Source: Candidatus Melainabacteria bacterium
GTDB taxonomy: Bacteria > Cyanobacteriota > Vampirovibrionia > Vampirovibrionales > Vampirovibrionaceae
Assembly: GCA_902168245.1 (NCBI GenBank)
Contig: CABHPA010000085.1
Span: 14,805 to 78,804, forward strand
DNA: 64,000 bases
Reading direction: 5' to 3'
In this document: one piece after another, positions 1 to 64,000 of the stretch
How the letters are laid out: the number at the start of each line of letters is the position of its first letter
Numbering within the stretch: position 1 is the first letter of the stretch
Position numbers and translations under genes: made by a program
The notes under the pieces: generated by a model
The model's input: the letters and a program-made list of their open reading frames with translations, nothing else
Told to the model about the DNA's origin: nothing
Database searches by the model: none

Positions 1-483
1 CAACCGCCCCGTTACAGCACCGTCAATTTAAAGGATCTCACCGAAGAGGCGATTCAGGAACTGGGCGACCATCGGCCCGTATCCAAGCATTTCTTCAGGC
101 TGGGCCAACTCGGGATCGAATTGGAGGCGGACGCCGTCCAGATTCGCCAATTGCTCATCAACCTTTTCAGCAACGCCATCAAGTTCCAGAAACCCGGCGC
201 CACGCCTGTTATTCACGTGCATGCCGACCTGCTGCCGAACCATCGCTGCCTGCTGACCATTCAGGATAACGGCATTGGGCTGGAGGGAAAATACCTGGCC
301 CGAATCTTCAAGGCGTTTGAACGCCTGCACAGTTCTGTCGATTATCCCGGCAACGGCATGGGCCTTGCCATTTGCGAACGCATTATTGAGCGCCACAACG
401 GCGCCATTCGGGTAGAAAGCACCTTGGGGGCAGGCACCACGTTCCACATAGAACTGCCGCTTACTCAAGCAAAAAGCTTGTAA
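1..483 (+). CDS. Sensor histidine kinase, C-terminal HATPase_c fragment (5' end outside window)
   Basis: Frame 1 is open from nt 1 to stop at 483. Translation has N/G1/G2-box-like motifs (NLFSNAIKF, DNGIGL, GNGMGLAI) and is paralogous to the C-terminus of the kinase at 17720-19783. Confidence 0.75.
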   Translation, partial: QPPRYSTVNLKDLTEEAIQELGDHRPVSKHFFRLGQLGIELEADAVQIRQLLINLFSNAIKFQKPGATPVIHVHADLLPNHRCLLTIQDNGIGLEGKYLARIFKAFERLHSSVDYPGNGMGLAICERIIERHNGAIRVESTLGAGTTFHIELPLTQAKSL

Positions 484-513
484 AAACCAACAAGCAACGG
501 CAAATTGGTTCTC

Positions 514-1122
514 CTAGCTGCCTGGCGGTGGGTCAGGTGGGGCATTGGCAGTTATATTAACCTGCCCCTTTCCCACCACCAGAATCTGATTGCCCCGCTC
601 ATCGGTATATAACGTACCATCCGGGGAAATACCGTCCGGCAAGCGTTGATCGGGCGGTAATATGTTTCGCATTTGGTACAGCGCTAACATTTGTTTGTCC
701 ACTACATGCTCTGTCTTGGTCCAGCCACCATCGTTCAGGTTCACGATATCCGTCGAGTCCGTCATTAACACCCTGGTCACGTTCTGGTTGGATCCGCCCA
801 CTTGGAAAACATCCGAAGCATTGTCGACGAAATTCAAAATCCCCTCCGAGTTCACTTCATTATTTGGGTGTAGATACCCGCCCGGGCCATATAAATCTGC
901 CGTGGATTTACCATCGGCCCAAGTGTTGATGATGCCCTGTGTACTCAGGTCTCTGACATCCGGAAAAAAATGATTGGGATCAAACGCATTGGCCCTTGCA
1001 AAACTATCCGGCGCATTGGGGAAAGTGGCCAATTGAGGCTTATTGTTTGCAGGCGCTGGCCTGCTGAGCGGTATTTGAACTGCGGCGGGCCGCAGCAGCG
1101 CGTTAAATTGCAAATCAAGCAT
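514..1122 (-). CDS. Hypothetical protein
   Basis: 202-aa ORF with coherent composition, no recognisable domain and no obvious signal peptide. Confidence 0.4.
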   Translation of the reverse strand: MLDLQFNALLRPAAVQIPLSRPAPANNKPQLATFPNAPDSFARANAFDPNHFFPDVRDLSTQGIINTWADGKSTADLYGPGGYLHPNNEVNSEGILNFVDNASDVFQVGGSNQNVTRVLMTDSTDIVNLNDGGWTKTEHVVDKQMLALYQMRNILPPDQRLPDGISPDGTLYTDERGNQILVVGKGQVNITANAPPDPPPGS

Positions 1123-1502
1123 TCTGGCAGCTCTCCTGTTTACTGTTTGCGCTTGCCCTTCAGCAAACGCAAAGTCAAAAATTCATACGCCTAAAGATGA
1201 GAATCAAGCCTACAAAACAGAATTACGAATTCCGCCCTTAAACGACTTAAACGCCTCTCTCTCAAATGGTCTCTACATACAAACAAAACATCGAATTCTT
1301 AAAAATTGTCTTTAATACAAAACGGATCTTTTGTATGTATACCGTGGATTCCAGCTTATTATCCAATTGATGATAGCGCCTTCCGGTTCGCGCCATGGCC
1401 AAGTCATCAGGGCAGGCAGGCGCGTTAGCGGTTTTCAGTCGGGAATGGTATCCTGAATCCCTCACCCGTTTCATTTTCAATGGCAGGCAAGGACGACCAC
1501 AC

Positions 1503-2219
1503 ATGGCCCAGAACTCTTCGGAAAAGCCCAAGGCATGGATGGCCTGGAGCAGCGGAAAGGACAGCGCATGGGCGCTCCACACCGCCCGGCTGGCAGGCGA
1601 GGTTGAGATTATTGGCCTGATGACCACCGTAACCACCCAGTACAATCGCATTAGCATGCACGGGGTGCGCAAGGCGCTGTTAATGGCCCAGGCAGAAGCA
1701 TTGGGCCTGCCGCTCTATTGCGTGGGCATTCCCACCCCATGCGCCAATCAGCAATATGAGGCCAGCATGCGAGAAACGCTTGCGGTGGCGGCATCTCAGG
1801 GGGTTACGCAGATTGTGTTTGGGGATTTGTTTTTGCAGGATCTGAAAGAATACCGGGAGCAAAACCTAGCCACCGTGGGCATGCAGGCTTATTTTCCGTT
1901 ATGGCGACGGGATACGGCCAGCCTGGCGCAAGAAATGGTGCAAGGCGGCCTGCAAGCACACCTGACCTGTATTGACCCCAAAAAAGTGCCTACCGACTTG
2001 GCCGGACATGCTTTTAACCAGGAATTACTGACCAAACTACCGGCCAGCGTAGACCCTTGCGGTGAAAACGGCGAGTTTCACAGCTTTGTTTGGGACGGCC
2101 CCATGTTCAACCAGCCCATTCCCCTAACGCAAGGCGAAACGGTTGAGCGGGACGGCTTTATATTTACCGACTTTTTACCGGCCAGCGCTAAAGCACCTAT
2201 GGAGTGCCTGGCACCGTAA
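1503..2219 (+). CDS. PP-loop ATP pyrophosphatase, Dph6-related/MJ0570-like
   Basis: SGKDS PP-loop motif (WMAWSSGKDSAWAL) near the N-terminus. ATG at 1503 chosen over the upstream 1395 start; about 238 aa, typical for the family. Confidence 0.6.
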   Translation: MAQNSSEKPKAWMAWSSGKDSAWALHTARLAGEVEIIGLMTTVTTQYNRISMHGVRKALLMAQAEALGLPLYCVGIPTPCANQQYEASMRETLAVAASQGVTQIVFGDLFLQDLKEYREQNLATVGMQAYFPLWRRDTASLAQEMVQGGLQAHLTCIDPKKVPTDLAGHAFNQELLTKLPASVDPCGENGEFHSFVWDGPMFNQPIPLTQGETVERDGFIFTDFLPASAKAPMECLAP

Positions 2220-3072
2220 ACTCGCACGTGGATTGAATGGCCGGTTGCAAATTGCGCTCATCCACCAGACTCAATTCCATCTGGTAATTGCCGGGTTCCG
2301 GTTTGGACACCTTGGCGGATTCCAGCAGATTCTCCACCGTGCGCTTCATGCCCGGAAACACGATTAACAGCGTGGAATTCTGCATGTGCAGCACATCCAG
2401 TATCTGGCTGGCGCCGGAAGCGGATTTATGGCTAAGCACAATGTTGCCAAACAGGCGGGCATGCTTGGCACCGCTATTGCTCAGACCCAGGTTCACCAAA
2501 AACTGGCGCTTTTCCGGCAGATAGCCACACCGAAAGCTTTCCACCTTTGGGGTGGGCTGGGGATTCCCCTTGTAAACATACACGGTGGTGGTAAACACCG
2601 GAACCACGTCCAGAATATTGCTGACGTTTCCGTTTGCCTTGCGCGCTTCTGGCTCCAGCAGGCTGGTGGGCTGGAAATAAAGCTGAAACGGGTACTCGGC
2701 ATTCACGGCATCCGGCGGGGTTTTCACAATAAAGCGCACCAGTCGGGATTTTCCCGGCAGCAACTCGAATTCCTCCGGGTTGATGCCGGTATTCTCCAGC
2801 AGGTTGTAGCCCGCTTGCGGCGGATCATCGTATACCAATACCCCTTGCTCACTGAGATGCCAGAGCTTGGGGATGACTTTCAGGCGAATTGGGCGATTGC
2901 TGTTGCTGCTGACTTTGACCACGCCCGATGCGGTTCCGGTGGCCGGGGCCACCTGGAGTTCCAGCCGGGAAGAGTCCAGGTAATAACTGGAAGTTGAGGC
3001 CATTCCAACCGGCATGGCCGTCAAAATGAGACCCAGAACCTGAGCCAGTATGCACAAGAACTTCTTTATCAT
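2197..3072 (-). CDS. Putative periplasmic pilus chaperone (two Ig-like domains) of the SCPU/Csu-type locus
   Basis: Signal peptide, about 290 aa, located immediately downstream of the SCPU-domain pilin genes on the same strand. Domain assignment by eye only. Confidence 0.4.
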   Translation of the reverse strand: MIKKFLCILAQVLGLILTAMPVGMASTSSYYLDSSRLELQVAPATGTASGVVKVSSNSNRPIRLKVIPKLWHLSEQGVLVYDDPPQAGYNLLENTGINPEEFELLPGKSRLVRFIVKTPPDAVNAEYPFQLYFQPTSLLEPEARKANGNVSNILDVVPVFTTTVYVYKGNPQPTPKVESFRCGYLPEKRQFLVNLGLSNSGAKHARLFGNIVLSHKSASGASQILDVLHMQNSTLLIVFPGMKRTVENLLESAKVSKPEPGNYQMELSLVDERNLQPAIQSTCEFTVPGTP

Positions 3073-3183
3073 CGGGAGTGCTTTCCTTTCCTCCAGTGTG
3101 TCATGTTGAATCTTTCAAAAACGGACGGCAAACGGGCGACGTAAACCGCTATTGCTCAATTTTGATTCATATCAGGCAACTAG

Positions 3184-4116
3184 TCAGATGGTAGACCAGG
3201 CAAACGTGACGGGGGCGCTGGTGTAGGTTCCAGCGGGAGTATTGTTGGTTGTGCTTCCGGAATACCGCACCTGTACCTTGGCGGGCGTTGAATTAATGCT
3301 GGCCGTAAAGCCCCCGCCCGCCGTACCGGAAATTGCGCTAACCGAGCCATCCGGCGAAGTGACGGTTGATTGCAGCGTGGCGGAAAGGTTACTAGCGCCA
3401 TTGGTCAGCGTAATCGTCCCCGGCGAAAAGACATTCTGGTTGCTGGGCGAAACCTGGCCGGGGTTGCCGCCGGAAATCGTGCAAACCACATCCAGGCTAA
3501 ACGGCCCGCCTCCGGCGGTGGCGTTTACAGTGGGGCTGGCGCAACTGACCGATACCGGGCTGGAAGCCACGCTGACGCTCATGGAAGTAGTGGCCGTACC
3601 GGAAAACACCTGCTGGTTACAGGCAGGGTTCGTGCAAATGCGGTAACGGTAATAAGCCGGGGTTAAAAAAGCGTTATAGGTTCCGGCAGGCGTTGCGCTG
3701 CTGGTAGTAACCGAATACTGAAAACTCAGGTTTTTGGGCGCGGAGGAACTGGACAAACGCGCGGTAAAGCCGCTACTGGTGCCAGAGATTGAAGTCACCG
3801 TACCATCCGGAGAAGTAACGGGCGCTTGCAGCCGGGCCGTCAGGAAACTCAGCCCTTTGCTGAGGTACACCGTGGCAGGAGCCATAAAATTGTTGGTGCT
3901 GCCTGTAATCTGGTAATTGCTATCCGCATCCGGCGCATCAATCAAGCAGTTAACGGTAATAGTACCCGTGCTGCCCGGAGCAACCGAAACCGTCGGGCTG
4001 GCGCAGGCCACCGAGGCAGGGGCATCGCCACTATCGTTATCGGCCCTGGCAGAGGGCGCGAGGCAGCACAAAAAGACCGCGACGAGCGTAAAAATCAAGG
4101 CTTGAAGTCTTTTCAT
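3184..4116 (-). CDS. Tandem spore-coat-protein-U (SCPU) domain protein, putative pilus tip/adhesin subunit
   Basis: Signal peptide. Two internal repeats each with C-x-SPTV ... TVTSPDG.V..ISGT motifs. C-terminal FAWSTI matches the pilin at 4734-5213 (TYTWSTI). Confidence 0.6.
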   Translation of the reverse strand: MKRLQALIFTLVAVFLCCLAPSARADNDSGDAPASVACASPTVSVAPGSTGTITVNCLIDAPDADSNYQITGSTNNFMAPATVYLSKGLSFLTARLQAPVTSPDGTVTSISGTSSGFTARLSSSSAPKNLSFQYSVTTSSATPAGTYNAFLTPAYYRYRICTNPACNQQVFSGTATTSMSVSVASSPVSVSCASPTVNATAGGGPFSLDVVCTISGGNPGQVSPSNQNVFSPGTITLTNGASNLSATLQSTVTSPDGSVSAISGTAGGGFTASINSTPAKVQVRYSGSTTNNTPAGTYTSAPVTFAWSTI

Positions 4117-4230
4117 CCCGAACCTCCATCACTGCACCATCGGGAGTACTGAAGCTATTATAGCCCTTTTAACGGCATATGAGCCGGTGGGGTTCTCCGT
4201 TTTCCGCATTGCAAGCAGTCGCTTAAAAAC

Positions 4231-4506
4231 CTAAATAGCCACCCACACCCGGTAGGTTATTCCGCCTGTCTTTTGGGTCAGACTGATGTTGGTATCCTCA
4301 TCATAACGGTTAAACAGGGACGCATTTTGGGGATTGGGTGCTTTTGCGGCCACCAGATTCATATCGCCTGGCGGCACAAATAACGACATAACCGCCTGAC
4401 TACTGCCATTTTCAGCATAGGCAGGGATCGTGAAACCCGCTCCCGACAGAAACAGCATAGCTGCCAGCAGCATTCGATTAACGCGTAAAAATTCGCGTGA
4501 TTCCAT
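4231..4506 (-). CDS. Small secreted protein, possible degenerate pilin-like subunit
   Basis: Signal peptide (LLAAMLFLSGAGFTIPAYA). C-terminal ...TYRVWVAI resembles the SCPU C-terminal strand. Lies between the pilin and tandem-SCPU genes. Confidence 0.35.
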   Translation of the reverse strand: MESREFLRVNRMLLAAMLFLSGAGFTIPAYAENGSSQAVMSLFVPPGDMNLVAAKAPNPQNASLFNRYDEDTNISLTQKTGGITYRVWVAI

Positions 4507-4604
4507 GGCGATTAACCCTCTCTCTCAATCGTGGGTATTGGATAAAACCACCTACTACATACTGATTACTTCAAACAGATGAACTTGCCTGTCGCGGAAT
4601 TGCC

Positions 4605-4646
4605 CACAAAAAAACAACAGGGCATTCCAAACCTGGATACCCTGTT
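4605..4646 (-). terminator. Rho-independent terminator downstream of the major pilin gene
   Basis: On the minus strand: hairpin aacaggg...ccctgtt (4616-4646) followed by a U-run (plus-strand A-run 4605-4613). Confidence 0.6.
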
Positions 4647-4733
4647 GTCGATAAATATAGATTTTCCTGAAGGGGTTAGGGGTTAATTGTCAATTTTTTG
4701 TAACAGTTCCTGGAAAACCCTCTGCCAGCCCGT

Positions 4734-5213
4734 CTAGATGGTAGACCAGGTGTAGGTGGTGGTGCCGGTATAGGTACCGGACTTGGTGGCGGAAGTGGTG
4801 CTTACATTGTAGGTAGCCTGCACTTTAGCGGGCAGGGAACCGACGGTGCCGGAGAACCCGCTGCTGCTGCCGCTGATGGAAGTTACCGTGGAATCCGGGG
4901 AAGTAACCGAGTTTTGCAGAGAGGCGGTTAAGGTATTGCTGCCGCTAGTTAAAGTAACGCTGCCGGGGCCAAAGGAGTTGGAGGTTCCGCTGGCTAGGTT
5001 GTTGGGGTTTCCGCTGATGCTGCACGTTACCGTCAGGCTGTTGGTGCCAACTTCTGCCGTAACGGAAGGGCTGCTACAGGACACAACGGTTTGCACCGGC
5101 ACAACCAGGGTCATGGTGGCGCTGGCGGTTCCGCTATCGGCATTTGCGGAAATCATGGAAGATGCAAAGAGGATCAGAACGAGTGAAGAGAGGGCGGCTA
5201 CTAATTTTTTCAT
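4734..5213 (-). CDS. SCPU-domain (Csu-type) major pilin subunit
   Basis: About 159 aa with signal peptide (MKKLVAALSSLVLILFASSMISANA), single SCPU domain, TYTWSTI C-terminus. ATG at 5213 with AAGGAA upstream; the track's 5246 start is a TTG. Confidence 0.65.
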   Translation of the reverse strand: MKKLVAALSSLVLILFASSMISANADSGTASATMTLVVPVQTVVSCSSPSVTAEVGTNSLTVTCSISGNPNNLASGTSNSFGPGSVTLTSGSNTLTASLQNSVTSPDSTVTSISGSSSGFSGTVGSLPAKVQATYNVSTTSATKSGTYTGTTTYTWSTI

Positions 5214-5613
5214 TTTTAAATTCCTTACTTTCCTTGCCCGTTGCAATATCGCACCTGGTTAAAGTGCTGTTTGCTTCTAGACAACGCTTTTCAACCACAC
5301 TTTCAATTTATATTGTTTTTAAAGCAATTGGATCGACCGAAGGATCTACTTCCACAAGTGAGTCTTTACATTATATAATGGACTTTGGAAAGTGATTGAA
5401 GAAAAAATTTGAACCGGCCAATTCGTCCCTGGCTGGCGCTAGTTGTAGTTGAGCTATCTGAACTCTTTGTGATGCCGCTGCTTTTTCCGTGCAGCCGGAG
5501 CAAGCCTTTTAGCAGTGGAATACTCTTTGTGTGTGTGTCCGGTACGGGCTTTACCGCCGGGAAAGCGTGAGCCGCATTTTAGAAAAGCCAGGAAAGCGTC
5601 CCTCGTTCAACCC

Positions 5614-8600
5614 ATGCTGTTCTGTTTTGGCAAATTATTCCATTCAACCCGAACATTTTCGTTCGGGGCAATTCTGCTTTTTCTGCTGGCATTTCAGCCA
5701 GCGACTTTCGCGCAGGCAACGCAAGCCATCCCCTCGGCCACTTCCAATGCCGTCAGCGCCAGCCCAGCGGGGAGTATTGAGGATATTCAACCCAGCTTCA
5801 TCACCCTGTCTCTTTCCGACAGTCTCTCAATGGACACCGAAATCATTCAATGGCCGGATGGCAGCTTCTCCATTCCGGTTAAAACCTTTGCCGCGCTTTT
5901 CGATATTGCCGTCCAGCAATCCGAGGACGACCAGCGGCTTTTTTATGTAGACCCAACGACCCAGCAGCGCGTGGACATTTACTGGGGCCAGCAGCGCATT
6001 TCGGTAAACGATCGGGATTTACCGCCCGGCAAACATCCTATTATCCGAAGCACTCGCGGCCTGCTGATCAAGGACGATGCATACCTGGATCAGAGCGTGT
6101 TTAGCAGCCTGTTCCAGGTCAACTTCACTTTTGACAACGACACCACCACCCTCTCGCTTTCCACCAGCCGCAAGCTGAAGCTACCCAGAACCGACGACGA
6201 CAGCGCAATAACCGACACCAGCGACGCCAACACCCGGTTTATTCGCAACCCGGAAATCAGCCGCAGCCTGATCGACAAGGTTTACGTACACCACACCAGC
6301 AATTATGGCTACCAGGTTTCCCAGCAGCCGGTGGGCCTGCAAAACCGAATCGACAACACCTACTTCACCTCTCTCATCGATTCTTCCACCGTGGGCGCAA
6401 GCGGCTCCCTGTTTGGCCTGAACTATTACGTAAAGCCTACTTTCATGCGCTACAACAAGAAAACGAACTTTCAGCAAGTGGACTGGTCTTTGTACCGTGA
6501 GGGTAAAAACAACGTCATCAGCGTGGGCAGCACCGATGCGGGCCTTAGCGCCCTGACCAGCCCCACGTTAAACATTTGGGGGCTTAAATTCGCCTCCCGC
6601 AATGCGACCACGCCCACCCTCATTTCCAAGCCCAGTTATGAATTCATGGGCAACGCCAGCAACGGCAACCAGTTCACCGTACACCTGAACCAGCGCACCC
6701 TGCAAACCGTCACCGCGCGGGATAACACCTACGAATTCGAGCCGGTTTATTTGCAGCCCCAAACCGTTAACCAAATCCAGATTACCGAAAAAGACAGCCA
6801 GAACCAGGAAACAGTGGTACTGAACAAAACCGTGGCCAATTTTTCCAACATGCTGCCCAAGGGGGAAACGGCCTATTCCGGCTTTCTGGGGCGCGTTCCC
6901 ATCCAGTTCTACCCGCTGATTCCCAATCAAAAAACCCCGATGCGCCTGCCGCAATCGGAAAAGTGGCTGAGCGGCGGGCGCGTTTTTTACGGCTTGGCAA
7001 ACCGGCTGACGATTGGAGTATCCGGCGCGGCAGACCATATTTTTGGCGATCCCAAGACCTATTACACCAGCCTGAACCCCTTATCGGTCGATTTAACCGG
7101 CTTTAGCAGCTACCAGCGGGACGCCAACTTTTTCAGCGGACAAAACGCATCCGCCACCCTGCGGTACCAATTGACCGATCGTTGGCTGGTAACGACCGAT
7201 GTGGGCCTTGGCCGCATGAATATGAAGCCCGGCCCCCTGCTGAATATTCCGCATACCGCCACGGGCAAGGCCGGGCAAGTGCACCTGGAACGGCAAGGCT
7301 CCCGGTTGTCATGGTATATGGATGGCTTTCGCTACGATCCGTACTATTACACCCCTACTGTTGCGCTGTATGGCAACAATTTATACGACAAGCAGGGCGT
7401 CGGCGGCGGCGTGAACGGCACGCTCAGCAAGTTTTTCCCGGTGAGCTACAGTTTTAACTGGAGCCGCTACCAGACCAACCTGGAGCGCCTGATTCCCGGT
7501 GGATTGATTAACGCAAACCGCTGGGGTGGCAGTCTGAACAGCCAGATTACCCGTAAGAATATGCTGGGCGCCACGCTGGGCTGGGTGACGGGTACCAACC
7601 ACGAGCGGGAATTCCTGCAACGCTCGCTGGATCTCAGTTGGCGCACCCAATCGCTGCCGCTTGGCATGCAAGGCGATGTGAGGGCCAGCCACTACTTTAC
7701 CAACACACTGTTTTATCCTTCCAAAACGCTGGGCACCGATTTGATTGATTCCCCATACAAAAACAACAGCCTGGAAACCAGCTTGGACATTCCGCTGGAT
7801 AAACGGCGACAAAGCCACTTTAAAATGGGCAACCGGGTTTCCACCTTTGTAAATTACAGCTATTTGCAAGGCTTTTTCCAGTTCAGGCAGTTTTTTGTGG
7901 AACCACTGATCCAGCGCAGCTATGGGGATAGACCCCAGATACAAAACCGCATTGGCGTTAAGGTCGGCTACCAAATGAAAAGCGGCGCCCAATTCAGCCT
8001 CTCCTATTACCGGTTGAACAGCGCCTTTCAGCCGTCGACCGGCTCATTGCCCGCTTCCAAAACGGACACCGACCAGTTTTATGTGGATTTCAACGATGTG
8101 CTGGGCCTGCTGGCCAACCGCTTGCAGTCGCTTGGCCCCAACGGCGATGCCACGGGCGTACTGAGCGGCACCCTGTTCGCCGATTACCAGCCGGACGGAA
8201 AAATGGCGAAGAACGAGCCGGGCGTTAAAAACATCAAGCTGATGATCGACAAACAGCAGGTGGTCACCACCGATGAAAAGGGCCGTTACCGCTTATCGGG
8301 CTTGTCTCCCGGTTATCACTCCATTGAAATTCTGCCCGAAGAATTGCCCTTGACCATGAGCGCGGAAAACCCGATTTACCGGGTAAAAATTCGCGAAGGC
8401 AAGAGTCATCGCCTGAACATTGCGCTTATGCCCGAAGGCGGGACGCTCAGCGGGCAACTGGAGTTGGTGGACGCGGGCGGAAAGCCCGTTGCACCCAAGA
8501 ACATGACCCTGGTTTTGCTCAGCCCGGACGGCCAAAGCCTGAAATACACCGCCGTGGATGGCAGCGGGCAATACAAGTTCAGCAACGTCCCGTCCGGGCG

Positions 8601-8748
8601 TTACCAAATTGACCTGGAATCCAAAATAAAAGGCAGCGGGCGCTACAAACTTCTGGAAACCCCATCAGCCGTGGAAGTGACTGTTCCCCGCAACTATGAC
8701 GAAAGCGTGGAAATTAAAAAGCTCAATTTCAAGCTACTCGCGCTTTAA
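5614..8748 (+). CDS. Large outer-membrane beta-barrel protein, putative fimbrial usher with C-terminal carboxypeptidase-regulatory-like Ig domains
   Basis: ATG at 5614 gives signal peptide MLFCFGKLF...ATFAQA. About 1044 aa with beta-strand-rich alternating pattern and two GxY...G.Y CarbopepD_reg-like motifs near the C-terminus. Divergent from the pilin genes. Confidence 0.45.
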   Translation: MLFCFGKLFHSTRTFSFGAILLFLLAFQPATFAQATQAIPSATSNAVSASPAGSIEDIQPSFITLSLSDSLSMDTEIIQWPDGSFSIPVKTFAALFDIAVQQSEDDQRLFYVDPTTQQRVDIYWGQQRISVNDRDLPPGKHPIIRSTRGLLIKDDAYLDQSVFSSLFQVNFTFDNDTTTLSLSTSRKLKLPRTDDDSAITDTSDANTRFIRNPEISRSLIDKVYVHHTSNYGYQVSQQPVGLQNRIDNTYFTSLIDSSTVGASGSLFGLNYYVKPTFMRYNKKTNFQQVDWSLYREGKNNVISVGSTDAGLSALTSPTLNIWGLKFASRNATTPTLISKPSYEFMGNASNGNQFTVHLNQRTLQTVTARDNTYEFEPVYLQPQTVNQIQITEKDSQNQETVVLNKTVANFSNMLPKGETAYSGFLGRVPIQFYPLIPNQKTPMRLPQSEKWLSGGRVFYGLANRLTIGVSGAADHIFGDPKTYYTSLNPLSVDLTGFSSYQRDANFFSGQNASATLRYQLTDRWLVTTDVGLGRMNMKPGPLLNIPHTATGKAGQVHLERQGSRLSWYMDGFRYDPYYYTPTVALYGNNLYDKQGVGGGVNGTLSKFFPVSYSFNWSRYQTNLERLIPGGLINANRWGGSLNSQITRKNMLGATLGWVTGTNHEREFLQRSLDLSWRTQSLPLGMQGDVRASHYFTNTLFYPSKTLGTDLIDSPYKNNSLETSLDIPLDKRRQSHFKMGNRVSTFVNYSYLQGFFQFRQFFVEPLIQRSYGDRPQIQNRIGVKVGYQMKSGAQFSLSYYRLNSAFQPSTGSLPASKTDTDQFYVDFNDVLGLLANRLQSLGPNGDATGVLSGTLFADYQPDGKMAKNEPGVKNIKLMIDKQQVVTTDEKGRYRLSGLSPGYHSIEILPEELPLTMSAENPIYRVKIREGKSHRLNIALMPEGGTLSGQLELVDAGGKPVAPKNMTLVLLSPDGQSLKYTAVDGSGQYKFSNVPSGRYQIDLESKIKGSGRYKLLETPSAVEVTVPRNYDESVEIKKLNFKLLAL

Positions 8749-8763
8749 TCACTGCCCTGACAG

Positions 8764-9132
8764 CTATTCGACCACCAGGACGCCCTGGGCACTATTTGGG
8801 TGCAATTCCCCGAAAAAGGCGTATGCCCCAGCCTCCAGCGGATCCAGGAAAATCGTCACCCGTGTTCCGGGCGGAATCGCTTTTTCGCGTTTCAGGGCCG
8901 GGCTTTCGAATTCCTCCGGCGTTTCGTCCTTGTTCAGCACCAACAGCTTAATCCGCTTGCCCGCAGGCACATGCAATTCAGACGGCGTGAACTGGTTATT
9001 TTCAAGGGTCAGCTTCATTTCCACATCGTTGTTCGCATGGCTACCCGCAAGACTGCTTGCGCCCAGCGAGGTAAAGCTAAACGCCAACACGCCCAACAGC
9101 AGGCTTACCGCGATTCTGGTCAATTGCGTCAT
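8764..9132 (-). CDS. Cupredoxin-like domain protein (secreted)
   Basis: Signal peptide; about 100-aa beta-sandwich pattern resembling PF13473 cupredoxin_1; no Cys ligand. Confidence 0.5.
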   Translation of the reverse strand: MTQLTRIAVSLLLGVLAFSFTSLGASSLAGSHANNDVEMKLTLENNQFTPSELHVPAGKRIKLLVLNKDETPEEFESPALKREKAIPPGTRVTIFLDPLEAGAYAFFGELHPNSAQGVLVVE

Positions 9133-9159
9133 GGCTTTGCAAATGCCTCCAAATTTTGA

Positions 9160-9576
9160 TTAGGGACTATTCTTGGGATCGGTAATAAACCCGATTTTGG
9201 CCAACCCGCCACTCTGTGCGGCGGCCATCACCTGTGCCACGCGCTCATACGGGGTACGACGCTCGGCATATAAATGCAACTCCGGCTGGGGCTGTTTGGC
9301 AGCGGCAACCGCAATGCGTTCCGGCAACTGGGCCAGCGTTACTTTAGCGCCATCCCAATCAATGCTGCCGTCGGCGTTAATCGCCAGCTTGATATGCGGC
9401 GGCGTGGCATCGTGCGCGCGGTTGACGGCGCGCGGCAAGTCCAGCTTCACGGAATGCTGGATGACCGGCACCGTAATCATGAAAATAATCAGCAACACCA
9501 GCATCACATCCACCAGGGGCGTCATGTTGATTTCGCTCATCACCTCATCGTCTTCCAGGCTGCTCCCAAAACTCAT
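9160..9576 (-). CDS. exbD: Biopolymer transport protein ExbD/TolR
   Basis: INMTPLVDVMLVLLIIF motif, single TM, about 135 aa. Confidence 0.85.
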   Translation of the reverse strand: MSFGSSLEDDEVMSEINMTPLVDVMLVLLIIFMITVPVIQHSVKLDLPRAVNRAHDATPPHIKLAINADGSIDWDGAKVTLAQLPERIAVAAAKQPQPELHLYAERRTPYERVAQVMAAAQSGGLAKIGFITDPKNSP

Positions 9577-10286
9577 GCTAGGCTCCCTTCCGCCGCCACG
9601 GAGGTGTTAACGCGCTCTCCGGTCAGCAGGCAGGCATGCAGATCGTGGGCAAAGTTGCGTACGCGGGCCAGGATTTTCTTGTTGCTGTTGGTCAAGGCGT
9701 TGTAGCCCAGCACGGCAGGAATCGCCACGGCCAAGCCGAAGGCGGTCATAATCAGGGCTTCGCCCACCGGCCCGGCGACTTTATCGATACTGGCCTGACC
9801 GGAAACGCCAATACCCACCAACGCGTGATAAATGCCCCACACGGTGCCGAACAGCCCCACAAAGGGCGCGGTGCTTCCAATGGAAGCCAGCACGGATAGG
9901 CCGGATTGCAGGCTGTGGGTAATGTTCTCGATGGAGCGTCGCAGGCAACTGGTCAGCCATTCACTCAGGTTCAGAGTGCCATGCAGGTCACTTTTATTCT
10001 GGGCGTGGTGCGCAGAGGCGCTCATGCCTTCTTCCGCCAGGATTTTAAAGGGGTTTTTGGCGGAACCGACACCCAATAACTGCAAGCCTTCCTGCAGACT
10101 GCTGGTGTGCCAGAAAGATTCCCCGGCCACCGTGGCCTGACGCCACAAGCGGTTGAGCTGCAAGCTTTTCAGCACGATAACATACCAGGACAGCACCGAC
10201 ATGGAAAGCAACATGAGCGCCACAAAGCGGGTAATCCAATCGCCCTGCTGCCAGAGGTTCATGAGTCCGTAAGGATTCGGGTTCAT
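9573..10286 (-). CDS. exbB: MotA/TolQ/ExbB proton channel
   Basis: Three TM segments; APFVGLFGTVWGI signature; 4-nt overlap with exbD. Confidence 0.85.
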   Translation of the reverse strand: MNPNPYGLMNLWQQGDWITRFVALMLLSMSVLSWYVIVLKSLQLNRLWRQATVAGESFWHTSSLQEGLQLLGVGSAKNPFKILAEEGMSASAHHAQNKSDLHGTLNLSEWLTSCLRRSIENITHSLQSGLSVLASIGSTAPFVGLFGTVWGIYHALVGIGVSGQASIDKVAGPVGEALIMTAFGLAVAIPAVLGYNALTNSNKKILARVRNFAHDLHACLLTGERVNTSVAAEGSLA

Positions 10287-11131
10287 TAGTTGTCTCCTTG
10301 GTTGAGTTTGAATACGATAGGAACCTGCACCCAGGCGGCCACGGCGGCTTCGCCCAGCTTGGCGGGAATAAATTTCCAGCGGCGCACCGCTTTAACGGCG
10401 GATTCATCCAGTAGCTCAGAGCCGCTGCTGGCCAGCAATTTCACCTCGTCGGCCGCGCCGTTCACCGACACCAGAACCCGCAGCATCACCCGGCCCTGTT
10501 CGCCCATGCGCTTGGCAATGGCCGGATATTTGGGAGCCGGGTTGTTCAGGTAGGCTACCCCGAACTTGGGCGGCGTGAGGGAAGTTCCCTGTCCGGAGGC
10601 CAAAGCCCTGGGCGGGGCGGGCGGCGCGCTTTCGGAACCGTTGTGGACGGACGATTGGTTGCCCTGCCCGGTACCGGCTGCGCCCTGCTGCCCCGCTTGA
10701 GAACCGGCGGCGGCGGCATTGGATGAAAGGGCCGTTTCCGAACGGGTGGTTAGTTGTGGGGAAGTGACCGGCTGGTTTTGGGCCGTCGATTTGGCCTGCC
10801 GGGAGGACGGGGCGGCCTTTGCCTTGGGCGGCATGATTGAAGGCGTGACGGCAGCCTGAGGCTTTTCCTGCACCAGTATCGGCACCGGCGCTGCTTGCGG
10901 AGAGGCTACAATGGACGCCTCGACCGGGGTGGTGATAATTTTGACCATCACCAGCGGCGGGGGCGTTTTTTCGTGCTTTTCAGGCGGCAAGGAATGATGG
11001 TTGGCGGAGAAATTCAGGAACAAGACCAGCAAGCCCACGTGGGCCAGCATTACGCCTGCCAATATCCACGCCTGAACGCCTTGCGGTTTTACCTGCCCGC
11101 CATTCACGGAAATACTCATACATCGCTCCAC
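10286..11131 (-). CDS. tonB: Energy transducer TonB
   Basis: N-terminal TM, Pro/Ala/Gln-rich spacer, C-terminal TonB_C-like domain ([13 protein letters not shown]...RRWKF). Confidence 0.8.
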
Positions 11132-11799
11132 ATACGCAACAAGTTATGATAGCAACCAGTTAACCGCACCACTGCCGGGCTGTCGCCTTCCTGCCGCCGC
11201 AAGGTCTGGATGGACAGATCCATATCGAACAGCAACCTGCGCTGATCATCGCTACGGATCATGCTTTCCACCCAGAAGAAAGACGCCAGGCGGCTGCCTC
11301 GCGTCACCGGCTCCACCCGGTGGATGCTGGAGGAAGGGTACAGAATCAAGTCCCCGGCGGGCAGCTTGACGCGCTGAACGCCAAAGGTATCCTCAATCAC
11401 CAGTTCGCCGCCATCATATTCATCCGGCTCGCTCAGGAAAAGCGTCACCGACACATCCGTGCGAACCCATGCGCCCGTGGTAATGGAGGTGCGCACTGAA
11501 TTATCCACGTGGCTGCCGAAAGAGTTAGAATCCCCATCGTATCGGTTAAACAACGGCGGAAAGGTTTTCTTGGGCAAACTGCCGCTGAAGAACAGCGCGC
11601 TTTTGCCCAGGGCATCCACAATTAACGCGCGGGCCGCACAAGCCGCCTCGGAATTTTCCGGCAACTGGCGGTTGTTTTTCACCTGTTCCGACTGGGTTCC
11701 CGCCGTTACCTTCCCGTCCTGCCAATCGGCATGCTCAATCAGCTCGCGGCAGCGGGCCAAAACTTCGGGAGATAAAACGTCGGGAACTCTTAGTAACAT
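11116..11799 (-). CDS. Fe(II)/2-oxoglutarate-dependent PKHD-type hydroxylase (YbiX-like)
   Basis: About 227 aa; HxD...H-type 2OG-FeII oxygenase pattern. Sits immediately downstream of the TonB-dependent receptor, as in E. coli fiu-ybiX. Confidence 0.65.
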
Positions 11800-11809
11800 T
11801 GCAGCGCCT

Positions 11810-13984
11810 CTAGATTTTCATGCCGATGGTGAGTTGCGCGGAACGAGAGGTTCCCGGCACCACGTGGCCCGTGTAGACCCCTTCGTAATACTTCGCGTTC
11901 AGCAGGTTAAACACGTTTAGTTTAACGCTGTAATGCTTCAGCGTGTATTCCAGCATCGCGTCCACGCGGGTGTAGGCAGGCGCCCCAACCAGGTTATTGG
12001 CCGTAGAGTAGCGGAAGCCCACGCCTTCAATCCCGGCCCCCAGTTTCCATTTGCCATGGAATTTCATGGTGTAGGTGGACCACAGGCTGTAAGTATACTT
12101 GGGCGTATTCACCGGGGTTTTGTTCAGGGCAGTCGCCTGGCTGAACGAGGCTTTATCCACATTGGAATGCATCAGCGCCATGGAACTGAATACCTGCCAA
12201 TTTTTAGTAATCCGCCCGGCGGTTTCCACTTCAATCCCATCGGTGTGCCGCCTGCCGGTCAGCAAGGCCACATCGGGGCGAGATAAATCGGTGTTGCGCT
12301 CATTAAATTTCTGGGTTCTGAAGATGGCCGTGCGTACGGACAAATCCCCATCAAACAGTTCCCATTTAGCGCCTGCTTCCATGTTCCGGCTTTTTTCGGG
12401 ATCCGTGTTCGCCGTACGGTCATCCAACTGGTATAGCTCCGCCGAGGGGTTGAACGAACTGCCATAGGCCAGGTAATACGTGGACAGCTTGGTGGGTTGG
12501 TATATCAAGCCTCCCCGGTAGCTCCACACATGATCGTTGCGATCCAACGGGCCATTTGGTTGCGGCCGCTTGTACATGGCATGCATGGCGTCAAAGCGGG
12601 TACCCATCAGCAGTTTTACGTGCGGCAGAAGCTCCATGGTGTTTTGGGCGTACACGCTGTTGGTTCTGCCCACATAGCTGTTGAAGGCGGTTCGCCGGAA
12701 CGAGTCGTCAAATCCGCGCCGAATATTGGGCGTGTCATCCGGGTGTCCCACAACGGTGGTAGGGTTGGTAAAGGAACTGGTGTTATTCCAGCGTTCCGCC
12801 CGCTCCCACATGTAGGCATAGCCTGCCATCAGCTCGTGCTTGATAAAACCCGTCCTGAACTTGCCGTTATACTCCGTCTGGGCGGTAAGGGTATGTTCCA
12901 CCCCACCACGGGCTTGGCGCTGACGGTTGATGATGCTGTCCTCATCAAAGAACAGCGGCCTTTTGCCCAGAAAGCGCGGCGCAGTGGCCCGCAAATCCCG
13001 GCTATAATCGGCCTGGCGAATAATGGTGCGGATTTCATGGTCGTTGTTGAAACGGTGGGTATAGCTAAGTGTGCCAATGCTGGTGCGGTTGCGCTCGTAG
13101 TCGAAGTTAGCCATTCCAAAAAAGCGGCTGACCGGCACGTTCAAAGGGCGGCCGTCCAGGTAAGGCACCCCGTAATCCGGTATATTGTTCTCTTTCAGAA
13201 AATAATAGGCCGCCGTCACCTCGTTGGCCGTGCCGCCGCCCCAGGTTAAGGTAGGCGCAAAGCCCCAACGTTTGTTGCTGACGTTATCGCGGAAACTGCC
13301 GGTGGTAGTTCCCATCGCGTTCAGGCGAAAAGCCAGTTTATCGGTGAGGGTTTTGTTAATATCCACCGTGCCACGCAAAAAGCCATAGGTGCCGCCCGTA
13401 ATATTGGCTTCGTAATGATCCACCTGCTTGGGAAGCTTGCTCACCTGGTTAATCAGGCCACCCGTAGAGCCGCGCCCGTACAACATGGAAGCGGAGCCGC
13501 GCAGCACTTCCACTTGTTCCAGGTTGAAGGTTTCCCGGTTGTACTGGGCCATGTCCCGCAGGCCGTCCAGATACAAATCGCCCACGGCGGAATAACCGCG
13601 CAGGGTAATGTTATCACCAATCCGTCCGCCCTCACCGGCGTTGAAGGTAAGGCCCGCCACGTTGCGCAAGGCTTCTTTCAGGGTGGTGGCGTTGCGATCC
13701 TGCATTAACTGATCGGACACAATGGTAAGCGATTGCGGGATATCCTTGGGTAACTGGTTGGTTTTGCCAATGCGGGTCTGGTTGCCCTGGTAGCTCTTGT
13801 CTTCAGGCTCCTGTTTTTCCTGCACGGTTACGGCGGGCATCACGGCCTCGTCCGCAGGCGCGTCGGTGGCTTCAGCCAAATCCAGCTCCACCGGCTCCAA
13901 CTGATCATCGGCATACGCCCCAACCGAAAACGCGGAAAGCCCCAACGCCAGCGTGAGTGATAGAGGAATACAAAATCTCATCAA
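11810..13984 (-). CDS. TonB-dependent outer-membrane receptor (Fiu/catecholate-siderophore-receptor-like)
   Basis: Signal peptide, TonB-box/plug motifs, 724 aa, beta-barrel C-terminus. Confidence 0.85.
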
Positions 13985-14183
13985 ACAGCCTTTCTATGCA
14001 TGCCTTTATGTATACTCCGGCCTGATACGCACCCAAGTAAGCCGCGCAGGGATAACACAGCCCAAACAGGGCGAAATATCTCAACGAGTGACCACTGAGG
14101 AGGTTTTAACCAACAAATAATTGTGCCAACAATAGAAACAGACCAATTCCCCAAGGCTGATCAATTGGGTAAAGCCAGACACT

Positions 14184-14268
14184 TGAGAATTGTTCTCAGC
14201 AATATCCCTTTAATGAGAATAATTCTCAATGAGTTTTCTCAATATACACTTTGCAGAATTATCTGCAA
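14184..14268. promoter_or_regulatory. Fur-box-like palindromes and a second 18-bp palindrome in the receptor promoter region
   Basis: TGAGAATTGTTCTCA (14184-14198), TGAGAATAATTCTCA (14214-14228) and TGAGTTTTCTCA (14230-14241) resemble the Fur consensus GATAATGATAATCATTATC. Separate perfect palindrome TTGCAGAATTATCTGCAA at 14251-14268. Confidence 0.55.
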
Positions 14269-14343
14269 AAGTAAATAATTGAGCGTGGCTAAGGCAATTT
14301 AAAACCATTTACGAAAAATACCCAATTATGCTCCTAGCCTAAT

Positions 14344-15609
14344 TTATTCCTGCACAGGCGCAATTGAGGACAAGCTCCGTAAATCGCTCACCAACGCCAG
14401 ACCGGCTTCCGCATGCCGCCGCAATTCTTGCAAGACCCTCAATCGCTTTTTAGCGGCTTCAGAAGCGTGGCTTTCATGCTGCCCGAGCGCGGCATAACGG
14501 GCAATGGCATCCAGATGCCCCTGTAGTTCCTGTCCCCTGGCATCCAGCAGGTCGCTCTTTTTTTGCAGCGCCTGAATCTGCTCCTGCATAATCTTTTCCT
14601 GGTAAAACACCATGGCTAAATGTTCGGCCATGCCTTTTACAAAAAATATTTCCTGCTCGCTCCAGGGGTCAGGTTCCAGCTTGTGAAAGACCAGCACCTG
14701 CATCAGCCGGTCGTGATGCAAAACCGGCACGGTAATAATGCTGCGAATATCATACTCTCTGGAAAAATGACGCCATTCCTCGTTGCTGCCCACCACGGCG
14801 TCATTATAGGTATCCGCTGAAACCGCCATTTCCTTTTGAGCGGCAATAGCCAGGTAAGGGCAGAACTCCCAGGGCGGCATAAGGCCGGTAAAGGGTTTGA
14901 CCGACACATGGCTACGGTACTCATAGCGCACCGGGCAAACCGCATCGCCGTCAAATTCAATGATAAAGGCCCGGTTCGCCTTTAACGCCTTCGCCATTTC
15001 CGCAATCGCCACGGCAAAAAGGTTGTTCCGCCCAGCGGATTGACGCACGATCTGCAACACTTCCCGACTTTTCTTTTCCCAGTCGTACAGAGACCAGTAA
15101 CGCTCCTTGCTAAGCTGCAAGGCCAACTCCGACATTTTTTGTCCACTGGCCACATCCCGAATAAAGCAACGCGTGTAAACCGATTGATTATCCCCCGATA
15201 CGCTGCCGGAACTGATTAACACCTTGCGAATGTCCCCATTCCGGCAACGCAAACTGGCCGGATAACCCTGCAAGGTTTCCTGGTTCCTGAAACGCTGGAG
15301 AATATCTCGGCCTTCGCTCTTCTGTTCATGAAACCGGGACAGGGAGCGACCAATACAAGCTTCAGGCCGATAACCCACCAGCTCGGCCCAGGCGTCATTG
15401 GCCCTCAAAATCAGCCCTTCGGCGCTGAGCCATAAAAAACCCGCCTCGCCCCTGGCGAAAAGGTTCCAAAGACCTTCCTCATCGCGGCAAGCCTGGGTCG
15501 CATCATCCCGCTGCAACCATTCCGCACCCAAAGCATCCTGCTTGGACATGTGCTGATATTTTTGATTCGCCGCAATCTGAACCGACCGTTCGGCATACTT
15601 CGCAATCAC
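14344..15609 (-). CDS. PAS-GAF sensor protein with C-terminal coiled coil (no recognisable output domain)
   Basis: PAS-like region (WLSAEGLILRANDAWAELVGY...), GAF-like central region, Glu/Leu-rich tail. Confidence 0.55.
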   Translation of the reverse strand: MIAKYAERSVQIAANQKYQHMSKQDALGAEWLQRDDATQACRDEEGLWNLFARGEAGFLWLSAEGLILRANDAWAELVGYRPEACIGRSLSRFHEQKSEGRDILQRFRNQETLQGYPASLRCRNGDIRKVLISSGSVSGDNQSVYTRCFIRDVASGQKMSELALQLSKERYWSLYDWEKKSREVLQIVRQSAGRNNLFAVAIAEMAKALKANRAFIIEFDGDAVCPVRYEYRSHVSVKPFTGLMPPWEFCPYLAIAAQKEMAVSADTYNDAVVGSNEEWRHFSREYDIRSIITVPVLHHDRLMQVLVFHKLEPDPWSEQEIFFVKGMAEHLAMVFYQEKIMQEQIQALQKKSDLLDARGQELQGHLDAIARYAALGQHESHASEAAKKRLRVLQELRRHAEAGLALVSDLRSLSSIAPVQE

Positions 15610-15851
15610 CGTAAAAGCCCCTGTCTGAATACCACTTGCACACTATTTTCGATACCCATTGGCCTGCATTGTCCCCCAAGCTCAACCGGGATTCTATAGT
15701 CAACCTGGGCAGTTTTAAAATACCCGCCCTGGTAAATACGCCCAAAATAACACAGCCAACCCGGACTACACGGAATGTAGGATGAGCTTTCCCTCAAAAG
15801 CCGTTACGATGCCTTCAGAAGCGTGTGTCAGTTCTGAGTTTGCAATAATGA

Positions 15852-17498
15852 GTGAGCATCAAGGGCATGTTTGGCCATTTACCCATCCGCAAAATTTTCT
15901 ATGCCGCATCAGTCGTCAGTATGGCCACCGTTGCGGCAATCAGCCATTTTTACCCGGTGGCCCGCTGGGCTTATCTGGGGGTTATCCCCCTCATCGGGCT
16001 GGGCATTCAGGATATTTGCCAGACCCGGCATGCCATTAATCGCAATTTTCCGGTCATTGGCCGCCTACGTTTCCTCATGGAGTCCGTCCGGCCCGAAATT
16101 AACCAGTATTTCGTGGAATCGGACATTGACGGCACCCCCTTCAACCGGGTCAAACGCTCCAATATTTACCAGCGGGCCAAAAAGGAACTGAATACTCACC
16201 CCTTCGGCACCAAGAAAAACGTGTACGAAGTGGGTTACGAGTGGCTCAACCATTCCCTAAGCCCCAAAATGCCCGGCCAGGATGCCACTCGTGTTTCCAT
16301 CGGCGGGCCGGACTGCGAGAAGCCTTACCGGGCTTCGGTATTTAATATTTCCGCCATGAGCTACGGCGCACTGAGTAAAAACGCCATTCTGGCCCTGAAC
16401 AAAGGCGCAAAGGCCGGAAACTTCGCGCACAACACCGGCGAAGGCGGATTAAGCCCTTACCACCTGGAGGGCGGCGGGGATTTAATCTGGCAAATCGGCA
16501 CCGGGTATTTCAGTTGCCGCAAAATCGACGGCACATTCTCCGATGAAATTTTTGCGGAAAAGGCCGCGCACGAGGCCGTTAAAATGATTGAAATCAAGTT
16601 GTCTCAGGGCGCAAAACCAGGACACGGCGGCATTTTGCCCAAAGAGAAAATCACCCCGGAAATTGCCTCCATCCGCCTGGTGGAAATGGGGAAAGACGTG
16701 GTTTCCCCCCCGGCGCACACCGCGTTCAACTCTCCCGTCGGGCTGGTGGAATTTATCGGGAAGCTGCGCCGACTCTCCGGCGGCAAGCCCGTTGGCTTTA
16801 AGCTTTGCCTGGGCAGCCCGCATGAATTTTTGGCCATTTGCAAGGCCATGCTGCAAACCCAGATTTACCCAGACTTTATCACGGTCGATGGCGGCGAAGG
16901 CGGCACCGGCGCGGCGCCGCTGGAATTCTCGGATTCGGTGGGAACCCCGTTGAACGACGCACTGGCCTTTGTGCATAACGCGCTGGTGGGCTTCAATATT
17001 CGAGACCGGATTCGCGTTATCGCCAGCGGCAAAATCAGCACCGGATTCGATATTATCGCCAAACTGGCCATGGGTGCGGACATGTGCAATTCCGCCAGAG
17101 GCATGATGTTCGCCCTGGGGTGCATTCAGGCATTGCAGTGCCATGCCAACACCTGCCCCACCGGCGTGGCCACGCAAAACCCGGACTTGGTAAAAGGGTT
17201 GGTGGTGGAACATAAATGGCTGCGGGTCAAGAATTTTCATGAAGCCACAATCCACAACTTTTTGGAACTGCTAGGCGCGGCAGGCTTCAACGCGCCCAAC
17301 GAACTGGGGCCGTCCCATATTCAGCGACGTATCAGCGCCACCCAGGTGCGTAGCCTGGCGGAAATCTACAACTATATTGAACCGGGTTCCCTACTGGGGG
17401 ATGCCATTCCCCATGCCTTTCGGGAAGCCATGCAACTGGCCCACCCCGAATCGTTCTCGGCGGCCAGCAAGCCCGCGCTGCGGCTGATTAACGATTAA
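15852..17498 (+). CDS. FMN-binding glutamate synthase family protein (GltB domain-2-like)
   Basis: N-terminal TM helices; conserved GxS/FMN-binding region (ITVDGGEGGTGAAP, SGKISTGFD). Confidence 0.75.
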   Translation: MSIKGMFGHLPIRKIFYAASVVSMATVAAISHFYPVARWAYLGVIPLIGLGIQDICQTRHAINRNFPVIGRLRFLMESVRPEINQYFVESDIDGTPFNRVKRSNIYQRAKKELNTHPFGTKKNVYEVGYEWLNHSLSPKMPGQDATRVSIGGPDCEKPYRASVFNISAMSYGALSKNAILALNKGAKAGNFAHNTGEGGLSPYHLEGGGDLIWQIGTGYFSCRKIDGTFSDEIFAEKAAHEAVKMIEIKLSQGAKPGHGGILPKEKITPEIASIRLVEMGKDVVSPPAHTAFNSPVGLVEFIGKLRRLSGGKPVGFKLCLGSPHEFLAICKAMLQTQIYPDFITVDGGEGGTGAAPLEFSDSVGTPLNDALAFVHNALVGFNIRDRIRVIASGKISTGFDIIAKLAMGADMCNSARGMMFALGCIQALQCHANTCPTGVATQNPDLVKGLVVEHKWLRVKNFHEATIHNFLELLGAAGFNAPNELGPSHIQRRISATQVRSLAEIYNYIEPGSLLGDAIPHAFREAMQLAHPESFSAASKPALRLIND

Positions 17499-17719
17499 TT
17501 AGAAACACCTATCGGCTTCTCATACTAACAAATAACTTTGTCTGGCGACTATTCGGCATTTAAATGCCTGCATGTTCGACAAATTTTGGAGTTTAGGAAG
17601 CTTATCCAACTTGCCTCACCTGTCTGTACACACGGCATTGATCGTTTTGCAGCAGAGCTTACCTGTGTGCTATGTTTAACATGCCATTAATCGGCATCGT
17701 CATATAAGAGCGCGTTGAG

Positions 17720-19783
17720 ATGACTTTCCACGGTGGGTTATTACCAGGCAGCCATACCGATCCGAATGATTTAAAGGGGTTTTACGAGGGCCAGCACCGT
17801 ATAAGGGCCTGCCATCGGCAGGAGGCAGGCAAACCGGCCTTACGCAGACTCGTCGAAGAATTGGGAAGCCTTCTGGGCATGGCTCGCTGCCTGTTTTTCA
17901 GCATCAGCGGCCAGTATGCCGCATTCCAGCTTCAGGCGGAATATCGGCGCTCCAGCAACATCCCTCCCTTTCCCGCAAGCCTTTCGCAAGCGGCGCAGGC
18001 CGCAATGCTCCAGGCGGCTAACGCCTCGCAGCCTCCTTTCATGTTCAATTCTCTGGCAGATGAGGTATTGCAAGACAAACCTGCATTATCCATCCTTTTG
18101 CGTCAATGGGACGCGCAAAGCGGCATGCTTTGCCTCGTGGAGAACCATGGGCAAGCCGTCGGCCTTTTGATGGCACTATATGAGACCCCGCGCGCATGGA
18201 GCCAGCAAGAGCTTGCGCTGGCGCTGTTTGCGGTCGATCATCTGGAAATAGCCTTGCTAAAAACCGAAAACAGCCCCGGAACCATTCGCATGCAAGCGCA
18301 AATTGCCGAGAATCAGGAAAGGCTGGCCCTGTTACTGAAAGGGTCTAACGACGCCTTCTGGGAATGGAATATCCAGACGGATCAACGATACTGGAATAAC
18401 CGCTATTACGAGATTCTCGGGCTAGATCCGCTGGTAAATCAACCCTCCAAGGAATTAATCTGGCAGCTTATCCACCCGGACGACATTCCGCTGGTCGAAA
18501 AATCCATTCAAGAGGTTCTGGAAACCGGTGCCCATTACGAGATTCGGGTTCGCCTGCGGCATGCCTGCGGGGAATACCGATATGTCTTATCGCGCGCCTG
18601 TTGCAGTCGGGATGAACAAGGCAACCCACACCTGCTGGCAGGGGCATTTACCGATATCACCCAGTGGGTTCAGGCGGAGCAAACCCTGCAGGAATCGGAA
18701 GAACGGTTCCGCGCCATGGCCGATTCCTCCCCGGTCATCATTTATGTATCCGACCTACAGGGTACCGCCTACGTGAATCAATATTGCCTGGAATTTTTCG
18801 GGGCGGAACTGAAGCAACTCCACGGCAGCCAATGGGAACATTTTATTCACCCGGAGGATTTGGAAGGCTTTTACCAACACTGCTGGGAAGCCGGGCAACG
18901 GCTCGCTATTTTTAAAACCGAAGTGCGGGCCAGGAATTACCGCAACGAATACCGCTGGCTGCTGGTCACGGGCGCGCCCCGCTTGTTGCCGTCCGGCGAA
19001 TTTACGGGGTATGTGGGAGTCGCCCTGGATATTACGGATCTCAAAAACGCCCAGGAGGAGCTGAAAACATATGCCTACCAACTGGAGCAAAGCAACCGGG
19101 AACTGGAGCAGTTCGCCACCATCGCCTCCCATGATTTGCAAGAGCCACTGAGAAAAGTGCTGCTATTCAGCCACTTCATCAAAGAAACCCAGCAGGGCCA
19201 GCTAAGCGAGGGGGCGCAAGATTACCTGAGCCGCATTCAAAAAGCCACGGAACGCATGCAGGCCTTAATTACCGATTTGCTGGATCTTTCCCGCATTCAC
19301 CGAAAGGGAAAACCCTTTCGTAAAGTCAATTTAACCGAGGTTCTCGCTTGCGTCCTGTCCGATTTGCAATACACCCTCCGCGATAGCGGCGGCCAGGTTG
19401 AGGTCGGGCCACTCATTACGCTGGATGCCGATTTTAAGCAGATGCAGCAATTATTTCAGAACCTGATTGACAACGCGCTCAAATTTCACCGAAAGCAGGA
19501 AAAGCCGCTGGTTAAAATTCGGGCGGAAATGCTGAATGATCAACAATGCGAATTTTTGGTAGCGGATAACGGCATTGGGTTTGACGAGAAATACAAGGAT
19601 CGGATTTTTGGCGTGTTTGAGCGCCTGCACAGCCCCAGGGAATATGCAGGCACCGGCATCGGACTGGCCTTGTGCAAAAAAATCGTGGAACGACATCACG
19701 GCAGCATCCAGGTAAAAAGCCAGCCGGGCCAGGGGACTACTTTTATCATCCGGCTGCCCATCCGTCAGCCCAACCTAGATTAA
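17720..19783 (+). CDS. Sensor histidine kinase (GAF + 2xPAS + HisKA + HATPase_c)
   Basis: H-box ASHDLQEPLRKV; N/G boxes (NLIDNALKF, DNGIGF, GTGIGLALC); PAS motifs upstream. Confidence 0.8.
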   Translation: MTFHGGLLPGSHTDPNDLKGFYEGQHRIRACHRQEAGKPALRRLVEELGSLLGMARCLFFSISGQYAAFQLQAEYRRSSNIPPFPASLSQAAQAAMLQAANASQPPFMFNSLADEVLQDKPALSILLRQWDAQSGMLCLVENHGQAVGLLMALYETPRAWSQQELALALFAVDHLEIALLKTENSPGTIRMQAQIAENQERLALLLKGSNDAFWEWNIQTDQRYWNNRYYEILGLDPLVNQPSKELIWQLIHPDDIPLVEKSIQEVLETGAHYEIRVRLRHACGEYRYVLSRACCSRDEQGNPHLLAGAFTDITQWVQAEQTLQESEERFRAMADSSPVIIYVSDLQGTAYVNQYCLEFFGAELKQLHGSQWEHFIHPEDLEGFYQHCWEAGQRLAIFKTEVRARNYRNEYRWLLVTGAPRLLPSGEFTGYVGVALDITDLKNAQEELKTYAYQLEQSNRELEQFATIASHDLQEPLRKVLLFSHFIKETQQGQLSEGAQDYLSRIQKATERMQALITDLLDLSRIHRKGKPFRKVNLTEVLACVLSDLQYTLRDSGGQVEVGPLITLDADFKQMQQLFQNLIDNALKFHRKQEKPLVKIRAEMLNDQQCEFLVADNGIGFDEKYKDRIFGVFERLHSPREYAGTGIGLALCKKIVERHHGSIQVKSQPGQGTTFIIRLPIRQPNLD

Positions 19784-19808
19784 TCTCTATTTCGCCCGCT
19801 GACCGGCA

Positions 19809-21029
19809 TCAATAACGAGGCGGAAAACCTGGGCCGCTATTGAAATTACCGGGCGGGTTGCTGGAAACGCTGGACGGAACCACCGGGTCTACAAAAGCGA
19901 CAATTCTTTTGTCTGCCAGTTTGTATACCGAACGGGTAACGCTGCCGCTGGTTTTGTAGGCGCGCGCCGCATAGCCCTCGTTCCCGCCAATGGTGGTGAT
20001 GGTGTTGTCGGGGTTCACCGATTCCACAAAGGCGATATGGCTGAAGCTTTTGCCGTCGTTGCTGAATATAACCAGACTGGCGGGTTCTGGCCGCCCCGTA
20101 ACCTGACGGTTGGCAAGCCCCCACTGATAGATATCCTGCACACGAGACAGGTGCCCCCACGGAGAACCACCCGCCCAGACCATAATGGTGGAGACAAAGT
20201 CGGCGCACCAGTCAGTGTCCCGGCCCTGGCTAAAGGTCTGCATCACGTAATCCGGATCGGTGTCTTTGCTTAAACCCACTTGCGAGCGGGCGACTTCAAT
20301 AATTCGATCCCGCCGGTAGAAGGACGGCGAAGCGCCGCTTCGGCCATTCACCTGCTCTTGCAGCCTGCGAAGGTTGTCCAGTTGCGGATAACCGGAAACC
20401 GGCGAAACGGAAGGGTCACGGGCGGTAGCGGAAGGCGGGAGGTTCGTAGCTGCGGCTGGTTGCGGCACGGCCTGGGCGGGCGGCTCATTTCGTTTGAAAA
20501 GATATTGATAAAGCCCGCCAATCAAACCAGCCGGACGATTGGCCAACACCAACACGGATCGCTCATCCAGGGAAACCTGGAAATGCTCCGTCTCCGGGGT
20601 TTCAATCACCACCCGCACCGTATCTTCCGTAAATTGCCCCAACCGCACCGTGTTGATCGGGATGCCCCCAATCTCGCCAGGCGGGAACGGCAAGCCCGCA
20701 CTTCCCAATTTGGCGTCCGCAATATCCAGAATTAAGCGGGACGGGTTGGACAGAATAAAGCGATTTTTCAGTTGCAGCCGGGAACCGCGGGCAGCCAGAA
20801 TTTTCAGGCGCCCCCGCTCAATCAGCGCGGCTTCCACCACAGCCAGGGGTTTTTCAACGATCACCGGCGCAACAGCGCCGCCCGGAACCGGAGGCCCGGC
20901 AGGAACGTTGTACTCACCCGGCTGATAATCGCCCGGCATTGCATCAGCGAACGGCGCACAAAACCCGGCCCATATCAGGCAAACTGCGGCATAAGCCCGC
21001 AAAGCCGAAGGCTTTCCCATTCCCATCAT
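19809..21029 (-). CDS. Secreted AMIN-domain/CHAP-domain peptidoglycan hydrolase
   Basis: Signal peptide; AMIN-like N-domain (LKILAARGSRLQL...ILDIAD...VRL); C-terminal CHAP with Cys (DWCADFVS) and His (HIAFVESV). Confidence 0.6.
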   Translation of the reverse strand: MMGMGKPSALRAYAAVCLIWAGFCAPFADAMPGDYQPGEYNVPAGPPVPGGAVAPVIVEKPLAVVEAALIERGRLKILAARGSRLQLKNRFILSNPSRLILDIADAKLGSAGLPFPPGEIGGIPINTVRLGQFTEDTVRVVIETPETEHFQVSLDERSVLVLANRPAGLIGGLYQYLFKRNEPPAQAVPQPAAATNLPPSATARDPSVSPVSGYPQLDNLRRLQEQVNGRSGASPSFYRRDRIIEVARSQVGLSKDTDPDYVMQTFSQGRDTDWCADFVSTIMVWAGGSPWGHLSRVQDIYQWGLANRQVTGRPEPASLVIFSNDGKSFSHIAFVESVNPDNTITTIGGNEGYAARAYKTSGSVTRSVYKLADKRIVAFVDPVVPSSVSSNPPGNFNSGPGFPPRY

Positions 21030-21177
21030 GAGACTCCTTGCTTTTTAGAAATTTCTGGCTCCGCAATATCTCCAAGCAACAGTCTACCATTGGAACAGAA
21101 TGGCTGGGAATGCCCCGGTCGAATAGTTCAGCCGCCCCGCCCGACCCTGTGATAACCGAACAGGATTTCGAGCCGTT

Positions 21178-22266
21178 TCAGCCCAACTTGGCGGCAAAGC
21201 AACGGATGTTATCCGCAATCACCTTTTTGTCCGGTATGGCGGGGTATGCTTTCAGTGCCATTTCAATGGCGCTCACGTAATCCCCCAGCCCTTCATAACA
21301 CAGGCTCAGGTAATGATAAGGTTTCCAGGTGTAATATTCTTCCAGAATCATCCCCTGCCCAGGCCGCAGCGCATGGGTGGCGCCTTGCAACAACGGAATG
21401 GCCCTGGCAAAAGCCCGGCGGCGATAATGAATCACCCCCAGTTCCGCCAACGCTTCCGCCCGCGAGCTGTCTACTTCCAGCGCCCGCAAGCCCCAATCCA
21501 CCGCCTCTTCATAACGCTCAAGCTCCATCAGGCACACCATGGCCATATGCATGGCCTGGTACAGACTAACCGGATCTTCCCGGTTCAGCTCCCCATGCCG
21601 CTCGAATGCCCGAACGGCTTCCTCCAAGCGGCCATGGTGCTTCAGCTCCTTGCCATAGTAATACCAGATTCGCGGAGACTGGCTCCCCTGCTCCACCAGC
21701 CGGGCCAGCATTAACAGGTTGCGATCCACCGAGCGTTCCACATACGCCGACGGCTTGTGATGTTCTATCTTAATGTCCAATCGCTCCAGAAACCGGGCAG
21801 TCGCAGGCAACACATACGCCTCATGGATGGGAAACTGCCATTCCCCGCCAGCCCCGCGCCGCAGAAAACGCTCTCTGGGCATGGAGACCAGGCACTCGCC
21901 ATCTGCCGCAAAGGCAATTTGGTAGCTGCACACCACCGCATCCAACTCGTCGCTCAGCCTCGTTTCTTTTAAGGCCAATATTTTTTGCTGGTTCGCTTCG
22001 GTAATCACATCGTCCGCATCCAGCCACATAATCCAATCGCCCGTGCATTGGGCAAAAGCAAAGTTCCGCGCCGCCGCAAAGTCGTCAATCCAATCAAAAT
22101 GACAAACCTTTGCCCCGCAGGAACGGGCCAGATCCACCGTACCATCCGTAGAGCCAGTATCCACAACAATCAACTCATCGCAAAAGCTGCTGGCCTGGGC
22201 TAATACGCGCCCCAGCACCTGATCTTCGTTTTTGACAATCATCGCCAGCGATAAGGAGACAGGCAT
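21178..22266 (-). CDS. Family 2 glycosyltransferase with C-terminal TPR repeats
   Basis: LSLAMIVKNE...VVDTGSTD GT2 motif; DxD (LDADD); TPR-like C-terminal half. Confidence 0.7.
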   Translation of the reverse strand: MPVSLSLAMIVKNEDQVLGRVLAQASSFCDELIVVDTGSTDGTVDLARSCGAKVCHFDWIDDFAAARNFAFAQCTGDWIMWLDADDVITEANQQKILALKETRLSDELDAVVCSYQIAFAADGECLVSMPRERFLRRGAGGEWQFPIHEAYVLPATARFLERLDIKIEHHKPSAYVERSVDRNLLMLARLVEQGSQSPRIWYYYGKELKHHGRLEEAVRAFERHGELNREDPVSLYQAMHMAMVCLMELERYEEAVDWGLRALEVDSSRAEALAELGVIHYRRRAFARAIPLLQGATHALRPGQGMILEEYYTWKPYHYLSLCYEGLGDYVSAIEMALKAYPAIPDKKVIADNIRCFAAKLG

Positions 22267-22462
22267 CCGGCTTTATCCCAACAGTTCGGCTGCCTTTCAT
22301 TGTAGAGAGATTGGCGGGTTTCCATAACCTGTGGATGGAGGATTCCCCAAAGCATAAATCAGATGCTTTTTACCTATAACAGTCCTGTTGCTGAAAAGCC
22401 CCATGATCAAGTATTCTCAGAATAGTTAGTTTAAAAGCAAATCCCTATCAGGAGAGCCAGAA

Positions 22463-23542
22463 TTGACAGAGCAGAATCCAGGAGATCCTTCAGGAAGGCG
22501 CATTGCCGCTCAAACGGCCTTACATTTGTCTGAAGCTGGTAAGCTGATTCACGCTTTGAAGGCATTGTTAACACGGACTGGCTTCGATTGCTCCTTATGC
22601 GATCAGTTGGCCAATGAAATCAAGAGGCAGGAAACGGCTGCTGTACAAAAAAGCGGGGGCAGAATCGACTCACGTAGAATCAAAAAGTTTGGTACGGGAC
22701 AACCCCTCCAAGATGGACGCACCACTAATCTGTTATATATCGATGAAAGTGGCACCAGTGCTCCCAACCCTAATCAACCCTATTTTGCCCTGGGCGGTAT
22801 TGCAATTACTCAAGAAGCAGCAGACGCTTACGGCATAGCCGCAGATGCCATTAAGCAGCATTTTTTTGGCAGAACCGACATCACTTTTCACGAGCCTTTA
22901 ATGCGGCGAAATAATGAGATTTACTTCTTCGGAGGCGATACTGGTAAACAGGCTGCCTTTGACCAAGCTCTAGACGAACTGGTAAAAAACACGCCCTTTG
23001 TTACCTTAGGTTCGGCTGTCCGTAAGCTGGCTTTCCAACAGGAATTTGCCCAAACAGGCATTGACCCTTATTTACCAACCAACTCTTATGTCGTTGCCAT
23101 TATTATGATTTTAGAGCGGTATGTTGACTTCCTAGCCTCCCAACAAATCCCACTATTAGGCCGGGTTCTATTTGAAAGCCTTGGCCCCAAAGAAGACGCG
23201 ATACATCAAATGGAATACGCCAGAATTCTTATTGAGGGAACCCAATGGGTTTCTGGTTCTGATTTTCGTCAATGGCTTGAAACCGGACTGAGATTCCAGA
23301 CCAAATGTGGCTCCAACCCTGGCGAACTGGCAGATATGTTTTCAAGGGATCTGTTTGAATGGGTTAGTGGAGATTGTCAAGTAACCCCCAAGCGTTGGCA
23401 TTTATTCTGCGAAAAAGCTCATTCAAGGGAAGATGGATTAAGAGGCAAGTTCGGCATTAAGGTTTTCCCGGATTCTGATATCCGTGACGCTGTTATGCAG
23501 CATCGACAGCAATATCAGCCTCTACCATCCCCTAAAAACTAA
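22463..23542 (+). CDS. DUF3800 family protein
   Basis: LLYIDESGTS N-terminal motif typical of DUF3800. TTG start preceded by AGGAG RBS. Markedly lower GC than neighbours. Confidence 0.6.
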   Translation: MTEQNPGDPSGRRIAAQTALHLSEAGKLIHALKALLTRTGFDCSLCDQLANEIKRQETAAVQKSGGRIDSRRIKKFGTGQPLQDGRTTNLLYIDESGTSAPNPNQPYFALGGIAITQEAADAYGIAADAIKQHFFGRTDITFHEPLMRRNNEIYFFGGDTGKQAAFDQALDELVKNTPFVTLGSAVRKLAFQQEFAQTGIDPYLPTNSYVVAIIMILERYVDFLASQQIPLLGRVLFESLGPKEDAIHQMEYARILIEGTQWVSGSDFRQWLETGLRFQTKCGSNPGELADMFSRDLFEWVSGDCQVTPKRWHLFCEKAHSREDGLRGKFGIKVFPDSDIRDAVMQHRQQYQPLPSPKN

Positions 23543-23788
23543 AAAGCGCCATCGCTTCAAGAAGTGACGGCGCCGATAGCGAAAATCCGCTATCCACTGT
23601 CGTCAGTTTAGCACGCCTATAATGCTACAGCAATAGTTTTTAAGATTTTGTAGCCCTTTGGGGAAGACTGTTCTTATACTATTACTCAGCTCGAACCAGT
23701 AACCTCCACAATATCAATGAAAAGAATGAAATCGCTGAATAATAGCTTTTGAGACAAACTGTCCCGGGAGTGCCCCACGAAAGCCCCT

Positions 23789-23818
23789 AAAAAAACAAAG
23801 AGCGGCCCGAAAGCCGCT
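23789..23818 (-). terminator. Rho-independent terminator downstream of tRNA-Thr
   Basis: Minus strand: agcggc-tttcgg-gccgct hairpin then cuuuguuuuuuu. Confidence 0.6.
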
Positions 23819-23825
23819 TTAAATC

Positions 23826-23901
<76 letters not shown>

Positions 23902-24006
23902 GCACCACAACTTTACTTTTATACCCTAAAAGCTATGGGCCGGGCAAGGCAGTCGGAAAATCCACGTTTATTCCATTCAAGGTTGAAGCAAGGCATCCCT
24001 TTCGAT

Positions 24007-25020
24007 ATGGTGGAAGCCATGAGCCAACCCATATTGCCCAATATAGAACCAGCGGAAACCGCCACATACAGCACAGCCGTGCAAGCCATGCTGTCCGCCA
24101 TGGCCGAAAAACGCTTTTTCAAGCTGATTGGGGGGGGCAGCTTCACGGAAACCGAAAAAATCGCCCACCTGGCAAGGGCTTACGCCATGGCCGGAGCAGA
24201 CTGCCTGGATTTAGCGCCCGATCTTCAGGTACTCCAGACCGTTGAAGCCGTATTGCGGGAACTTCCCAAACCTCACCCGGTCATCATGATTAGCCTGCCG
24301 CTGGATCCGGACCCGCATTTTCGAAAAATCGAGCTGGATGAGCCTGCCTGCATTCAATGCGGGCTTTGCCTCCCGGCCTGCCCCACCGAAGCCATTACGT
24401 TACCGGAGATTCTGGAGATTTCCCAATCCCTGTGCTACGGTTGCGGGCGTTGCGTACCCACCTGCCCCACAGAGGCACTTTCCCTGCTGCCTTTTCAGGT
24501 GGAAAGCCAGATGGAAGCCGCGCTCAGTCATCCATTGGTGGAGGCAGTGGAAATCCATAGCCATTATGTGGATCCTTATATGCTATCCACGTTTTTAGCG
24601 CGCTGGCAGCCCCACCTTCGCAATAAGCTGATTTCCCTGTGCTTTCGGATTGATAATCTGCCGCCAGCCCAGATTTTGGCGTTCTATCGCGTCGCGGCGG
24701 AGTTCAGCCCTTTGCCAGTCATGCTGCAAGTGGACGGATCTCCCATGTCCGGCAATGATGACCCGGAAGCCTCCCGGCCCGCTCTGGAAGCCGCCCGCAA
24801 GACAATTGGAATGTTTCGGGAACAGGGGCTTCCCCTGCCCGCCATAACGATTTCCGGAGGGATTAACCGACATACCGCCACACTCTTAAAAGAAGCCCTC
24901 TACCGGGAAATTGCCGGGGCGGGCATGGGTACGGTCGCCCGTAAAACTGTCTGGAACCTGGAAAGTTCCGCTGCGGCCCAAACCGCCGCCGGGCTGGTCG
25001 CGGAATTTAAAGCCCGCTAG
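24007..25020 (+). CDS. 4Fe-4S dicluster protein, LdpA-like
   Basis: Two CxxCxxCxxxCP motifs (CIQCGLCLPACP, CYGCGRCVPTCP); about 337 aa. The track's 23875 start lies inside the tRNA, so ATG 24007 was used. Confidence 0.5.
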   Translation: MVEAMSQPILPNIEPAETATYSTAVQAMLSAMAEKRFFKLIGGGSFTETEKIAHLARAYAMAGADCLDLAPDLQVLQTVEAVLRELPKPHPVIMISLPLDPDPHFRKIELDEPACIQCGLCLPACPTEAITLPEILEISQSLCYGCGRCVPTCPTEALSLLPFQVESQMEAALSHPLVEAVEIHSHYVDPYMLSTFLARWQPHLRNKLISLCFRIDNLPPAQILAFYRVAAEFSPLPVMLQVDGSPMSGNDDPEASRPALEAARKTIGMFREQGLPLPAITISGGINRHTATLLKEALYREIAGAGMGTVARKTVWNLESSAAAQTAAGLVAEFKAR

Positions 25021-25103
25021 CCAAGCCGCCGGGATTAAAACTTGCCTATACAGAGAATACTGTATAATGGATAGCGAGAGGGAAAATAACATCGAAAGGG
25101 AAA

Positions 25104-26807
25104 GTGATTCTGAACAAGATTGCGCATTCGGCCCAAGCTCATCCGCATCTCGTAAGTCAATCCAACGCTTTTCAGCTAAATCCCGTTTTGTTTGAGGGTT
25201 CAACCATCGCCAACGATCTCCAGCTCCTGATAGACATCCTGCCCGAACGCATCCGCCGGGCGTTGCAAGTAGTCGATCTGGATGACCTGATTGAGATCGT
25301 GATGGACTTGGGACGCCTCCCCGAAGCCCGTTTCTCGGAAGGGAACATTCTGGAACTGGGCGAACAACAGATTACCCTGGATGAAATTCACCATGTGGTG
25401 AAGCACATGGGCTATTTCACCAGCGACAACCGGGCCGGGATTCCCCGAACCCTGCACCGGATCAGCGCCATGCGAAACCGCCAGGGCGATATCGTGGGCC
25501 TCACCTGCAGGGTGGGAAAAGTGGTCACCGGCACCGTCGATCCCATTAAAGACATTATCCAGTCCGGCAAAAGCGTGTTGCTGCTAGGCCGGCCCGGCGT
25601 GGGGAAAACCTCCCGCCTGCGGGAAATCGCCAAACTGCTGTCCGATGAAGCCATGAAGCGCGTCGTCATCGTGGATACCTCCAACGAGATTGCCGGGGAC
25701 GGCGATATTCCGCACCCCGCCGTGGGGCGCGCCCGCCGTATCCAGGTACAGAACCGCGACCGGCAACGGGAAACCATGATTGAGGCGGTGCAGAACCACA
25801 CGCCTGAGGTCATCATCGTGGATGAGATGGGCACCGAAGAGGAAGCCCTGGCTGCCCGCACCATCGCGGAACGGGGCGTCATCCTGATTGCCACCGCCCA
25901 CGGGCATACGCTGGAAAACCTGATCAAGAACCCCATGCTCTCGGATTTGGTCGGCGGCATCCAGACCGTGACGTTGGGCGATGACGAGGCCCGACGACGC
26001 GCTTCGCAGAAAACCATTCTGGAGCGGGCCAAAAAGCCAACGTTTGATATCTGCATTGAGATTCGGGATCGGCATACGCTGGCCGTGTACCCGGATGTGG
26101 CCGAAGCGGTGGATCACCTGCTACGGGGCTGGACTTTGTTCCCCGAAATCCGCAAGGTGGATATGGAAACCGGGGCCACCAAGGTGCTGAAAACCGATTT
26201 TGAAGTGATGCCGGGCCATATTATGGACACCGAACCAGGCGACTTCAACCCTGGCCCCTTTGCCGATCATGTTCGGGACATGGCGGCGCTGCCCGTGGGA
26301 CAGGAAGAATTCCGGGTCTTTCTGTACGGCATCAGCAAGTCATTCGTGGATCGGATTCTGGAGCGGCTGAACCTGCACCACATCCGCATTACCAAGAACG
26401 TGTACGACGCCAATGCAGTAATCGCCATCAAGGCCAACGCCCGTCCGGGTTCTAAAATCCTGAAACTGGCGCAGGACTATGAGGTGCCGGTATTTTACGC
26501 CAAAACCAACACCATGCCCCAAATCCAGCGCGCCCTACGGGAGGCCACGGATGCCGAAGCTGGCGCCTTTGCCGGGCAAATGGCCCATACCCCGTTTGAG
26601 GACGAGATGGAGCTGGCCTTGCGGGAGGCCCAGGAAGCCATTGACACAGCGCTCAGCGAAAAAGAAGCCGTGGAGCTGGCCCCCAGACGTTCCTATATTC
26701 GCCGGGTGCAGCATGAACTGGTGGAAAAGCACCACTTAACCAGCGTCAGCATTGGGGATGAACCCAACCGCCGCCTAAAAGTGCTGCCGCCCAAATCGCG
26801 CGAATAG
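25104..26807 (+). CDS. Ycf45-like AAA ATPase with C-terminal R3H domain
   Basis: Walker A LLLGRPGVGKTS; C-terminal R3H-like segment (YIRRVQHELVEKHHLTSVSIGDEP). Architecture typical of cyanobacterial/plastid Ycf45. Confidence 0.65.
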   Translation: MILNKIAHSAQAHPHLVSQSNAFQLNPVLFEGSTIANDLQLLIDILPERIRRALQVVDLDDLIEIVMDLGRLPEARFSEGNILELGEQQITLDEIHHVVKHMGYFTSDNRAGIPRTLHRISAMRNRQGDIVGLTCRVGKVVTGTVDPIKDIIQSGKSVLLLGRPGVGKTSRLREIAKLLSDEAMKRVVIVDTSNEIAGDGDIPHPAVGRARRIQVQNRDRQRETMIEAVQNHTPEVIIVDEMGTEEEALAARTIAERGVILIATAHGHTLENLIKNPMLSDLVGGIQTVTLGDDEARRRASQKTILERAKKPTFDICIEIRDRHTLAVYPDVAEAVDHLLRGWTLFPEIRKVDMETGATKVLKTDFEVMPGHIMDTEPGDFNPGPFADHVRDMAALPVGQEEFRVFLYGISKSFVDRILERLNLHHIRITKNVYDANAVIAIKANARPGSKILKLAQDYEVPVFYAKTNTMPQIQRALREATDAEAGAFAGQMAHTPFEDEMELALREAQEAIDTALSEKEAVELAPRRSYIRRVQHELVEKHHLTSVSIGDEPNRRLKVLPPKSRE

Positions 26808-26910
26808 TCCGCCTGCACACTTGCTGCTTGTTCCATCTATAATGAAGCCTTGTCTTCGTTAGGGCATTGCTTCGCCAAGAGAGGGCGGGGCATGGCAAGG
26901 ACTGGAACGC

Positions 26911-27555
26911 ATGAGCGCAGAAAAACGCGGTTTGTTCGTAACATTTGAGGGCATCGACGGCTCTGGGAAATCCACCCAGATGCAGCTTTGCGCGCAAGCG
27001 CTGGAAGCCGCCGGGCATTCGGTGGTCATCACGCGCAACCCCGGCGGCACCGCGTTTGGGCTGGAGCTGCGTCAGATTCTGCTACATTCCACCCAGACCG
27101 TTTACCCCATGAGCGAGCTGCTGCTGTTCATAGCCGATCGGGCGCAGCATATGAATGAAATGGTGTTCCCAGCCCTGGCGGAAGGCAAAGTCATTCTGTG
27201 CGACCGCCATATGGATTCCACGCTTGCCTACCAAGGTTATGGCCGCGGCCTGCCACTGGCCACCATTCGGGAACTGAACGAAATCGCCATTCAAGGCCAC
27301 AAGCCGGATTTAACACTCCTATTTGATGGCGATCCGGCCATCCTGGCCCAGCGGGTAAACAACCGGGGACAGGCGGATCGGCTGGAAGGCGAAAAAGCGG
27401 ATTTCCACCGCCGGGTGCGGGAGGGTTTTTTGGAGCTGGCCCAACTGGAACCCCAGCGCATTCAGGTACTGAACGCCCTGGAACCAATTGAACAACTACA
27501 AACCCAGACCCTCCAGCACGTTCAGAATGCTTTAAAACACTGCTTGGTCAGCTAG
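26911..27555 (+). CDS. tmk: Thymidylate kinase
   Basis: FVTFEGIDGSGKST P-loop; DRH motif (LCDRHMDSTLAYQG). Confidence 0.9.
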   Translation: MSAEKRGLFVTFEGIDGSGKSTQMQLCAQALEAAGHSVVITRNPGGTAFGLELRQILLHSTQTVYPMSELLLFIADRAQHMNEMVFPALAEGKVILCDRHMDSTLAYQGYGRGLPLATIRELNEIAIQGHKPDLTLLFDGDPAILAQRVNNRGQADRLEGEKADFHRRVREGFLELAQLEPQRIQVLNALEPIEQLQTQTLQHVQNALKHCLVS

Positions 27556-27590
27556 CTGCCTACTGGCAATATCACAAGCCTGCCGTAGAA

Positions 27591-29477
27591 CTAGTAGCCT
27601 GCGCCTCTGCCTTCGCCATTCCCCTTGGTTGATAGGGATTCTTTCTCTTGATGAAATTCAAACGGCACCGGGGATTCCAACAACACGCTCACGATGCGGG
27701 GGCCATCCGCCTCCTTCACCGTAAACTTGAGATCCTCAAAATCAATCTCATCGCCGTCTTCCGGCTCACGGCCCAGCGCGCCGAACACAAAGCCGCCCAC
27801 TGTCTTGAAGTCATCGAACGGGATGTTCAGATCCAGTTGCTCGTTCAAATCTTCAATCTCGCACTTGCCGTTCACCAGCACCCGATTCGGCTCCAAAAAG
27901 GTGAGCATCGGCTCTTCCTCTTCATGCTCGTCCCAAATCTCGCCGATAATCTCTTCTATCACATCTTCCACCGTCACCAACCCGGCAAAGCCGCCATGTT
28001 CATCGGCCACTGCGGCAATGCGAATTTTATTGCGCTTGAAGTCTTCCAGCAGGTCGCTAATCGGCTTGTTTTCCGGGTAAATGTCAATTTCCCGCACGAT
28101 TTCCGCCAACGGGGTATCCATACTGTTTTTGCGGATTTTATCGAACACATCGCGCGCATGCACCAGCCCCACCAGATCGTCCACGTTTTCTTTAAACACC
28201 GGCAGGCGGGAATGGCCGGTTTCAATGATGAGATCGGCCACCTCGGAGAGCGGCGTCTCAATTTCCACGTATTCCACGTCAATCCGGGGAATCATAATGT
28301 CTTTCACCGTGGCTTCGGTGAAATCGTAGACGTTTTTCAGCAGAATTTCCGCGCGGGCATCCAGAACGCCTTCCAATCGGCCTTGATCCACCAGGGACTT
28401 GAACTTCTCGCCCCATTCAATCTCGGATTCATCGGCTTCCACTTCCACGAACACCTGGTTCACATGGCTCACCCGGCTTTGGATTTTCTCCTTAATCCGC
28501 TCGGTCAGGTCATCCACGTCCTTCACCTGAATGTAAGGATCCACCTGCACCTGCAAGTGTACGGTCAGCCCGGCCAGGCCATGATCCACGGTTTTAAGAT
28601 CCAGCACCTCGGAAACCCCGTACAGGCTAGTCACTAGATCCGTAATGCGCTTTTCCACCTTGGGGGAGGCGGATGTTTGGGTAAGAATGCCCCGGTTGTG
28701 GCGAAACAGGTAGAACGCCATGCCCAGCAGCATAAAGCCAATCAGGATGGAGGTAATGGTATCCGGCCAGTGGGCGTTGCTGGCGTCCAGCCACTTGAGC
28801 TGCACCGCAAAGTGGGAGGTCGTGACCGCCACCAGCGCCAGGGAGGCGCCCAATAGGGCAATATTGTCCTCGTAAAACACAAAACGGGTGGTGGGACTTA
28901 CCACATGTTTAATGTTTTTAAAGGCCAGCATGAGGGTTTGGGCAAAGTTGGCCGGTTCAATCTGCACTTCTTCCAGCACCGCTTCGGATGCGCGTTTGAC
29001 CGCGTAAATTTCCAGCCCGATGCTCACCAGCAAGGTGATCACCGAAAACAGGAAGCCTTCCAGCGTGGAAACTTCAACCGATCCTTGCGGCTGAAGATGC
29101 TGCGCCCCCTGCCAAATAGCCAAGCCAGACGTAATAAACAGGAACACGCAGGCCAGCAAGGCCCAGACGTTCGCCTCTAACCCATAGCCAAAGGGATGGG
29201 TTCGATCGGGAGGACGCTGGCTGGATTTGTTGCCGAAAATCAGAGCGATGCTGTTAACCCCGTCCCCAAAGGAGTGTAGGCTCTCGCTAAACACCGAAGG
29301 GCTTTTGGAAACCGTCCATGCCAGGAGCTTGATGCCGCCAATAGCGATATTGACCAGGAAAGCAACCCATAACGAGGACTCGGCATGCTGATAGACGTGA
29401 TCCCTTGTGCCGATATAAGTGGTTGTGTCAGCAAAATCGGCTATATGAGTACTACCTGGAGGTTCGATTGATCCCAT
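27591..29477 (-). CDS. Cation diffusion facilitator transporter fused to CBS-pair and CorC/HlyC domains
   Basis: N-terminal 6-TM cation-efflux region (HSFGDGVNS..., THPFGYGLEANVWA), then CBS pair (VKDIMIPRIDV...) and a transporter-associated CorC_HlyC-like C-terminus. Confidence 0.65.
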   Translation of the reverse strand: MGSIEPPGSTHIADFADTTTYIGTRDHVYQHAESSLWVAFLVNIAIGGIKLLAWTVSKSPSVFSESLHSFGDGVNSIALIFGNKSSQRPPDRTHPFGYGLEANVWALLACVFLFITSGLAIWQGAQHLQPQGSVEVSTLEGFLFSVITLLVSIGLEIYAVKRASEAVLEEVQIEPANFAQTLMLAFKNIKHVVSPTTRFVFYEDNIALLGASLALVAVTTSHFAVQLKWLDASNAHWPDTITSILIGFMLLGMAFYLFRHNRGILTQTSASPKVEKRITDLVTSLYGVSEVLDLKTVDHGLAGLTVHLQVQVDPYIQVKDVDDLTERIKEKIQSRVSHVNQVFVEVEADESEIEWGEKFKSLVDQGRLEGVLDARAEILLKNVYDFTEATVKDIMIPRIDVEYVEIETPLSEVADLIIETGHSRLPVFKENVDDLVGLVHARDVFDKIRKNSMDTPLAEIVREIDIYPENKPISDLLEDFKRNKIRIAAVADEHGGFAGLVTVEDVIEEIIGEIWDEHEEEEPMLTFLEPNRVLVNGKCEIEDLNEQLDLNIPFDDFKTVGGFVFGALGREPEDGDEIDFEDLKFTVKEADGPRIVSVLLESPVPFEFHQEKESLSTKGNGEGRGAGY

Positions 29478-29670
29478 GAATTCTATTGGATTATCTTCAA
29501 ACGTGCCGCCTTCCGGTTACGGAAAAACGGTAAGGTACGTATCGGCCCCATTCACAAAACCTTTAATGTTGTGGGGTTTATAGAATAGCAGATACCGGAT
29601 CCCATTATATCAATTATTTGGCCGCAACGGGGGTTTGAGCCTTTTTCCCGCCATGGCCGCAGCGCCTGCA

Positions 29671-30072
29671 CTATGATCCTTCCGGCGATATATCCTGTTC
29701 AGCCACAGACGCCTCGCCTTCTACCGGGGCTTCCGGTTCCACAGCATCTTCATCCGGGCCGCCATTCGGCTCGGAACCGGAACCAGACGCCACCAACACC
29801 TTTTGGGCTGGCCGATTGGGCCTTTCCTTTCGCTTTTTCTTTTTGCCCTGCGGGTTTGAAAGGATATCGCCGATGACATAGCCGATTACCCCCGCGCATA
29901 CCGCCCCGCCCAGGCTGATTAAAATTTTCTCGATAATATTCATGCCCGGCAGGATGTCCGTGGCAATCTGGGCCAGATCGGTCGGCTTGGCCTGCTGGTA
30001 GAAGCCCGGCAGGGCGGTCACAATAAAGGCCGCGCTGGCGCAAAGGCCCGAAATTCGGACAGACAGTTTCAT
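29671..30072 (-). CDS. Small membrane protein with glycine-zipper TM and charged tail
   Basis: GGAVCAGVIGYVIGD glycine-zipper motif; KKKKRKER then acidic C-terminus. Confidence 0.4.
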   Translation of the reverse strand: MKLSVRISGLCASAAFIVTALPGFYQQAKPTDLAQIATDILPGMNIIEKILISLGGAVCAGVIGYVIGDILSNPQGKKKKRKERPNRPAQKVLVASGSGSEPNGGPDEDAVEPEAPVEGEASVAEQDISPEGS

Positions 30073-30144
30073 AATGGCATTTCCACAATAGTATAAAAGG
30101 TGCTTTGGGAATTTATGTTCAATCGGATCATCTCATTTCAGCCT

Positions 30145-32262
30145 TTAAGCCAGTTGGGCCATATCGATTCGCACGGTGCCTACCGCCGTAGCCCGCACGC
30201 TGGGGCCAATTTCGTTATAAGACAGCACCGCAATCTGGGGTAGCAGGCGCTCAATCAATCGACGGAACGGCAGGCGCAGGCGGGCATTGCATAAAATCAC
30301 CGGCTGAATGCCCTGGGTGCCGATCACCCGCTCAATTTCCTGGTTCAGCGCGGTAATCAGCCGTTGGGTAAACACCGGCCCCAGGGCCAACATTTGGCCG
30401 TCCGGGGTAAGCCCTTGGGCAATCTGCTCTTCCACGGCAGGATCGAGCGTGACCACGGGCAATTCACCGCTTTCTGGGTTCTGATGCTGCTTGCAAATAC
30501 TGCGAGACAGGGCCATGCGCACCTGCTCGGTAAGGTAATCCGGGTCTTTGTTCACCCGGCAATGGTAGCTCAGCGCCTCTAAAATCGTTACCATATCGCG
30601 CACCGAGACTTTTTCGCGCAGCAGGTTTTGCAGAATGATATGGATTTCGGCCTCGGTGAGGGTATCCGGCACCAGATCGCCCACCAGCGACTCGTTGACC
30701 TTTTTCACGTTGGCCAGCAGGTTCTGCACATCGGCCCGGCCCAGGATATCGGCGGAATTTTTCTTGATCACCTCGGTTAAATGCGTAGACACCACGGCAG
30801 ACGCGCTCACCACGGTATAACCGGCCACTTCGGCGCGCTCTTTTTCATCGGTCTCAATCCAAAGGGCGGGCAGGCCAAAGGCAGGCTCCTTGGTATCAAT
30901 GCCATCAATCGGCTCCGTAATATCCGGATCGGTGCTCATGGCCAGCCACAGGTCGGCGATGACTTCCCCGCTTTCGATGGTGACGCCCCGCAGCTTGATG
31001 TTGTACTGGTTGGGGGGAAGCTGAAGATTATCCCGCACCCGCACAGAGGGCAGCACAAAGCCCAGCTCCATGGCCACTTGCCTGCGGATTTGAGAGATCC
31101 GTTCCAGCAGGTCGCCCCCGGCATCGGCTTCAATCAATGGCACCAGCCGGTAGCCGATTTCCAGCTCCATCATTTCCACTTGCAGCAAATCCAGCACGTT
31201 TTCGGTGGTGGCCTTTTTGGTTTGGATGGCCTTGGCCCGGCTTTCCTCAATCACTTTCATCTCGGCCTTTTCCCGGTTGGTTTTCACCAGCATAAAGCTG
31301 CCGCCCACCGCCAATGCGCCAATGGTTAAAAAAGGCAGGTTTGGCAAACCAGGCACCATACCCATCACCAGCATCAGGCCGCCCATAATGGCCATGACCT
31401 TGGGATTCTGGAACATTTGGCCGCCAATTTCATCGCCCAAAGACATTTCAGAATCATTCACCCGCGTCACCAGAATACCCGTGGCCGCCGAAATAATCAG
31501 CGCAGGCATCTGGGAAACCAGACCATCGCCCACCGAGAGCGTGGTAAACGTGGCCGCCGCCTGCTCCAGGGGCATGCCCATCTGCATGACGCCGATAATC
31601 AGGCCGCCCACCACATTGATGACCGTAATAATAATAGCCGCAATGGCGTCGCCTTTTACGAACTTGCTGGCGCCGTCCATGGTGCCGTAAAAATCCGCTT
31701 CCCGCTGAATGTTTTGGCGACGGCGCTTGGCCTCCTTATCGTCAATCATTCCGGCGTTCAGGTCGGCATCAATGCTGAGCTGCTTACCGGGCATGGCATC
31801 CAGGGTAAAACGCGCGGCCACTTCTGAGACCCGGCCCGCGCCGTTGGTGATAACAATGAAGTTGATGATGATCAGGATAATGAAAATCAGCATACCCACT
31901 ACGTAATTGCCGCCGATGACAAAGTTCCCGAAGGCATGCACCACCTGCCCGGCTTCCCCGTGCAGGAGAATCAATCGGGTGGTGCTGACATTCAAACCCA
32001 GCCGGAACAAGGTGGAAAACAGCAAAATGGTGGGAAACGTGGAATATTGCAAAGGCTCTTGCGTATACAGGGTGACCAGCAGAATGGTGACGGAAAGCGC
32101 AATGTTCACCGTCAGCAGAATATCCAGCAGCAAGGGCGGCAGGGGAATCAGCATCATGGTGACCACCAGCACAATGCCAACGGCCAGCAACACATCGTTG
32201 TGCTTTAACAACTGTTTCCAGTTCAGCCGGGATATTTTTTCGCCGCCATTAGGCGCGCTCAT
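30145..32262 (-). CDS. flhA: Flagellar biosynthesis protein FlhA
   Basis: 705 aa; N-terminal 8-TM export-gate region and FHIPEP motifs (RFTLDAMPGKQLSIDADLNAG...). Confidence 0.9.
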   Translation of the reverse strand: MSAPNGGEKISRLNWKQLLKHNDVLLAVGIVLVVTMMLIPLPPLLLDILLTVNIALSVTILLVTLYTQEPLQYSTFPTILLFSTLFRLGLNVSTTRLILLHGEAGQVVHAFGNFVIGGNYVVGMLIFIILIIINFIVITNGAGRVSEVAARFTLDAMPGKQLSIDADLNAGMIDDKEAKRRRQNIQREADFYGTMDGASKFVKGDAIAAIIITVINVVGGLIIGVMQMGMPLEQAAATFTTLSVGDGLVSQMPALIISAATGILVTRVNDSEMSLGDEIGGQMFQNPKVMAIMGGLMLVMGMVPGLPNLPFLTIGALAVGGSFMLVKTNREKAEMKVIEESRAKAIQTKKATTENVLDLLQVEMMELEIGYRLVPLIEADAGGDLLERISQIRRQVAMELGFVLPSVRVRDNLQLPPNQYNIKLRGVTIESGEVIADLWLAMSTDPDITEPIDGIDTKEPAFGLPALWIETDEKERAEVAGYTVVSASAVVSTHLTEVIKKNSADILGRADVQNLLANVKKVNESLVGDLVPDTLTEAEIHIILQNLLREKVSVRDMVTILEALSYHCRVNKDPDYLTEQVRMALSRSICKQHQNPESGELPVVTLDPAVEEQIAQGLTPDGQMLALGPVFTQRLITALNQEIERVIGTQGIQPVILCNARLRLPFRRLIERLLPQIAVLSYNEIGPSVRATAVGTVRIDMAQLA

Positions 32263-33389
32263 TCGTCAGGCCTCCGGTTCTTTTTGACCTCGGCGTCTTT
32301 CGCCCGTTTTTGGGCCGCCAAACGGCGACCCTTGTTTTTAGAAAATACATAGGCCAATACTTCCGCCACGGCCACAAACAAATCCGGCGGAATCATGGCG
32401 TCCACTTCTATAACCGGGTACAAGGCGCGAGCCAGAGGCTTGTTTTCCACCATGGGCACGTTGTTCTCTTTGGCCACTTCTTTAATCTTCTGGGCGAAAA
32501 TATCTTTCCCCATGGCCACTACCACCGGGGCGGGGGCAATATCCGGGTCGTACTTGAGCGCAATGGCGTAGTGGGTGGGGTTGGTAATCACCACATCCGC
32601 CGTAGGCACCGCCGCCAACTGGCGAGTGCGGGCCATCTTCACGCCCATTTGCCGAATTCGCCCCTTCATCTGTGGATCGCCGTCCATGTTGCGGCGCTCG
32701 TCCTTGATTTCCTGGCGGCTCATGCGCATCTGCTTCTCAAATTCCCAAGCCTGGTAGCGCCAATCGATCAGCCCGGCAATAAAAAACATGGCGCAAGCCC
32801 ACTTGGCGATTTCTCCCAGAATATTCACAATAGCCGCCCAGGCCACCGGCACATCCGCCTGGCCCAAACTCAGCAGTTCCTGCATGTGGTTCTGGATAAT
32901 CATGGTGCCTGCCGCGCCGATAATGCCCATTTTGACAAAGGCTTTCAACACCTCCACCAATGAGCGAGTAGACCAGAACCGCTTAAAACCGTTGATGGGA
33001 TTGATTTTATCCAGCTTGGGGTAAATGGCCTGAATGGCAAACAGGGGTTTTACCTGCACCAGGTTGGACAAGGCGCCCAGAATCATGACCGTCAGCAGAA
33101 ACGGCAGCATGAGAACCACCATCGATTGAATGGTGCTGCCCACCAGCGAATTATAGTTCTCAAAGGTCAATGGCTTCAGCGCAAACGGGCTGCTCAATAC
33201 TTTGCCGAAGGTATACTGCATTTGCCCGTAGAGGGTGCTAAGGGCATATGGCCCGGCGAACGCCATGGCCCCGGTGGCGGCAATTAAAACAATGGCCCCG
33301 TTGAAATCCTGGCTCTTAACCACCTGCCCTTTCTCGCGGGCATCCTGAATTCGCTTGGCTGTTGGCTTTTCTGTTTTATCGTGCGCCAT
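32259..33389 (-). CDS. flhB: Flagellar biosynthesis protein FlhB
   Basis: NPTHYAIAL autocleavage motif; 4 TM; 4-nt overlap with flhA. Confidence 0.9.
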   Translation of the reverse strand: MAHDKTEKPTAKRIQDAREKGQVVKSQDFNGAIVLIAATGAMAFAGPYALSTLYGQMQYTFGKVLSSPFALKPLTFENYNSLVGSTIQSMVVLMLPFLLTVMILGALSNLVQVKPLFAIQAIYPKLDKINPINGFKRFWSTRSLVEVLKAFVKMGIIGAAGTMIIQNHMQELLSLGQADVPVAWAAIVNILGEIAKWACAMFFIAGLIDWRYQAWEFEKQMRMSRQEIKDERRNMDGDPQMKGRIRQMGVKMARTRQLAAVPTADVVITNPTHYAIALKYDPDIAPAPVVVAMGKDIFAQKIKEVAKENNVPMVENKPLARALYPVIEVDAMIPPDLFVAVAEVLAYVFSKNKGRRLAAQKRAKDAEVKKNRRPDE

Positions 33390-33403
33390 TCGCTACGCCT
33401 CCA

Positions 33404-34189
33404 TCAGGTTCTGTAAAGGCCCAAAAGGACCTTTACCAGATGGGAGTACTGATCGCCCAGCATGCCCACCATATAAGGCATACACCACACGATTGCCAGC
33501 AAGCCCAAACCCACTTTTAAGGGCATACCGACCATAAAGATGTTCATCTGGGGCATAACTTTGGCCACAAAGCTGAGCGCGATTTCGGTGGCCATTAAAA
33601 TGCCCATGAGCGGCACACCCAGCACCAGGGCCATTACGAACATATCGCTGGTAAGCTTGATGAACCGTTCCGCCATGAGTCCGCCCGTTAAATGGCCTTC
33701 CCCTATAAAATGCCCCAGCGGAATCCAGTTGAAACTGCGATCGATCCCCACGATTAAGCCATGATGGATATTCAGGGAGAGAAACACCAGGGCCGCAAAG
33801 TAGAAAAAGAACTGCCCCACAATAGGCGACTGGGTTTGAGTCACCGGGTCCAGCATGTTCGCCACCGAAAGGCCCATTTGGGTGCTGACGTATTCCCCCG
33901 CCATTTGCAGGGCGATAAACACCAGGTTGGCGGTAAAGCCCAGCAAAATACCAATCACGGTTTCCTGAATCGCCAGCAGCGCAAACTGGATTAAATCCTT
34001 TGGAACCACCAGATTGGCCGCATGCAATGGAAACAAAATCATGGCAAAAGCAAAGCTAAACCCGATTTTGGCCTGCACCGGAATGTTACGCATATTGAAG
34101 AGCGGCGCGCTGACCATCATCCCGCTGATTCTGAACATGACCAGCAGGAAGGCGATTACGGTATTGACGGTCAGCAAACTCAAATCCAA
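33404..34189 (-). CDS. fliR: Flagellar biosynthesis protein FliR
   Basis: 261 aa polytopic membrane protein in the fliPQR-flhBA order. Confidence 0.8.
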   Translation of the reverse strand: MDLSLLTVNTVIAFLLVMFRISGMMVSAPLFNMRNIPVQAKIGFSFAFAMILFPLHAANLVVPKDLIQFALLAIQETVIGILLGFTANLVFIALQMAGEYVSTQMGLSVANMLDPVTQTQSPIVGQFFFYFAALVFLSLNIHHGLIVGIDRSFNWIPLGHFIGEGHLTGGLMAERFIKLTSDMFVMALVLGVPLMGILMATEIALSFVAKVMPQMNIFMVGMPLKVGLGLLAIVWCMPYMVGMLGDQYSHLVKVLLGLYRT

Positions 34190-34210
34190 GCGGATGGATT
34201 CCTTTCGGGG

Positions 34211-34492
34211 TTATTTCTTGGGCGCCTGGGCCACCTCGACCAGTTGATGAAACAGCCGTTGAGAGTAATCCACCACCATCTGGGTCATCCACGGCCCGGC
34301 CAGCACCAGCACCAAAAAGGTCGCCAGCACCTTGGGTACAAAGGTAAGGGTGGATTCCTGAATTTGGGTGACCGCCTGCACAATGGAAATGGCCAAGCCC
34401 ACCATCAGGTTGATGATGAGCAGGGGGGCAGACAGCAAAATAACCAGCCAGACGGCATTTTGCAGCAAATCGATAAATACGGCCTCGTTCAT
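34211..34492 (-). CDS. fliQ: Flagellar biosynthesis protein FliQ
   Basis: 93 aa, two TM; conserved FliQ/SctS pattern. Confidence 0.8.
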   Translation of the reverse strand: MNEAVFIDLLQNAVWLVILLSAPLLIINLMVGLAISIVQAVTQIQESTLTFVPKVLATFLVLVLAGPWMTQMVVDYSQRLFHQLVEVAQAPKK

Positions 34493-34501
34493 GCCATCCC
34501 C

Positions 34502-35293
34502 CTAACCAAAGCCGGTTACGAGGGATTGGGAAATCAGGTGCCAACCGTCTACCAATACAAACAGCACCAGTTTAAACGGCAACGAAATGGACGTGGGCGG
34601 CAGAAACAGCATCCCCATGGATACTAAAATGCTGGATACCACCATATCGATAATCAGGAACGGCAGAAAGATGATAAACCCAAGCTGGAACGCCGTTTTC
34701 AATTCGCTGATGGAAAAGGCGGGCAGCAATACATAGGTGGGTACATCGCCCCGGTTTTTGGGCTTTTTCAACTTGGCAAGGCCCATAAACAATTCCAAGT
34801 CTTTCGAGGCAGTCTGCTTGAACATAAAGGTTCGCAGTGGGGTCATGGCCTTAGTCAGCGCCTGCTCCTGGGCCATTTGGCCTTTTAGGTAAGGTTGGAA
34901 CGCCTCATTGTTAATCTGGTTGAAGGTGGGCGACATCACAAAAAAGGTTAGGATCAGCGAAAGTCCTATAATTACTTGACTAGGCGGCAATTGCGGTGTG
35001 CCAATCGCTTGACGAACCAGGGAAAGGACGATCACGATTCTGGTAAAAGCGGTACCCATGACCAGAATCGCCGGGGCCAGCGTCAGCACCGTCAGCAGGA
35101 TTAGAATCTGAAGTCCCTTGCTCACATCTTGCGGGTTGGTGGCGGAACCTACTTTAATATCGAGGGTGGGCAAACCCACTTGGGCCAAGGCGTTCGGCAT
35201 CAGCACAAATAACAGCGTTACAACCGCTGCCAGAATCCATAACAGCCTGTTCAGCCTGACGCCATGACCACCCAGAATGCCTGTCCCGGTCAT
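34502..35293 (-). CDS. fliP: Flagellar biosynthesis protein FliP
   Basis: 263 aa; signal/TM N-terminus; conserved FliP core (TAFTRIVIVLSLVRQA..., FIIFLPFLIIDMVVSSILVSMGM). Confidence 0.85.
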   Translation of the reverse strand: MTGTGILGGHGVRLNRLLWILAAVVTLLFVLMPNALAQVGLPTLDIKVGSATNPQDVSKGLQILILLTVLTLAPAILVMGTAFTRIVIVLSLVRQAIGTPQLPPSQVIIGLSLILTFFVMSPTFNQINNEAFQPYLKGQMAQEQALTKAMTPLRTFMFKQTASKDLELFMGLAKLKKPKNRGDVPTYVLLPAFSISELKTAFQLGFIIFLPFLIIDMVVSSILVSMGMLFLPPTSISLPFKLVLFVLVDGWHLISQSLVTGFG

Positions 35294-35379
35294 CCCTGAA
35301 AATACTCCACACTTTCACCACGTTCCTCCATATTATGGAGTTTTAAACGGGCGCGTTCATCATCCAAACGGTGGAGGGC

Positions 35380-36540
35380 TTACAAACGGGGCTTTTTCAG
35401 CGTGGGCCTTTCCGGTCGAAGGCGGGCCAGTTCCTGATAAAGCTCTTTTTCCCGGCTGGACAGATTTTCGGGGATGATTACCACTACGGTCACAAAATGA
35501 TCGCCCTTATTCTGCCCGCTTTGCACCCCACGTTCTTTCAATCGAAAGACCTTGCCGGTTTGCGTACCGGCAGGCACCGTCATTTTAACCGGCCCGTTCA
35601 GGGTGGGAACCTCCACTTCGGTTCCCAGCGCCGCATCCGTCACCGCAAGGGCCACTTCCCCGTAAACATCCAGCCCCTCAATCCGCAGGGACGGATCGTA
35701 ACTGATTTCGATTTGCAAAAACAGATCGCCGTTCTCCGCGCCGCCCGCACCGCGCCCGCCTTCTTTAGCCACCCGCACCTTGGAGCCGTTTTTAACGCCC
35801 GCCGGAATCCGCACATCAATTTTTTTCAGCCGCACCAGAATTTTTTCCCCGTTGCAGGCGCTGCAAACCGAACCACTGACTTTTCCGGTTCCGGCGCATC
35901 GGCGGCAAATCTCGTTGTGTTGCACGTTCACGGTTTTCACCACGCCTTCGGATGCCTCCACGGGCGTAATAGCCGTTTTCACCACCACATCCTCCCCGCG
36001 CTGGGGTTTTTCCGGCCCGGCAGCCTTCGGCCCGTCTTTTTTCTGGCGAAAAACGCCTTCATCGGCCGCCTTTTTTGGCCCACCATCCGAAAAGCCTTTT
36101 TTCAGGAACGATTCAAACAGCTCGTTAATGGGAATATTGGCGGACTTCCCCCCCGCCTTGCCGTCATCGGCGGATTTGGACTTATTCTTGGGAGGCTCCG
36201 GGGGCGGTTCCGGCCTTGCTTTTTGATTGGCCGTAGGGGGCGGGCTGGCCTTGCCTTTGGGCGGCGTGGAAGCCTGCGGCTTTTTAGAAGCGGCCGTTTT
36301 ACCGGCGCCCAAACCCTGCATGGCTTTTAAAGTAGCATCGTGCATGGCCCGCTTGTCGGGATTGCCAAGCACCTCGTAAGCCTCGTTGATTTCCTTGAAC
36401 TTTTCTTCCGCCAGCGCGTTCCCAGCGTTCAAATCCGGGTGGTGCTGCCGGGCCAGCTTGCGAAAAGCGGCCTTGACCGTTTCAGGATCGGCAAACTGCT
36501 CAACACCCAGAATATGGTAGTAATTCTTGAAGATGGCCAT
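35380..36540 (-). CDS. J-domain protein (DnaJ/CbpA-like with a single CxxCxG zinc-finger pair and DnaJ C-terminal domain)
   Basis: YYHILGV...HPD J-domain; CRRCAGTG...CSACNG; DnaJ_C-like C-terminus; long Pro/Lys-rich linker. Confidence 0.7.
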   Translation of the reverse strand: MAIFKNYYHILGVEQFADPETVKAAFRKLARQHHPDLNAGNALAEEKFKEINEAYEVLGNPDKRAMHDATLKAMQGLGAGKTAASKKPQASTPPKGKASPPPTANQKARPEPPPEPPKNKSKSADDGKAGGKSANIPINELFESFLKKGFSDGGPKKAADEGVFRQKKDGPKAAGPEKPQRGEDVVVKTAITPVEASEGVVKTVNVQHNEICRRCAGTGKVSGSVCSACNGEKILVRLKKIDVRIPAGVKNGSKVRVAKEGGRGAGGAENGDLFLQIEISYDPSLRIEGLDVYGEVALAVTDAALGTEVEVPTLNGPVKMTVPAGTQTGKVFRLKERGVQSGQNKGDHFVTVVVIIPENLSSREKELYQELARLRPERPTLKKPRL

Positions 36541-36688
36541 GCAACCGCCGCGTCAGGTTATCCACGCTGCTTTCATTGTAGTCCATCTTTCCGGTCAGTC
36601 GCCATATTCACCCGGAGGAGTTTACGCGGGATTAATTCGGGGCAGTCGGACGGGGTGCAGGCCCCGCCTCCCCCATCCGGCAAAAGCC

Positions 36689-37819
36689 CTAGCCGTGCCG
36701 GGGACGCAGCAATTGCAACAACCCGGTCAGCGCAATGGCCGTCGTCAGCGGAATCCAGGCCACCAGGCCGGGCGCGACAATATCCAGGGAACCGAAACTC
36801 CCCGCAAACGGCACCAGAATGCTGTAGACGAAAATCACCAAAGCCCCGAAAGTCAGACCGTATACCCGGTTGGTGCGCACCCGCTCCATGCCCAAAATGG
36901 CGCCCAGCAGGGCAAAAATGGCGGTCGCCACCGGAGCCGACCATTTTTGGGCCAGCCGAACCTCAAAAAACGGCACATCCTGAAGCTGTCCACCTTCTTT
37001 CAACAACTTAATGTACTGCTTCAGTTGTCCCCAGGGCATCGCCATGGGGTTTAAGCGGGTGTAATCCAGCAGAATCGCCGCGTAACGATCGGTGCGGATT
37101 TGCTGCGTATCGAACTTGCGAATGTCCTTGTACACGCCCTCATCGTTCAGCATGTACTCAATGCCATCCACCAGTTGCCACTGGCGGCGCTTGGGCATCC
37201 ACTGGCCCGTGCGGGCGCGGAGAATGCGCGAAATCCGCACCCCGTTCTGCGGGGTTTCCACGTAGTAGAGAATAATGAAATCCGAAAGCTGCGGATTCTG
37301 GATTTGCCCGATCATAAAAAACTTGCTGAGTTGCTTCTGGTGGTTTTTTTCCACAAACAGGAAGTTTCGATCCGGCACATCCTTCAAACCATGGTCGGTA
37401 TAGGCTTTTTCCAGTCGATTGGCGGTCTGGGGCAACACCCACTCGTTCACGGCGGCATGCAACAACCCGAAAAACAGGCCAATCCACAAAACCGATCGCA
37501 GGATTCTGGCCGCGCTGATGCCGCTGGCGAAAAAGGCTACCAGCTCATAGTTCTGGCTGAGCCGCTGGAACAGCACAATGGTTCCCAGCAGCACCGCCAC
37601 CGGAATGGTGTTCTGCAACACTTCCGGCAGATGATACAAAAACATCAATGCCGCTTGCGGCCAGCTAATCTGCCCGGAAAACACATACTGCGTGAGTTTG
37701 AACAACGTATCCGGCGCCAGCCAGATGAGCGTGAACAAGGCGATGGCAAATACGATAATCAACACCAATTGGGTGCCGAGATACCTGTCTAGCAGCGTCA
37801 GCGGTTTGGCGAATTTCAC
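36689..37819 (-). CDS. LptF/LptG family LPS export permease (YjgP/YjgQ)
   Basis: LDRYLGTQL N-terminus; 6-TM architecture with periplasmic beta-jellyroll insert. Confidence 0.7.
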   Translation of the reverse strand: MKFAKPLTLLDRYLGTQLVLIIVFAIALFTLIWLAPDTLFKLTQYVFSGQISWPQAALMFLYHLPEVLQNTIPVAVLLGTIVLFQRLSQNYELVAFFASGISAARILRSVLWIGLFFGLLHAAVNEWVLPQTANRLEKAYTDHGLKDVPDRNFLFVEKNHQKQLSKFFMIGQIQNPQLSDFIILYYVETPQNGVRISRILRARTGQWMPKRRQWQLVDGIEYMLNDEGVYKDIRKFDTQQIRTDRYAAILLDYTRLNPMAMPWGQLKQYIKLLKEGGQLQDVPFFEVRLAQKWSAPVATAIFALLGAILGMERVRTNRVYGLTFGALVIFVYSILVPFAGSFGSLDIVAPGLVAWIPLTTAIALTGLLQLLRPRHG

Positions 37820-37831
37820 GGGGCGGCGCTC

Positions 37832-38551
37832 CTACAAGGTAAAATCTTCACCCAGATAAGTCCGGCGCACCATCTCGTTCTGGGAAACTTCCACGTTCGT
37901 ACCGGAGAAAATCAACCTGCCATCATGAATAATATTGGCCCTGTCCACTACCGACAACGTGGCCCGCGGGTTGTGGTCGGTTAGCAGTACGCCCAGGCCG
38001 CGCTCTTTCAGCAGCACAATCAGCTTTTGGATGTCCTGAATGGCGATGGGGTCAATGCCGGTAAACGGCTCATCCAATAGCAGGTACTGCGGGTTGGTGG
38101 CGATTGCGCGGGCGATTTCCACCCGGCGGCGCTCCCCGCCGGACAAGCTGATGACTTGCGCCTTGCGAAGTTTTTCAATGCCGAATTCCTGCAACAGGGT
38201 ATCAATCCGTTTTCTGCGCTCTTTGTCGGAAATGGGCTGGAATTCCAGCACCAGCATCAGGTTTTCTTCAACCGTCAGGCCGCGAAACACGGAAGTTTCC
38301 TGCGGCAGGTAGCCAATGCCCGCCTTGGCCCGCTCATGAATGGGCAAATTGGACAGCAGCTTGTTATCCAGGGCAATCATGCCTTCATCCGGCTTGATAA
38401 TGCCCACTACTGAGTAAAACGTGGTGGTTTTGCCCGCCCCGTTCGGCCCCAGCAAACCGACAATCTCGCCATGGTTGATGTCGAAGGAAATGTTGTTCAC
38501 AACCGGGCGGCCCGCATAGCTTTTGCGAAGATGTTCAACAACTAATGGCAT
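37832..38551 (-). CDS. lptB: LPS export ABC transporter ATP-binding protein LptB
   Basis: Walker A GPNGAGKTT, signature LSGGERRRVEIARA, 239 aa; adjacent to an OstA-like gene. Confidence 0.85.
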   Translation of the reverse strand: MPLVVEHLRKSYAGRPVVNNISFDINHGEIVGLLGPNGAGKTTTFYSVVGIIKPDEGMIALDNKLLSNLPIHERAKAGIGYLPQETSVFRGLTVEENLMLVLEFQPISDKERRKRIDTLLQEFGIEKLRKAQVISLSGGERRRVEIARAIATNPQYLLLDEPFTGIDPIAIQDIQKLIVLLKERGLGVLLTDHNPRATLSVVDRANIIHDGRLIFSGTNVEVSQNEMVRRTYLGEDFTL

Positions 38552-38601
38552 TTTGAGTGGGTTCCACGCTGAAAGACAAAACGGGAAAGGAGGGAACCGT
38601 C

Positions 38602-39798
38602 CTAGTAGTCGGAAGGTTCGTCCTTGGGCAGGATTTTACCGCTAACCTGGCCCTTGGCCGGCGCCTTGGCGCTGCCTGCCGCCGGTTTTGCGGCTGTTGA
38701 CTGGGACGGTTTCTGGCTCGGTTTGAAGTTTACCTTTACATTACCCACCGCGTCAAAGTTTTTGGGATTGGTCGTAATGGTGATTTTATCGGCGGTAATG
38801 GTTCTGCCGGTTTCCACGATGGTAGGGCGTCCGGTCAGGAAAATGCGCTCCAAATCATTATTTTTGAGCTTGAAAGTCGCCTTGGGGCCGGTCGCCACGT
38901 AATCGCCGTAAATAATTTTGACGTTGCCGCTAGCGATCATGGTGTCGGAGTTTTTGTCGTACTCCTGGTAATCGGAGGTGATAAACACCCTGCTGGGGTT
39001 ATCGTCCGGCGATTGGGGTTGCGGCGGAGGGGCTGGCTGGGCAGGGGCGTCCTGCTTTTTAAGATCCACGCGGGTTTTCACGTTATGCTCGGCAATCAGG
39101 TTGCCGGAATCCACCATCACCGTAATGCGATCGCCGTGGATTTCACTGTTTTCCTTCTTGATTTGCGCGCCGCCGGAGAAAATAACGCGATCCGCCTTGC
39201 CGTTTTCTTTCATCCGCACGTTGGCCAAGGAACTCATGGCTTGCGAGCCTTGATAATCCACATGCACGTTGCCGCTGGCGGAAACGACCTTGTTCTTGTT
39301 GTCGAATTCCTGAATATCGGAGCGAATATGAAACGGATCTGCGGCCACGGTAGCAATGTGAGAATCCACGTTGCCTTGCGCCCCATAGCGATCATCGGCC
39401 AGATAGACCTTGATCACGTCGCCCACCACCACGTCTTCGCCCAATGTAGGCTTAATACGCTTGAACACCGGGCGCTTGAAGAAGTTGGCCACTTGCGGCT
39501 TCCCGGCATCGTCCATTTCCACTTCGGCAACGGGGCCGCTAATGCGCATATCCTGGTACGCAACAGTCACTTTACCGTTCAGGAAATATCGTTTTTGGGC
39601 CAGGTTGTAATTCTGCTTGTCGGCGGTAATCCGAATGGAATTGGGGTCCGGGGTGATGGCCGAGCTGGCCGATATCGCCAGCATCAACGGCGAAAGCGCC
39701 GTAGCCAGGGCCACAGTAAGAACTCTTCTCATAACAATAGAACTCATCATTACCTGCGGTTGGGAATGCCTTATTTCGAAACGAGGGATCTGTATCAC
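38602..39798 (-). CDS. LptA/OstA-like periplasmic protein with duplicated OstA-like domains and Pro-rich linker
   Basis: Signal peptide (start possibly at the later Met near 39750); two OstA_N-like beta-jellyroll segments separated by PAQPAPPPQPQSPDD. Confidence 0.55.
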   Translation of the reverse strand: MIQIPRFEIRHSQPQVMMSSIVMRRVLTVALATALSPLMLAISASSAITPDPNSIRITADKQNYNLAQKRYFLNGKVTVAYQDMRISGPVAEVEMDDAGKPQVANFFKRPVFKRIKPTLGEDVVVGDVIKVYLADDRYGAQGNVDSHIATVAADPFHIRSDIQEFDNKNKVVSASGNVHVDYQGSQAMSSLANVRMKENGKADRVIFSGGAQIKKENSEIHGDRITVMVDSGNLIAEHNVKTRVDLKKQDAPAQPAPPPQPQSPDDNPSRVFITSDYQEYDKNSDTMIASGNVKIIYGDYVATGPKATFKLKNNDLERIFLTGRPTIVETGRTITADKITITTNPKNFDAVGNVKVNFKPSQKPSQSTAAKPAAGSAKAPAKGQVSGKILPKDEPSDY

Positions 39799-39946
39799 GA
39801 CTTTCTTATCATCCTATGATAGAACAAACACCTGAAGTTGAGAGATGCAAAATACAAGATTTTGTTCTGCCTGAGGTGATTTTTAGCCCACTGGGCTTCT
39901 TCGGGCGGCTGCTTCAATATGATACGCCCTGCGCCCTTGTGTTACA

Positions 39947-40612
39947 ATGACCGACATGTTTCACAGTCTCTACAACCGAAGCACGGCCAGCATCGCACCA
40001 GCCATAGAGCAGGCCGACAAAGCGGGCGATAAAACCTTTTTAAACTGGCCCGCCAGCTACCTGGACGGCTTCCAGGCGTTCGATCCCGATCATTATAGGC
40101 TGGAAGTGTGCGGCCTGGTGGACAAGCCCCAAGCCTTCAGCCTGAAAGACTTGACCGGCTTTACACGCATCCAGCAGAACCGACGGCTGGTATTCGCCGA
40201 TGGTTATACCTTCAAGGCCACCTGGGAAGGATTTGTGGTGCATGAATTACTGCATCGGGTTTCCCCCCGGCCCGAAGCCAAGTTTCTCATCCAGACCAAC
40301 CTGGCAGGGCAGGTGGAATGCATTCCCCTGAAAGATTTATATACCCAGCGCGCGCTATTCAGCCTGAGGGTGGGTGGAAAAGCCCTTCCCGCAATTTATG
40401 GCGGGCCGCTCCGGTTGCTGGTGTTCGATCGATACGCGCACAAGGGGCTGGGCCAAATTACCCGACTGGAGCTGAGCGAAGAGGAAGCCCCAGGCTATTT
40501 CACCAGCAAGGGCTACCAGCCGGAAGCGCAAATTGAGCCGGGCGACTACTACGCCACCGATCTTCAAGCAATGCAAACTATTAAGACCCCAGGCGAAGTG
40601 ACTCAATGGTAG
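39947..40612 (+). CDS. Molybdopterin-binding oxidoreductase (sulfite-oxidase-fold Moco domain only)
   Basis: About 221 aa with Oxidored_molyb-like pattern (GLVDKPQAFSLKDL..., GGPLRLLV). Confidence 0.6.
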   Translation: MTDMFHSLYNRSTASIAPAIEQADKAGDKTFLNWPASYLDGFQAFDPDHYRLEVCGLVDKPQAFSLKDLTGFTRIQQNRRLVFADGYTFKATWEGFVVHELLHRVSPRPEAKFLIQTNLAGQVECIPLKDLYTQRALFSLRVGGKALPAIYGGPLRLLVFDRYAHKGLGQITRLELSEEEAPGYFTSKGYQPEAQIEPGDYYATDLQAMQTIKTPGEVTQW

Positions 40613-40804
40613 CCGGGAACTGAATCGAATTTCAGCCGTCCTGACTGACAAGGTATCCCCACAGAGGATGACTTGTTAACTTTTTTAACAATCGTTCAGA
40701 CTCTCAGAAACCTGTCATCCAGACTTGGTTTTATTGGGATAATAAGAGTAAAAGCCGGAAGGTCCGTTATTGAGACACCATCTTAAAAACAAGGCGCCCG
40801 CACG

Positions 40805-42097
40805 ATGAAAAATAATATTTCACCGCGAAACAGGCCGCTTACACTGGTAGTGGGAGTCGTTCTGGCTTCCGGGGTTTTGCTAGGACAAACATTACCGGCC
40901 TTGGCAATTGGCCCCATGGCCGCCAAAAACCAATGGCCCACCCGCGATTTTCTGCCACCCATCGCCAGCATTAACCCCAAGCTGCAAGACATTCAAAAAG
41001 CCAAAGCAGAAACGGATAACACCGTGGAAACCATCGCCTTTACTGCCGTCAGCAGCCCGGTTTTAAAAACCACCCCCAAAGTGGAGCGCCTGGCCACCGA
41101 CCTTAGCAGCCAGATTAAAAACGAGCAGTTGGAAGGCGTTCTGGAAATCCAGAAAAAGGTAGACTCTGCGGATCTCGAAGCCCTATGGAAGGCCACCGTG
41201 GAGAAAAACCCGGTCATTCGGTTCTCGCTGGAAAAGCTGGCGACGCCTGCCGACTTGCAAAGCAAGCAATCCAGCAAGTTCCTGAACAAGACCCTCAGCC
41301 TGCTGATTCAAGGCAGCACTATGGCCGCCACCATGATTCCCGGCGCCAATGCAGGGGTTGGCGCTTACCGCAACATGGGCACCATGGCCGTAGGCAACGC
41401 CCTGCAAAACCTGACCAGCGGCAAAACGCAGATGACTCCCGGCAGCCTTTCCGCAACCGAGCAGATTCAATTGGCCGGGCTGATTGATGAACTGAAGATC
41501 AAGCTGATCCATAACTACCAGGATTATAAAAGCACCTTGCAGGCGCTGGCCGAAAGCCATGAGGGGACGCTGAAAAACAACAACCTGTATTCCAAGGCGC
41601 TTTCCTCCAAGAATGATTTGGCGGTTATGGCCGCCGGAACGGCCTACTATCAGGCGCTGATGACCGAAACCGCCCTTCGCCAGAAAGCAAAGCTGTACCG
41701 CTTGCAACTGGAGCGACTGGCCGGGACTGAAACCGTTAGCACCTTGCAACTGGCCGTCCAGGTTCCAGACAATGTGACCGCATCCAATACAGATACCATT
41801 AGCACACAAGCCAGCCTGTCGAGCGAATCGCCTATCGGGCCTGAATTACCCCCGGCAACAACAGGCAGGCCCGCCAGCGATACCGCCAAAACGGCATCCC
41901 CCATTGATGGCTTGCCGGAGGCGCTGGAAATTGGCCCCCATTTGAGCCAGGAGAACATGGAACCTGTTGGCCCTCCCATGCCCAAAAGCATAGCCAAACA
42001 AATGCAGCAAGCCGCCACAAAGGCAAAAGCGGCATCAACCCGCAATGTGCCTGCCCCTATTCCGGACAAGATTCTGGGACATAAGGAGAACCCATAA
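40805..42097 (+). CDS. Secreted hypothetical protein (paralog A)
   Basis: Signal peptide; shares motifs with the next gene (LEALWKATVEKNPVIRFSLEKL vs IGMLWEAAVERSGTIRYAIEKL; IHNYQDYKSTLQALAES vs ITLYYNYRHAKERLTLAQEA). Confidence 0.5.
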   Translation: MKNNISPRNRPLTLVVGVVLASGVLLGQTLPALAIGPMAAKNQWPTRDFLPPIASINPKLQDIQKAKAETDNTVETIAFTAVSSPVLKTTPKVERLATDLSSQIKNEQLEGVLEIQKKVDSADLEALWKATVEKNPVIRFSLEKLATPADLQSKQSSKFLNKTLSLLIQGSTMAATMIPGANAGVGAYRNMGTMAVGNALQNLTSGKTQMTPGSLSATEQIQLAGLIDELKIKLIHNYQDYKSTLQALAESHEGTLKNNNLYSKALSSKNDLAVMAAGTAYYQALMTETALRQKAKLYRLQLERLAGTETVSTLQLAVQVPDNVTASNTDTISTQASLSSESPIGPELPPATTGRPASDTAKTASPIDGLPEALEIGPHLSQENMEPVGPPMPKSIAKQMQQAATKAKAASTRNVPAPIPDKILGHKENP

Positions 42098-42099
42098 GC

Positions 42100-43065
42100 A
42101 TGTTGACCCGTCTGGCCCAGTTTCGCACCGCAACCCAGCCCACCTACCGATTGCTTGCCATGCTGGCGCTGGCAGGAAGCTTATGCGGCATTCAGCCCAT
42201 TAACGCCCATGCCGCAGCCAAAACAGGCAATACAAAAGCGTCCGCCCAAACCCAGCCCGCCAAATTAAACGCGTCCGCTACCAAGACGGCAATCCCGGTT
42301 TTGGATGAAGCCAGCCTGAAAGCGATTGAGGAAGCCTCTCGCAAGCTGGACCCCGAAACCCGAAACACCATGAACCGCCTGTCGGAAGCCCTTCACCAGG
42401 AAGACAAGGCCATATACAACGAACTGCGGGACGATGAGGAGTTATCGGTCACGGATATCGGGATGCTCTGGGAAGCTGCGGTCGAGCGCAGCGGCACCAT
42501 CCGCTACGCCATAGAAAAACTCTCTCGCAAGGATGCCACCGGAAAGCCCGTGGACAACGACAGTTTTTCCAAACGGGTCGTGCAAAACCTGGTGCATTTG
42601 GGCGGTGTGGCTGGCACCATGTGGACGGGTACGCCCGCCGGGCTGATTGGCTCCAACATGGTACAGAACATTATGAGCGGCAACCCGCAGGAATCCGCCC
42701 TAAGTCAGGTCACGGACGCCGATATGGTTATTCTGGCCAAAGAAGTGGAAGCGCTGCAATCGCAGCTCATCACGCTGTATTACAACTACCGTCACGCCAA
42801 AGAGCGGCTTACCCTGGCCCAGGAAGCCAGTTCCACTATCTCCAAGTACTATGACCATACCAGCCATATCGAAAACTCGACCGCCGAGGCGCTCCAACCA
42901 TTGATTCAATCTATTTACGAAAACAGCAAGCAAGATGAGCAGACAGCCCATCAAGCCTATAACAGCAGTAAATCGGCCCTAACCCTGGTGGTTGGCCCAG
43001 ATGCCGTAGCGGCCCTGGAGCAAGGCAATAAAACCGGCAGCAGTGCAAGCATTTCGGGAAGTTAG
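42100..43065 (+). CDS. Secreted hypothetical protein (paralog B)
   Basis: Signal peptide; paralogous to the 40805-42097 product; 2-nt intergenic gap. Confidence 0.5.
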   Translation: MLTRLAQFRTATQPTYRLLAMLALAGSLCGIQPINAHAAAKTGNTKASAQTQPAKLNASATKTAIPVLDEASLKAIEEASRKLDPETRNTMNRLSEALHQEDKAIYNELRDDEELSVTDIGMLWEAAVERSGTIRYAIEKLSRKDATGKPVDNDSFSKRVVQNLVHLGGVAGTMWTGTPAGLIGSNMVQNIMSGNPQESALSQVTDADMVILAKEVEALQSQLITLYYNYRHAKERLTLAQEASSTISKYYDHTSHIENSTAEALQPLIQSIYENSKQDEQTAHQAYNSSKSALTLVVGPDAVAALEQGNKTGSSASISGS

Positions 43066-43120
43066 CTTTACAGACAAGCGGCATGAACTGACCCTGCCGC
43101 TCAAAACACTTTAAACAAAA

Positions 43121-43154
43121 AGAGACACCGACGAAATCAGTGTCTCTTTTTTTA
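43121..43154. terminator. Bidirectional rho-independent terminator
   Basis: agagacac-N11-gtgtctct hairpin flanked by an A-run upstream and a T-run downstream. Sits between convergent genes (42100-43065 + and rpsP -). Confidence 0.7.
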
Positions 43155-43173
43155 AGATTGGATGGTTGGGCTT

Positions 43174-43488
43174 TTAAGCCTGGGCTGCTTTCGCTTTCTC
43201 AGCAGCTTTTCTGGAAAGGCGTTCTTTTTTCACCACTTCCAACACAATCAACTCGCCATTTTCATCGGCTTTGTTGATCAGGCGCATAGCGGTTTCGCTA
43301 GGCTGGGCACCTTTGCGGATCCATTCCAGAGCAGCTTTTTTGTCCAGCTTCAGTTGCTTGGACATGGGATTGTAGTATCCCAATTCCATCAAGGGAGCCC
43401 CATCGCGACGGTTACGGATATCCGTTACGACGATCCGGTAGAACGGGCTGTGCTTGCGACCCAGGCGCTTTAAGCGAATCTTAACCAT
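43174..43488 (-). CDS. rpsP: 30S ribosomal protein S16
   Basis: MVKIRLKRLGRKHSPFYRIVV N-terminus; Lys/Ala-rich C-terminal extension. Confidence 0.9.
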   Translation of the reverse strand: MVKIRLKRLGRKHSPFYRIVVTDIRNRRDGAPLMELGYYNPMSKQLKLDKKAALEWIRKGAQPSETAMRLINKADENGELIVLEVVKKERLSRKAAEKAKAAQA

Positions 43489-43557
43489 AAAAAGGGGAAT
43501 CTCCTTGATTTTTCAGATGGACACACTTGTAAGGTACTTTTGTAGCACAAACAATTT

Positions 43558-44040
43558 TTATTTCAAAGCAGCTTTTTTCTGGTTCCTCAGCGAATTCAGG
43601 AACACCAAGTTCCCAATTGCCACGTAAGTGAGGAACAGAATGGAAATGGAGTTGATCATCCAGGTGTGGTGCATGCCGTCGTTCACCCAGCCTGCTTTCC
43701 AGGCATGCCCATGCTCTGCGCAAATCAACCCGTAAATAGATAGCAGAAGCATATAGAAGGCCAAAAAACGAGGGGCCAAGCAAATAATGGCAACCGCGCC
43801 CAAAAACTCGGCAATGAGCAGAAGGCCGTAGCCACTCCAAACCACGTCCGCAGAACTGAAAGGGTTGTGCAACGCGCCAGACAAGGTCAGTGGAATTGCG
43901 TTCATCACCAGAAAGAATGTAGCCGGAATCATAATCGGCCAGAATTCCTTAAAAAACCAGTTCCAACGACCTTCCGGGCATGAAATGTCGAAATCGTGAT
44001 GAGCCTCGTGGCTCTCGTGATGATTAGGCATCTGTGACAT
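43558..44040 (-). CDS. DoxX-family-like membrane protein
   Basis: 160 aa, 4 predicted TM, His-rich N-terminus; family assignment by eye. Confidence 0.4.
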   Translation of the reverse strand: MSQMPNHHESHEAHHDFDISCPEGRWNWFFKEFWPIMIPATFFLVMNAIPLTLSGALHNPFSSADVVWSGYGLLLIAEFLGAVAIICLAPRFLAFYMLLLSIYGLICAEHGHAWKAGWVNDGMHHTWMINSISILFLTYVAIGNLVFLNSLRNQKKAALK

Positions 44041-44178
44041 GGCTGCTTCTCTCTCCTAGCTCTCTGCGATGATACCAAAGCTTGCAATCAATAATAACAG
44101 AGCGAAGTAGAAGAGAAAAAACCAGACGTTTTTAATAAAAAGCGAAATATCCTTACGTTCTTCCATTTCAGTCTCTTT

Positions 44179-44595
44179 CTATGGCTTTTTGGCGGCGGCT
44201 GGGCTGGGAAGCTGTTTGCAGGCAACCACAAACTGGCTCACCATGTCGCTCAACTTGTCATATTCCAGAGCGGATAACCAGTAGGCTTCCACTCGCCGCT
44301 TGTCCACGCTGGGCTTCAGCTTGGGCATGCGCTTGCCAATCAGGCGTTCCCGGCAGAATTTATTGCCTTCACGGTAATGGCAATCACCCATTCGGCAACC
44401 AACGGCAAAGGTGCCGCTTGCACCGTTCTTAAGCGCCGTTTCCAGCATAATGGGCTGAATTTGCCCGCTACAGGGTACTTGAATAATCTTTACCGTAGGG
44501 TTATCCAGCAGGTAGCCATTGTCATCCAGCTTGCCAGCGAAGTCCACGCTCCGCTCACAGACAATGCCGATTACTTTGTTATTCTCAGTGGTCAT
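44179..44595 (-). CDS. MvhD/FlpD-like hydrogenase iron-sulfur subunit family protein
   Basis: GCRMGDCHYREGN core motif and IQVPCSGQIQP segment characteristic of PF02662. Confidence 0.55.
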   Translation of the reverse strand: MTTENNKVIGIVCERSVDFAGKLDDNGYLLDNPTVKIIQVPCSGQIQPIMLETALKNGASGTFAVGCRMGDCHYREGNKFCRERLIGKRMPKLKPSVDKRRVEAYWLSALEYDKLSDMVSQFVVACKQLPSPAAAKKP

Positions 44596-44634
44596 GATTG
44601 CTTTTTTATCCTTCTTGTGAAGTTGAAGCTTATC

Positions 44635-45801
44635 TTATGTAGTTGAACTCAATAGCGAGGCTTCGATTTCAGCCAGCACGGAACTCGTCTCGCGACGGGG
44701 GATTTCAATCGCCTTGAAGGCGCAAGCCCCTACGCACAGACCACAGTTTGCGCAACGCCCCGCATCCACCACCGCAAGACGCTTGAAGCGTGTCCCATCA
44801 TTTCCGCGATCCACCATGGTAATCGCCTCATAAGGGCAATCCTGGTAACAAAGGGAACAGCCAGTACAATTCTCGCGAGTGACTTGTGCGAATTGGCCGC
44901 GTAATGCCTTCTTTTGCAGATAAGGCAAGACCAGCAAACCCACCGGCACAGCCAGCACCAGCAACAACACTGCGACAGGCGGCACATTTTGAGCAGCCAG
45001 GTATTGAGGCCAAGCGTACAGCAAGTCGAAATAAACTTCGGAAGATATGCTGCCCAGGCCATTCAGCAGCGGCGCGGCGCCCGCGTCATGCGCACCGTAA
45101 GGCAGTACGCCCAGGCCGATCGGAAACACAGAGGAAACGATGAACAAGCCGCCAGCCATCATCACCACCAAGGGCAACGGCGGTTCGGAAACCGGACGGG
45201 TAATCCGCAGGTAATGCAGCCACAACATGAACATCATAAACAGCGGAATGCCAAGGTGCAGGAACATAAAGCGGGTCAGCGTGTAATCGGAAACGACCTT
45301 GCCCGCCATCAGCGCTTCCGCAACTGGGGCGCCCACCACGGGCAAACTCTTCAGCAGGTTAAAGGTAATATTGGCCAAGGTAACGGCTTCCTGATCCCAG
45401 ATCATCAGGTACCCGGTCAAACCGATGATAAAGGTAATCGTCAACAGGATAACGCCGGTAATCCAGGGCAGAATCCGGTACTCGCGATAACGATCCGTAA
45501 ACCAGACCCGCAACATGTGCAGAATGACGAAAATCATCATGCCGTCGCTGGCATATCGGTGTATGCCGCGGAACAAGTTCCCGAAGGGCAGTTCATAGGT
45601 AATATAGTGAACAGAGGCGTATGCGTTAGCCAGCGTTGGCTGGTAGTACGCGAACAAAAGCAGACCGGACAAGAACAGCGCCCAGATGAAGAAATTGGGT
45701 AGCGCGCCATGATAATAAAATGGATTGTATCTCTGGGAGAAAAGGGTGTTCAGGCCTTTCTCAATCCATAAGGTCGCTTTCTGTAAGGGGTCGGTATACA
45801 C
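44635..45801 (-). CDS. Di-heme cytochrome b (N-terminal domain) fused to 2x[4Fe-4S] ferredoxin domain
   Basis: His81/His95 and His182/His196 at the canonical 14-residue spacings in helices B and D (GIHRY...ILHMLRVWF; FLHLG...WLHYL). C-terminal CTGCSLCYQDCP and CANCGLCVGACA motifs. Confidence 0.65.
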   Translation of the reverse strand: MYTDPLQKATLWIEKGLNTLFSQRYNPFYYHGALPNFFIWALFLSGLLLFAYYQPTLANAYASVHYITYELPFGNLFRGIHRYASDGMMIFVILHMLRVWFTDRYREYRILPWITGVILLTITFIIGLTGYLMIWDQEAVTLANITFNLLKSLPVVGAPVAEALMAGKVVSDYTLTRFMFLHLGIPLFMMFMLWLHYLRITRPVSEPPLPLVVMMAGGLFIVSSVFPIGLGVLPYGAHDAGAAPLLNGLGSISSEVYFDLLYAWPQYLAAQNVPPVAVLLLVLAVPVGLLVLPYLQKKALRGQFAQVTRENCTGCSLCYQDCPYEAITMVDRGNDGTRFKRLAVVDAGRCANCGLCVGACAFKAIEIPRRETSSVLAEIEASLLSSTT

Positions 45802-45823
45802 GGGCGGGCTCCTTTTAGCTCGT

Positions 45824-46138
45824 CTATTTCTTTAATTCCTGGTCATTCAAGCTGGTCGAGATGTCCTCTTGCGCGCCAAGCAAAATGTAGGACACGCTAA
45901 TCGCCAGAAGAACCCCGCCGATGGCCAAACTGTATTGCTTGATGCCAGGGAGAATTTTCGCTTGAAAATCAGCCAAGATGGCCCCAGGATCAGCCGCAGG
46001 ATTGGCCAGTTTCACCAATCCTTCCGCATTCCACATCATAATGGGGCCTAACAAAGCGGCAACGCCAATAAAGAAGGCTAACCATTCTCTCCAGGTAAGG
46101 CTGGCAATACACTTGATAACATTGTTTAAAGGCTTCAT
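45824..46138 (-). CDS. Small 2-TM membrane protein (operon accessory subunit)
   Basis: 104 aa; start overlaps the stop of the next upstream gene. Confidence 0.4.
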   Translation of the reverse strand: MKPLNNVIKCIASLTWREWLAFFIGVAALLGPIMMWNAEGLVKLANPAADPGAILADFQAKILPGIKQYSLAIGGVLLAISVSYILLGAQEDISTSLNDQELKK

Positions 46139-46458
46139 TAAAAATTTTCCTTTTGTTCAAGGACAGATCTCAGCAGAAATCGCTTTTTAATCATCCATTC
46201 AAAAAGCCGGATCGGTTTTTCAACACGCCCACGGCTTTTTTCCTGGACATAACTATCGTAGACCAACACAATCAAGACCTGGGCCAACAAGAACATTACC
46301 AATCCCCAAATTAACCCATTATTTAGCGTGGGAATCGAGGCAAATGCCTTGTAAGTTTGAAACCAAAGGGACATCAGGAAAGTAGCCGCCAGAAACAACG
46401 TCCACCACATCCCGCGGTTCAATGGCTTCGTCACTGAAGAATTGGCCTGGTCCGCCAT
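46138..46458 (-). CDS. Small 2-TM membrane protein (operon accessory subunit)
   Basis: 106 aa; start overlaps the cytochrome b stop at 46458. Confidence 0.4.
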   Translation of the reverse strand: MADQANSSVTKPLNRGMWWTLFLAATFLMSLWFQTYKAFASIPTLNNGLIWGLVMFLLAQVLIVLVYDSYVQEKSRGRVEKPIRLFEWMIKKRFLLRSVLEQKENF

Positions 46459-47969
46459 TAGGCAGGCGCTCCTTCCAGTTGCAGGGCGGCTTCGCGCTCA
46501 TCACGCTTACGGCGAGCCATCCAGAAGAGGAACCCGGCCACCAGCATTTGCAGAACGGAGAATCCGACCCACAGCATGCTCCAGTACAAGTTGGTGAAGT
46601 TAATACTGACCGCAGCGCCATGGAAAGTCGCTTCAAACCAGGCAATCAGGCTGTGACCGCCGAAAGCCCCGTTCAGTTTGGTGTTCTCAACAACCAGATG
46701 CCAGAAGAACAAGTACCAAGTGCTTATAACCAGATTAAAGAGTACCCAGACGGTCATGGGCAAACGTTGCTTGTACATCGTCCAGTGCCAGAACTGCCCA
46801 ATGGTGATCATGGAAATCAGGTGGGCGAACCAGTACGGCGGATCATTTTCGATGTTGGCCATGTTGGCGATAATCAGCAAGGAGAACACGATGAACTCCA
46901 TTGCGGCCATAATGCCAATCGTGGTGAAAATCGGGCGTTTCAGCCAGTGACGCTCGGAACCAAAATCCAGAAAGGTCAGCCCAATGGTCACAAAGGGAAT
47001 GCCCAGCGTCCACAGGGTTGCCCAGTAGGGATCCATGTACTTCAGCAATTGATAGAGAGCCAAGAAGTACCAGTCGGATAGAATCGGAAGAGGCGTTACC
47101 TCAGGGTTGGAACGAGTTCCGGATTCTGCCGGGAAAATAATAGCCGTGAAAACCAGCAAGGCAATAATCAGGAACATCACCGGCTTCTTGAGGTTAATCC
47201 GTTTCATCCGGTTCTTGTAGAAGTACAGCTCAGACAGCACCAGCAGAATCAAAGACAATGCAAAGTGCAGGGAGTAGAAACGAGTCATGGTCGCTTGACC
47301 AATGGAACTGCCGCCCATCAGGATTTGCGATGTACTAAAACCCTGGTGCGTCAGGTTACCGACCAGCTTAGTGCCAGCCCCAATAATGTTAGGAATCAGC
47401 CAGGAATTTTTATAGTGCGCAAAATCCCACGGCCAAGCCCAGTTGGCAGGGGTAATATCCAGGTACGTAGGGAACGTGGCGAATACCTTGGTCGCCCAAA
47501 AGGCCCGCTGGTTCCAGATCAACAGGTAGCCGCTCAAACCGGAATACATGGCGATAACCAGCAGCAGAATCCCCAGGATAAAGGTCAATTCGCCCTTGTT
47601 TTTGTATTCGGCGGTAAACCACATCCGATAAACCCGCAATGTGGCGGCAATAATCATGGCATCCCCACTGTATTTATGGAGACCGCGCAAAACCGAGCCT
47701 AAAGGATGGTGAGACAAGAGATCAACGGAGTTGAACGCCTGGGCGGTGGTTGGCAGGTACAACGCCACCAGCACAATGCCGGTAAACAACACCAACATCC
47801 AGGCCAGGTAATACATACCACCCAGTTGATACCAGGGCGATTCAGCCTGTAAATCCGCCTTGGTTTCATCAAACAGGTCAATCTTTTGGACACGCTCCTT
47901 GACCCATTGAAACCCCTGAGCAGGCAAGGCTTTCACATCAAACGAATTCGTAGCAGTCATTCTAAGCAA
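46458..47969 (-). CDS. Cytochrome b of a bc-type complex (full-length b + subunit-IV-like domain, C-terminal extension)
   Basis: Cyt b helix B/D motifs (LRGLHKYSGDAM, TRFYSLHFAL) and a PEWY-region variant (SDWY). 8-nt overlap with the Rieske gene. Confidence 0.7.
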   Translation of the reverse strand: MLRMTATNSFDVKALPAQGFQWVKERVQKIDLFDETKADLQAESPWYQLGGMYYLAWMLVLFTGIVLVALYLPTTAQAFNSVDLLSHHPLGSVLRGLHKYSGDAMIIAATLRVYRMWFTAEYKNKGELTFILGILLLVIAMYSGLSGYLLIWNQRAFWATKVFATFPTYLDITPANWAWPWDFAHYKNSWLIPNIIGAGTKLVGNLTHQGFSTSQILMGGSSIGQATMTRFYSLHFALSLILLVLSELYFYKNRMKRINLKKPVMFLIIALLVFTAIIFPAESGTRSNPEVTPLPILSDWYFLALYQLLKYMDPYWATLWTLGIPFVTIGLTFLDFGSERHWLKRPIFTTIGIMAAMEFIVFSLLIIANMANIENDPPYWFAHLISMITIGQFWHWTMYKQRLPMTVWVLFNLVISTWYLFFWHLVVENTKLNGAFGGHSLIAWFEATFHGAAVSINFTNLYWSMLWVGFSVLQMLVAGFLFWMARRKRDEREAALQLEGAPA

Positions 47970-48612
47970 TCCCTCCCGCTTCTAACGCGGTAATGACCAA
48001 TGTAGCGTCTTTAATGTCGTAGGTAAACTGTCTTGGCGGACGGGGAGCCGGGCCGCTGACCACCTTGCCGGGAACGTTCTTGCCATTGACTTCCTGCGTT
48101 TGCAGCGGATCGTATACGCTCAAATGGCAGGGACAGGCAAACAGAGGGTTTTTGGCGGAAGGATAGTTGTAAGCAGCCGCCTCAGCAGGATCCGGCAAGA
48201 AGTTGAATACACAACCCATATGCGGGCAAATCCGGCTAACCACGATGAAATCCGGCTTGCCGTCCTTATCTTCCGGCAACCGAACCACAAAGCCTGGGAT
48301 CTTACTCGCCTGGAAGTGACGGAAAGTATATTCCTTGCTGCGTTGACTGAAAGTAAACGGCTGGAACGACCAAGGAGAGGGAAAGTCAGAGAGATTGAAG
48401 GTCACCTGCCGTTCCGCTTGAGGCATATCGGGAGGGGCCACCAAGCCAGACTTCCCTTGCCAGTCGGTCGGATTTCCGGAAACGTCCCAATCCGTAGTTT
48501 GCAACGGCCCCGAAGAGGGGCGAAGATAACGGAACAAGGGCGATACAAACAGCGCCAAAGCGCCAAGCACCGGGATGCTAACAATCAGCTTGAGAAAATC
48601 ACGTCTATTCAT
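47962..48612 (-). CDS. Rieske [2Fe-2S] iron-sulfur protein (Tat signal)
   Basis: RRDFLK twin-arginine motif; CPHMGC and CPCHLSVY boxes. Confidence 0.85.
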   Translation of the reverse strand: MNRRDFLKLIVSIPVLGALALFVSPLFRYLRPSSGPLQTTDWDVSGNPTDWQGKSGLVAPPDMPQAERQVTFNLSDFPSPWSFQPFTFSQRSKEYTFRHFQASKIPGFVVRLPEDKDGKPDFIVVSRICPHMGCVFNFLPDPAEAAAYNYPSAKNPLFACPCHLSVYDPLQTQEVNGKNVPGKVVSGPAPRPPRQFTYDIKDATLVITALEAGGIA

Positions 48613-49738
48613 TCAGCTTTTTCCCTTCCATGGAAGCGTGATTAACACCTGCTACGGGCTGAGCCAACGGCTCGGCATGCTCCACCGGCGGCTTTTCCAG
48701 GGTCAACCCGCCGGTAATGGGATCCGCAGAGGGCATATTAATAGCCTTCCCCTTATAGGGGCCATCATTTTTCATGGCGTTCGTCCAAGGGCGATTGCTG
48801 CCAACCGGCCTGCACACATTGATTTGGGCCAAACCGAGAGGCGGGGTCATCGCCTCGGGCAATTCCGGTTTCAAGTCGTTGTTATAGGACAGGGAGCGAA
48901 CGTGACGTACCAGGTTGGTAATCAGGTTCTCATTGAACATGTAGGTGATCTTGCCGGTATCCTTATCCACGTTCACATCACCATACCAGGACGGCATCGC
49001 GGACGGATAAATCCCTTCGCAGATATACTTGAACAACTGGGCGTCCGTCCGGTTGTAAACCCGGTTGTACTGACGGAAATTAGCAGGCGCTGGCATAAAG
49101 TTGTGAACCAGCGCGCCATCGTGCAATTCGTGGTTGCCAGTTTTACCCGTGTAGAGAGGGCCGTCGGCATTGCCTTTTGTGCCGTGACAAACCGCGCAGT
49201 TACCGCCGAAAATGGCGGCCACGTCGACTTTGGGATCCGGCGACTTGATATCGCCAGCCCCGGCCAAATAACGCGTGTAGAAGATAACCGCCCAACGATC
49301 GTCATGGTTGATCGCATCCCTAAAAGCTGGATGGTGAGCGGGCAAAAGCTTTTTGCGCTCAGGCGTTGGCATCACCACTTCGGGAGCGCCGCCTTCCGTC
49401 AGCATCGAATACATATCAATCGGGGTGGTAAAAGCCAAGTCTTCTTTGACTTTCTGATTTTGCCAGGATGCTTGCGTATGACATTTGACGCACTGCTGCC
49501 GGAAAATTTCCCGCCCCTTCATCAGGGAAGGCGGCTGGGAAGGAAACGCGAAGTCCATATTAGCCAGCTTCTGATCCACCACAGGCTCCGAAAAAAGCGC
49601 CTTGTTGGTGTTTTCAATTTTAGTGGGCTGCCCGGTACACCCGCTGAGCAAGACGGTCAGCGAGACAACGGCAGTCAGGGCCAAGGCTCTTGCGAATGAG
49701 ACCTTGCGGGAAGTCTGCTTTTTTAAAGACAAGTCCAT
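48605..49738 (-). CDS. Di-heme c-type cytochrome lipoprotein (bc-complex cytochrome c subunit)
   Basis: Lipobox LLSGC; two CxxCH motifs (CVKCH, CAVCH). Confidence 0.75.
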   Translation of the reverse strand: MDLSLKKQTSRKVSFARALALTAVVSLTVLLSGCTGQPTKIENTNKALFSEPVVDQKLANMDFAFPSQPPSLMKGREIFRQQCVKCHTQASWQNQKVKEDLAFTTPIDMYSMLTEGGAPEVVMPTPERKKLLPAHHPAFRDAINHDDRWAVIFYTRYLAGAGDIKSPDPKVDVAAIFGGNCAVCHGTKGNADGPLYTGKTGNHELHDGALVHNFMPAPANFRQYNRVYNRTDAQLFKYICEGIYPSAMPSWYGDVNVDKDTGKITYMFNENLITNLVRHVRSLSYNNDLKPELPEAMTPPLGLAQINVCRPVGSNRPWTNAMKNDGPYKGKAINMPSADPITGGLTLEKPPVEHAEPLAQPVAGVNHASMEGKKLNE

Positions 49739-49759
49739 GTATGTATAGCCTTTTTGCTT

Positions 49760-49933
49760 TTAGTATCCGAAAAACTGAATCCAGGAAATAGAGGCCCATC
49801 CGACAATCAGGATGAAGAAGAGCCAAAGAAACCAAGGCACCTTATGCTCGCCTACCTCAAATTCGTCATAGGAGGCAGATGATTCTGCGCCACCGTGGTT
49901 TAAATCCTGTTCGATTTGACTATTTTCAGCCAT
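49760..49933 (-). CDS. Small single-TM protein (57 aa), possible oxidase accessory subunit
   Basis: Below the ORF-track cutoff, translated by hand: MAENSQIEQDLNHGGAESSASYDEFEVGEHKVPWFLWLFFILIVGWASISWIQFFGY. Lies between the oxidase and bc genes. Confidence 0.35.
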   Translation of the reverse strand: MAENSQIEQDLNHGGAESSASYDEFEVGEHKVPWFLWLFFILIVGWASISWIQFFGY

Positions 49934-49953
49934 GGGTCAGGGCTCCGTTCTGA

Positions 49954-50124
49954 TTAATCTTCATCATGCAGCATGCGAAATTTGGATTCTTCCAAGCCTT
50001 CCAGCTTCCCGTTTTTAGAGGCCCACATCATAGCGGCGAAAGCCAACAGGAAAAATAGGATGCAGATGGCGAAAGCCGCAATGTAGCCAGGGCCGATACC
50101 GCCGGAAAGACAAGAGGGGCACAT
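49954..50124 (-). CDS. CcoS/FixS-like cbb3 oxidase maturation small protein (56 aa)
   Basis: Translated by hand: MCPSCLSGGIGPGYIAAFAICILFFLLAFAAMMWASKNGKLEGLEESKFRMLHDED. TM followed by W..K.GQ/K..DLEG pattern like CcoS. ATG overlaps the ccoO stop. Confidence 0.45.
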   Translation of the reverse strand: MCPSCLSGGIGPGYIAAFAICILFFLLAFAAMMWASKNGKLEGLEESKFRMLHDED

Positions 50125-51179
50125 TAGTGTCTTCCTCCCCCAGGTACCAGTTCGGGGTTTTCAGCATGCAGTTCGGACAAACGCTCAATTTCGTTATAGT
50201 TCTTATCCATCAATTGAGGCTGATCCAGTTGAGAATAGTTGGTAACTTCAACCTGCCCGGTAGGTGTAGACGGATCAACCGGCAAGGTCTTGATAAAGGC
50301 CACCAGGTAAGCCAGTTGCTGCTCGCTCAGACTACGTCCCCAGCGAGGCATCCGGGTTCCGGCGACACCTTCCTTGAGCCGCCAGTAGTACAGCGCATCG
50401 GTGTATGCTCGGTAGAAAGGACGGGTCAGATTGGCGGGTTTTTTAATCATGGAAGAGCTAATCGGGCCGTTGCCGCGACCGGTTACACCGTGGCACACCG
50501 CGCAGTTTTGCATGTAAATCCCGCGACCGGAGTTGGCAATCGCAGAGTTGTTGGTATCCACGTTCTTGGAGACACGCTTCCATTCATCGCGCATTTCCTG
50601 GGGCGCTTCCAGCCAGGTCAGACGATCATGGGCGGGAGCGGCGCTATGGCCACCAGCGACCTCTTTATGCTCAGGCTTACCGTCCAGGCCACGACGGCGG
50701 GCTTCCAATTCTCGCTCGCGTCCCAGGGTTTGCAGGTAAGCGACGAGATCTTTCATGTCCCTTTCGGACAAATAGCTGAAAGAAGGCATTAAAGAGCCGG
50801 GTTTCACGGCGCGAGGCTGCATATGGTGCGCCACATGCCAAGCGTCAGGATATTTGCCGCCCACGTTGGAAAGATCCGGGCCGGTACGCTCGGTACCCAG
50901 CAAGTGCGGGGTTTGGTTCACATAATCGCCCGCCAGAACCATCTCGCCCATTTCCCGATCCTGGTAGCGGACGAACTGGGTATGGCAATAGACGCATCCT
51001 TCACGCTTGTACACTTCACGGCCATGCGCTTCGCTGAGGGTATAGACATAAGCGCCCTGCTTGGTCGCTTCCGGCTGGAAGGTGGTTGCAGGTAAGATGG
51101 CGGTTACGAAGATGATTGTGAGGAAGATGAGGGCCACAAAGACAGCGGCAATCAGATAGTTGAGAATTCTATGTTGCAT
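50124..51179 (-). CDS. ccoO: cbb3-type cytochrome c oxidase subunit CcoO fused to an additional mono-heme cytochrome c domain
   Basis: N-terminal TM + GREVYKREGCVYCHTQFVR...TGPDLSNVGGKYPDAWHVAH matches the CcoO signature; second CxxCH (NCAVCHG) in the C-terminal half. Confidence 0.7.
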   Translation of the reverse strand: MQHRILNYLIAAVFVALIFLTIIFVTAILPATTFQPEATKQGAYVYTLSEAHGREVYKREGCVYCHTQFVRYQDREMGEMVLAGDYVNQTPHLLGTERTGPDLSNVGGKYPDAWHVAHHMQPRAVKPGSLMPSFSYLSERDMKDLVAYLQTLGRERELEARRRGLDGKPEHKEVAGGHSAAPAHDRLTWLEAPQEMRDEWKRVSKNVDTNNSAIANSGRGIYMQNCAVCHGVTGRGNGPISSSMIKKPANLTRPFYRAYTDALYYWRLKEGVAGTRMPRWGRSLSEQQLAYLVAFIKTLPVDPSTPTGQVEVTNYSQLDQPQLMDKNYNEIERLSELHAENPELVPGGGRH

Positions 51180-51215
51180 AGTGTCGTCTTTCCTTAATAG
51201 TCCTTGTGCGCACCC

Positions 51216-52622
51216 TTATACATAGGCGATCCCGGTGGGGGATTCCGGCAGAGGCTCCGCCGACTTGGAGAATACAGTCTTATAAATGTTCAACATGTAG
51301 AGGATCTGGCCCGCAATCAACATGATGCCGGAGATAAAACGAACCAGGAAGTAAGGCACCATCTCCATCACCCACTGATCGTAAGGCAGCGTGAAGTGCC
51401 AGCCAGCGGCCTGAATCAAGCCAGCAATGGTCAGGGCGATCATCATCACGATCCATCCGATGAAACTCAGCCAGAAATGCCAGATGGCCAGCGCGCGGCT
51501 ATAGATTTTACGGCCGGTGATTTTGGGAATGATGAAGTAAGAGGCGGAAAACACGATGAAAGAGAAGGTCGCAAGCAAGGCCAGGTGAGCGTGACCCACC
51601 ACCCAGTTGGAGAAGTGCAGGTACCAGTTGATACTACGGGTTGCCTGGAACGGCCCCTGCATACAAGTCAGCAGGTAGGCCAAACCAGCCGCCATGGCGA
51701 ACCGCATGGGGATATGATCCGCCATCAGGTGCCATTTGCCCTTCAGGGTCATAAAGAAGTTGGTTTGAACCGTCAGTACGGGAATCAACAAGAAAACGCT
51801 GGAGATGACCGCAATCGCTTTCAGCCACTCAGGAACTGGGGATTGCAGGATGTGGTGGGTACCCGTAGGCGCATAGAACATCCCAATCGTCCAGAAGCCA
51901 ATCATGGACAAGGTGTGGCTGTAGAGAGGATTGCCGGAGAAACGGGGCAGCAGGTAGTACAAAATACCGACCCCACCCACCGTAAACCACATACCCAGAA
52001 TGTTGTGACCATAGAACCAGCCCGCAATGGCGTCATTCAGGCCAGTGAACTGTACAAACGCCCGGTTACCGACCACGTACACAATCGGGAACCAGAACAA
52101 AGCGCCCATAAAGTACCAGAGACTGACGTACCATTTTTTCTCACTGCCGGTAAAGATGGTCATATAAACGTTCAAACCCACCAGCAGAAGGGCGCCCAGC
52201 ACCAACCAGTCGAAGGGGCCATTTAACTCGGCGTATTCACGGCCTTCGGTGTAGCCGTTCATAATGCTCCACACCCCCAGAATCACCGTCAGATTCCAGA
52301 GAAACAGGGTAATGTTGCCGAGCCGCTCGCTCCACATGCTTTTACGACCGGACAGCACCGGCACAATGTAGAACATGCAGGACACGTAACCCATGGACAG
52401 CCAGCCAATCAGCACCGTGTTAATGTGCGCAGGCCGCAAACGACCAAAGGCCAACTGGGGAATGCCGTGGATAATATCGGGGTTGGACATCAGCAGAGCC
52501 GCAATCAGCCCGAAAAGCATGCCAAATACTAAATAGAAGATAGCGCATAGCAAAAAGTTTCGGCTGGCGCTGTATGGCTCATCACTAAACGCGGCACGCC
52601 ATAAATTGGTAAGGGCTTGCAT
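51216..52622 (-). CDS. ccoN: cbb3-type cytochrome c oxidase subunit I (CcoN)
   Basis: 468 aa, 12+ TM, heme-copper oxidase His patterns (HINTVLIGW, WFYGHNILGMWF, VVGHAHLALL). Confidence 0.8.
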   Translation of the reverse strand: MQALTNLWRAAFSDEPYSASRNFLLCAIFYLVFGMLFGLIAALLMSNPDIIHGIPQLAFGRLRPAHINTVLIGWLSMGYVSCMFYIVPVLSGRKSMWSERLGNITLFLWNLTVILGVWSIMNGYTEGREYAELNGPFDWLVLGALLLVGLNVYMTIFTGSEKKWYVSLWYFMGALFWFPIVYVVGNRAFVQFTGLNDAIAGWFYGHNILGMWFTVGGVGILYYLLPRFSGNPLYSHTLSMIGFWTIGMFYAPTGTHHILQSPVPEWLKAIAVISSVFLLIPVLTVQTNFFMTLKGKWHLMADHIPMRFAMAAGLAYLLTCMQGPFQATRSINWYLHFSNWVVGHAHLALLATFSFIVFSASYFIIPKITGRKIYSRALAIWHFWLSFIGWIVMMIALTIAGLIQAAGWHFTLPYDQWVMEMVPYFLVRFISGIMLIAGQILYMLNIYKTVFSKSAEPLPESPTGIAYV

Positions 52623-53059
52623 ATATTTTACATATCTCCAGGGTAAGACTTACGAGGGGCTCAAAACTGATTACCGTTAATTTTCCATCCTTAGTATAAC
52701 CACGGGGAATTTTCAGGAAATATGCGTAAACACATACTCCAGATCGGCTCCTGCCCCTTTTTTTAAAGGGTATCAAAAAAATTTACAGAGCGTGATCTTG
52801 CAACATAATTTGTTTTTAATTCTTAAAGTTATTCATCCCATTCGGACTTACCCTTTCACCCTCGATATTCGGCCAAGGACGGTTTTAAGCAAGCCCGCGC
52901 CACCATCGAATCCGAATCAAATATATCCAACTTCAGTCCTCAAAACTGCATATGGATTATTCAAAACATCAGAGTGTATATCGTACTTCTATCTGTAACG
53001 TATTCCGGCCGCATTGTTTTTTGAGCCGCCGTAGCGCCTGAATAGGCTATAATGGCCCT

Positions 53060-54082
53060 ATGGCAGAAACACCTTTACTGAAAATTCAGGATCTCACGGT
53101 GGCCTTTCCCACCGAAACCGATCCCGCATACGCCATTAACCACCTTTCCCTGGAAATCCAACCAGGAGAAGTACTGGGCCTGGTAGGCGAATCCGGCTGC
53201 GGAAAAAGCATGACCAGCCTGGCTACGCTGCGATTGATTCCATCACCCGGCTATATTGCCAATGGCTCGGTTCATTTCAAAGGTCAAAACCTGTTATCCC
53301 TTAATGCAGAGGGAATTCGCAAGGTGCGAGGCGCGCAAATCGCCCTGATTCCACAAGACCCGTTGACTTCGCTGAACCCGGTCTACACTATCGGCGATCA
53401 GATTATGGAAGTGCTCCTGCTGCACCAGCATCTTTCCAAAAATGACGCCCGCAAACGGGCCATTGAACTGCTGGATCTGGTGCGCATCCCCAACAGCCGG
53501 GATCGCATTAACGACTACCCCCACCAGTTTTCCGGCGGTATGCGACAGCGGGTCATGATTGCGATGGCCTTGAGCTGCACCCCCGCCCTTTTAATTGCCG
53601 ATGAACCCACCACCGCGCTGGATGTAACCGTACAGGCCCAGATTTTACAATTGCTACGCGACATTCGCCGGGAACACCAGACCGCCATTATGCTGATTAC
53701 ACACGATTTGGGCGTAGTAGCGGAAATGTGCGACGAAGTGGCCGTCATGTACGCTGGCCGCGTGGTGGAAAAAGCCAGCGTGATGGATCTGTTCAAATCG
53801 CCCAAGCACCCTTACACGTGGGGATTGCTGGAATCCCTGCCCACCATGAACCATAGCCGCTTGAAACCCATTGAAGGCCAGCCACCTTCCATTACGGAAA
53901 TCCCGATGGGCTGCTCTTTTGAACCCCGGTGCAGCAAGCGGATGGACGTATGCAAAACCGTTTTTCCCTTAGCGGCGGAGGAAGGGACTAACCACCAGGT
54001 TTGCTGCTACCTGTATCCGGGCAGTTACCATCCGGATCAGCCGAAAGACCAAATGCCTCCGGCAACAACGCTTTTATCTTGA
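53060..54082 (+). CDS. Oligopeptide/dipeptide-type ABC transporter ATP-binding protein (OppD/DppD-like), orphan
   Basis: Walker A GESGCGKS, signature FSGGMRQRVMIAMAL, C-terminal oligopeptide ABC extension with Cys cluster. Confidence 0.75.
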   Translation: MAETPLLKIQDLTVAFPTETDPAYAINHLSLEIQPGEVLGLVGESGCGKSMTSLATLRLIPSPGYIANGSVHFKGQNLLSLNAEGIRKVRGAQIALIPQDPLTSLNPVYTIGDQIMEVLLLHQHLSKNDARKRAIELLDLVRIPNSRDRINDYPHQFSGGMRQRVMIAMALSCTPALLIADEPTTALDVTVQAQILQLLRDIRREHQTAIMLITHDLGVVAEMCDEVAVMYAGRVVEKASVMDLFKSPKHPYTWGLLESLPTMNHSRLKPIEGQPPSITEIPMGCSFEPRCSKRMDVCKTVFPLAAEEGTNHQVCCYLYPGSYHPDQPKDQMPPATTLLS

Positions 54083-54458
54083 GGCTTTTGGGATGACCGT
54101 TGTGTTCATCCGTCATAATCACCAACGCATCCGGCTCTAAAAACTCGGCCAATACCTGACGGCAAGCCCCGCAAGGGGTCACGGAACCATGGGGACGGCG
54201 GGAAGCCCACACCGCAATGGCCTTAAACTTCCGCTTGCCTTCGGAAACGGCTTTTACAACCGCCGAACGCTCCGCGCAAAGGGTAAGCCCATAGCTGGCG
54301 TTTTCAACGTTAACGCCGCAAACCACGTCACCGTCGTCTGTCAGCAAAGCGGCCCCCACCGGGAAATCGCTATAGGGCGCATACGCTTTTTGCGCCGCCT
54401 GGCAAGCAGCTTGCAGCAACAAGGCCACTTCCTGCTCGGATACCCCTTGCCCCATCAT
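53988..54458 (-). CDS. cdd: Cytidine deaminase
   Basis: CAERSAV and PCGACRQVL zinc-binding motifs. 3' end overlaps the convergent ABC ATPase gene by about 95 nt. Confidence 0.75.
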   Translation of the reverse strand: MMGQGVSEQEVALLLQAACQAAQKAYAPYSDFPVGAALLTDDGDVVCGVNVENASYGLTLCAERSAVVKAVSEGKRKFKAIAVWASRRPHGSVTPCGACRQVLAEFLEPDALVIMTDEHNGHPKSLKIKALLPEAFGLSADPDGNCPDTGSSKPGG

Positions 54459-54469
54459 TCGCGTTCCCC

Positions 54470-55753
54470 TTATTTGCTGGCCAGATACTGGGATTCCAGG
54501 TACTTGACGGCCCGCTCCAGTTGGGGATCGCGGTGCGCCCGGAAATCCTCCTCGGTATAAGACACCTTGATGTTCGGCTCGATCCCTTTTTTGTTGATAT
54601 CCGTCCCGTTGGGAGTCAGGTACTTGGAAATGGTAATATTCAGGCCCGATCCGTTGGAAAGGGTGTTAATCTTCTGCACCAGCCCTTTGCCGAAAGATTG
54701 GCTTCCAATCAGGGTAGCCCGGTGGTTATCCTTCAGGGCGCCGCTTAAAATCTCGCTGGCGCTGGCACTACCGCCATCGATCAGCACCACCAGGGGCTTC
54801 TGGTAGTCCATGCCCGTATGGGCCTCGTACACCCGGCGATCTTTTTCACGGTTCACAATCGAGACAATATCGCCGTGATCCAGAAATTTATCCGCAATTT
54901 CCACCGCGTTGGAGAACAGGCCGCCATAGTTGCCACGCAAATCAATAATCAGCGCCTGCTTGTCCTGCATTTTGCGCATAATGTCATCCAGCTCGTTCAG
55001 CATGGTTTCGCTGATAAAGCTGCTCAGGCGGATATAGCCAATCCGCTTGTCGTCCAGCGGCTTGGTAAACACCGATTTCAGCTTGATTTCCCCGCGCTGG
55101 ATGCGTTTTTCAAATTCCTGCTTGCCTCGTTTCACGGTCAGGGTTACAAAAGTGTCCTTTTCGCCCCGAATTTTATCGGCGGCATCTTCCACGCTCATCC
55201 CGGCAGTTTCATGGCCGTCGATGTGGGTGATCACATCCTTGGGCATCAGCCCGGCCTTCTCGGCGGGCGTGTCTTCAATGGTGGCCAATACCATCAGCTT
55301 GTTGTCCCGCATGGAAATCTGGATTCCCACCCCATACAGCTTGGAGTCAATGCTCATGGTCTGCTCGCTCATGTCGCGTGGGCGCAAAAAGCGGGTGTAC
55401 TCATCGTTCAAGCTGGCCACCATGGTGCCAATGGCCACATACGCATCATCCGGATCCTTGATCACCCCTCTGAAGCGATTGCGCCACTCTCCCCAATCCT
55501 GGCCGTTAAAACTGCCATCCACGTATTCCTGGTTAATCATGTTCCAGGCTTCATCGTAAATGTTATTGGCCACAGCCTGCTGGTTTCCCGCGCCGTCCGG
55601 CCCGCTTGCCTGATCTCCGCAGCCTGACAAAGTGCAACCCGACAAAAGACCAAAGGTCAGCAAGAGTAACCCTATAAAGGGTGAGATTCCTCCCCGTTTG
55701 AACAAGGGAGGAATCTGCCAGTATTTCAATATTGGGGAACCCGGTTTATTCAT
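54470..55753 (-). CDS. C-terminal processing peptidase (S41 family, PDZ domain)
   Basis: PDZ (GIQISMRDNKLMVLATIEDTPAEKAGL) and S41 catalytic core (GGSASASEILSGAL, LIDLRGNYGG). Confidence 0.8.
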   Translation of the reverse strand: MNKPGSPILKYWQIPPLFKRGGISPFIGLLLLTFGLLSGCTLSGCGDQASGPDGAGNQQAVANNIYDEAWNMINQEYVDGSFNGQDWGEWRNRFRGVIKDPDDAYVAIGTMVASLNDEYTRFLRPRDMSEQTMSIDSKLYGVGIQISMRDNKLMVLATIEDTPAEKAGLMPKDVITHIDGHETAGMSVEDAADKIRGEKDTFVTLTVKRGKQEFEKRIQRGEIKLKSVFTKPLDDKRIGYIRLSSFISETMLNELDDIMRKMQDKQALIIDLRGNYGGLFSNAVEIADKFLDHGDIVSIVNREKDRRVYEAHTGMDYQKPLVVLIDGGSASASEILSGALKDNHRATLIGSQSFGKGLVQKINTLSNGSGLNITISKYLTPNGTDINKKGIEPNIKVSYTEEDFRAHRDPQLERAVKYLESQYLASK

Positions 55754-55780
55754 AGGGTTTGGATTAAAACCAGGGCTAAA

Positions 55781-56815
55781 TTAGTAATTTACATCTTCAG
55801 GGATTGGCATTTTGTTGCCGGTGGTGTTGGAGAGAATAAACAGATCGATAATTTCCGACAGTTCGTTCGCTTTGCCCTGATAGTATTTAATATCCGTTTC
55901 CAGCTTGCGGATGACGGTTTTGTACTCTTCAATCTTCTTGATGTTGGCGCGAACCGCATCCAGCATTTCGGACTGGGCGGACTGGGCTTCGGACAGCACG
56001 TCCTCCATGGAAATGCCCATGGCTTCCATGGTCAGGCGGATGATTTGCGCGCCGGTTTGCTTGGTCACGCCTTCGGGCAGTTCGTTAACCAGGCGAATCA
56101 AGGTTTTAACGTTGCCGCTGAACTCGGTGTCCACTTCCTGCGGGGCCACTTCCTGCACAAAGTGCGACATGGAGCTGAACTGACTTTGCTGGCTATGGCT
56201 GGTGTGGGCGCGCTCATAGCTGGCATCAGCCGACAATGTGGACAACGGCAAGTCTTCATCCCCAAAAGAGATGGGTGCTTTGGATAAATCTTTGTAGCCA
56301 GAAAGGTCTGCCATACTTCCTCCCGAAATTACGCTATTTGTCTTGACATGAGATGTTTGAGATGAAGAGGAAGGGGCTCCGGCCGGATGAGAAATCTCCG
56401 TTTTTGCATCCGGTACCACACCTCTCATCGATAGTGTATCACCAAAATCGTTTTTTTTGCTTTTCTCCCCCTGAACGGCTTCCCGTTCCTGTTGCACCAA
56501 CCTCAGTTCCGTGGTCAGCCGGGTTCGGCTCTCCTTCAGTTCCTCCGGCAAGTCCGCCTCAACGTCCTCATCCTCGGACAGCAGGCTATAAACGCTCTCC
56601 CCGTTAGGAAGCGCCGTATCCCGTTCCGGCAGCACATGCGGTTTGGGTTCGACAGGAACCCTTTGCGGCGAGACAAACTGAATCCCATCCCCTTCGCCGG
56701 TAATGGAAGTCTGCAAAGCCGCCAGCAACTTCTGTCTCAAGTCGGATGCGGGGCCAGTCGGGTTCTGTTGATCACTCATAACACCTATTATCCGCTTCAT
56801 GCCAAACCCTGACAA
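55781..56815 (-). CDS. Hypothetical protein with disordered acidic/Ser-rich N-terminal two-thirds and structured C-terminal domain
   Basis: Coding-like ORF; no recognisable domain. Confidence 0.35.
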   Translation of the reverse strand: MSGFGMKRIIGVMSDQQNPTGPASDLRQKLLAALQTSITGEGDGIQFVSPQRVPVEPKPHVLPERDTALPNGESVYSLLSEDEDVEADLPEELKESRTRLTTELRLVQQEREAVQGEKSKKNDFGDTLSMRGVVPDAKTEISHPAGAPSSSSQTSHVKTNSVISGGSMADLSGYKDLSKAPISFGDEDLPLSTLSADASYERAHTSHSQQSQFSSMSHFVQEVAPQEVDTEFSGNVKTLIRLVNELPEGVTKQTGAQIIRLTMEAMGISMEDVLSEAQSAQSEMLDAVRANIKKIEEYKTVIRKLETDIKYYQGKANELSEIIDLFILSNTTGNKMPIPEDVNY

Positions 56816-56920
56816 GTACGCAATACAAGCGGAACCATAAAATCCCCCATGCGAACGATTTTTGAAAGCCCCTCAAGCCGTCCACCCCGCCAACTGAAAA
56901 GCTGCTAGAATAGCTCTAAT

Positions 56921-58123
56921 ATGAACAGTTCCGAGATGAAAATCATTACAGGCGCAACGCTGGTTCACCCAAACGGTAGCCAAAGCGAAGGAACCCTGCT
57001 GATTGAAGGCAACCGAATCCGGGCCATTACCAGCGAGCCGCCAGCTTCCTTGCTGTTGAGCCATGAGGACGTGGAAGTTTTTTCCGGCGCGGGGTGCTAT
57101 TTAACCCCCGGCCTGATTGAACTCCATTTTAACGGCGCCTTGGGCTGCAACCTGAACCAGACCACCATCGGGGAAGTTCACCAACTGCTGCAAAAGTTAC
57201 CGGCCTTTGGCATTACCAGCGTTTTATTCACGGTAATTACCGGGCCGCTCACCGACATGCTTTCGGCCATTCACACACTGGAAGAGGCGATCCATTACAA
57301 AACGCCATACCAGTGCCGCCCGCTGGGCATTCACCTGGAAGGCCCGTTCATCAGCCCCGCGTTCCGGGGAACGCACCCACCCACCGAAGTACGGCCCCTG
57401 AACCTGGACGAGCTGACCCTGCTGCTTTCCCCCATGACCAAAATGATTACCCTGGCCCCGGAACTGGACCCTACCGGCGTGGCGATTACCATGCTGCGTC
57501 AACGGGGTATCCAGGTTTCCATGGGACATACCAACGCCACATTCGCCCAAGCCATGCAAGGCATTCGCTACGGGGCCAATAGCGTAACCCACCTGTACAA
57601 CGCCATGCGGCCCTTTCACCACCGGGAACCCGGCATCGTCGCGGCAGCCCTCTGCGAAGATGAATTATACGTGCAGTTTATCGGCGATGGGGCACACGTC
57701 CACCCGGAAGCAATCCGCCTGCTGCTGAAAACCAAAAAGCCCGGCCATATTCTGCTAACCAGCGACGCCAGCCCGCTGGCGGGCATGGAGGATGGTTCAC
57801 AAGGCAGGTTTTCCCTGCAAAACGTGGTGATTCGAGGCAACCAGGTATTAAACCAGGAAGGCGGGCTGGCAGGCAGCAGCAAGCTGGTGCATGACTGCAT
57901 GAAAAACCTGGTTCGTTGGCAACTGGCCGATTTTGGGGAGGCCGTGCAGTATACCTCTTACAACCCGGCGGCCTTTTTGGGAGAAAGCCTGCTGGGCCGA
58001 CTGGAACCCGGCTGCTTTGCCGACCTGGTGCTATGGAACAAAAACACGCTGGAGGTGGAAACCACCTTCATCAACGGGCAGGCCGTTTACCAAAAAACAG
58101 GGGCGGCTGCTAGCCGTTCATAA
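56921..58123 (+). CDS. nagA: N-acetylglucosamine-6-phosphate deacetylase
   Basis: Amidohydrolase pattern (GLIELHFNGALG, metal-binding His/Glu positions); about 400 aa. Confidence 0.65.
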   Translation: MNSSEMKIITGATLVHPNGSQSEGTLLIEGNRIRAITSEPPASLLLSHEDVEVFSGAGCYLTPGLIELHFNGALGCNLNQTTIGEVHQLLQKLPAFGITSVLFTVITGPLTDMLSAIHTLEEAIHYKTPYQCRPLGIHLEGPFISPAFRGTHPPTEVRPLNLDELTLLLSPMTKMITLAPELDPTGVAITMLRQRGIQVSMGHTNATFAQAMQGIRYGANSVTHLYNAMRPFHHREPGIVAAALCEDELYVQFIGDGAHVHPEAIRLLLKTKKPGHILLTSDASPLAGMEDGSQGRFSLQNVVIRGNQVLNQEGGLAGSSKLVHDCMKNLVRWQLADFGEAVQYTSYNPAAFLGESLLGRLEPGCFADLVLWNKNTLEVETTFINGQAVYQKTGAAASRS

Positions 58124-58841
58124 AGCCCAGGCCCGCTTTCTGGCCGCTTTGGGCTTGTACTTGTTCTTGCGCGTTTTTAACCCGGATGCAGGACGGACAT
58201 TGGCCGCATTGCTCATCCGTGGCTTCATAGCAACTCCAAACCAGATGAAACGGCACTTTCAGTTCCAGCCCGCGCTGGATAATTTCCTGTTTATTCAGGT
58301 GACCCACCGGGGTTTCCACCCGTACGCCGGTCAAAGTGGAATACGCGAACACCCCATTAAGCTGATCCCGAAATTCGGGCGTATTATCGGGAAAACTGGC
58401 GCCTTCTTCGGCGTTAGCCCCAAACACAATGGCATTGGCCTTTAACGCTTCCGCAAAACAGGCCGCTATATTTAAAAACAGGCCGTTTCGGTTTGGCACC
58501 CAAACCCGGTTCACATCGAACAAAGCCTCCTCGGTTAAGGCGTCTTTCGGCTGAATACCTTGTTCTGCCAAGGTTTGCAGCGGGGTCAGCGCCTGGGGAA
58601 GCAGATCAGAAAGCCACGGCAGCGCAATGACCCGATGATGGAGCTGGTAATAATCCGCAATGGCGCGGGTGGCCTGTAATTCTTTTTTGGCGGCGCGCTG
58701 ACCGTAATCGAACGTTAAAACACAAGCCACCGGCTGACGGCTCAGCGTATCGGCCAGCGCTACGGTGGAATCCAGCCCGCCCGATAACAGCACCACAGCG
58801 CCATCGGGAGAGGCGGGAAAATTGGAAGTGGGAAACGACAT
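58110..58841 (-). CDS. queC: 7-cyano-7-deazaguanine synthase
   Basis: LLSGGLDS PP-loop; C-terminal CGQCPSC zinc motif. Confidence 0.85.
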   Translation of the reverse strand: MSFPTSNFPASPDGAVVLLSGGLDSTVALADTLSRQPVACVLTFDYGQRAAKKELQATRAIADYYQLHHRVIALPWLSDLLPQALTPLQTLAEQGIQPKDALTEEALFDVNRVWVPNRNGLFLNIAACFAEALKANAIVFGANAEEGASFPDNTPEFRDQLNGVFAYSTLTGVRVETPVGHLNKQEIIQRGLELKVPFHLVWSCYEATDEQCGQCPSCIRVKNAQEQVQAQSGQKAGLGFMNG

Positions 58842-58913
58842 GAGGAACCCTCGCGTTCAGGTGGGAAGTGCTTTAAAAATACCACTAAAGCCGCCCGGTT
58901 TCAGGTAAGTCGG

Positions 58914-59984
58914 TTAGGGAATATACCCTTCCAGCTCATCCCGCAAAAAGCTGGGCAGGTTCTCGCGGGTGAGCAATTCCCGGATGGCCCCTTCCCCGGC
59001 CATGCGATAAATAGCGTACACCGCGGCTTTCGCCACTTCGTCGTCTTCATCGAATACGCAGTGGGTGAGGGATTCCAGGCATTCATCGTTACCAATGGCC
59101 ACCAGGGCTTCCACCGCCGCCAACCGTATGGATGGGGCGTCATCCCGCAAGGCCGCAATCAGGCTGTCGGCCGCTTTGCGGTTAGGGCGGCCAATACGGC
59201 CCACCGCTTCAATAATCTGCTCTTTCAAAAAGTTGAACTTATCCCGAATGCCCCGCTTGGATTCCAGCATGTCGATCAGCGGCTCAATCGCCCGAATATC
59301 GCCCAGCATGCCCAGCGCCTTGGCCACGGATTCTTTCAGGTACACCGATTTTTCCCGCTCGTCGGACAAAATCTCAATCAACGGGGAAACCGCGTAATCA
59401 TCGCCCAACTTACCCAGGCTTTCCGCCACGGCCAGCCGCAAGCGGTAGTTTTCATCGCGGTTGTTCAAAATGCTCATCAGGGGAATAATGGCCCGGTTAT
59501 CGCCAATTTTGCCCAGCGCCAAGGCGGCGCTGCATCGCAAACGCATGCTTTCTTCCCCCTGCACGAAATTGGCCGGATCGGGGCAATCGTACAGATCGAT
59601 GTGGGTGGCCAGCAACACATCGATAATCACCGGCACCGCGTCATCGGACTTAATGCGACCCAACACGCTGATGATATGCGTAATCATCCGGCTGCTGCGC
59701 TCCACACGGATACTTTCGGTGAGGCAGGTAATGCCCACGGCGTTGAACTCCCGGCACAACAGGTCTCCCAGAACGGAGACAGCCCGCATCCTGTGATCCA
59801 GCGGCGTTTTCCCCCTGGACTCAATGACGTCAATCAGTTCATATAGGCTTTCGGGGACAGCTTCCATGAGGCTCCGTAATGAAAGTCGCGCTTTAGACCA
59901 ATTTACCATCTTTTCGACCGACAAGGGCTTATTCCTCAATCCCAATTTCGGTATTCCCACCTGAGAGAGGTGGCATTTACCCAT
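58914..59984 (-). CDS. HEAT/PBS-lyase-type repeat protein
   Basis: Multiple about 31-aa repeats (R..A..ALG.IGD..A...L). Confidence 0.65.
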   Translation of the reverse strand: MGKCHLSQVGIPKLGLRNKPLSVEKMVNWSKARLSLRSLMEAVPESLYELIDVIESRGKTPLDHRMRAVSVLGDLLCREFNAVGITCLTESIRVERSSRMITHIISVLGRIKSDDAVPVIIDVLLATHIDLYDCPDPANFVQGEESMRLRCSAALALGKIGDNRAIIPLMSILNNRDENYRLRLAVAESLGKLGDDYAVSPLIEILSDEREKSVYLKESVAKALGMLGDIRAIEPLIDMLESKRGIRDKFNFLKEQIIEAVGRIGRPNRKAADSLIAALRDDAPSIRLAAVEALVAIGNDECLESLTHCVFDEDDEVAKAAVYAIYRMAGEGAIRELLTRENLPSFLRDELEGYIP

Positions 59985-60159
59985 TTTTATAACGTGCTTA
60001 TCGCCTGCTCAACTGCCAGCCGATTGTAACAAAAACAAAAAATGCAAAAAACAGATAGCAACAAATTTGATTCATGGGTATTAAAACTTCTTTTATGGTT
60101 GAGGCTATTTCAGGAAGAATACACTTACCTTTTTCAAAACAATATAAATATTTGATATA

Positions 60160-60296
60160 CCTCATGATTAATTGTAAATTTTTGTAAACATCTAAAAAGT
60201 CATGTCTCTGCCTACTTCCCCACGTGTGCAAGTCACCCAGCAGATTAATTTTTGTAAAATTTATATTGCCTCATGTTTATAATGCTAAACACGTGG
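60160..60296 (+). promoter_or_regulatory. Duplicated promoter-like module (cctcatg-attaatt-ttgtaaa ... CACGTG) with TATAAT -10
   Basis: Module 1 at 60160-60226 and module 2 at 60243-60295. TTGTAAA x3, CACGTG x2, TATAAT at 60278-60283. The enclosing 60000-60340 region is strongly AT-rich. Confidence 0.4.
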
Positions 60297-60341
60297 AAAG
60301 CAAAAACAGTTTCGTGGGACACACAGGGTAGAGGAGTTAGC

Positions 60342-60569
60342 GTGAGTACGATTGATCCATTTGAGACCGATAGTATTGTCGTAGGTACCTTCAAGCGTTG
60401 GAGCGCCTCCGCTGTGGAGTGCTATACGCGCAAGGCCAATTGCGACGGATGTTACTACCAGAACTTTTTCTCCAGCCGCCCCTACGGCTGCAAAATGTAC
60501 CTGGCGGTAGAGCAATTGCTGGAAACGCTGGGCGAACCCAGCAACAGCATGATCAGCAAATTCTCCTGA
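60342..60569 (+). CDS. Small Cys-containing hypothetical protein (about 75 aa; GTG start)
   Basis: C-x7-C-x2-C-x16-C arrangement; AT-rich promoter upstream and a strong hairpin downstream. Confidence 0.35.
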   Translation: MSTIDPFETDSIVVGTFKRWSASAVECYTRKANCDGCYYQNFFSSRPYGCKMYLAVEQLLETLGEPSNSMISKFS

Positions 60570-60597
60570 ACGATACTTCGGTTTTTCATCATCCTGG

Positions 60598-60635
60598 TTC
60601 AAGGTCGGGCTTTATGCGAAGTCCGACCTTGAACG
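60598..60635 (+). terminator. 12-bp perfect stem-loop (gttcaaggtcgg / ccgaccttgaac) without U-tract
   Basis: Immediately downstream of the small Cys ORF stop; possible terminator or processing hairpin. Confidence 0.4.
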
Positions 60636-60757
60636 CTTAGCAGCCAGCTTGCGATCCGGGGCAATCTGCGCCAAGATAAGCATACTGCCCCACAGCAACG
60701 TTTTTACCCCTCTGTTTAAAGCGTTAACATCCGAGAACCCAACGAGGACTTCCGCCA

Positions 60758-61249
60758 ATGCCAAACCTGCCGATTATGCCGTTTATCGTGCTGATTCTGT
60801 TACTGCTGCCCATTCGGCTGCATAGCCAGGCCATGAAAGGGCTGGCCTTTTTCCTGTGGCTGCTGGGCGGACTTGTGTTGAGTTTCCGTGGGGTGGCTTT
60901 CATGGTGTCCGCAGCCGATCAGCCAGGGCCAGTCGTGCTGGCGGCCATTGGCGCAGCGGCTTTGGCCGTGGGTTTTGGCAAAGGCAAGTTTGTGCTTTCC
61001 AAAACCTCCAACCGCAACATTGAGCGGATCGACCAATTCACCGAACCCAAGCGGCCCATTCAAGTCTACAGCCTGCGGAGCTGGATTATCATCGGTATTA
61101 TGGTGAGCATTAGCGTGGCGCTCACCGTGTTCCATGCGCCGGATCTGGTTCGGGGAGCCGTGAACCTGGCCATCGGCTTTGCCCTGATTATCAGCAGCCT
61201 GGCTTACCTGCGCGCCCTTTGCCCAGCCAAACAGGCCAGCCAAGGCTAA
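60758..61249 (+). CDS. Hypothetical 4-TM membrane protein
   Basis: 163 aa, hydrophobic helices, no recognisable domain. Confidence 0.45.
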   Translation: MPNLPIMPFIVLILLLLPIRLHSQAMKGLAFFLWLLGGLVLSFRGVAFMVSAADQPGPVVLAAIGAAALAVGFGKGKFVLSKTSNRNIERIDQFTEPKRPIQVYSLRSWIIIGIMVSISVALTVFHAPDLVRGAVNLAIGFALIISSLAYLRALCPAKQASQG

Positions 61250-61270
61250 ACAACCAGATTATTTACACGC

Positions 61271-61627
61271 CTATTTGCCTTTTAAAAATGCCGTCAGGCT
61301 TTGTTCATCGAAGCCTTGATACAAAGCACCGTCATCGGTCACAATCACCGGGCGCTTAATCAGGTTGGGATCTACCAGCATCAGGTCGATCACCGTCTTT
61401 TTATCCGGCGTTGCTTTGCCCAGGTTCTTTTCCTTGTAAATGGTGCTGCGAGCATTCAGGCTGGCTTTTATATCGCTGGCGTCCACCAGTTGTTCCAACA
61501 CCTTGCGCGCGGGCGGCTTGGTTTCAATGGAAATTTCCTCAAAATCCACCCGTTGCCCTTCCAAAAACGCCTTGGCCTTTTTGCAGGTAATGCAGCTCTT
61601 TTTTCCGTAAAATTTCAGCGCCATCAC
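61271..61627 (-). CDS. ArsC/Spx-family (YffB-like) thioredoxin-fold protein
   Basis: LKFYGKKSCITCKKAKAFL N-terminal CxxC in an ArsC-family context; 118 aa. Confidence 0.7.
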   Translation of the reverse strand: MMALKFYGKKSCITCKKAKAFLEGQRVDFEEISIETKPPARKVLEQLVDASDIKASLNARSTIYKEKNLGKATPDKKTVIDLMLVDPNLIKRPVIVTDDGALYQGFDEQSLTAFLKGK

Positions 61628-61675
61628 AGCCTATCCTCGTTTAACCGCAAACTCAGCCCTTATTATAGTTCAGGC

Positions 61676-62392
61676 TTAATCGGGCGGAATGTCCAGGCTG
61701 CTTTTCTTGCCGGAAAGCAACAGGGAGCCGATCCGGGTGCGGAAATCCGTCACGTCATCCAGGCTATTATAGCCCCAGCCCGGCTTAAAATTTGCCTTGT
61801 ATTCAGCATCCAGGGGAGCCGTATTAAACAGCCGCTTGGAATAGACCGCCGTAAACCCGGCCAATTCCAGCAGTTCCCGGTATTTTCGCTCGGTATAAAG
61901 CTGCATGGGGATTTCAATCAGGTCGCCCCAGGTGTGGCAGTAAGGGTTTTCCTTAAAATAATCCACCATAACCCACACGGAACCAGCCGGTTTCAGCACC
62001 CGGTGCCATTCTTTAATGGCCACCAGCGGATCGGGCATATAATAAACCGCCTCCACCGACAGCAATCGCTCGAAGCTTTCCGCTTCAAACGGCAAGGTTT
62101 CGGCGGCGCTCACCGCATACTCGGCATTAGCGGGATTTTCAGGGTGAATTCGGGCCTGCTCCACCATTTGCGGAGCCACATCCACCCCAACGGCCTTTCC
62201 ACCGTGGGCAACCCGCTGCGCCATAGCCCGCACCGCATAACCGTTGCCACAGCCCACATCCAGGCAATGCAAGCCGGAATGCAGCTCCATACGCTCAATA
62301 ATCTGGGACACCATGGGCCAATGCCCCTTGGCCATGGATTCCCCTTTCCCGGCATTCGCCCAGGAATCAAAGAGTTCGGCAGCTTGTTGCAT
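61676..62392 (-). CDS. Class I SAM-dependent methyltransferase
   Basis: Motif I LDVGCGNGY; motif post-I (GVDVAPQMV). Confidence 0.75.
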   Translation of the reverse strand: MQQAAELFDSWANAGKGESMAKGHWPMVSQIIERMELHSGLHCLDVGCGNGYAVRAMAQRVAHGGKAVGVDVAPQMVEQARIHPENPANAEYAVSAAETLPFEAESFERLLSVEAVYYMPDPLVAIKEWHRVLKPAGSVWVMVDYFKENPYCHTWGDLIEIPMQLYTERKYRELLELAGFTAVYSKRLFNTAPLDAEYKANFKPGWGYNSLDDVTDFRTRIGSLLLSGKKSSLDIPPD

Positions 62393-62403
62393 TTGCGCCC
62401 TAA

Positions 62404-62797
62404 CTAACGATTGTTATCGTAATCCAGCGTGGGATAGGGCTTTTCTTTCCATTGCTTGTAGCCCCCTTGCAAAGAGAATACGTTCTCGTATCCCATTTGC
62501 TGCAACACATCGGCCACCATAGCGGAACGGCCCCCACCGCCGCAGTAGGCCACAATGGTTTTGCGTTTATCCGGCACGGTGTCCTCAATTTCCAGTTCCA
62601 CCACGCCACGCGGAATATTCACGGCCCCTTCAATGCGGGAATGGGCATGATCGTTGGCCTCCCGCACATCCAGAATCAACATGTCCTTGCCCTGCTCAAA
62701 CCACTGGCGGAACTCGTCCTGGGACACTTCCGTAATACGGGTTTTGGCGTCGGCCACAAAGTCTTTCCAGGTTTTGGCTTGCTGTGTCTGGGCCATG
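62404..62797 (-). CDS. Rhodanese-domain sulfurtransferase
   Basis: Active-site loop YCGGGGRS; about 130 aa from the ATG at 62797. Confidence 0.7.
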
Positions 62798-62910
62798 GGG
62801 CATACTCCTTTTCGATTGGGAATGGTATGCCCTATTTTACAGCGAACCCGCACAGTTGTGACATTGGCGGATTGGCTAATGGTCTGTCGTCGGCTTTTAA
62901 ATTAGCGCAC

Positions 62911-63372
62911 TTAGCGGATAAACAGTTCCAGGTTGAAGTATCCCAGGTGCGTATCGCCGCTCCACAGCTCGTATAGAATCTCGATAATGCCGCCTTCCGG
63001 GGTGAGGGCGTAATCCATTTTTTTAGTGAAGTTGCGGCACACCAGGGACGCGCCGCCGTAAAAATACTGGCTGGCGTACCATTCGTTTGCCGAAAACGTT
63101 TGGCGGCTATGGACTTCGCCAATCTTCACCACGGAAATGGTGTTTTTGGAAACCTTAATGGTGGTGGTCACCTTTTTTTCCTTCAACATGGTGTCGAAGG
63201 CCAGGATATAGGTGTCTTTATCCACCTGGTACAGGGAACCCAGGGCTTCCTCTTCGATTTCGAAGGGATCGTAACCGTTAACGGACTGGGTGTGGCAGAT
63301 GTCCACCATCACCATCTTTTTGATTTTTTTCAAGTCACTCATCTTTAGGCTCACCCGACTTTTTCTTGGCAC
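62911..63372 (-). CDS. Hypothetical protein (possibly DUF1934/YwiB-like beta-barrel)
   Basis: 153-aa ORF; family guess from memory only. Confidence 0.3.
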   Translation of the reverse strand: MPRKSRVSLKMSDLKKIKKMVMVDICHTQSVNGYDPFEIEEEALGSLYQVDKDTYILAFDTMLKEKKVTTTIKVSKNTISVVKIGEVHSRQTFSANEWYASQYFYGGASLVCRNFTKKMDYALTPEGGIIEILYELWSGDTHLGYFNLELFIR

Positions 63373-63463
63373 GCTAACGGTTAACCCGCAAAAGAGCTAT
63401 CGGCCCGGAGCCGATTTTCTTTAACGGAAAATGGAATTTCTTTCTTAGGGGGAAGATTTCCGG

Positions 63464-63970
63464 TTATTTGTGATACGGTTCGCCCCGCCGGATTTTAAAC
63501 GCCCTGTAGAGCTGTTCCAGCAGGATTAGTCTAACCATGGGGTGGGGAAACGTCATTCGGGATAGCGACACCGTCCAGTTACACTCTCTCAAAACCGACG
63601 GATGCAAGCCCAACGGCCCTCCCACAATGAATATGATAGGCCCGGACTCGTTGGATGGAATACCTCCGTTTGATGGATCTGCGCCCAGCCGCTCAAAAAA
63701 TGCGGCGGAAAATTTCTCAGAAGTCGCCTCTTCCCCGCGCTCGGAAAGCGCGATGGCGTAAGCCGCCTTTTGCACGTATGGCAACAACCGCTGGGCTTCC
63801 TTTTCCATAATCTGCTCGGCGGTTTTAGACGGCAAAATCGGCTCGTCCGGCACCTCTACGATAGAAACCGGCGCATAAGCCTTCAGCCGCTTCAAATAAT
63901 CGTCAATTCCGGCTTGCAGATAAGAAAACCCGCCTTTCATACGGCCTACCACAATCAGTTGAATTTGCAT
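63464..63970 (-). CDS. rlmH: 23S rRNA (pseudouridine1915-N3)-methyltransferase RlmH
   Basis: SPOUT/YbeA pattern (IIFIVGGPLGL, ...SLSRMTFPHPMVRLILLEQLYRAF). Confidence 0.85.
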   Translation of the reverse strand: MQIQLIVVGRMKGGFSYLQAGIDDYLKRLKAYAPVSIVEVPDEPILPSKTAEQIMEKEAQRLLPYVQKAAYAIALSERGEEATSEKFSAAFFERLGADPSNGGIPSNESGPIIFIVGGPLGLHPSVLRECNWTVSLSRMTFPHPMVRLILLEQLYRAFKIRRGEPYHK

Positions 63971-64000
63971 GCGTCGCGTTCCTGCGCCTTCCCAATTTTC

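Follow-up and report, generated by a model that had tools for sequence, protein, structure and literature searches.

Several described systems combine a membrane cytochrome b with cytoplasmic Fe-S wires, among them NarGHI (through NarI and NarH), HdrDE, DsrMK and QmoC, and the Qmo complex brings together cytochrome b, ferredoxin-like and MvhD-like parts. In the Mvh-Hdr structure, a cassette made of a ferredoxin domain and MvhD carries electrons inward from a docked dehydrogenase. To our knowledge, all textbook Rieske/cytochrome b complexes are built on two identical cytochrome b chains with two haems each, and the unusual Rieske/cytochrome b complexes of anammox bacteria have been proposed to bifurcate electrons. 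CcoG (FixG) is a cupric reductase acting in cbb3 assembly, which possesses two cytoplasmic [4Fe-4S] clusters and neither haems nor MvhD. A route from ferredoxin to the b6f complex has long been debated, and the non-photosynthetic sister class of cyanobacteria is the Vampirovibrionia, to whose members the locus described here is related.

The melainabacterial "complex III-IV" operon has appeared in genome papers. Supplementary Note 6 of PMC6349859 lists ccoN and ccoO beside "petB, petB, petC", which is the same melainabacterial locus, and Complexes I-IV together with a cbb3 oxidase are reported in the paper on the V. chlorellavorus genome. The second petB is regarded in these papers as an ordinary cytochrome b6, with no mention of a ferredoxin fusion, of MvhD or of the missing bH ligands of the first petB. 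The initial annotation of the locus, which did not recognise the fusion and MvhD as a described complex, is in line with the searchable literature, where no description of such a complex was found.

Gene content and conservation of the operon

The window is the whole 64,000-nucleotide stretch of Candidatus Melainabacteria bacterium DNA that was analysed (GCA_902168245.1 CABHPA010000085.1:14805-78804). The features considered here are listed in Table 1.

Table 1 Features of the cbb3-Rieske/cytochrome b operon and of the genes at its end
Feature	Position	Strand	Characteristics
Orphan membrane protein	43558..44040	-	160 aa, about four predicted helices, His-rich N-terminus
MvhD/FlpD-type [2Fe-2S] protein	44179..44595	-	138 aa, PF02662
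Fusion protein, cytochrome b helices A-F and C-terminal 2x[4Fe-4S]	44635..45801	-	388 aa, GTG start
Ferredoxin domain of the fusion	44686..44895	-	residues 303-372, two Cx2Cx2Cx3C motifs
Cytochrome b part of the fusion	44902..45801	-	residues 1-300
Small membrane protein between main cytochrome b and fusion	45824..46138	-	104 aa
Small membrane protein	46138..46458	-	106 aa
Main cytochrome b, b6 and subunit IV fused, extra C-terminal helices	46458..47969	-	503 aa; Pfam Cytochrome_B and Cytochrom_B_C
Rieske [2Fe-2S] protein	47962..48612	-	PF00355, TIGR01416; CPHMGC and CPCH boxes
Dihaem cytochrome c	48605..49738	-	377 aa; Cytochrome_CBB3 and Cytochrom_C matches; two CxxCH
FixS/CcoS-type cbb3 maturation protein	49954..50124	-	56 aa; PF03597 24.5 bits vs cut-off 23.1
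CcoO (FixO) fused to a cytochrome c domain	50124..51179	-	PF02433 E 1.2e-35; PF00034
CcoN, catalytic subunit of cbb3-type haem-copper oxidase	51216..52622	-	PF00115 E 1.8e-82

The genes coding for the fusion, MvhD and the 160-aa protein share one strand and follow immediately upon the bc-cbb3 genes, in agreement with the initial annotation. The view of them as a separate module merely downstream of that operon has to be abandoned for the fusion and MvhD, which form the conserved terminal part of the cbb3-Rieske/cytochrome b operon throughout the class. The order CcoN, CcoO, cytochrome c, Rieske protein, cytochrome b, small proteins, fusion and MvhD, with the FixS slot between the cbb3 genes and cytochrome c, was found in 51 of the 53 Vampirovibrionia genomes; it spans two orders, down to 41% identity, and recurs in the more distant loci L142 and L143. 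The two exceptions, L016 and L018, both from Vampirovibrionales, carry the fusion/MvhD pair with no bc-cbb3 genes in the upstream sequence covered (about 8 kb for L016, about 3.8 kb for L018). Ahead of the pair these two share a conserved 245-aa ORF, for which neither the window nor loci L001-L053 gave an equivalent. A promoter and terminator scan of positions 43000-53200 gave counts no higher than those for shuffled sequence, with no minus-strand terminator in any intergenic gap, so co-transcription is neither proven nor excluded.

The main cytochrome b of the operon possesses only the His pair for haem bL (H98 and H235), the bH positions being occupied by R112 and Y249/F250; in the alignment with b6, R112 stands opposite H100 and the Tyr opposite H202. 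Both bH ligands are lost in 55/55 homologues of this protein, which have Arg or Lys and Tyr-Phe instead, and in 54 of the 55 helices B and D contain a single His each. The Qo motif LPILSDWYF is essentially invariant, its D, W, Y and F being present in all 55. The bH site in this operon is carried by the fusion alone.

Across the whole class, the main cytochrome b and the fusion are separated by a pair of small membrane ORFs, although sequence homologues of the 104-aa protein were detected in close relatives alone. The 160-aa protein at the other end of the locus had initially been called DoxX-like, an identity which we reject: no Pfam or NCBIfam match was obtained even at E <= 10, none of the 23 members of its family matches DoxX at E <= 1, and precomputed annotation of its 38 database homologues contains no Pfam domain. 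This orphan was detected solely in Vampirovibrionales relatives and not in Caenarcaniphilales, and is a lineage-restricted protein whose membership in the fusion/MvhD unit is doubtful.

The cytochrome b-ferredoxin fusion protein

Residues 21-200 of the fusion match Pfam Cytochrome_B (PF00033) with an E value of 9.5e-33, and H81, H95, H182 and H196 are invariant both in 17 close and in 59 diverse homologues, which bears out the di-heme cytochrome b with four His at canonical spacing proposed from the sequence. H81 and H182 are the ligands of haem bL and H95 and H196 those of haem bH; they align with the His ligands of b6, two on each of helices B and D. The proposal of an N-terminal cytochrome b domain only was correct as to the domain and too narrow as to its extent, as helices E and F are also present according to HMM, structural and pairwise alignments, and helices G and H are absent. 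The HMM alignment of the fusion with yeast cytochrome b reaches profile position 294, and the structural alignment with bc1 cytochrome b covers about 290-305 columns. Among solved structures the best relatives of this part are cyanobacterial cytochromes b6 (E 9e-37), and the operon's own main cytochrome b aligns with it over residues 23-301, that is, helices A-F (E 6e-25). The AlphaFold2 model (pLDDT 83, pTM 0.83) places helices at residues 34-50, 74-101, 107-132, 172-198, 209-225 and 275-300, followed by the Fe-S domain.

With regard to the details of the fold, one residue has to be gapped between the two helix D His ligands when the fusion is aligned with b6 (14 residues between them in b6), so the spacing is bc1-like and not b6f-like. 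The WDQ motif of the cd region is retained. In the ef-loop there is a conserved Asp, D259, at the position of the PEWY/PDWY motif, and a D-x-x-[YF] motif is found in 51 of 54 relatives, reading D-L-L-Y in the window and D-W-F-Y in relatives; the Qo-like motif of the window's fusion is degenerate, the Asp alone being kept. A Tyr stands opposite Cys35 of b6, leaving no Cys for haem cn.

Over residues 303-364 the C-terminal part matches Fer4_7 (E 1.9e-9) and Fer4_21, with Fer4 also matched in Pfam. Its cluster motifs are C312-x2-C315-x2-C318-x3-C322-P and C350-x2-C353-x2-C356-x3-C360-A; the two Cys motifs and the ferredoxin domain reported earlier are therefore confirmed, with the correction that the second motif ends in Ala and not in Pro. 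All eight Cys are conserved in the same 17 close and 59 diverse homologues. The closest solved relatives of this domain are the C-terminal ferredoxin domains of HdrA (7bkb_A 587-667 and 5odc_A 576-648), and it is matched by positions 571-640 of the NCBIfam HdrA2 model. Because six membrane helices precede it, the domain is predicted to be cytoplasmic, a topology that relies on homology and on the predicted model.

Compared with the Rieske-cytochrome b complexes bc1 and b6f, the fusion shares the fold of helices A-F, the bc1-type His spacing, WDQ and the acidic residue at the PEWY position, and in Vampirovibrionia it is co-encoded with a Rieske gene. It differs from them in having no helices G and H, in the 2x[4Fe-4S] domain added on the inner side, and in being a second cytochrome b beside a main one devoid of bH; from b6f it also differs in the lack of the Cys for haem cn, and most of its relatives in other phyla have no Rieske partner. 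NarGHI, HdrDE, DsrMK and QmoC follow a similar logic, with electrons passing through a two-haem membrane protein between cytoplasmic iron-sulfur clusters and either the quinone pool or the outer face, but their cytochrome b is of the NarI/HdrE type, an unrelated fold, whereas profile matches and the model assign the membrane part of the fusion to the bc/b6 type (PF00033). The partner is also different, being a haem-copper oxidase cluster rather than nitrate, sulfite or heterodisulfide reductase.

The MvhD-type partner and single-chain relatives

The assignment of the following gene to the MvhD/FlpD family holds, with a PF02662 match of E 4.1e-22 (78.9 bits vs a cut-off of 22.3) and a match to the solved MvhD chain 5odc_D of E 8.8e-18, the Cys motifs VPCSG and GCxxGDC being kept. 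In the HdrA2 model, the window's MvhD is matched by positions 647-772, which come after those matched by the ferredoxin domain encoded just upstream, so that genes and model are colinear. The cassette, with one [2Fe-2S] and two [4Fe-4S] clusters, corresponds in content and order to the HdrA C-terminal ferredoxin and MvhD of Mvh-Hdr and of HdrA2 of Methanosarcina, and among solved structures the Fe-S parts of the window proteins are matched best by HdrA and MvhD chains. Unlike in those systems, there is no flavin domain, HdrB/C or hydrogenase here, and a membrane cytochrome b is present instead. The hydrogenase/heterodisulfide reductase context usual for MvhD was not recovered: no hydrogenase, formate dehydrogenase or HdrA partner was found among the larger ORFs of the window or in the Pfam annotation of those neighbourhoods of relatives that were inspected. 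The family adjoins genes for SCO1, haem O synthase and haem-copper oxidases instead, an association that the initial annotation had not foreseen.

Linkage of the fusion to MvhD, which had been put forward for a neighbourhood survey, is very strong. MvhD lies immediately 3' of the fusion in 52/53 Vampirovibrionia genomes, and in other phyla the two form one polypeptide, as seen in at least 114 of the best 150 representatives at 50% identity. In 68 fused sequences the four His, the eight ferredoxin Cys and the four MvhD Cys are all invariant. The model of one of them, P0133 (pTM 0.83), contains a single helix and a beta-rich outer domain after the Fe-S part; an HMM search did not find this tail domain in the window or in the Vampirovibrionia loci, and FixG_C gave no match in the tail domains of fused relatives at E <= 10. 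Some fused homologues, e.g. P0219 and RME88945.1, end in a cytochrome c domain predicted to be periplasmic; the latter is a table row in PMC8756737, where its domains are given as b6, Fe-S, FlpD and cytochrome c.

At least 561 metagenome loci, which belong to Nitrospirota, Nitrospinota, Methylomirabilota, "Deltaproteobacteria" and other groups, have the fused form next to haem-copper oxidases; its annotation there is "hydrogenase iron-sulfur subunit". It adjoins CuA-type haem-copper oxidases, with SCO1 in 70 and oxidase subunit I in 62 of 80 metagenome loci, and a haem-copper oxidase was present in all seven distant neighbourhoods inspected individually. UbiA-type genes for haem O synthase are also linked to the fused family, and a Rieske gene occurs in 2 of the 80 loci. 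In the inspected neighbourhoods of relatives, the sole recurrent cytoplasmic neighbour, seen in a few loci, is a NuoF-type NADH-binding protein, whose gene abuts the fused homologue in L060, L064, L065 and L071.

Possible role of the fusion protein and MvhD

We tentatively favour, at slightly less than an even chance, the reading that the fusion and MvhD make up an integral redox subunit of the Rieske/cytochrome b-cbb3 assembly, probably serving as an inward route for cytoplasmic electrons. The two proteins would act as one subunit with five cofactors, namely a [2Fe-2S] cluster, two [4Fe-4S] clusters, haem bH and haem bL, forming a chain that may span from the cytoplasm to the outer membrane face, and in the Vampirovibrio-related host this subunit would be integral to the respiratory assembly rather than a free-standing enzyme. 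Since the main cytochrome b keeps Qo and haem bL and has lost the bH ligands, the fusion probably pairs with it, much as the two monomers do in ordinary bc dimers, and would supply haem bH and the chemistry of the inner side. The iron-sulfur branch would then meet haem bH and link the haems of cytochrome b with a redox partner in the cytoplasm, the more likely direction being from a cytoplasmic donor through MvhD and the ferredoxin domain to haem bH and on to quinone or to the oxidase branch. The colinearity with HdrA2, the abutting NuoF-type genes and the homologues ending in cytochrome c were counted in favour of the inward direction. The scarcity of Rieske genes in the fused loci (2/80) means that pairing with a main cytochrome b is not general in the family, and no donor gene is conserved beside the unit or was found in the window.

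A different role, that of an oxidase biogenesis factor whose wire supports the metallation of haem-copper oxidases, is unlikely on balance and nevertheless a serious rival, as the linkage to SCO1 and haem O synthase suits an assembly role equally well. Its electrons might serve to convert Cu(II) into Cu(I), or to maintain the copper chaperone SCO1 in its reduced state, as a functional analogue of CcoG (a membrane polyferredoxin and cupric reductase) or of the TlpA route. In the fused loci SCO1 is mostly immediately upstream, with overlapping or abutting reading frames including overlapping stop and start codons, and in P0162 SCO1 forms the N-terminus of the protein itself; moreover, the gene is placed after UbiA-type haem O synthase and SCO1 and not among the structural genes, the association covers A-type, B-type, Gln-variant and cbb3 oxidases, to all of which copper is common, and the window operon contains the assembly gene FixS. 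The architecture recalls CcoG in that two [4Fe-4S] clusters on the cytoplasmic side belong to a membrane protein whose gene accompanies those of haem-copper oxidases and, in the fused relatives, in the ending with a single helix and a beta-rich outer domain. CcoG-specific families are absent from the Pfam matches of the fusion, and the outer tail domain has no invariant set of Cys, His or Met for copper. The window itself lacks SCO1, the tail domain and UbiA, and among the 53 Vampirovibrionia loci there is no SCO1, no tail domain and a single UbiA match, in L047. The variants fused to cytochrome c and the NuoF neighbours resemble respiration rather than assembly, and a biogenesis role does not explain why the main cytochrome b has lost bH.

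That same loss weighs against the proposal, in essence that of the initial annotation, of a quinone-linked point of electron entry or exit that stands by itself, in which the pair is a free-standing ferredoxin-like:quinone oxidoreductase, using a Qi- or Qo-type pocket for quinone and merely co-transcribed with bc-cbb3, as the absence of bH in every main cytochrome b is hard to understand if the second chain is unrelated; the bc-cbb3 gene order kept in nearly all genomes of two orders also argues against it. We regard such an enzyme as quite improbable. The loci L016 and L018, with the pair apart from bc-cbb3 genes, speak for it and against the integral subunit, as does the action of the fused relatives without a Rieske protein for the former; helices A-F, which form the quinone pockets of bc complexes, are kept together with the Asp at the PEWY/PDWY position, and the degenerate Qo-like motif in the window counts against the integral subunit. 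A main cytochrome b with Qo and bL and no bH has a low-potential electron that must go elsewhere, and the fusion, with bL, bH and a cytoplasmic chain, could also be the exit for it. The second Qo electron would then pass through bL and bH and the iron-sulfur chain to a cytoplasmic acceptor, making the complex a bifurcating quinol:cytochrome c/cytoplasmic-acceptor oxidoreductase, and reverse operation of the neighbouring NuoF-type proteins is conceivable in principle. This we hold to be very unlikely: by standard bioenergetic reasoning, electrons passing from the b haems inward to clusters of the ferredoxin type would move uphill and against the membrane potential, no gene for an acceptor enzyme was found nearby, and a Rieske protein that could drive bifurcation is lacking in most relatives.

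Going beyond the integral subunit favoured above, it is possible, though rather less probable than not, that Vampirovibrionia have a heterodimeric cytochrome b core, in which one chain carries only Qo, the Rieske partner and bL and the other carries bL, bH and the ferredoxin/MvhD wire, and that in many phyla rich in anaerobes the fused form exchanges electrons, in a partnership not recognised so far, with haem-copper oxidases and their NO-reductase-like relatives. If so, cytoplasmic low-potential carriers would be coupled directly to the Q cycle, as a built-in ferredoxin-to-b6f route, and the fused form would carry cytoplasmic electrons across the membrane to CuA without a bc1 complex.

Whether the fused form is a donor or an assembly factor, it would be a missing piece in the electron supply or the construction of these oxidases. 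It appears that a whole bacterial class possesses a main chain without bH and a second chain with bH and an iron-sulfur wire. If the two chains pair, the non-photosynthetic bacteria closest to cyanobacteria would run the Q cycle in a new way, bearing on the evolution of b6f and on its disputed ferredoxin input.

Organization of the operon in the window

All the relevant genes are located on the minus strand (see the table). From the gene of the main cytochrome b, the 503-aa cytochrome b of the bc-cbb3 operon, to that of the MvhD protein, the intergenic gaps are 0–39 bases, and a scan of 43000-53200 revealed no terminators above chance expectation between these two genes. Gene content and best matches assign the window to a Vampirovibrio-like representative of the class Vampirovibrionia (Melainabacteria). 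In the closest locus, L001, labelled 'Vampirovibrio sp.', the fusion (the 388-aa protein combining cytochrome b and ferredoxin domains) shares 90% identity and CcoN 96% identity with the window. Two small membrane ORFs lie between the CcoO and dihaem cytochrome c genes, one of them matching the cbb3 maturation protein FixS/CcoS, which puts an assembly gene inside the structural operon. Beyond rpsP, the plus strand carries a gene coding for a molybdopterin-binding oxidoreductase-domain protein, 39947-40612 (+), followed by two adjoining genes for secreted-looking proteins of 430 and 321 aa with no Pfam match, 40805-42097 (+) and 42100-43065 (+).

Genes of the bc-cbb3 operon and its downstream flank in window coordinates
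Gene product	Position	Strand	Remark
CcoN	51216-52622	-	
CcoO fused to cytochrome c domain	50124-51179	-	
FixS/CcoS maturation protein, 56 aa	49954-50124	-	above Pfam cut-off
Membrane ORF, 57 aa	49760-49933	-	no match
Dihaem cytochrome c	48605-49738	-	
Rieske protein	47962-48612	-	
Main cytochrome b, 503 aa	46458-47969	-	
Small membrane protein	46138-46458	-	
Small membrane protein	45824-46138	-	
Fusion, 388 aa	44635-45801	-	
MvhD protein, 138 aa	44179-44595	-	
Membrane protein, 160 aa	43558-44040	-	
rpsP	43174-43488	-	

The 160-aa protein encoded after MvhD had been described as DoxX-like, an identity that was rejected: the protein has no Pfam or NCBIfam match at any threshold, none of 23 relatives matches DoxX, and its 38 database homologues carry neither a domain nor a name. 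The protein, detectable in Vampirovibrionales only, contains about four hydrophobic helices; its N-terminus is rich in His (HHESHEAHHD) and, to judge by its composition, may bind metal. The N-termini of its relatives are likewise rich in His and Glu, e.g. HENNHEQEH...HHH in the Vampirovibrionia locus L025.

The fusion and the MvhD protein

Residues 21-200 of the fusion match the Pfam family Cytochrome_B (E 9.5e-33) and residues 303-364 match several 4Fe-4S dicluster families, with H81, H95, H182, H196 and the eight cluster cysteines kept in both close and distant homologues, in agreement with the initial annotation, which had proposed a cytochrome b with four His ligands and a 2x[4Fe-4S] ferredoxin domain. 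Both clusters stand, although the second of the two claimed CxxCxxCxxxCP motifs ends in Ala instead of Pro. The cytochrome b N-terminal domain is likewise present, but its extent had been underestimated: the alignment to the yeast cytochrome b HMM extends to profile position 294, Foldseek aligns ~290-305 columns of a modelled fused homologue with bc1 cytochrome b, and BLASTP aligns residues 23-301 of the fusion with residues 41-340 of the main cytochrome b (27% identity, E 6e-25), so the fusion holds helices A-F and reaches beyond the four-helix domain. In its AlphaFold2 model (pLDDT 83, pTM 0.83), the Fe-S domain comes after six long helices; by homology with cytochrome b, the ferredoxin domain is predicted to face the cytoplasm, as are the N-terminus and the end of helix F.

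Among solved sequences, those of cyanobacterial b6 are nearest (E about 1e-36). The membrane part belongs to the cytochrome b/b6 family; it differs from b6 in the strict sense by lacking the haem cn site (Tyr replaces the haem cn-binding Cys) and from complete bc1 cytochrome b by the missing helices G and H. The His spacing in helix D is bc1-like. At the position of the PEWY/PDWY motif of Qo, the quinol-oxidising site, Asp is conserved: the window has D-L-L-Y, and both Caenarcaniphilales and the fused family, in which the fusion and MvhD form one polypeptide, have D-W-F-Y.

The 138-aa protein was correctly assigned to MvhD/FlpD (78.9 bits against a Pfam cut-off of 22.3) and matches the solved MvhD chain 5odc_D with E 8.8e-18 and its Cys-containing motifs kept. 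Of the solved Fe-S proteins, HdrA, with its C-terminal ferredoxin domain, and MvhD itself match best, and in the NCBIfam HdrA2 model positions 571-640 correspond to the ferredoxin domain and 647-772 to the separate MvhD protein, in the same order. Judging from these alignments, the soluble part, made up of the ferredoxin domain and MvhD, is a single cassette known from HdrA-type proteins.

The main cytochrome b

In the alignment with cytochrome b6, the main cytochrome b has Arg112 opposite His100 and Tyr opposite His202, the b6 ligands of the inner haem (bH). The bH His positions are occupied by Arg112 and Tyr249/Phe250, and the same loss is found in all 55 homologues, drawn from all Vampirovibrionia-type loci: position 112 is Arg in 28 and Lys in 26 of them, and positions 249-251 are invariably Tyr-Phe-Tyr. 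Helix B and helix D each retain one His in 54/55, corresponding to the outer-haem (bL) pair H98 and H235. Within the Qo-loop motif LPILSDWYF, D, W, Y and F are each conserved in 55/55 and the neighboring Leu positions in 54/55. Since the bH ligands are lost and the Qo motif is kept, we predict that the main cytochrome b carries a single haem, bL, and retains a quinol-oxidation site under strong constraint. No protein of the operon other than the fusion has haem bH ligands. The main cytochrome b also has a ~40-residue insertion in the outer cd loop (residues about 165-215) and, past the subunit IV-like part, several additional hydrophobic helices in a C-terminal extension (about 360-503).

Conservation in Vampirovibrionia

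MvhD is encoded directly downstream of the fusion in 52 of the 53 species-level genomes encoding the latter, the only exception being cut by a contig end. In 51/53 Vampirovibrionia genomes, the genes follow one another as CcoN, CcoO, cytochrome c, Rieske, cytochrome b, small proteins, fusion, MvhD. These genomes belong to Vampirovibrionales, including V. chlorellavorus NCIMB 11383, and to Caenarcaniphilales (41-45% identity); two more distant unfused relatives (L142 and L143) have the same arrangement. The pair had been regarded as a module directly downstream of the bc-cbb3 operon; its position is as described, but it is not separate, being the conserved terminal subunit pair of the operon.

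Two Vampirovibrionales genomes, L016 and L018, contain the pair with no bc-cbb3 genes upstream within the stretch fetched (about 8 kb and about 3.8 kb, respectively). In both, the pair is preceded by a conserved ORF for a soluble protein of about 245 aa (L016 7044-7769, L018 2845-3597), which matches no Pfam family and for which neither the window nor loci L001-L053 offer a counterpart. Ten public records with the Vampirovibrionia-type operon (L031, L038, L039, L044, L046, L047, L052, L053, L002 and L003) are titled 'uncultured Gammaproteobacteria', 'Oculatellaceae' or 'Coleofasciculaceae cyanobacterium'; as they group with Caenarcaniphilales or Vampirovibrionales loci, these organism names look wrong.

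The fused family in other phyla

A profile search over 1.84 billion representatives returned 393 proteins at E <= 1e-30, and nearly all of the 150 best matches span almost the whole profile. At least 114 of these best 150 contain MvhD in the same chain, and 93 also possess one more helix and a beta-rich domain (about 180 aa) that bears the motif Y-x-P-G-G-x-x-x-D-G. The linkage of the two proteins supposed initially is thereby borne out, and they constitute a single unit. Across 68 fused sequences, no variation occurs at the four His, the eight ferredoxin Cys or the four MvhD Cys; one of these proteins was modelled with pLDDT 85 and pTM 0.83. Fused proteins originate from MAGs of Nitrospirota, Nitrospinota, Methylomirabilota, Thermodesulfobacteriota/'Deltaproteobacteria' and Spirochaetota and are named 'hydrogenase iron-sulfur subunit' or 'cytochrome b N-terminal domain-containing protein' in the sources.

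Haem-copper oxidase genes adjoin the fused form in 7/7 inspected neighborhoods. Gene content was counted in 80 metagenome loci of at least 561 confirmed, many of them short, so that the counts are minima: SCO1 is present in 70/80, subunit I in 62/80, CuA-type subunit II and UbiA-type haem O synthase in 43/80 each, and Rieske in only 2/80. The unit is encoded with a haem-copper oxidase system in these loci as in the Vampirovibrionia, and the fusion-MvhD pair is a member of a large oxidase-associated family. Typically, the order is small protein, subunit II, subunit I, UbiA, SCO1, fused protein, with the SCO1 and fused genes frequently overlapping or abutting. The 676-aa representative P0162 has a SCO1/SenC domain at the N-terminus of the cytochrome b-ferredoxin protein, and P0219 a cytochrome c domain at the end of the chain. 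In four loci, L060 (10102-11403), L064, L065 and L071, a gene for a NuoF-type NADH-binding flavoprotein abuts the fused gene, lying between two fused-gene copies in L060 and L064.

The neighboring oxidases are A-type (HPEVY), B-type (HPLVY) or of a common form with H-[PS]-S-Q-Q replacing HPEVY, the motif with the cross-linked Tyr; the CuA motif of subunit II is complete, also in the partner of this last form, which is the usual neighbor of the fused family (L058 5415-6926; L060 4369-5904; L054 5131-6804). Gln at that place in subunit I is the mark used for eNOR-type nitric oxide reductases (PMC8756737). These clusters repeatedly contain another COX1-like protein of 464-478 aa, which is highly divergent and lacks the HH copper-ligand pair usual in such proteins (L054 6815-8242; L055 5323-6759; L060 14092-15486).

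Possible function

The ligand set for [2Fe-2S], two [4Fe-4S], haem bH and haem bL is conserved in the fusion and MvhD, and we tentatively predict that together they form an integral redox subunit of respiration, which wires the b haems to a chain of Fe-S clusters on the cytoplasmic side. In bc1 dimers, the two bL haems are near enough for electron exchange. In this organism, the fusion would pair with the main cytochrome b like the two cytochrome b monomers of bc dimers, and an electron from Qo on the main-chain bL would pass to bL and then bH of the fusion, where the Fe-S branch would join the b haems to a cytoplasmic partner.

A role in oxidase assembly, e.g. copper reduction or keeping SCO1 reduced, would suit the SCO1 linkage and fusion, the gene position after assembly genes and the CcoG-like layout; we consider it less likely, though a serious alternative. 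It leaves unexplained the missing bH of the main cytochrome b, the cytochrome c and NuoF variants, and the lack of SCO1 in the Vampirovibrionia operons. L016, L018 and the relatives without Rieske would fit a free-standing quinone-linked enzyme, which seems improbable, while electron exit to a cytoplasmic acceptor, energetically unattractive and with no acceptor encoded, is very doubtful.

For the redox subunit, we favor inward supply, from a cytoplasmic donor through MvhD and the ferredoxin domain to bH, with less certainty than the general statement. The homologous cassette of Hdr complexes brings electrons in from a docked dehydrogenase, as in the Mvh-Hdr structure, some relatives have NADH-binding NuoF-type neighbors, transfer from ferredoxin-type clusters to b haems is downhill, and some relatives carry cytochrome c at the predicted periplasmic end, so that electrons from the cytoplasm would have a continuous route to CuA.

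The overall logic resembles that of NarI/NarH, HdrDE, DsrMK and Qmo, although the cytochrome b fold is unrelated and the partner is different. One Melainabacteria genome paper recorded the locus as 'petB, petB, petC' next to ccoNO, another simply as Complexes III and IV, and a protein in which b6, Fe-S, FlpD and cytochrome c domains are combined appears in a table of one paper. Among ~8 million searchable papers, with subscription-only ones outside, no description of the architecture, the oxidase association or the bH ligand loss was found, in line with the suggestion of an undescribed complex. The finding is real, and the domain calls were largely right. The predicted mono-haem main cytochrome b was unexpected and raises the interest of the locus beyond that initially assigned to it.

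What the first reader, a model, noticed from the sequence alone, without database searches (positions are those of the whole stretch)
45824..52622. Translationally coupled fused complex III-IV operon (cbb3 oxidase + bc complex)
ccoN, a ccoO-cytochrome c fusion, a CcoS-like 56-aa ORF, a 57-aa TM ORF, a diheme cytochrome c lipoprotein, the Rieske protein, cytochrome b and two small 2-TM proteins are co-linear on the minus strand. Their start and stop codons overlap or are separated by 40 nt or less (the two upstream small ORFs lie 19 nt apart; the diheme cytochrome c follows them after 21 nt). Examples: 50124/50124, 48605-48612, 47962-47969, 46458, 46138. This implies a single transcript and probably a bc-cbb3 supercomplex. 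Such fused III-IV operons are reported for non-photosynthetic cyanobacterial relatives, which fits the Ycf45/LdpA-like genes elsewhere in the window.
Basis: partly seen in the sequence, partly recalled or inferred. Interest (0 to 1): 0.65.

Follow-up and report, generated by a model that had tools for sequence, protein, structure and literature searches.

The report
Vampirovibrio oxidase operon, haem-poor cytochrome b
This is the already reported combined "complex III-IV" respiratory operon of non-photosynthetic cyanobacteria (a Vampirovibrio relative), but its cytochrome b has lost the binding residues for one of its two haems, and the operon continues into a second cytochrome b fused to an iron-sulfur domain, so it probably does not work like a textbook bc complex.

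Summary
Nine co-linear minus-strand genes run from ccoN to two small membrane proteins, with junctions of -8 to +36 nt. The cluster does not end at 45824. Four more tightly spaced genes follow, down to 43558: a second cytochrome b fused to a 2x[4Fe-4S] domain, an MvhD/FlpD-like protein, a 36-aa protein and a 160-aa membrane protein.

The organism is a Vampirovibrio relative. The gene order is kept in about 70 species-level genomes of Vampirovibrionales, Obscuribacterales and Caenarcanales. A complex III-IV "fusion" next to a C-type oxidase has already been published for Melainabacteria, so the operon itself is known.

Three things appear unreported in the papers I could search:
- The Rieske-linked cytochrome b has lost both histidine ligands of the n-side haem (His to Arg/Lys and His to Tyr). 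This holds in all 121 homologues and all 72 genome copies. The p-side ligands and an SDWY Qo motif are invariant.
- The second cytochrome b keeps all four histidines, eight cluster cysteines and the MvhD partner.
- That second module is widespread in other phyla as a single polypeptide, often beside haem-copper oxidase and SCO1 genes.

A single transcript, a supercomplex and the electron path are inferred, not shown.

The parts
51216..52622 (-). ccoN, catalytic subunit I of a C-family (cbb3-type) haem-copper oxidase, 468 aa
   Evidence: Pfam COX1 at 1.8e-82. TIGR00780 ccoN scores 272 bits, below its cut-off of 583. It aligns over its full length to solved CcoN chains 9g6b_A and 3mk7_A (5e-62). 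The haem b, haem b3 and CuB histidines and the helix-VII tyrosine are aligned.
50124..51179 (-). ccoO (monohaem subunit II) fused to a C-terminal monohaem cytochrome c domain, 351 aa. There is no separate dihaem ccoP.
   Evidence: FixO 1.2e-35 plus Cytochrome_CBB3 1.6e-17. NF011054 at 149 bits. CcoO chains 9g6b_B and 3mk7_B at about 1e-25, and the C-terminal domain matches c-type cytochromes. CVYCH and CAVCH motifs are visible in the translation.
49954..50124 (-). 56-aa single-helix protein, CcoS/FixS-like, in the position where ccoQ usually sits
   Evidence: Pfam FixS at 2.3e-5, 24.5 bits against a gathering score of 23.1. Its start shares one base with the ccoO stop. Found by tblastn in nearly all related loci at 36-88% identity.
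49760..49933 (-). 57-aa single-helix membrane protein of unknown family
   Evidence: No Pfam, NCBIfam or PDB match. Conserved in position and sequence in related loci at 33-78% identity.
48605..49738 (-). Dihaem c-type cytochrome lipoprotein, 377 aa. It is the likely counterpart of cytochrome c1.
   Evidence: Two Cytochrome_CBB3/Cytochrom_C stretches. CVKCH and CAVCH motifs and an LSGC lipobox in the translation. Its stop overlaps the Rieske start by 8 nt.
47962..48612 (-). Rieske [2Fe-2S] protein with a twin-arginine signal, 216 aa
   Evidence: PF00355 at 20.7 bits, and TIGR01416 at 8.9e-10. MNRRDFLK, CPHMGC and CPCHLSVY motifs in the translation.
46458..47960 (-). Long cytochrome b (b6-like domain fused to a subunit-IV-like domain plus a C-terminal extension), 500 aa. 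An alternative TTG start lies at 47969. It has p-side haem ligands only. The n-side (bH/bn) ligands are replaced by Arg and Tyr. Its Qo motif is SDWY.
   Evidence: Cytochrome_B plus Cytochrom_B_C. Residue-level alignment to cytochrome b6 chains 2zt9_A and 1vf5_A. Column counts over 121 homologues and over the window plus 71 genome loci: H/R(K)/H/Y, with SDWY invariant. No other invariant His.
46138..46458 (-). 106-aa membrane protein with two predicted helices, unknown family
   Evidence: No family hit above a gathering score; the only listed match (DUF1129, 18.4 bits against 29.1) is below it. 1-nt overlaps on both sides. Detectable in Vampirovibrionales loci at 28-66%. Obscuribacterales have two unrelated-looking small ORFs in the same place.
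45824..46138 (-). 104-aa membrane protein, unknown family
   Evidence: No family. Conserved only in close relatives at 37-63%.
44635..45801 (-). Second cytochrome b (b'): six helices homologous to helices A-F of cytochrome b, fused to a C-terminal 2x[4Fe-4S] ferredoxin domain, 388 aa. This lies outside the finding's coordinates.
   Evidence: Cytochrome_B 9.5e-33 plus Fer4 families. Cytochrome b6 chain 1vf5_A at 6e-33. Four His and seven of the eight Cys are invariant in all 81 copies; C322 is Cys in 80 of 81. hhalign to the main cytochrome b profile gives 99.85% probability and extends through the ef loop, where an Asp aligns with the Asp of SDWY.
44179..44595 (-). MvhD/FlpD-like [2Fe-2S]-type electron-transfer protein, 138 aa
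   Evidence: PF02662 FlpD. MvhD chain 5odc_D at 8.8e-18 over 119 residues. C13, C42, C67 and C72 are invariant in 80 copies. Fused to the b'-ferredoxin protein in other phyla.
44056..44166 (-). 36-aa single-helix ORF
   Evidence: Called in the public assemblies. Lies 12 nt after the FlpD stop. Found by tblastn in most loci of all three orders at 38-100%.
43558..44040 (-). 160-aa polytopic membrane protein, unknown family. It is the last tightly spaced gene before rpsP.
   Evidence: No Pfam match. Lies 15 nt after the 36-aa ORF. Conserved only within Vampirovibrionales at 33-79%.
52623..53059 (.). 437-nt intergenic region between ccoN and a divergently transcribed ABC-transporter ATPase gene. 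It is the only sizeable non-coding gap and so the presumed promoter region.
   Evidence: Sequence read. No FNR-type box. No outstanding sigma-70 match on the minus strand. The promoter is inferred from gene layout only.

Best explanation
The window carries the class-wide respiratory operon of Vampirovibrionia (Melainabacteria). It has 13 tightly spaced genes and is probably one transcript.

The operon encodes three things:
- A cbb3-type oxidase: CcoN, a CcoO-cytochrome c fusion, a CcoS-like peptide and a 57-aa peptide.
- A Rieske/cytochrome b quinol oxidase with a lipid-anchored dihaem cytochrome c.
- A second cytochrome b (b') fused to two [4Fe-4S] clusters, with an MvhD-like [2Fe-2S] protein, plus small membrane subunits.

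High-potential branch (inferred from homology): quinol is oxidised at the Qo site. Electrons then pass from Rieske to the dihaem c, to the c domain and haem of CcoO, to CcoN and to O2. No soluble cytochrome c is needed, as in a III-IV supercomplex.

Low-potential branch: this cannot be canonical, because the Rieske-linked cytochrome b keeps only the p-side haem (bL). I propose that haem bL hands its electron to b'. The b' protein has the complete transmembrane haem pair and the same fold. A b/b' heterodimer is the simplest geometry, with electrons crossing bL to bL'. In this model b' links the electron to the n side. There it either re-reduces quinone or exchanges electrons with the cytoplasm through the [4Fe-4S] and MvhD clusters.

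What is shown: gene content, order, spacing, lineage, loss of the bH ligands, and retention of all cofactor ligands in b' and MvhD.
What is inferred: the single transcript, physical association, the b-to-b' hand-over and the direction of electron flow.
For: Anatomy and junctions.

Subunit integrity:
- CcoN cofactor residues are aligned to solved cbb3 structures.
- CcoO matches solved CcoO chains, with an extra c domain.

The main cytochrome b:
- b6 His86 and His187 are kept. His100 is Arg and His202 is Tyr in residue-level alignments.
- In 121 homologues of 46-100% identity the four positions read H 120/121, R 100 plus K 21, H 121/121 and Y 118/121.
- The same pattern holds in the window plus 71 species genomes, including V. 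chlorellavorus NCIMB 11383, Ca. Obscuribacter phosphatis and a Caenarcanales genome. SDWY is invariant there.
- No other invariant His exists in the protein.

The b' protein and its partner:
- In b', the four His and seven of the eight cluster Cys are invariant in 81 copies (C322 is Cys in 80 of 81). The four Cys of the MvhD-like protein are invariant in 80 copies.
- b' is homologous to the main cytochrome b through helix F, with 99.85% hhalign probability.
- The two proteins are encoded in the same operon in every locus with enough flanking DNA, across three orders.
- The b'-ferredoxin and MvhD parts occur as one polypeptide elsewhere, so they work together.

Literature:
- The III-IV fusion in Melainabacteria has been reported (PMC6349859).
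Against: - No experimental or structural datum links b and b'. Co-transcription does not prove a shared complex.
- The b'-Fd-MvhD module has a life of its own. It stands without the rest of the operon in two Vampirovibrionales loci (L025, L027).
- In other phyla it lies beside A/B-type oxidase operons that have no Rieske/cytochrome b at all, often next to SCO1/SenC and CtaB. Once it is fused to SCO1. Its primary partner may therefore be the oxidase or its biogenesis.
- The replacement residues (Arg/Lys and Tyr) are themselves conserved, and one helix-A glycine at the b6 CxGG position is invariant (G47). An n-side cofactor with unusual ligation is therefore not excluded.
- Reduction of a low-potential cytoplasmic acceptor from the Qo site would be energetically demanding. 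This is my own estimate, not computed.
Confidence: 0.45

Rival explanations
1. The two modules are independent. The b'-Fd-MvhD unit is a general accessory of haem-copper oxidases. It could be a transmembrane reductase that carries cytoplasmic electrons to the periplasmic side, for Cu(II) or SCO1-thiol reduction during oxidase assembly. Or it could be an entry point for cytoplasmic reductants. The haem-bH-less Rieske/cytochrome b complex then works without a Q cycle. Both quinol electrons end in the high-potential chain, or bL passes directly to the oxidase, giving a lower H+/e- ratio.
For: - The fused cytb-Fer4-FlpD proteins sit next to COX1/COX2, CtaB (UbiA) and SCO1/SenC in L092, L093, L094 and L095, where no Rieske/cytochrome b is present.
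- P0306 is an SCO1-cytb-Fer4 fusion.
- A NuoF-like gene lies between two modules in L094.
- The module is stand-alone in L025 and L027 within Vampirovibrionales.
- A CcoS-like assembly factor is also in the operon.
Against: - A Qo site with a conserved bL but no outlet for it would stall after one turnover in known bc chemistry. This is established knowledge, echoed in PMC4122944.
- bL ligands and the Qo motif are nevertheless invariant.
- b' keeps an ef-loop Asp homologous to the Qo motif, which suggests quinone chemistry rather than metal reduction.
- No SCO1 gene is in the Vampirovibrio operon.
Confidence: 0.33
2. An n-side cofactor is retained in the main cytochrome b but with non-histidine ligation, for example a Tyr-ligated or five-coordinate haem. 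A modified Q cycle then still runs inside this subunit.
For: - The replacing residues are themselves nearly invariant: Tyr in 118/121 and 72/72, Arg/Lys in 121/121.
- One glycine of the helix-A 'GG' is invariant.
- There are precedents of altered haem ligation in cytochrome b paralogues whose haem number is unknown: cyanobacterial subfamily K (PMC5600118) and Pyrobaculum (PMC4122944).
Against: - Arg, the majority residue, is not a haem ligand.
- Both ligands are lost together in every sequence.
- A complete dihaem paralogue is always co-encoded.
Confidence: 0.1
3. One reading: an ordinary bc (or b6f) complex plus cbb3 oxidase with a standard Q cycle, merely encoded in one operon.
For: Pfam and NCBIfam recognise Rieske, cytochrome b N- and C-terminal domains, CcoN and CcoO. 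The literature calls these genes petB/petC or complex III.
Against: - Both bH ligands are absent in all members.
- There is no CxGG / haem ci cysteine.
- The Qo motif is SDWY, which is not mentioned in the Qo-motif survey (0 occurrences).
- Extra conserved redox genes sit in the operon.
Confidence: 0.07
4. The haem-ligand loss is decay of a non-functional gene, or an assembly or annotation artefact.
For: None beyond the unusual residues.
Against: - The reading frame is intact.
- Identity is 46-100% across three orders, with long invariant blocks around the Qo site.
- The identical protein occurs on 15 independent metagenome contigs.
- The same residues occur in the cultured V. chlorellavorus genome.
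Confidence: 0.02

Closest known systems
'Complex III-IV' fusion operon of Melainabacteria / Ca. Obscuribacter phosphatis (Soo et al. 2017, as cited in bioRxiv 10.1101/531145; Matheus Carnevali et al. 2019, PMC6349859)
   Same: The lineage is the same. A type C oxidase lies directly beside 'petB, petB, petC'. The locus in Ca. O. phosphatis (L071, L072) and V. chlorellavorus (L015) is the same operon as here.
   Different: The accessible descriptions stop at gene names. They call the proteins b6f subunits. They do not mention the missing bH ligands, the ferredoxin fusion of the second petB, the MvhD-like gene or the small subunits. I could not read Soo et al. 2017 itself.
Actinobacterial cytochrome bcc-aa3 supercomplex (for example 7e1v, 6adq)
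   Same: A dihaem cytochrome c takes the place of c1 and of a soluble carrier, and complexes III and IV act as one unit. QcrC-like and QcrB-like weak matches appear.
   Different: The oxidase here is C-family, not A-family. Actinobacterial QcrB has both b haems. The dihaem c here is a lipoprotein.
bc1-cbb3 supercomplexes of Pseudomonas aeruginosa and Rhodobacter capsulatus (PMC10556555, PMC7876108; chains 8smr, 6xkw)
   Same: The same oxidase family is paired with a Rieske/cytochrome b complex. CcoN and CcoO here align to those chains.
   Different: In those organisms the two complexes are encoded in separate operons, cytochrome b is canonical, a dihaem CcoP is present and there is no b'-Fd-MvhD module.
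Engineered cross-inactivated cytochrome b-b fusions that show bL-to-bL electron transfer across the bc1 dimer ('bus bar' experiments; from my own knowledge, not checked here)
   Same: One half has a working Qo site but no bH. The other half supplies the haem path to the n side. This is the arrangement proposed here for b and b'.
   Different: Those are artificial mutants of a homodimer. Here two natural paralogous genes would form the pair, and b' carries cytoplasmic iron-sulfur clusters. The association is untested.
Anammox Rieske/cytochrome b complexes with added cytoplasmic redox subunits, proposed to generate NAD(P)H (PMC12954380, abstract seen)
   Same: A Rieske/cytochrome b core is encoded together with extra cytoplasm-facing redox proteins, which suggests a non-standard fate for the low-potential electron.
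   Different: The accessory proteins are different. I have no indication that the anammox cytochromes b lack bH. The organisms there are anaerobes, whereas here the complex is coupled to an O2 reductase.
Cytochromes b with altered n-side haem ligands: Pyrobaculum cytochrome b (PMC4122944) and cyanobacterial subfamily K (PMC5600118)
   Same: These are natural cytochrome b homologues in which a canonical haem histidine is replaced.
   Different: In those cases a single ligand is replaced, in other lineages and gene contexts. Here both bH ligands are replaced, class-wide, in the Rieske-linked subunit of an oxidase operon.
MvhD of the Mvh-Hdr complex (5odc_D) and NarI/HdrE-type membrane cytochromes b with cytoplasmic Fe-S partners
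   Same: The MvhD fold and four Cys are conserved. The logic of a dihaem membrane anchor wired to cytoplasmic Fe-S clusters is the same.
   Different: The membrane part is a bc-type cytochrome b, not NarI-type. No HdrA or hydrogenase gene is nearby.

Membership tests
C-family (cbb3-type) haem-copper oxidase | Subunit I with six cofactor histidines (haem b, haem b3, CuB) and the helix-VII cross-link tyrosine | tested here: met
   All are aligned to 9g6b_A over residues 17-455. COX1 at 1.8e-82.
C-family (cbb3-type) haem-copper oxidase | Monohaem CcoO subunit encoded next to ccoN | tested here: met
   FixO 1.2e-35. Solved CcoO chains at about 1e-25. CVYCH motif.
C-family (cbb3-type) haem-copper oxidase | Separate dihaem CcoP subunit (ccoNOQP layout) | tested here: not met
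   There is no ccoP gene. One monohaem c domain is fused to CcoO, and TIGR00782 ccoP scores only 38 bits against a cut-off of 180. CcoP-less C-family variants are known (my own knowledge).
C-family (cbb3-type) haem-copper oxidase | Reaches the curated NCBIfam equivalog cut-offs | tested here: not met
   ccoN scores 272 against 583, and ccoO scores 110 against 201. These are divergent members.
Rieske/cytochrome b complex (bc1 / b6f) | Rieske protein with CxH...CxxH cluster boxes | tested here: met
   CPHMGC and CPCH motifs in the translation. PF00355 just above its gathering score, and TIGR01416 at 8.9e-10.
Rieske/cytochrome b complex (bc1 / b6f) | Cytochrome b with four axial histidines (two haems across the membrane) | tested here: not met
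   The bH/bn ligands are Arg/Lys and Tyr in 121/121 and 72/72 sequences. The bL ligands are kept.
Rieske/cytochrome b complex (bc1 / b6f) | Qo motif (PEWY, PDWY, PVWY and similar) in the ef loop | tested here: inconclusive
   SDWY is invariant. The acidic residue and WY are kept and the proline is lost. The string SDWY does not occur in PMC4122944.
Cytochrome b6f type specifically | Split b6 plus subunit IV, CxGG cysteine for haem ci, and helix-D histidines 15 residues apart | tested here: not met
   The protein is a single 500-aa polypeptide. Gln (or Ala, Ser, Thr in relatives) stands at the Cys35 position. The best sequence matches are nevertheless to b6.
Published Melainabacteria complex III-IV operon | Type C oxidase genes contiguous with two petB-like genes and one petC-like gene in a Melainabacteria genome | tested here: met
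   The layout is identical in V. chlorellavorus, Ca. O. phosphatis and about 70 other genomes. The description is in PMC6349859 Supplementary Note 6.
MvhD/FlpD family | Homology to MvhD with conserved cluster cysteines | tested here: met
   5odc_D at 8.8e-18. Four Cys are invariant in 80 copies.
MvhD/FlpD family | Works with a hydrogenase or HdrA-type flavoprotein | tested here: not met
   No such gene is in the operon or among the scanned neighbouring ORFs of the window (about 32-44 kb and 54-62 kb). The partner here is a cytochrome b-ferredoxin.
CcoS/FixS assembly factor | Match to PF03597 above the gathering score | tested here: met
   24.5 bits against 23.1, which is marginal. The Obscuribacterales-type orthologue (L008, cytochrome b P0109) also hits FixS weakly.
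Respiratory III-IV supercomplex | Physical association of the two complexes | not testable with these tools
   This is only suggested by co-linearity, the dihaem c and the c domain on CcoO.

The most novel reading that the evidence does not exclude
Vampirovibrionia may use a naturally asymmetric Rieske/cytochrome b complex. One paralogue (b) would carry the Qo site and haem bL only. The other paralogue (b') would carry the full transmembrane haem pair and a covalently attached 2x[4Fe-4S] domain with an MvhD partner. Electrons would then cross between the two halves (bL to bL'), and the low-potential branch would be wired to cytoplasmic iron-sulfur chemistry instead of, or in addition to, a Qi site. 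That would be the first natural heterodimeric bc-type core. It would also be a natural counterpart of the engineered 'bus-bar' constructs. It could bear on how ferredoxin-side electron input into b6f-type complexes arose in the cyanobacterial lineage.
Probability: 0.3. Interest if true: 0.85.

Novelty: new variant of a known kind. Interest (0 to 1): 0.6.

Why it matters
The operon as such is known, and it is used in arguments about when aerobic respiration entered the cyanobacterial lineage. Those arguments treat it as an ordinary complex III (or b6f) plus a low-O2 oxidase.

If the Rieske-linked cytochrome b really has one haem, the enzyme cannot run a textbook Q cycle. Energy yield, inhibitor sensitivity and the claimed homology to b6f would all need re-examination. 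Large surveys of cytochrome b explicitly discarded sequences lacking any of the four histidines (PMC4122944), so such variants have been systematically overlooked.

The second module (cytochrome b, 2x[4Fe-4S], MvhD) turns out to be a widespread and uncharacterised companion of haem-copper oxidases in Nitrospirota, Nitrospinota, Thermodesulfobacteriota and others. Its function is therefore a question of general interest.

V. chlorellavorus can be grown in co-culture with Chlorella, and Obscuribacter is abundant in phosphorus-removal wastewater reactors. The prediction is therefore directly testable by biochemistry.

Tried and rejected
- Internal promoters and terminators: the consensus scan of 42800-53200 gave no excess over shuffles and no convincing site between the oxidase and bc genes. 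This neither proves nor disproves a single transcript.
- FNR/Anr box upstream of ccoN: no TTGAT-N4-ATCAA site with one mismatch or fewer in the 437-nt upstream region. The six window matches lie elsewhere and are near chance.
- Identity of the 57-aa, 106-aa, 104-aa and 160-aa proteins, and of the 36-aa ORF: Pfam/NCBIfam at permissive thresholds (57-, 106-, 104- and 160-aa proteins) and the PDB sequence search (57-aa protein only) gave nothing usable. My guess that the 57-aa protein resembles the CcoP N-terminal helix was not supported. The 36-aa ORF was only compared by BLASTP with the tail domain.
- An alternative haem site in the C-terminal extension of cytochrome b: its histidines are not conserved, at 83% or less.
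- The 241/250-aa proteins upstream of the stand-alone b' genes in L025 and L027 are soluble with no family, so they are uninformative.
- Homology between the window's 36-aa and 160-aa proteins and the extra C-terminal domain of the fused family in other phyla: none.
- Literature: ten searches found no paper describing the haem-ligand loss or the ferredoxin/MvhD genes in this operon. Soo et al. 2017 is not held. An idea from memory, that the module equals 'orf1' of the norSY-senC-orf1 cluster of ammonia oxidisers, could not be checked.
- The pseudogene and assembly-artefact readings were rejected on conservation.
- Structure prediction was not run. The tool returns no coordinates and cannot model complexes or haems, so it could not discriminate between the hypotheses.

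Full report

Yes. The ORF list shows nine co-linear minus-strand ORFs between 45824 and 52622. Profile searches assign them as follows:
- CcoN: COX1, 1.8e-82.
- A CcoO-cytochrome c fusion: FixO plus Cytochrome_CBB3.
- A 56-aa FixS/CcoS-like peptide: 24.5 bits, just above the gathering score of 23.1.
- A 57-aa peptide with no family.
- A dihaem c-type cytochrome with a lipobox.
- A Rieske protein with a twin-arginine signal.
- A 500-aa cytochrome b.
- Two small membrane proteins.

I measured the junctions directly. They are 36 nt, -1, 20, 21, -8, +1, -1 and -1. The +1 becomes -8 only if the TTG at 47969 is the start rather than the ATG at 47960 that public gene calls use.

The run does not end at 45824. 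Four more genes follow with gaps of 22, 39, 12 and 15 nt:
- 44635-45801, a cytochrome b fused to a ferredoxin domain.
- 44179-44595, a FlpD/MvhD-like protein.
- 44056-44166, a 36-aa ORF.
- 43558-44040, a 160-aa membrane protein.

Consensus promoter and terminator matches inside the cluster are at the level of shuffled sequence. The only large non-coding gap is the 437 nt upstream of ccoN, which has no FNR-type box.

**2. Whose genome, and is the arrangement conserved?**

The exact CcoN sequence lies on 15 metagenome contigs with identical synteny. Homologues of the cytochrome b that carry a source name are Vampirovibrio, Vampirovibrionales, Melainabacteria or unclassified 'Cyanobacteria bacterium' MAGs, apart from one 2.6-kb contig labelled Azospira, which is probably mis-binned.

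A scan of one genome per species found 125 relatives of the second cytochrome b. The best 80 loci are Vampirovibrionales, Obscuribacterales and Caenarcanales, plus a few obviously mislabelled bins. They include:
- Vampirovibrio sp. C_No_T20_B_bin.46, the closest at 90%.
- V. chlorellavorus NCIMB 11383.
- Ca. Obscuribacter phosphatis.

tblastn with the 13 window proteins shows one gene order in every locus that has enough upstream DNA: ccoN, ccoO-c, 56 aa, 57 aa, dihaem c, Rieske, cytochrome b, two small ORFs, b'-ferredoxin, FlpD, 36 aa. The exceptions are L025 and L027. Intergenic distances are conserved, with medians of 28, 2, 19, 18, 27, -1, 31 and 27 nt.

The window context fits a motile Vampirovibrio-like cell: flagellar export genes, Lpt genes, a ycf45-like gene and a HEAT_PBS protein.

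**3. What was already known?**

The V. chlorellavorus and Obscuribacter genome papers report complexes I-IV and a cbb3 oxidase. Matheus Carnevali et al. 2019 state that type C oxidase genes lie directly beside 'petB, petB, petC' in Melainabacteria. [quoted passage not shown] A 2019 preprint cites Soo et al. 2017 for a 'complex III-IV operon'.

A single transcript and a supercomplex remain inferences.

**4. What the sequence adds: the Rieske-linked cytochrome b has lost the ligands of its n-side haem.**

Residue-level alignments to solved cytochrome b6 chains give this pattern:

| b6 residue | Haem | Here |
|---|---|---|
| His86 | bp/bL | kept |
| His187 | bp/bL | kept |
| His100 | bn/bH | Arg |
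| His202 | bn/bH | Tyr |

Across 121 homologues at 46-100% identity the four positions read His 120/121, Arg 100 plus Lys 21, His 121/121 and Tyr 118/121. Across the window plus 71 species genomes the pattern is H 72, R 69 plus K 3, H 72 and Y 72. That set includes V. chlorellavorus, Ca. O. phosphatis and a Caenarcanales genome.

No other histidine in the protein is invariant. The haem-ci cysteine of b6f is absent. The Qo motif is an invariant SDWY.

The oxidase itself looks fully competent. All CcoN cofactor residues align to solved cbb3 enzymes, and CcoO matches solved CcoO chains.

The Qo-motif survey of Kao and Hunte treated the four histidines as invariable and removed sequences lacking them. 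It noted only Pyrobaculum as lacking one bH ligand. Dibrova et al. 2017 describe a cyanobacterial paralogue with one altered ligand but did not include Melainabacteria.

Ten literature searches found no description of this feature for this operon (among them). The library is limited and I could not read Soo et al. 2017. 'Unreported' is therefore provisional.

**5. The second cytochrome b and its partner.**

The 388-aa protein has these features:
- A b6-like four-helix core, matching 1vf5_A at 6e-33.
- All four histidines invariant.
- Two further helices.
- A C-terminal domain with two CxxCxxCxxxC motifs. Seven of the eight cysteines are invariant in 81 copies, and C322 is Cys in 80 of 81.

Profile-profile alignment with the main cytochrome b gives 99.85% probability. 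It runs through helix E, the ef loop and helix F, with an almost invariant Asp (80 of 81 copies) aligned to the Asp of SDWY. The protein is thus a truncated bc-type cytochrome b, not a NarI-type anchor.

The next gene is a full-length MvhD homologue (5odc_D, 8.8e-18) with four invariant cysteines.

**6. The module is not confined to this lineage.**

A search of 1.8 billion cluster representatives found 279 clusters at E of 1e-30 or better. Many of them are 485-790 aa, and every long one I scanned against Pfam (7 of 7, 495-792 aa) holds cytochrome b, Fer4 and FlpD in one polypeptide. Named members come from Thermodesulfobacteriota/Deltaproteobacteria, Nitrospirota, Nitrospinota and Spirochaetota. 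They are annotated 'hydrogenase iron-sulfur subunit'. The fusion shows that the ferredoxin domain and MvhD act together.

These proteins usually carry a further helix plus a domain of about 150 aa. That domain can also be a separate gene, and it is absent from the window.

I looked up six genomic contexts:
- L092: CoxB-like, COX1, SCO1, module.
- L093: module beside SCO1, CtaB and two COX1 genes.
- L094: COX2, COX1, CtaB, SCO1, module, a NuoF-like gene, a second module.
- L095: module, COX2, COX1, COX3, COX4.
- L090 and L091: stand-alone.

The first four put the module next to A/B-type haem-copper oxidase genes with no Rieske/cytochrome b in the locus. One representative is an SCO1-cytochrome b-Fer4 fusion.

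**7. How it most likely works.**

What the sequence shows is a competent quinol-oxidising Qo/Rieske/bL unit, a competent cbb3 oxidase, enough c-type haems to connect them without a soluble carrier, and a complete dihaem/Fe-S/MvhD wire across the membrane.

The rest is inference. The high-potential electron would go from Rieske to the dihaem c, to CcoO-c, to CcoN and to O2. The low-potential electron on bL has no bH in its own subunit. In known bc chemistry a Qo site whose bL cannot be re-oxidised stalls. Yet bL ligands and the Qo motif are invariant, so an outlet must exist.

The only other b-haem protein in the operon is b'. It shares the fold that dimerises in all known bc complexes. I therefore favour a b/b' pair in which electrons cross bL to bL' and reach the n side through bH' (confidence 0.45). 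There they would either reduce quinone or exchange with the cytoplasm through the Fe-S and MvhD clusters. This mirrors the engineered cross-inactivated cytochrome b fusions (my own knowledge).

**8. Rivals.**

The main rival (0.33) is that b'-Fd-MvhD is primarily an oxidase-associated module. It could feed in cytoplasmic electrons, as the NuoF-like neighbour in L094 suggests. Or it could be a periplasm-directed reductase for copper or SCO1 handling, as the SCO1 adjacency and fusion suggest. The haem-poor bc unit would then run without a Q cycle. This rival is supported by section 6 and by the stand-alone b'/FlpD genes in L025 and L027.

A retained n-side cofactor with unusual ligation is possible (0.10), because Tyr and Arg/Lys are themselves conserved. 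A canonical complex (0.07) is contradicted by the conserved loss of both bH ligands, and gene decay (0.02) by the conservation of the protein.

**9. Verdict.**

The finding is real. Its lineage assignment and 'fused III-IV operon' label are right, and at that level it is already known.

The 'bc complex' fails a defining feature of the family (four haem histidines). The operon is four genes longer and includes an uncharacterised cytochrome b-ferredoxin-MvhD module. That module recurs beside haem-copper oxidases across phyla.

I rate it a new variant of a known kind, interest 0.6. The mechanism is open and directly testable in V. chlorellavorus or Obscuribacter.

Noticed in passing
L092 4486-10255; L093 7001-14504; L094 2588-12467; L095 7001-12078 (related loci from other phyla): Single-polypeptide cytochrome b-2x[4Fe-4S]-MvhD proteins (485-702 aa) lie directly beside A/B-type haem-copper oxidase genes, CtaB (UbiA) and SCO1/SenC. 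No Rieske/cytochrome b is present in these loci. In L094 a NuoF-like (Complex1_51K) gene sits between two copies. This appears to be an uncharacterised, recurrent oxidase-associated module.
   Followed up: partly
P0306 (676 aa, from the representatives search): A protein in which an SCO1/SenC (copper chaperone / thioredoxin-like) domain is fused N-terminally to the cytochrome b-Fer4 module. This hints at a link to copper or thiol redox handling in the periplasm. It is a single cluster on a 6-kb contig, so a gene-calling fusion cannot be excluded.
   Followed up: no
L025 9044-12129 and L027 2845-5391 (Vampirovibrionales MAGs): The b'-ferredoxin and FlpD genes occur here without any oxidase, Rieske or cytochrome b gene within the flanking DNA held (10 kb upstream in L025, 3.8 kb to the contig end in L027). 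They are preceded by a soluble 241/250-aa protein with no family. I could not check whether the rest of the operon lies elsewhere in those genomes.
   Followed up: partly
P0253 residues about 515-695; L092 9596-10255; L093 8451-8990: The fused family carries an extra helix plus a domain of about 150 aa with conserved motifs (for example xCxE, CxRERxP, PxGxKRDG). This domain is sometimes a separate downstream gene. It is mutually homologous across the six examples compared (E from 6.5e-9 to 1e-55). It is absent from the Vampirovibrio operon, where a 36-aa helix and a 160-aa membrane protein follow FlpD instead.
   Followed up: partly
window 46458-47969: The longest ORF of cytochrome b starts at a TTG (47969) that overlaps the Rieske stop by 8 nt. 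The public gene calls start at the ATG at 47960, 1 nt after the stop. The cytochrome b also has a p-side insertion of about 40 residues (about residues 164-205) between helices C and D. This insertion is absent from b6 and from b'.
   Followed up: partly
window 53060-54082 (+): An oligopeptide/nickel-type ABC-transporter ATPase gene (ABC_tran plus oligo_HPY) is transcribed divergently from ccoN. It is in the same position in two distant Vampirovibrionales-type relatives (L007, L009), while the Obscuribacterales-type locus L008 has other genes there. The meaning of this conserved divergent pair is unknown.
   Followed up: no
window 39947-43065 (+): A small molybdopterin oxidoreductase domain protein (Oxidored_molyb, MsrP/YedY-like, 221 aa) is followed by two proteins of 430 and 321 aa with no family. 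They converge on the end of the operon. The 321-aa and 430-aa genes are syntenic in the public contigs that carry the identical CcoN (L001-L003), and genes of similar size lie in the same position in L007.
   Followed up: no
window 30145-35293 (-), 25104-26807 (+), 58914-59984 (-), 23826-23901 (-): The wider window holds flagellar export genes (flhA, flhB, fliR, fliP), a ycf45-like AAA/R3H protein, a HEAT_PBS-repeat protein and a single tRNA-Thr(CGU). These are consistent with a motile, non-photosynthetic cyanobacterial relative.
   Followed up: partly

Follow-up and report, generated by a model that had tools for sequence, protein, structure and literature searches.

We found that both axial ligands of haem bH, along with other N-side signatures, are missing from a long cytochrome b (cytb1) encoded at 46458..47969 of the analysed window. 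Its Qo pocket, the His pair of bL and the glycines of the P side are preserved, and a Rieske protein is encoded next to it. The window is the whole stretch of 64,000 nucleotides; all genes named below lie on its minus strand. Loss of the bH ligands defines a discrete cytochrome b clade (27 representatives out of 1.84 billion), and the type without bH histidines occurs in this Vampirovibrio-like bacterium and in about 300 other species. A second cytochrome b of the same locus, cytbFd, has retained both haems and could provide the route across the membrane that cytb1 lacks. Each of the two proteins has kept what the other has lost, and their co-encoding suggests that the respiratory Q-cycle has been rewired in a way not described before.

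Loss of both haem bH ligands in a full-length cytochrome b

The cytb1 reading frame comprises 503 amino acids from a TTG start. The frame proposed in the first-pass annotation, which had been made from the sequence alone, was retained, but its start was probably placed too far upstream: a GGGAGGG ribosome-binding site just before the ATG at 47960 (residue 4) and the length of database orthologues (500 amino acids) favor translation from this ATG. The residue numbers of that annotation, which are also used here, are therefore higher than the database numbers by three. The protein matches the Pfam families PF00033 Cytochrome_B (80.1 bits, cut-off 27.2) and PF13631 Cytochrom_B_N_2 (61.5 bits), as well as PF00032 Cytochrom_B_C (25.9 bits, cut-off 20.7) in its C-terminal subunit IV-like domain, and b6 chains of solved structures match it with E = 4e-27 (phmmer). 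The best Foldseek matches for its AF2 model (pLDDT 89.3, pTM 0.87) are bc1 cytochromes b over ~400 columns, and 8smr_D is among the structural matches. Besides the 8 canonical transmembrane helices, cytb1 has 2-3 non-conserved C-terminal helices and a variable insertion of ~40 residues ahead of helix D. The Rieske gene overlaps the cytb1 start, and the two genes are also adjacent in related loci with contigs that reach upstream of cytb1. Its identity as a full-length Rieske-associated cytochrome b was thus confirmed. An assignment as a b6f-type b6 was rejected, as b6 and subunit IV-like parts are fused in a single 503-aa chain and not split between two genes. There is no Cys for haem ci/cn in cytb1; in the segment aligned with CxGG (WYQLGG), Gln takes the place of the Cys.

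In an alignment made by eye, the first-pass annotation had identified His98 and His235 as the first histidines of helices B and D, and Arg112 and Tyr249 at the positions of the two haem bH ligands. Our alignments agree on all four residues. His98 (CAT, 47676-47678) and His235 (CAC, 47265-47267), the haem bL (bp) ligands, are invariant and align with His86 and His187 of solved b6 (phmmer). In the same comparison, 'aatlRvyrmwf' lies on 'mmilHvfrvyl' and 'selYfyknr' on 'mllHflmir', which places Arg112 (CGG, 47634-47636) on His100 of b6, a ligand of haem bn (bH), and Tyr249 (TAC, 47223-47225; within Glu247-Leu-Tyr249, 47223..47231) on His202. BLASTP against the paralogue cytbFd (28% identity) pairs R112 with H95 and Y249 with H196, and MAFFT with 106 canonical representatives, all of which have four histidines (106/106), gives the same columns. 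The spacing of the helix-D ligand positions is one residue shorter than the 14 of b6, with a gap after H235 in the phmmer and MAFFT alignments. A shift in register that would restore the ligands was looked for and rejected: four independent alignments and three alignment methods agree, none of them moves a His into either bH position, and segments 103-118 and 236-256 contain no His in any of 120 homologues (46-100% identity), so that no shift could supply a ligand. We also considered substitute ligands in other parts of cytb1; its only invariant histidines are H98 and H235, and those of the C-terminal extension are not conserved.

Since CGG and TAC are each one nucleotide away from a His codon (CAY), a sequencing or assembly error, or a pseudogenized cytochrome b, had to be considered. 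However, the substitutions recur in 120 proteins (46-100% identity), in 89 loci and in the clade representatives, from independent assemblies that include the isolate genome of V. chlorellavorus, with position 249 being variable. Moreover, the reading frame is unbroken, and strong conservation is evident from the 53 invariant columns that 20 diverse members share. Error and decay were rejected on these grounds and retain only a negligible probability; cytb1 is a real cytochrome b that purifying selection maintains. Position 112 is Arg or Lys and never His in the 120 homologues, the 89 loci and the clade of 27 representatives. Position 249 is Tyr, Arg or, rarely, His, the latter in one sub-clade, and Glu247 is invariant (89/89 loci).

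Alternatively, haem bH might still be bound, with Tyr249 (His249 in some clades) as a single axial ligand and Arg/Lys112 on the distal side, in which case cytb1 would remain a two-haem protein with an unusual high-spin N-side haem. Tyr is known as a haem ligand, one sub-clade has kept His249, and residue 112 is always basic and not random. In addition, two residues are still invariant in the family, the helix-A N-side Gly50 and Arg115 at the 'HxxR' position, which canonical cytochromes b usually fill with an Arg that pairs with a haem bH propionate, so something may still occupy the N-side pocket. Against this, Arg249 occurs together with Arg/Lys112 in 24 of the 89 loci, which leaves no possible ligand, and the remaining protein is equally conserved there; the acidobacterial members have this combination, making haem ligation impossible in them. 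The surroundings of the haem have changed as well: the helix-C Gly133 that accommodates it (106/106 canonical) is Ala or Ser in most members of the family, but Gly in the cytb1 of the window, and the B-C-loop Arg126 (104/106 canonical) and Pro239 (103/106 canonical) are lost. Finally, Tyr-ligated haems have very low potentials, which ill suits an acceptor of electrons from bL. Taken together, we regard a ligated bH in cytb1 as improbable.

On the Qo side, the motif that the first-pass annotation had read as SDWY in place of PEWY (residues 298-301, codons 47067-47078) was recovered in the alignments, with the acidic residue, Trp and Tyr kept and Pro replaced by Ser. Throughout the family, this motif does not vary within 'TPLPILSDWYFLAL'; IWNQRAFWATKVFATFPTY, the P-side G64 and G144/G147, and likewise the cluster boxes of the Rieske protein are invariant too. 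The strict conservation of the bL ligands and the nearby glycines argues for a working low-potential acceptor. No literature that pairs 'SDWY' with 'cytochrome b' was found.

The respiratory module and the partner cytochrome cytbFd

The cytb1 gene belongs to a module that is inherited as a block and consists of a cbb3 oxidase, a dihaem cytochrome c, the Rieske protein, cytb1, two small transmembrane proteins, cytbFd and an MvhD/FlpD protein. The oxidase part comprises a CcoN-like catalytic subunit of the C-family (cbb3) haem-copper oxidases (51216..52622), a CcoO (FixO) fused to a cytochrome c domain (50124..51179) and a FixS/CcoS-like protein of 56 aa (49954..50124). It is followed by a 57-aa protein with a single transmembrane segment (49760..49933), at whose place related loci also have a tiny ORF, by the dihaem cytochrome c, which is probably a lipoprotein and has two CxxCH motifs (48605..49738), and by the Rieske [2Fe-2S] protein with a twin-arginine signal and conserved CPHxGC and CPCH boxes (47962..48612). 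Two small ORFs always come after cytb1; in the window, they encode the transmembrane proteins sm1 (106 aa, 46138..46458) and sm2 (104 aa, 45824..46138). A donation of the bH ligands by these small subunits was rejected, as no His is conserved in sm1 and there is hardly any conservation in sm2. The MvhD/FlpD-type protein (44179..44595; PF02662, 78.9 bits, cut-off 22.3) has four Cys (C13, C42, C67, C72) that are conserved in 75 orthologues and presumably bind a [2Fe-2S] cluster; the module of the window encodes no cytoplasmic partner dedicated to it. Whether a His-rich transmembrane protein of 160 aa downstream of FlpD (43558..44040) is part of the module is uncertain, as it was found only in Vampirovibrionales loci.

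The module was found in Melainabacteria, including V. chlorellavorus, and in Acidobacteriota. A variant in Caldisericia keeps the core of Rieske protein, cytb1 (with Arg), two small transmembrane proteins, cytbFd and FlpD; it has no cbb3 oxidase, and its core is instead joined to ShyB/ShyC-like NAD(P)-flavo-FeS subunits.

CytbFd (44635..45801) is a six-TM cytochrome b fused to a cytoplasmic 2x[4Fe-4S] ferredoxin domain. Its four His (H81, H95, H182, H196) and the eight Cys of the Fe-S domain (C312/315/318/322 and C350/353/356/360) are invariant. The E-F loop is not conserved in the Melainabacterial family and contains no conserved PEWY-type motif, so a Qo site in cytbFd was rejected; distant members have a 'VDWF' remnant in this loop. 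At the CxGG position, cytbFd reads FYYHGA. The first-pass annotation had used this paralogue only as an alignment reference, missing its role as a partner. Among loci with at least 3 kb of downstream sequence, to which the count was restricted, cytbFd and FlpD follow cytb1 in 75 of 77. The exceptions are L032 and L033, and the MAG of L032 has the cytbFd-FlpD pair on another contig. Divergent cytbFd proteins (36-45% identical to that of the window; two were checked) also belong to the same module. On this genomic evidence, cytbFd appears as an obligate partner of cytb1. In a mirror-tree analysis, the co-variation of cytb1 and cytbFd was the highest in the module (r = 0.970, partial r = 0.668). 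However, every module protein co-varies (r = 0.93-0.97), so this lead is not decisive and the signal is only weak evidence. The about 65 cytb1-cytbFd sequence pairs were too few for contact covariation.

Electron transfer between cytb1 and cytbFd

The explanation that we consider best, with about even confidence and with the mechanism unproven, is that bL electrons of cytb1 cross to cytbFd and reach cytoplasmic Fe-S clusters. Quinol would be oxidized at the Qo site of cytb1. The first electron would pass via the Rieske protein, the dihaem cytochrome c and cbb3 to O2, while the second would reduce bL of cytb1 and, because cytb1 has no bH, cross laterally to the haem on the P side of cytbFd. The most straightforward geometry would be a cytb1:cytbFd heterodimer with a normal bL-bL bridge, although physical contact has not been shown. 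The haem pair of cytbFd would then carry the electron across the membrane, and its N-side haem would communicate with the Fe-S/MvhD wire and hence with cytoplasmic redox carriers. Lateral transfer leaves the invariant Glu247 and the always-basic residue 112 of cytb1 unexplained, and the cytb1 sub-clade that still has His249 speaks against it, as do the invariant Arg115 and Gly50 and the absence of a dedicated MvhD partner from the module of the window.

The wire might be used in either direction. If it supplied the second electron for quinone reduction near the N-side haem of cytbFd, the module would run Mitchell's original Q-cycle, from Fd/NAD(P)H to cytochrome c at 2 H+/e-. If electrons left through it, the bifurcated low-potential electron would be exported. 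Flow toward low-potential carriers would be uphill and oppose the membrane potential, unless the Rieske potential were unusually high. We slightly favor entry of electrons through the wire, but the direction is unresolved. More tentatively than for the lateral transfer as such, we interpret the module as a naturally heterodimeric Rieske/cytochrome b enzyme, in which cytb1 would provide only Qo and bL, cytbFd would provide only the transmembrane haem pair, and the low-potential branch would be hard-wired via 2x[4Fe-4S] and MvhD to ferredoxin or NAD(P)(H).

It is also conceivable that cytb1 and the Rieske protein form a stand-alone quinol:cytochrome c oxidoreductase without a Q-cycle. Both electrons would then exit via the high-potential chain, or via bL to a P-side haem c, with bL being only a transient store or a structural haem; cytbFd-FlpD would be connected with it by co-regulation only and act as a unit of its own, for instance as a ferredoxin:quinone oxidoreductase feeding the quinone pool. 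A dihaem cytochrome b that holds cytoplasmic Fe-S subunits is a common design of quinone-linked oxidoreductases, as in NarI/NarH and FdnI/FdnH. Furthermore, a complete high-potential chain is encoded directly upstream of cytb1, and cytbFd-FlpD is genomically separable from the other module genes (L032/L033 versus L092). Yet the two parts co-occur at the genome level in every tested case, across phyla and two module types, the bL ligands of cytb1 and their surrounding glycines are strictly conserved, and an N-side Fd:quinone reductase would need no transmembrane haem pair. The first-pass annotation had argued that a cytochrome b with the bL ligands alone would not support a classical Q-cycle. 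This fits the symmetric bH knockout H212N of R. capsulatus bc1, which is non-functional in vivo (PMC4152375); the same loss of function in a bc1 without bH in both monomers counts against two independent units. We therefore consider such a separation unlikely.

If cytb1 is unable to sustain a Q-cycle on its own, the bioenergetics of its hosts will have to be re-evaluated, including the H+/e- yield and the links to ferredoxin and NAD(P)H. Should the heterodimer proposed above prove true, Melainabacteria, Acidobacteriota and Caldisericota would possess a new type of energy-converting complex, either an Fd/NAD(P)H:cytochrome c oxidoreductase of the kind in Mitchell's scheme or a quinol-driven maker of low-potential reductant. 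In the non-photosynthetic sister group of Cyanobacteria, this enzyme would also be the true 'complex III', although a second canonical cytochrome b is not excluded. The cytb1/cytbFd pair offers a natural test of inter-monomer (bL-bL) transfer, which only engineered enzymes have demonstrated so far, and the module a tractable case of a Rieske/cyt b low-potential branch leaving the membrane. Such a branch has been proposed for anammox complexes and is unresolved there.

Comparison with known Rieske/cytochrome b systems

We found no prior description of the cytb1 family in the literature nor, among the papers listed, any that joins MvhD with cytochrome b, Rieske and cbb3. The missing bH ligands are unmentioned in the Melainabacteria literature examined; cytb1 passes as an ordinary complex III in genome papers on Vampirovibrio, Obscuribacter and other Melainabacteria, which reconstruct the origin of aerobic respiration around Cyanobacteria (PMC4451040, PMC4040986, PMC6349859, PMC8235220).

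With canonical cytochrome b (bc1, b6f with subunit IV, bcc), cytb1 shares the fold, the bL His pair, the P-side glycines, the cd-loop and ef-loop elements of the Qo site, the Rieske neighbor and a downstream cytochrome c or oxidase. It differs in the bH (bn) ligands, which are replaced by R/K and Y/R, in the lost B-C-loop Arg, in the helix-C Gly that is absent in most of its family, in SDWY, and in the lack of a haem ci Cys, the ~40-residue insertion and the extra C-terminal helices. The four axial His have been treated as invariable, and a large survey that kept Pyrobaculum removed all other sequences without any one of them (PMC4122944); a filter of this type would throw out a family such as cytb1. 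The Pyrobaculum protein is likewise a natural Rieske-type cytochrome b with a missing bH ligand, which its authors read as loss of the bH haem (Kao & Hunte 2014, PMC4122944). Unlike in cytb1, only the helix-D His is missing, the protein is archaeal and confined to one genus, and no partner dihaem cytochrome b-ferredoxin fusion was reported (PMC4122944).

In the cyanobacterial subfamily K, the bn His of helix 2 (B) is replaced and the N-side glycine lost as in cytb1, and haem number and function are called obscure (Dibrova et al. 2017, PMC5600118). In contrast to cytb1, these proteins are of b6 length, have E/Q instead of R/K, and occur in oxygenic cyanobacteria beside a normal b6f, mostly without a subunit IV of their own. 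The same paper describes a clade G' of long cytochromes b in large conserved operons of unknown function (PMC5600118), which might overlap with the cytb1 family.

The Rieske/cyt b complexes of anammox bacteria are also clustered with cytoplasmic Fe-S and NAD(P)-binding proteins, and their low-potential branch has been proposed to connect to NAD(P)(H) (PMC5600118; PMC12954380). The Caldisericia variant of the module has ShyB/ShyC-like subunits and may be comparable in this respect. The anammox cytochromes b are, as far as the texts consulted say, of the short subfamily G, unlike cytb1; these texts mention no loss of His ligands and describe neither MvhD nor a cyt b-ferredoxin fusion.

Engineered cross-inactivated bc1 heterodimers have the arrangement at which the cytb1 and cytbFd genes hint: a Qo-active half without bH is combined with a Qo-inactive half with bH, and function relies on bL-bL electron transfer between the monomers (Ekiert et al. 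2014, PMC4152375; Czapla et al. 2013, PMC4330944). Growth was sustained via the bL-bL bridge when one monomer had a bH knockout and the other a Qo knockout (PMC4152375). These are laboratory constructs from a homodimer, whereas cytb1 and cytbFd are two diverged genes whose heterodimer has not been shown, and cytbFd, as the intact half, carries a cytoplasmic Fe-S domain. The bc1-cbb3 supercomplexes of P. aeruginosa (8smr) and R. capsulatus likewise connect Rieske/cyt b to a C-family oxidase via membrane-bound c haems; unlike the cytb1 module, they contain a homodimer of a canonical four-His cytochrome b, whose genes form an operon of their own.

Haem ligand positions of the cytochrome b

The cytochrome b encoded at 46458-47969 on the reverse strand (cytb1, 503 amino acids counted from a TTG start) scored above the Pfam cut-offs for Cytochrome_B, Cytochrom_B_N_2 and Cytochrom_B_C, and its best solved relatives in phmmer were cytochrome b6 (E = 4e-27) and subunit IV. 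The AlphaFold2 model, built on 80 relatives, is confident (pLDDT 89.3, pTM 0.87), and about 400 columns of it can be superposed on bc1 cytochrome b. cytb1 is therefore a long, fused cytochrome b of the b6 plus subunit IV type, with two to three additional, non-conserved C-terminal helices. A variable insertion of about 40 residues (residues ~170-210, window 47340-47460) between the cd region and helix D breaks the Pfam Cytochrome_B match in two and varies in length among clades. The TTG start (within 47958-47969) overlaps the stop codon of the Rieske gene (47962-48612, reverse strand). An ATG at 47960, three codons 3' of the TTG and preceded by a GGGAGGG ribosome-binding site, is the likelier start; since database orthologues have 500 amino acids, the residue numbers of the first-pass annotation, which are kept here, exceed database numbers by three.

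That annotation had proposed, from an alignment by eye, that the ligands of the P-side haem bL (bp in b6) are retained and that Arg112 and Tyr249 occupy the ligand positions of the N-side haem bH (bn in b6). In the phmmer alignment to solved b6, H98 and H235 indeed correspond to His86 and His187, the bp/bL ligands, and R112 (codon CGG) and Y249 (TAC) to His100 and His202, the bn/bH ligands. The same bH assignment was obtained by BLASTP against the second cytochrome b of the window (R112/H95, Y249/H196) and in a MAFFT alignment with 149 representatives, 106 of them canonical and all 106 H-H-H-H. The helix segments flanking residues 112 and 249 lack His throughout 120 homologues, so that no register shift restores a bH ligand. 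The S-D-W-Y reading of the Qo motif likewise held in the homologue and representative alignments. No Cys was found at the b6 CxGG position in the b6 alignment or the homologues, and haem ci is thus absent.

The missing bH ligands are a conserved family trait and not an error. Among the 120 homologues (46-100% identity), position 112 is R in 99 and K in 21, and position 249 is Y in 117, R in 2 and W in 1. H98, H235, E247, R115 and 'TPLPILSDWYFLAL' are essentially invariant, H98 and H235 being the only invariant histidines of the entire protein. The sequencing error that an orthologue comparison could have exposed thus finds no support, and an artefact can practically be dismissed. When 1.84 billion representatives were searched exhaustively with phmmer, only 27 had E <= 1e-30, below which scores drop sharply to those of generic cytochromes b; the clade is therefore discrete. 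Every full-length member carries R or K at 112, with Y, R or, in one sub-clade, H at 249. The ligand patterns at 89 loci were H-R-H-Y (51), H-R-H-R (15), H-K-H-Y (12), H-K-H-R (9) and H-R-H-H (1). The sub-clade with H-R-H-H (P0248, P0250, P0251, P0253, P0255; L007:10001-11755) keeps the helix-D bH His beside the helix-B Arg, which suggests that the helix-B ligand was lost first. In a scan of one genome per species, 307 species encode a relative, among them Vampirovibrio chlorellavorus NCIMB 11383 (86% identity), other Vampirovibrionales, Obscuribacterales, Caenarcaniphilales, Holophagaceae and Solibacteraceae, as well as two metagenome-assembled genomes (MAGs) labelled gammaproteobacterial.

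Further N-side features have changed. The helix-C glycine, present in 106/106 canonical sequences, is A or S in most family members, though G in the cytb1 of the window; the B-C loop Arg (104/106) and the helix-D Pro (103/106) are lost in the family. P-side glycines and Qo elements are still invariant. Together with the family-wide ligand loss, this conservation pattern argues for a decayed N-side haem site in a protein in which quinol oxidation and haem bL would be maintained. That haem bH is nevertheless held by a single Tyr or His is an idea kept alive by the invariant R115 and G50; with R or K at 112 combined with R at 249 in 24/89 loci, and with the loss of the helix-C Gly, it appears very doubtful. 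Glu247 (window 47229-47231) is invariant at 89/89 loci, and residue 112 (window 47634-47636) is basic in every clade. It looks as if charged residues in the N-side half of the bundle were positively maintained and had not decayed at random, which fits no explanation so far.

Gene cluster and conserved partners

cytb1 belongs to a co-directional cluster encoding, in order, CcoN, CcoO fused to a cytochrome c domain, a FixS-like protein (56 aa), a transmembrane protein (57 aa), a dihaem cytochrome c, the Rieske protein, cytb1, two small transmembrane proteins, a fusion of another, four-His cytochrome b to a 2x[4Fe-4S] ferredoxin domain (cytbFd, 44635-45801) and an MvhD/FlpD-type protein (FlpD, 44179-44595). 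The cytbFd model is confident (pLDDT 86.6), and its bundle superposes on b6 at 1.7 Å over 177 columns. Four His and eight Cys are invariant across the cytbFd family, the loop where a PEWY motif would lie is not conserved, and FlpD keeps four Cys. Two N-side segments of cytbFd are nearly invariant, residues 22-36 ('YNPFYYHGALPN', which has a His at the position of the b6 CxGG) and 100-113 ('FTDRxREYRIxPW'), and are putative candidates for a quinone site or a docking surface of the Fe-S domain.

Directly downstream of FlpD, a His-rich membrane protein of 160 aa (43558-44040, reverse strand; N-terminus MSQMPNHHESHEAHHD...) had no match in Pfam or NCBIfam; it was confined to loci of Vampirovibrionales and might serve in metal handling or in assembly. 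Two adjacent forward-strand genes (40805-42097 and 42100-43065), whose products carry N-terminal signal-like hydrophobic segments and have no Pfam match, look like a tandem duplication because of their similar central motifs (...DLEALWKATVEKNPVIRFSLEKL... versus ...DIGMLWEAAVERSGTIRYAIEKL...). An Oxidored_molyb (molybdopterin-binding) domain was recognised (E = 3.8e-19) in a 221-aa protein encoded on the opposite, forward strand (39947-40612), a few kb beyond the downstream end of the respiratory module.

Judged by genomic co-occurrence, the partnership of cytb1 with cytbFd and FlpD is obligate. The gene order of the module recurs at the loci examined, from Melainabacteria to Acidobacteriota, and cytbFd and FlpD follow cytb1 in 75 of the 77 loci with sufficient downstream sequence; the exceptions, L032 and L033, are sister Vampirovibrionales MAGs in which the pair is missing behind cytb1. 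One of them, GCA_035285385.1, carries cytbFd and FlpD as a two-gene unit on another contig (L092), so the pair can be separated genetically from the rest. The module also houses divergent cytbFd proteins that share 36-45% identity with that of the window (two checked). Across all module proteins, pairwise-distance matrices correlate at 0.93-0.97, and the module is thus inherited as a block; the highest value, between cytb1 and cytbFd (0.970; partial 0.668), is only weak evidence.

A related Caldisericia clade (L093:946-8471; L094:4661-12186) has a 686-aa cytochrome b with the pattern H-R-H-Y and the motif ILPDWYFLF. Its genes encode, in order, Rieske, cytbFd, FlpD, a polyferredoxin-like protein of 329 aa, ShyB/AsrA-like and ShyC/AsrB-like subunits, the latter of FAD/NAD(P) type and both together forming an FAD/NAD(P)-binding module, the cytochrome b and two small transmembrane proteins. 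No oxidase genes, cbb3 included, were found on these contigs (13-14 kb). With no gene for a cytochrome c in the vicinity either, what accepts electrons from Rieske in these anaerobes is unidentified. As the core persists in this variant, the conserved core is, on gene content, Rieske, the one-haem cytochrome b, the dihaem cytochrome b-ferredoxin and MvhD, and an NAD(P)(H) module can serve as the terminus of the predicted cytoplasmic wire. cytb1 might still work alone and without a Q-cycle, next to cytbFd-FlpD as a separate quinone-linked unit; because the co-occurrence is strict in two types of module and the bL site is conserved, we consider this unlikely, without setting it aside.

A putative relay and its precedents

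The two cytochromes b complement each other in what they have lost: Qo and bL but no bH are present in cytb1, two haems (bL' and bH') but no Qo motif in cytbFd. In the inferred relay, the Qo site of cytb1 would oxidise quinol and send one electron via Rieske and the dihaem cytochrome c to cbb3 and O2, and the other from bL to bL' and bH', thereby crossing the membrane within cytbFd; bH' would communicate with the 2x[4Fe-4S] domain and MvhD in the cytoplasm. The relay as a whole, inferred from gene content, conservation and engineered precedent and not demonstrated, is in our judgement evenly poised. The direction of the wire is undecided, with an inlet slightly favoured over an outlet. As an inlet, ferredoxin or NAD(P)H would supply the second electron for quinone reduction near bH', for which N26, Y30 and H31, which are nearly invariant and lie where helix A of cytbFd meets the N side, could provide the site; this would be Mitchell's original Q-cycle, downhill and yielding 2 H+/e-. 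As an outlet, the bifurcated low-potential electron would be exported against the membrane potential, requiring an unusually strong pull by the high-potential branch.

The module around cytb1 is conserved and apparently uncharacterised. Papers on Vampirovibrio, Obscuribacter and other Melainabacteria give the genes as complex III or petB/petC beside a C-type oxidase, without comment on the missing ligands, and nothing relevant was found in the literature on SDWY or on MvhD, cytochrome b, Rieske and cbb3 together. Dibrova et al. (PMC5600118) describe subfamily K in cyanobacteria, whose short cytochromes b carry E/Q in place of the helix-2 bn His and whose function is obscure. They also report a clade G', in which long cytochromes b are encoded "in large conserved operons ... 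of an unknown function"; clade G' might be the cytb1 family, an identity that is unconfirmed. Kao and Hunte regarded the four His as invariable and discarded any sequence in which one was missing, the sole reported exception being a Pyrobaculum cytochrome b without the fourth His (PMC4122944). cytb1 belongs to the cytochrome b superfamily and fails one defining feature of it, namely these four histidines. When bH was knocked out in both halves of the R. capsulatus bc1 dimer, function in vivo was lost (PMC4152375), in line with the first-pass view that a cytochrome b with bL alone cannot sustain a classical Q-cycle. A heterodimer combining a bH-knockout monomer with a Qo-knockout monomer permitted growth through the bL-bL bridge (PMC4152375; see also PMC4330944), and cytb1 with cytbFd would be the natural equivalent of this cross-inactivated bc1.
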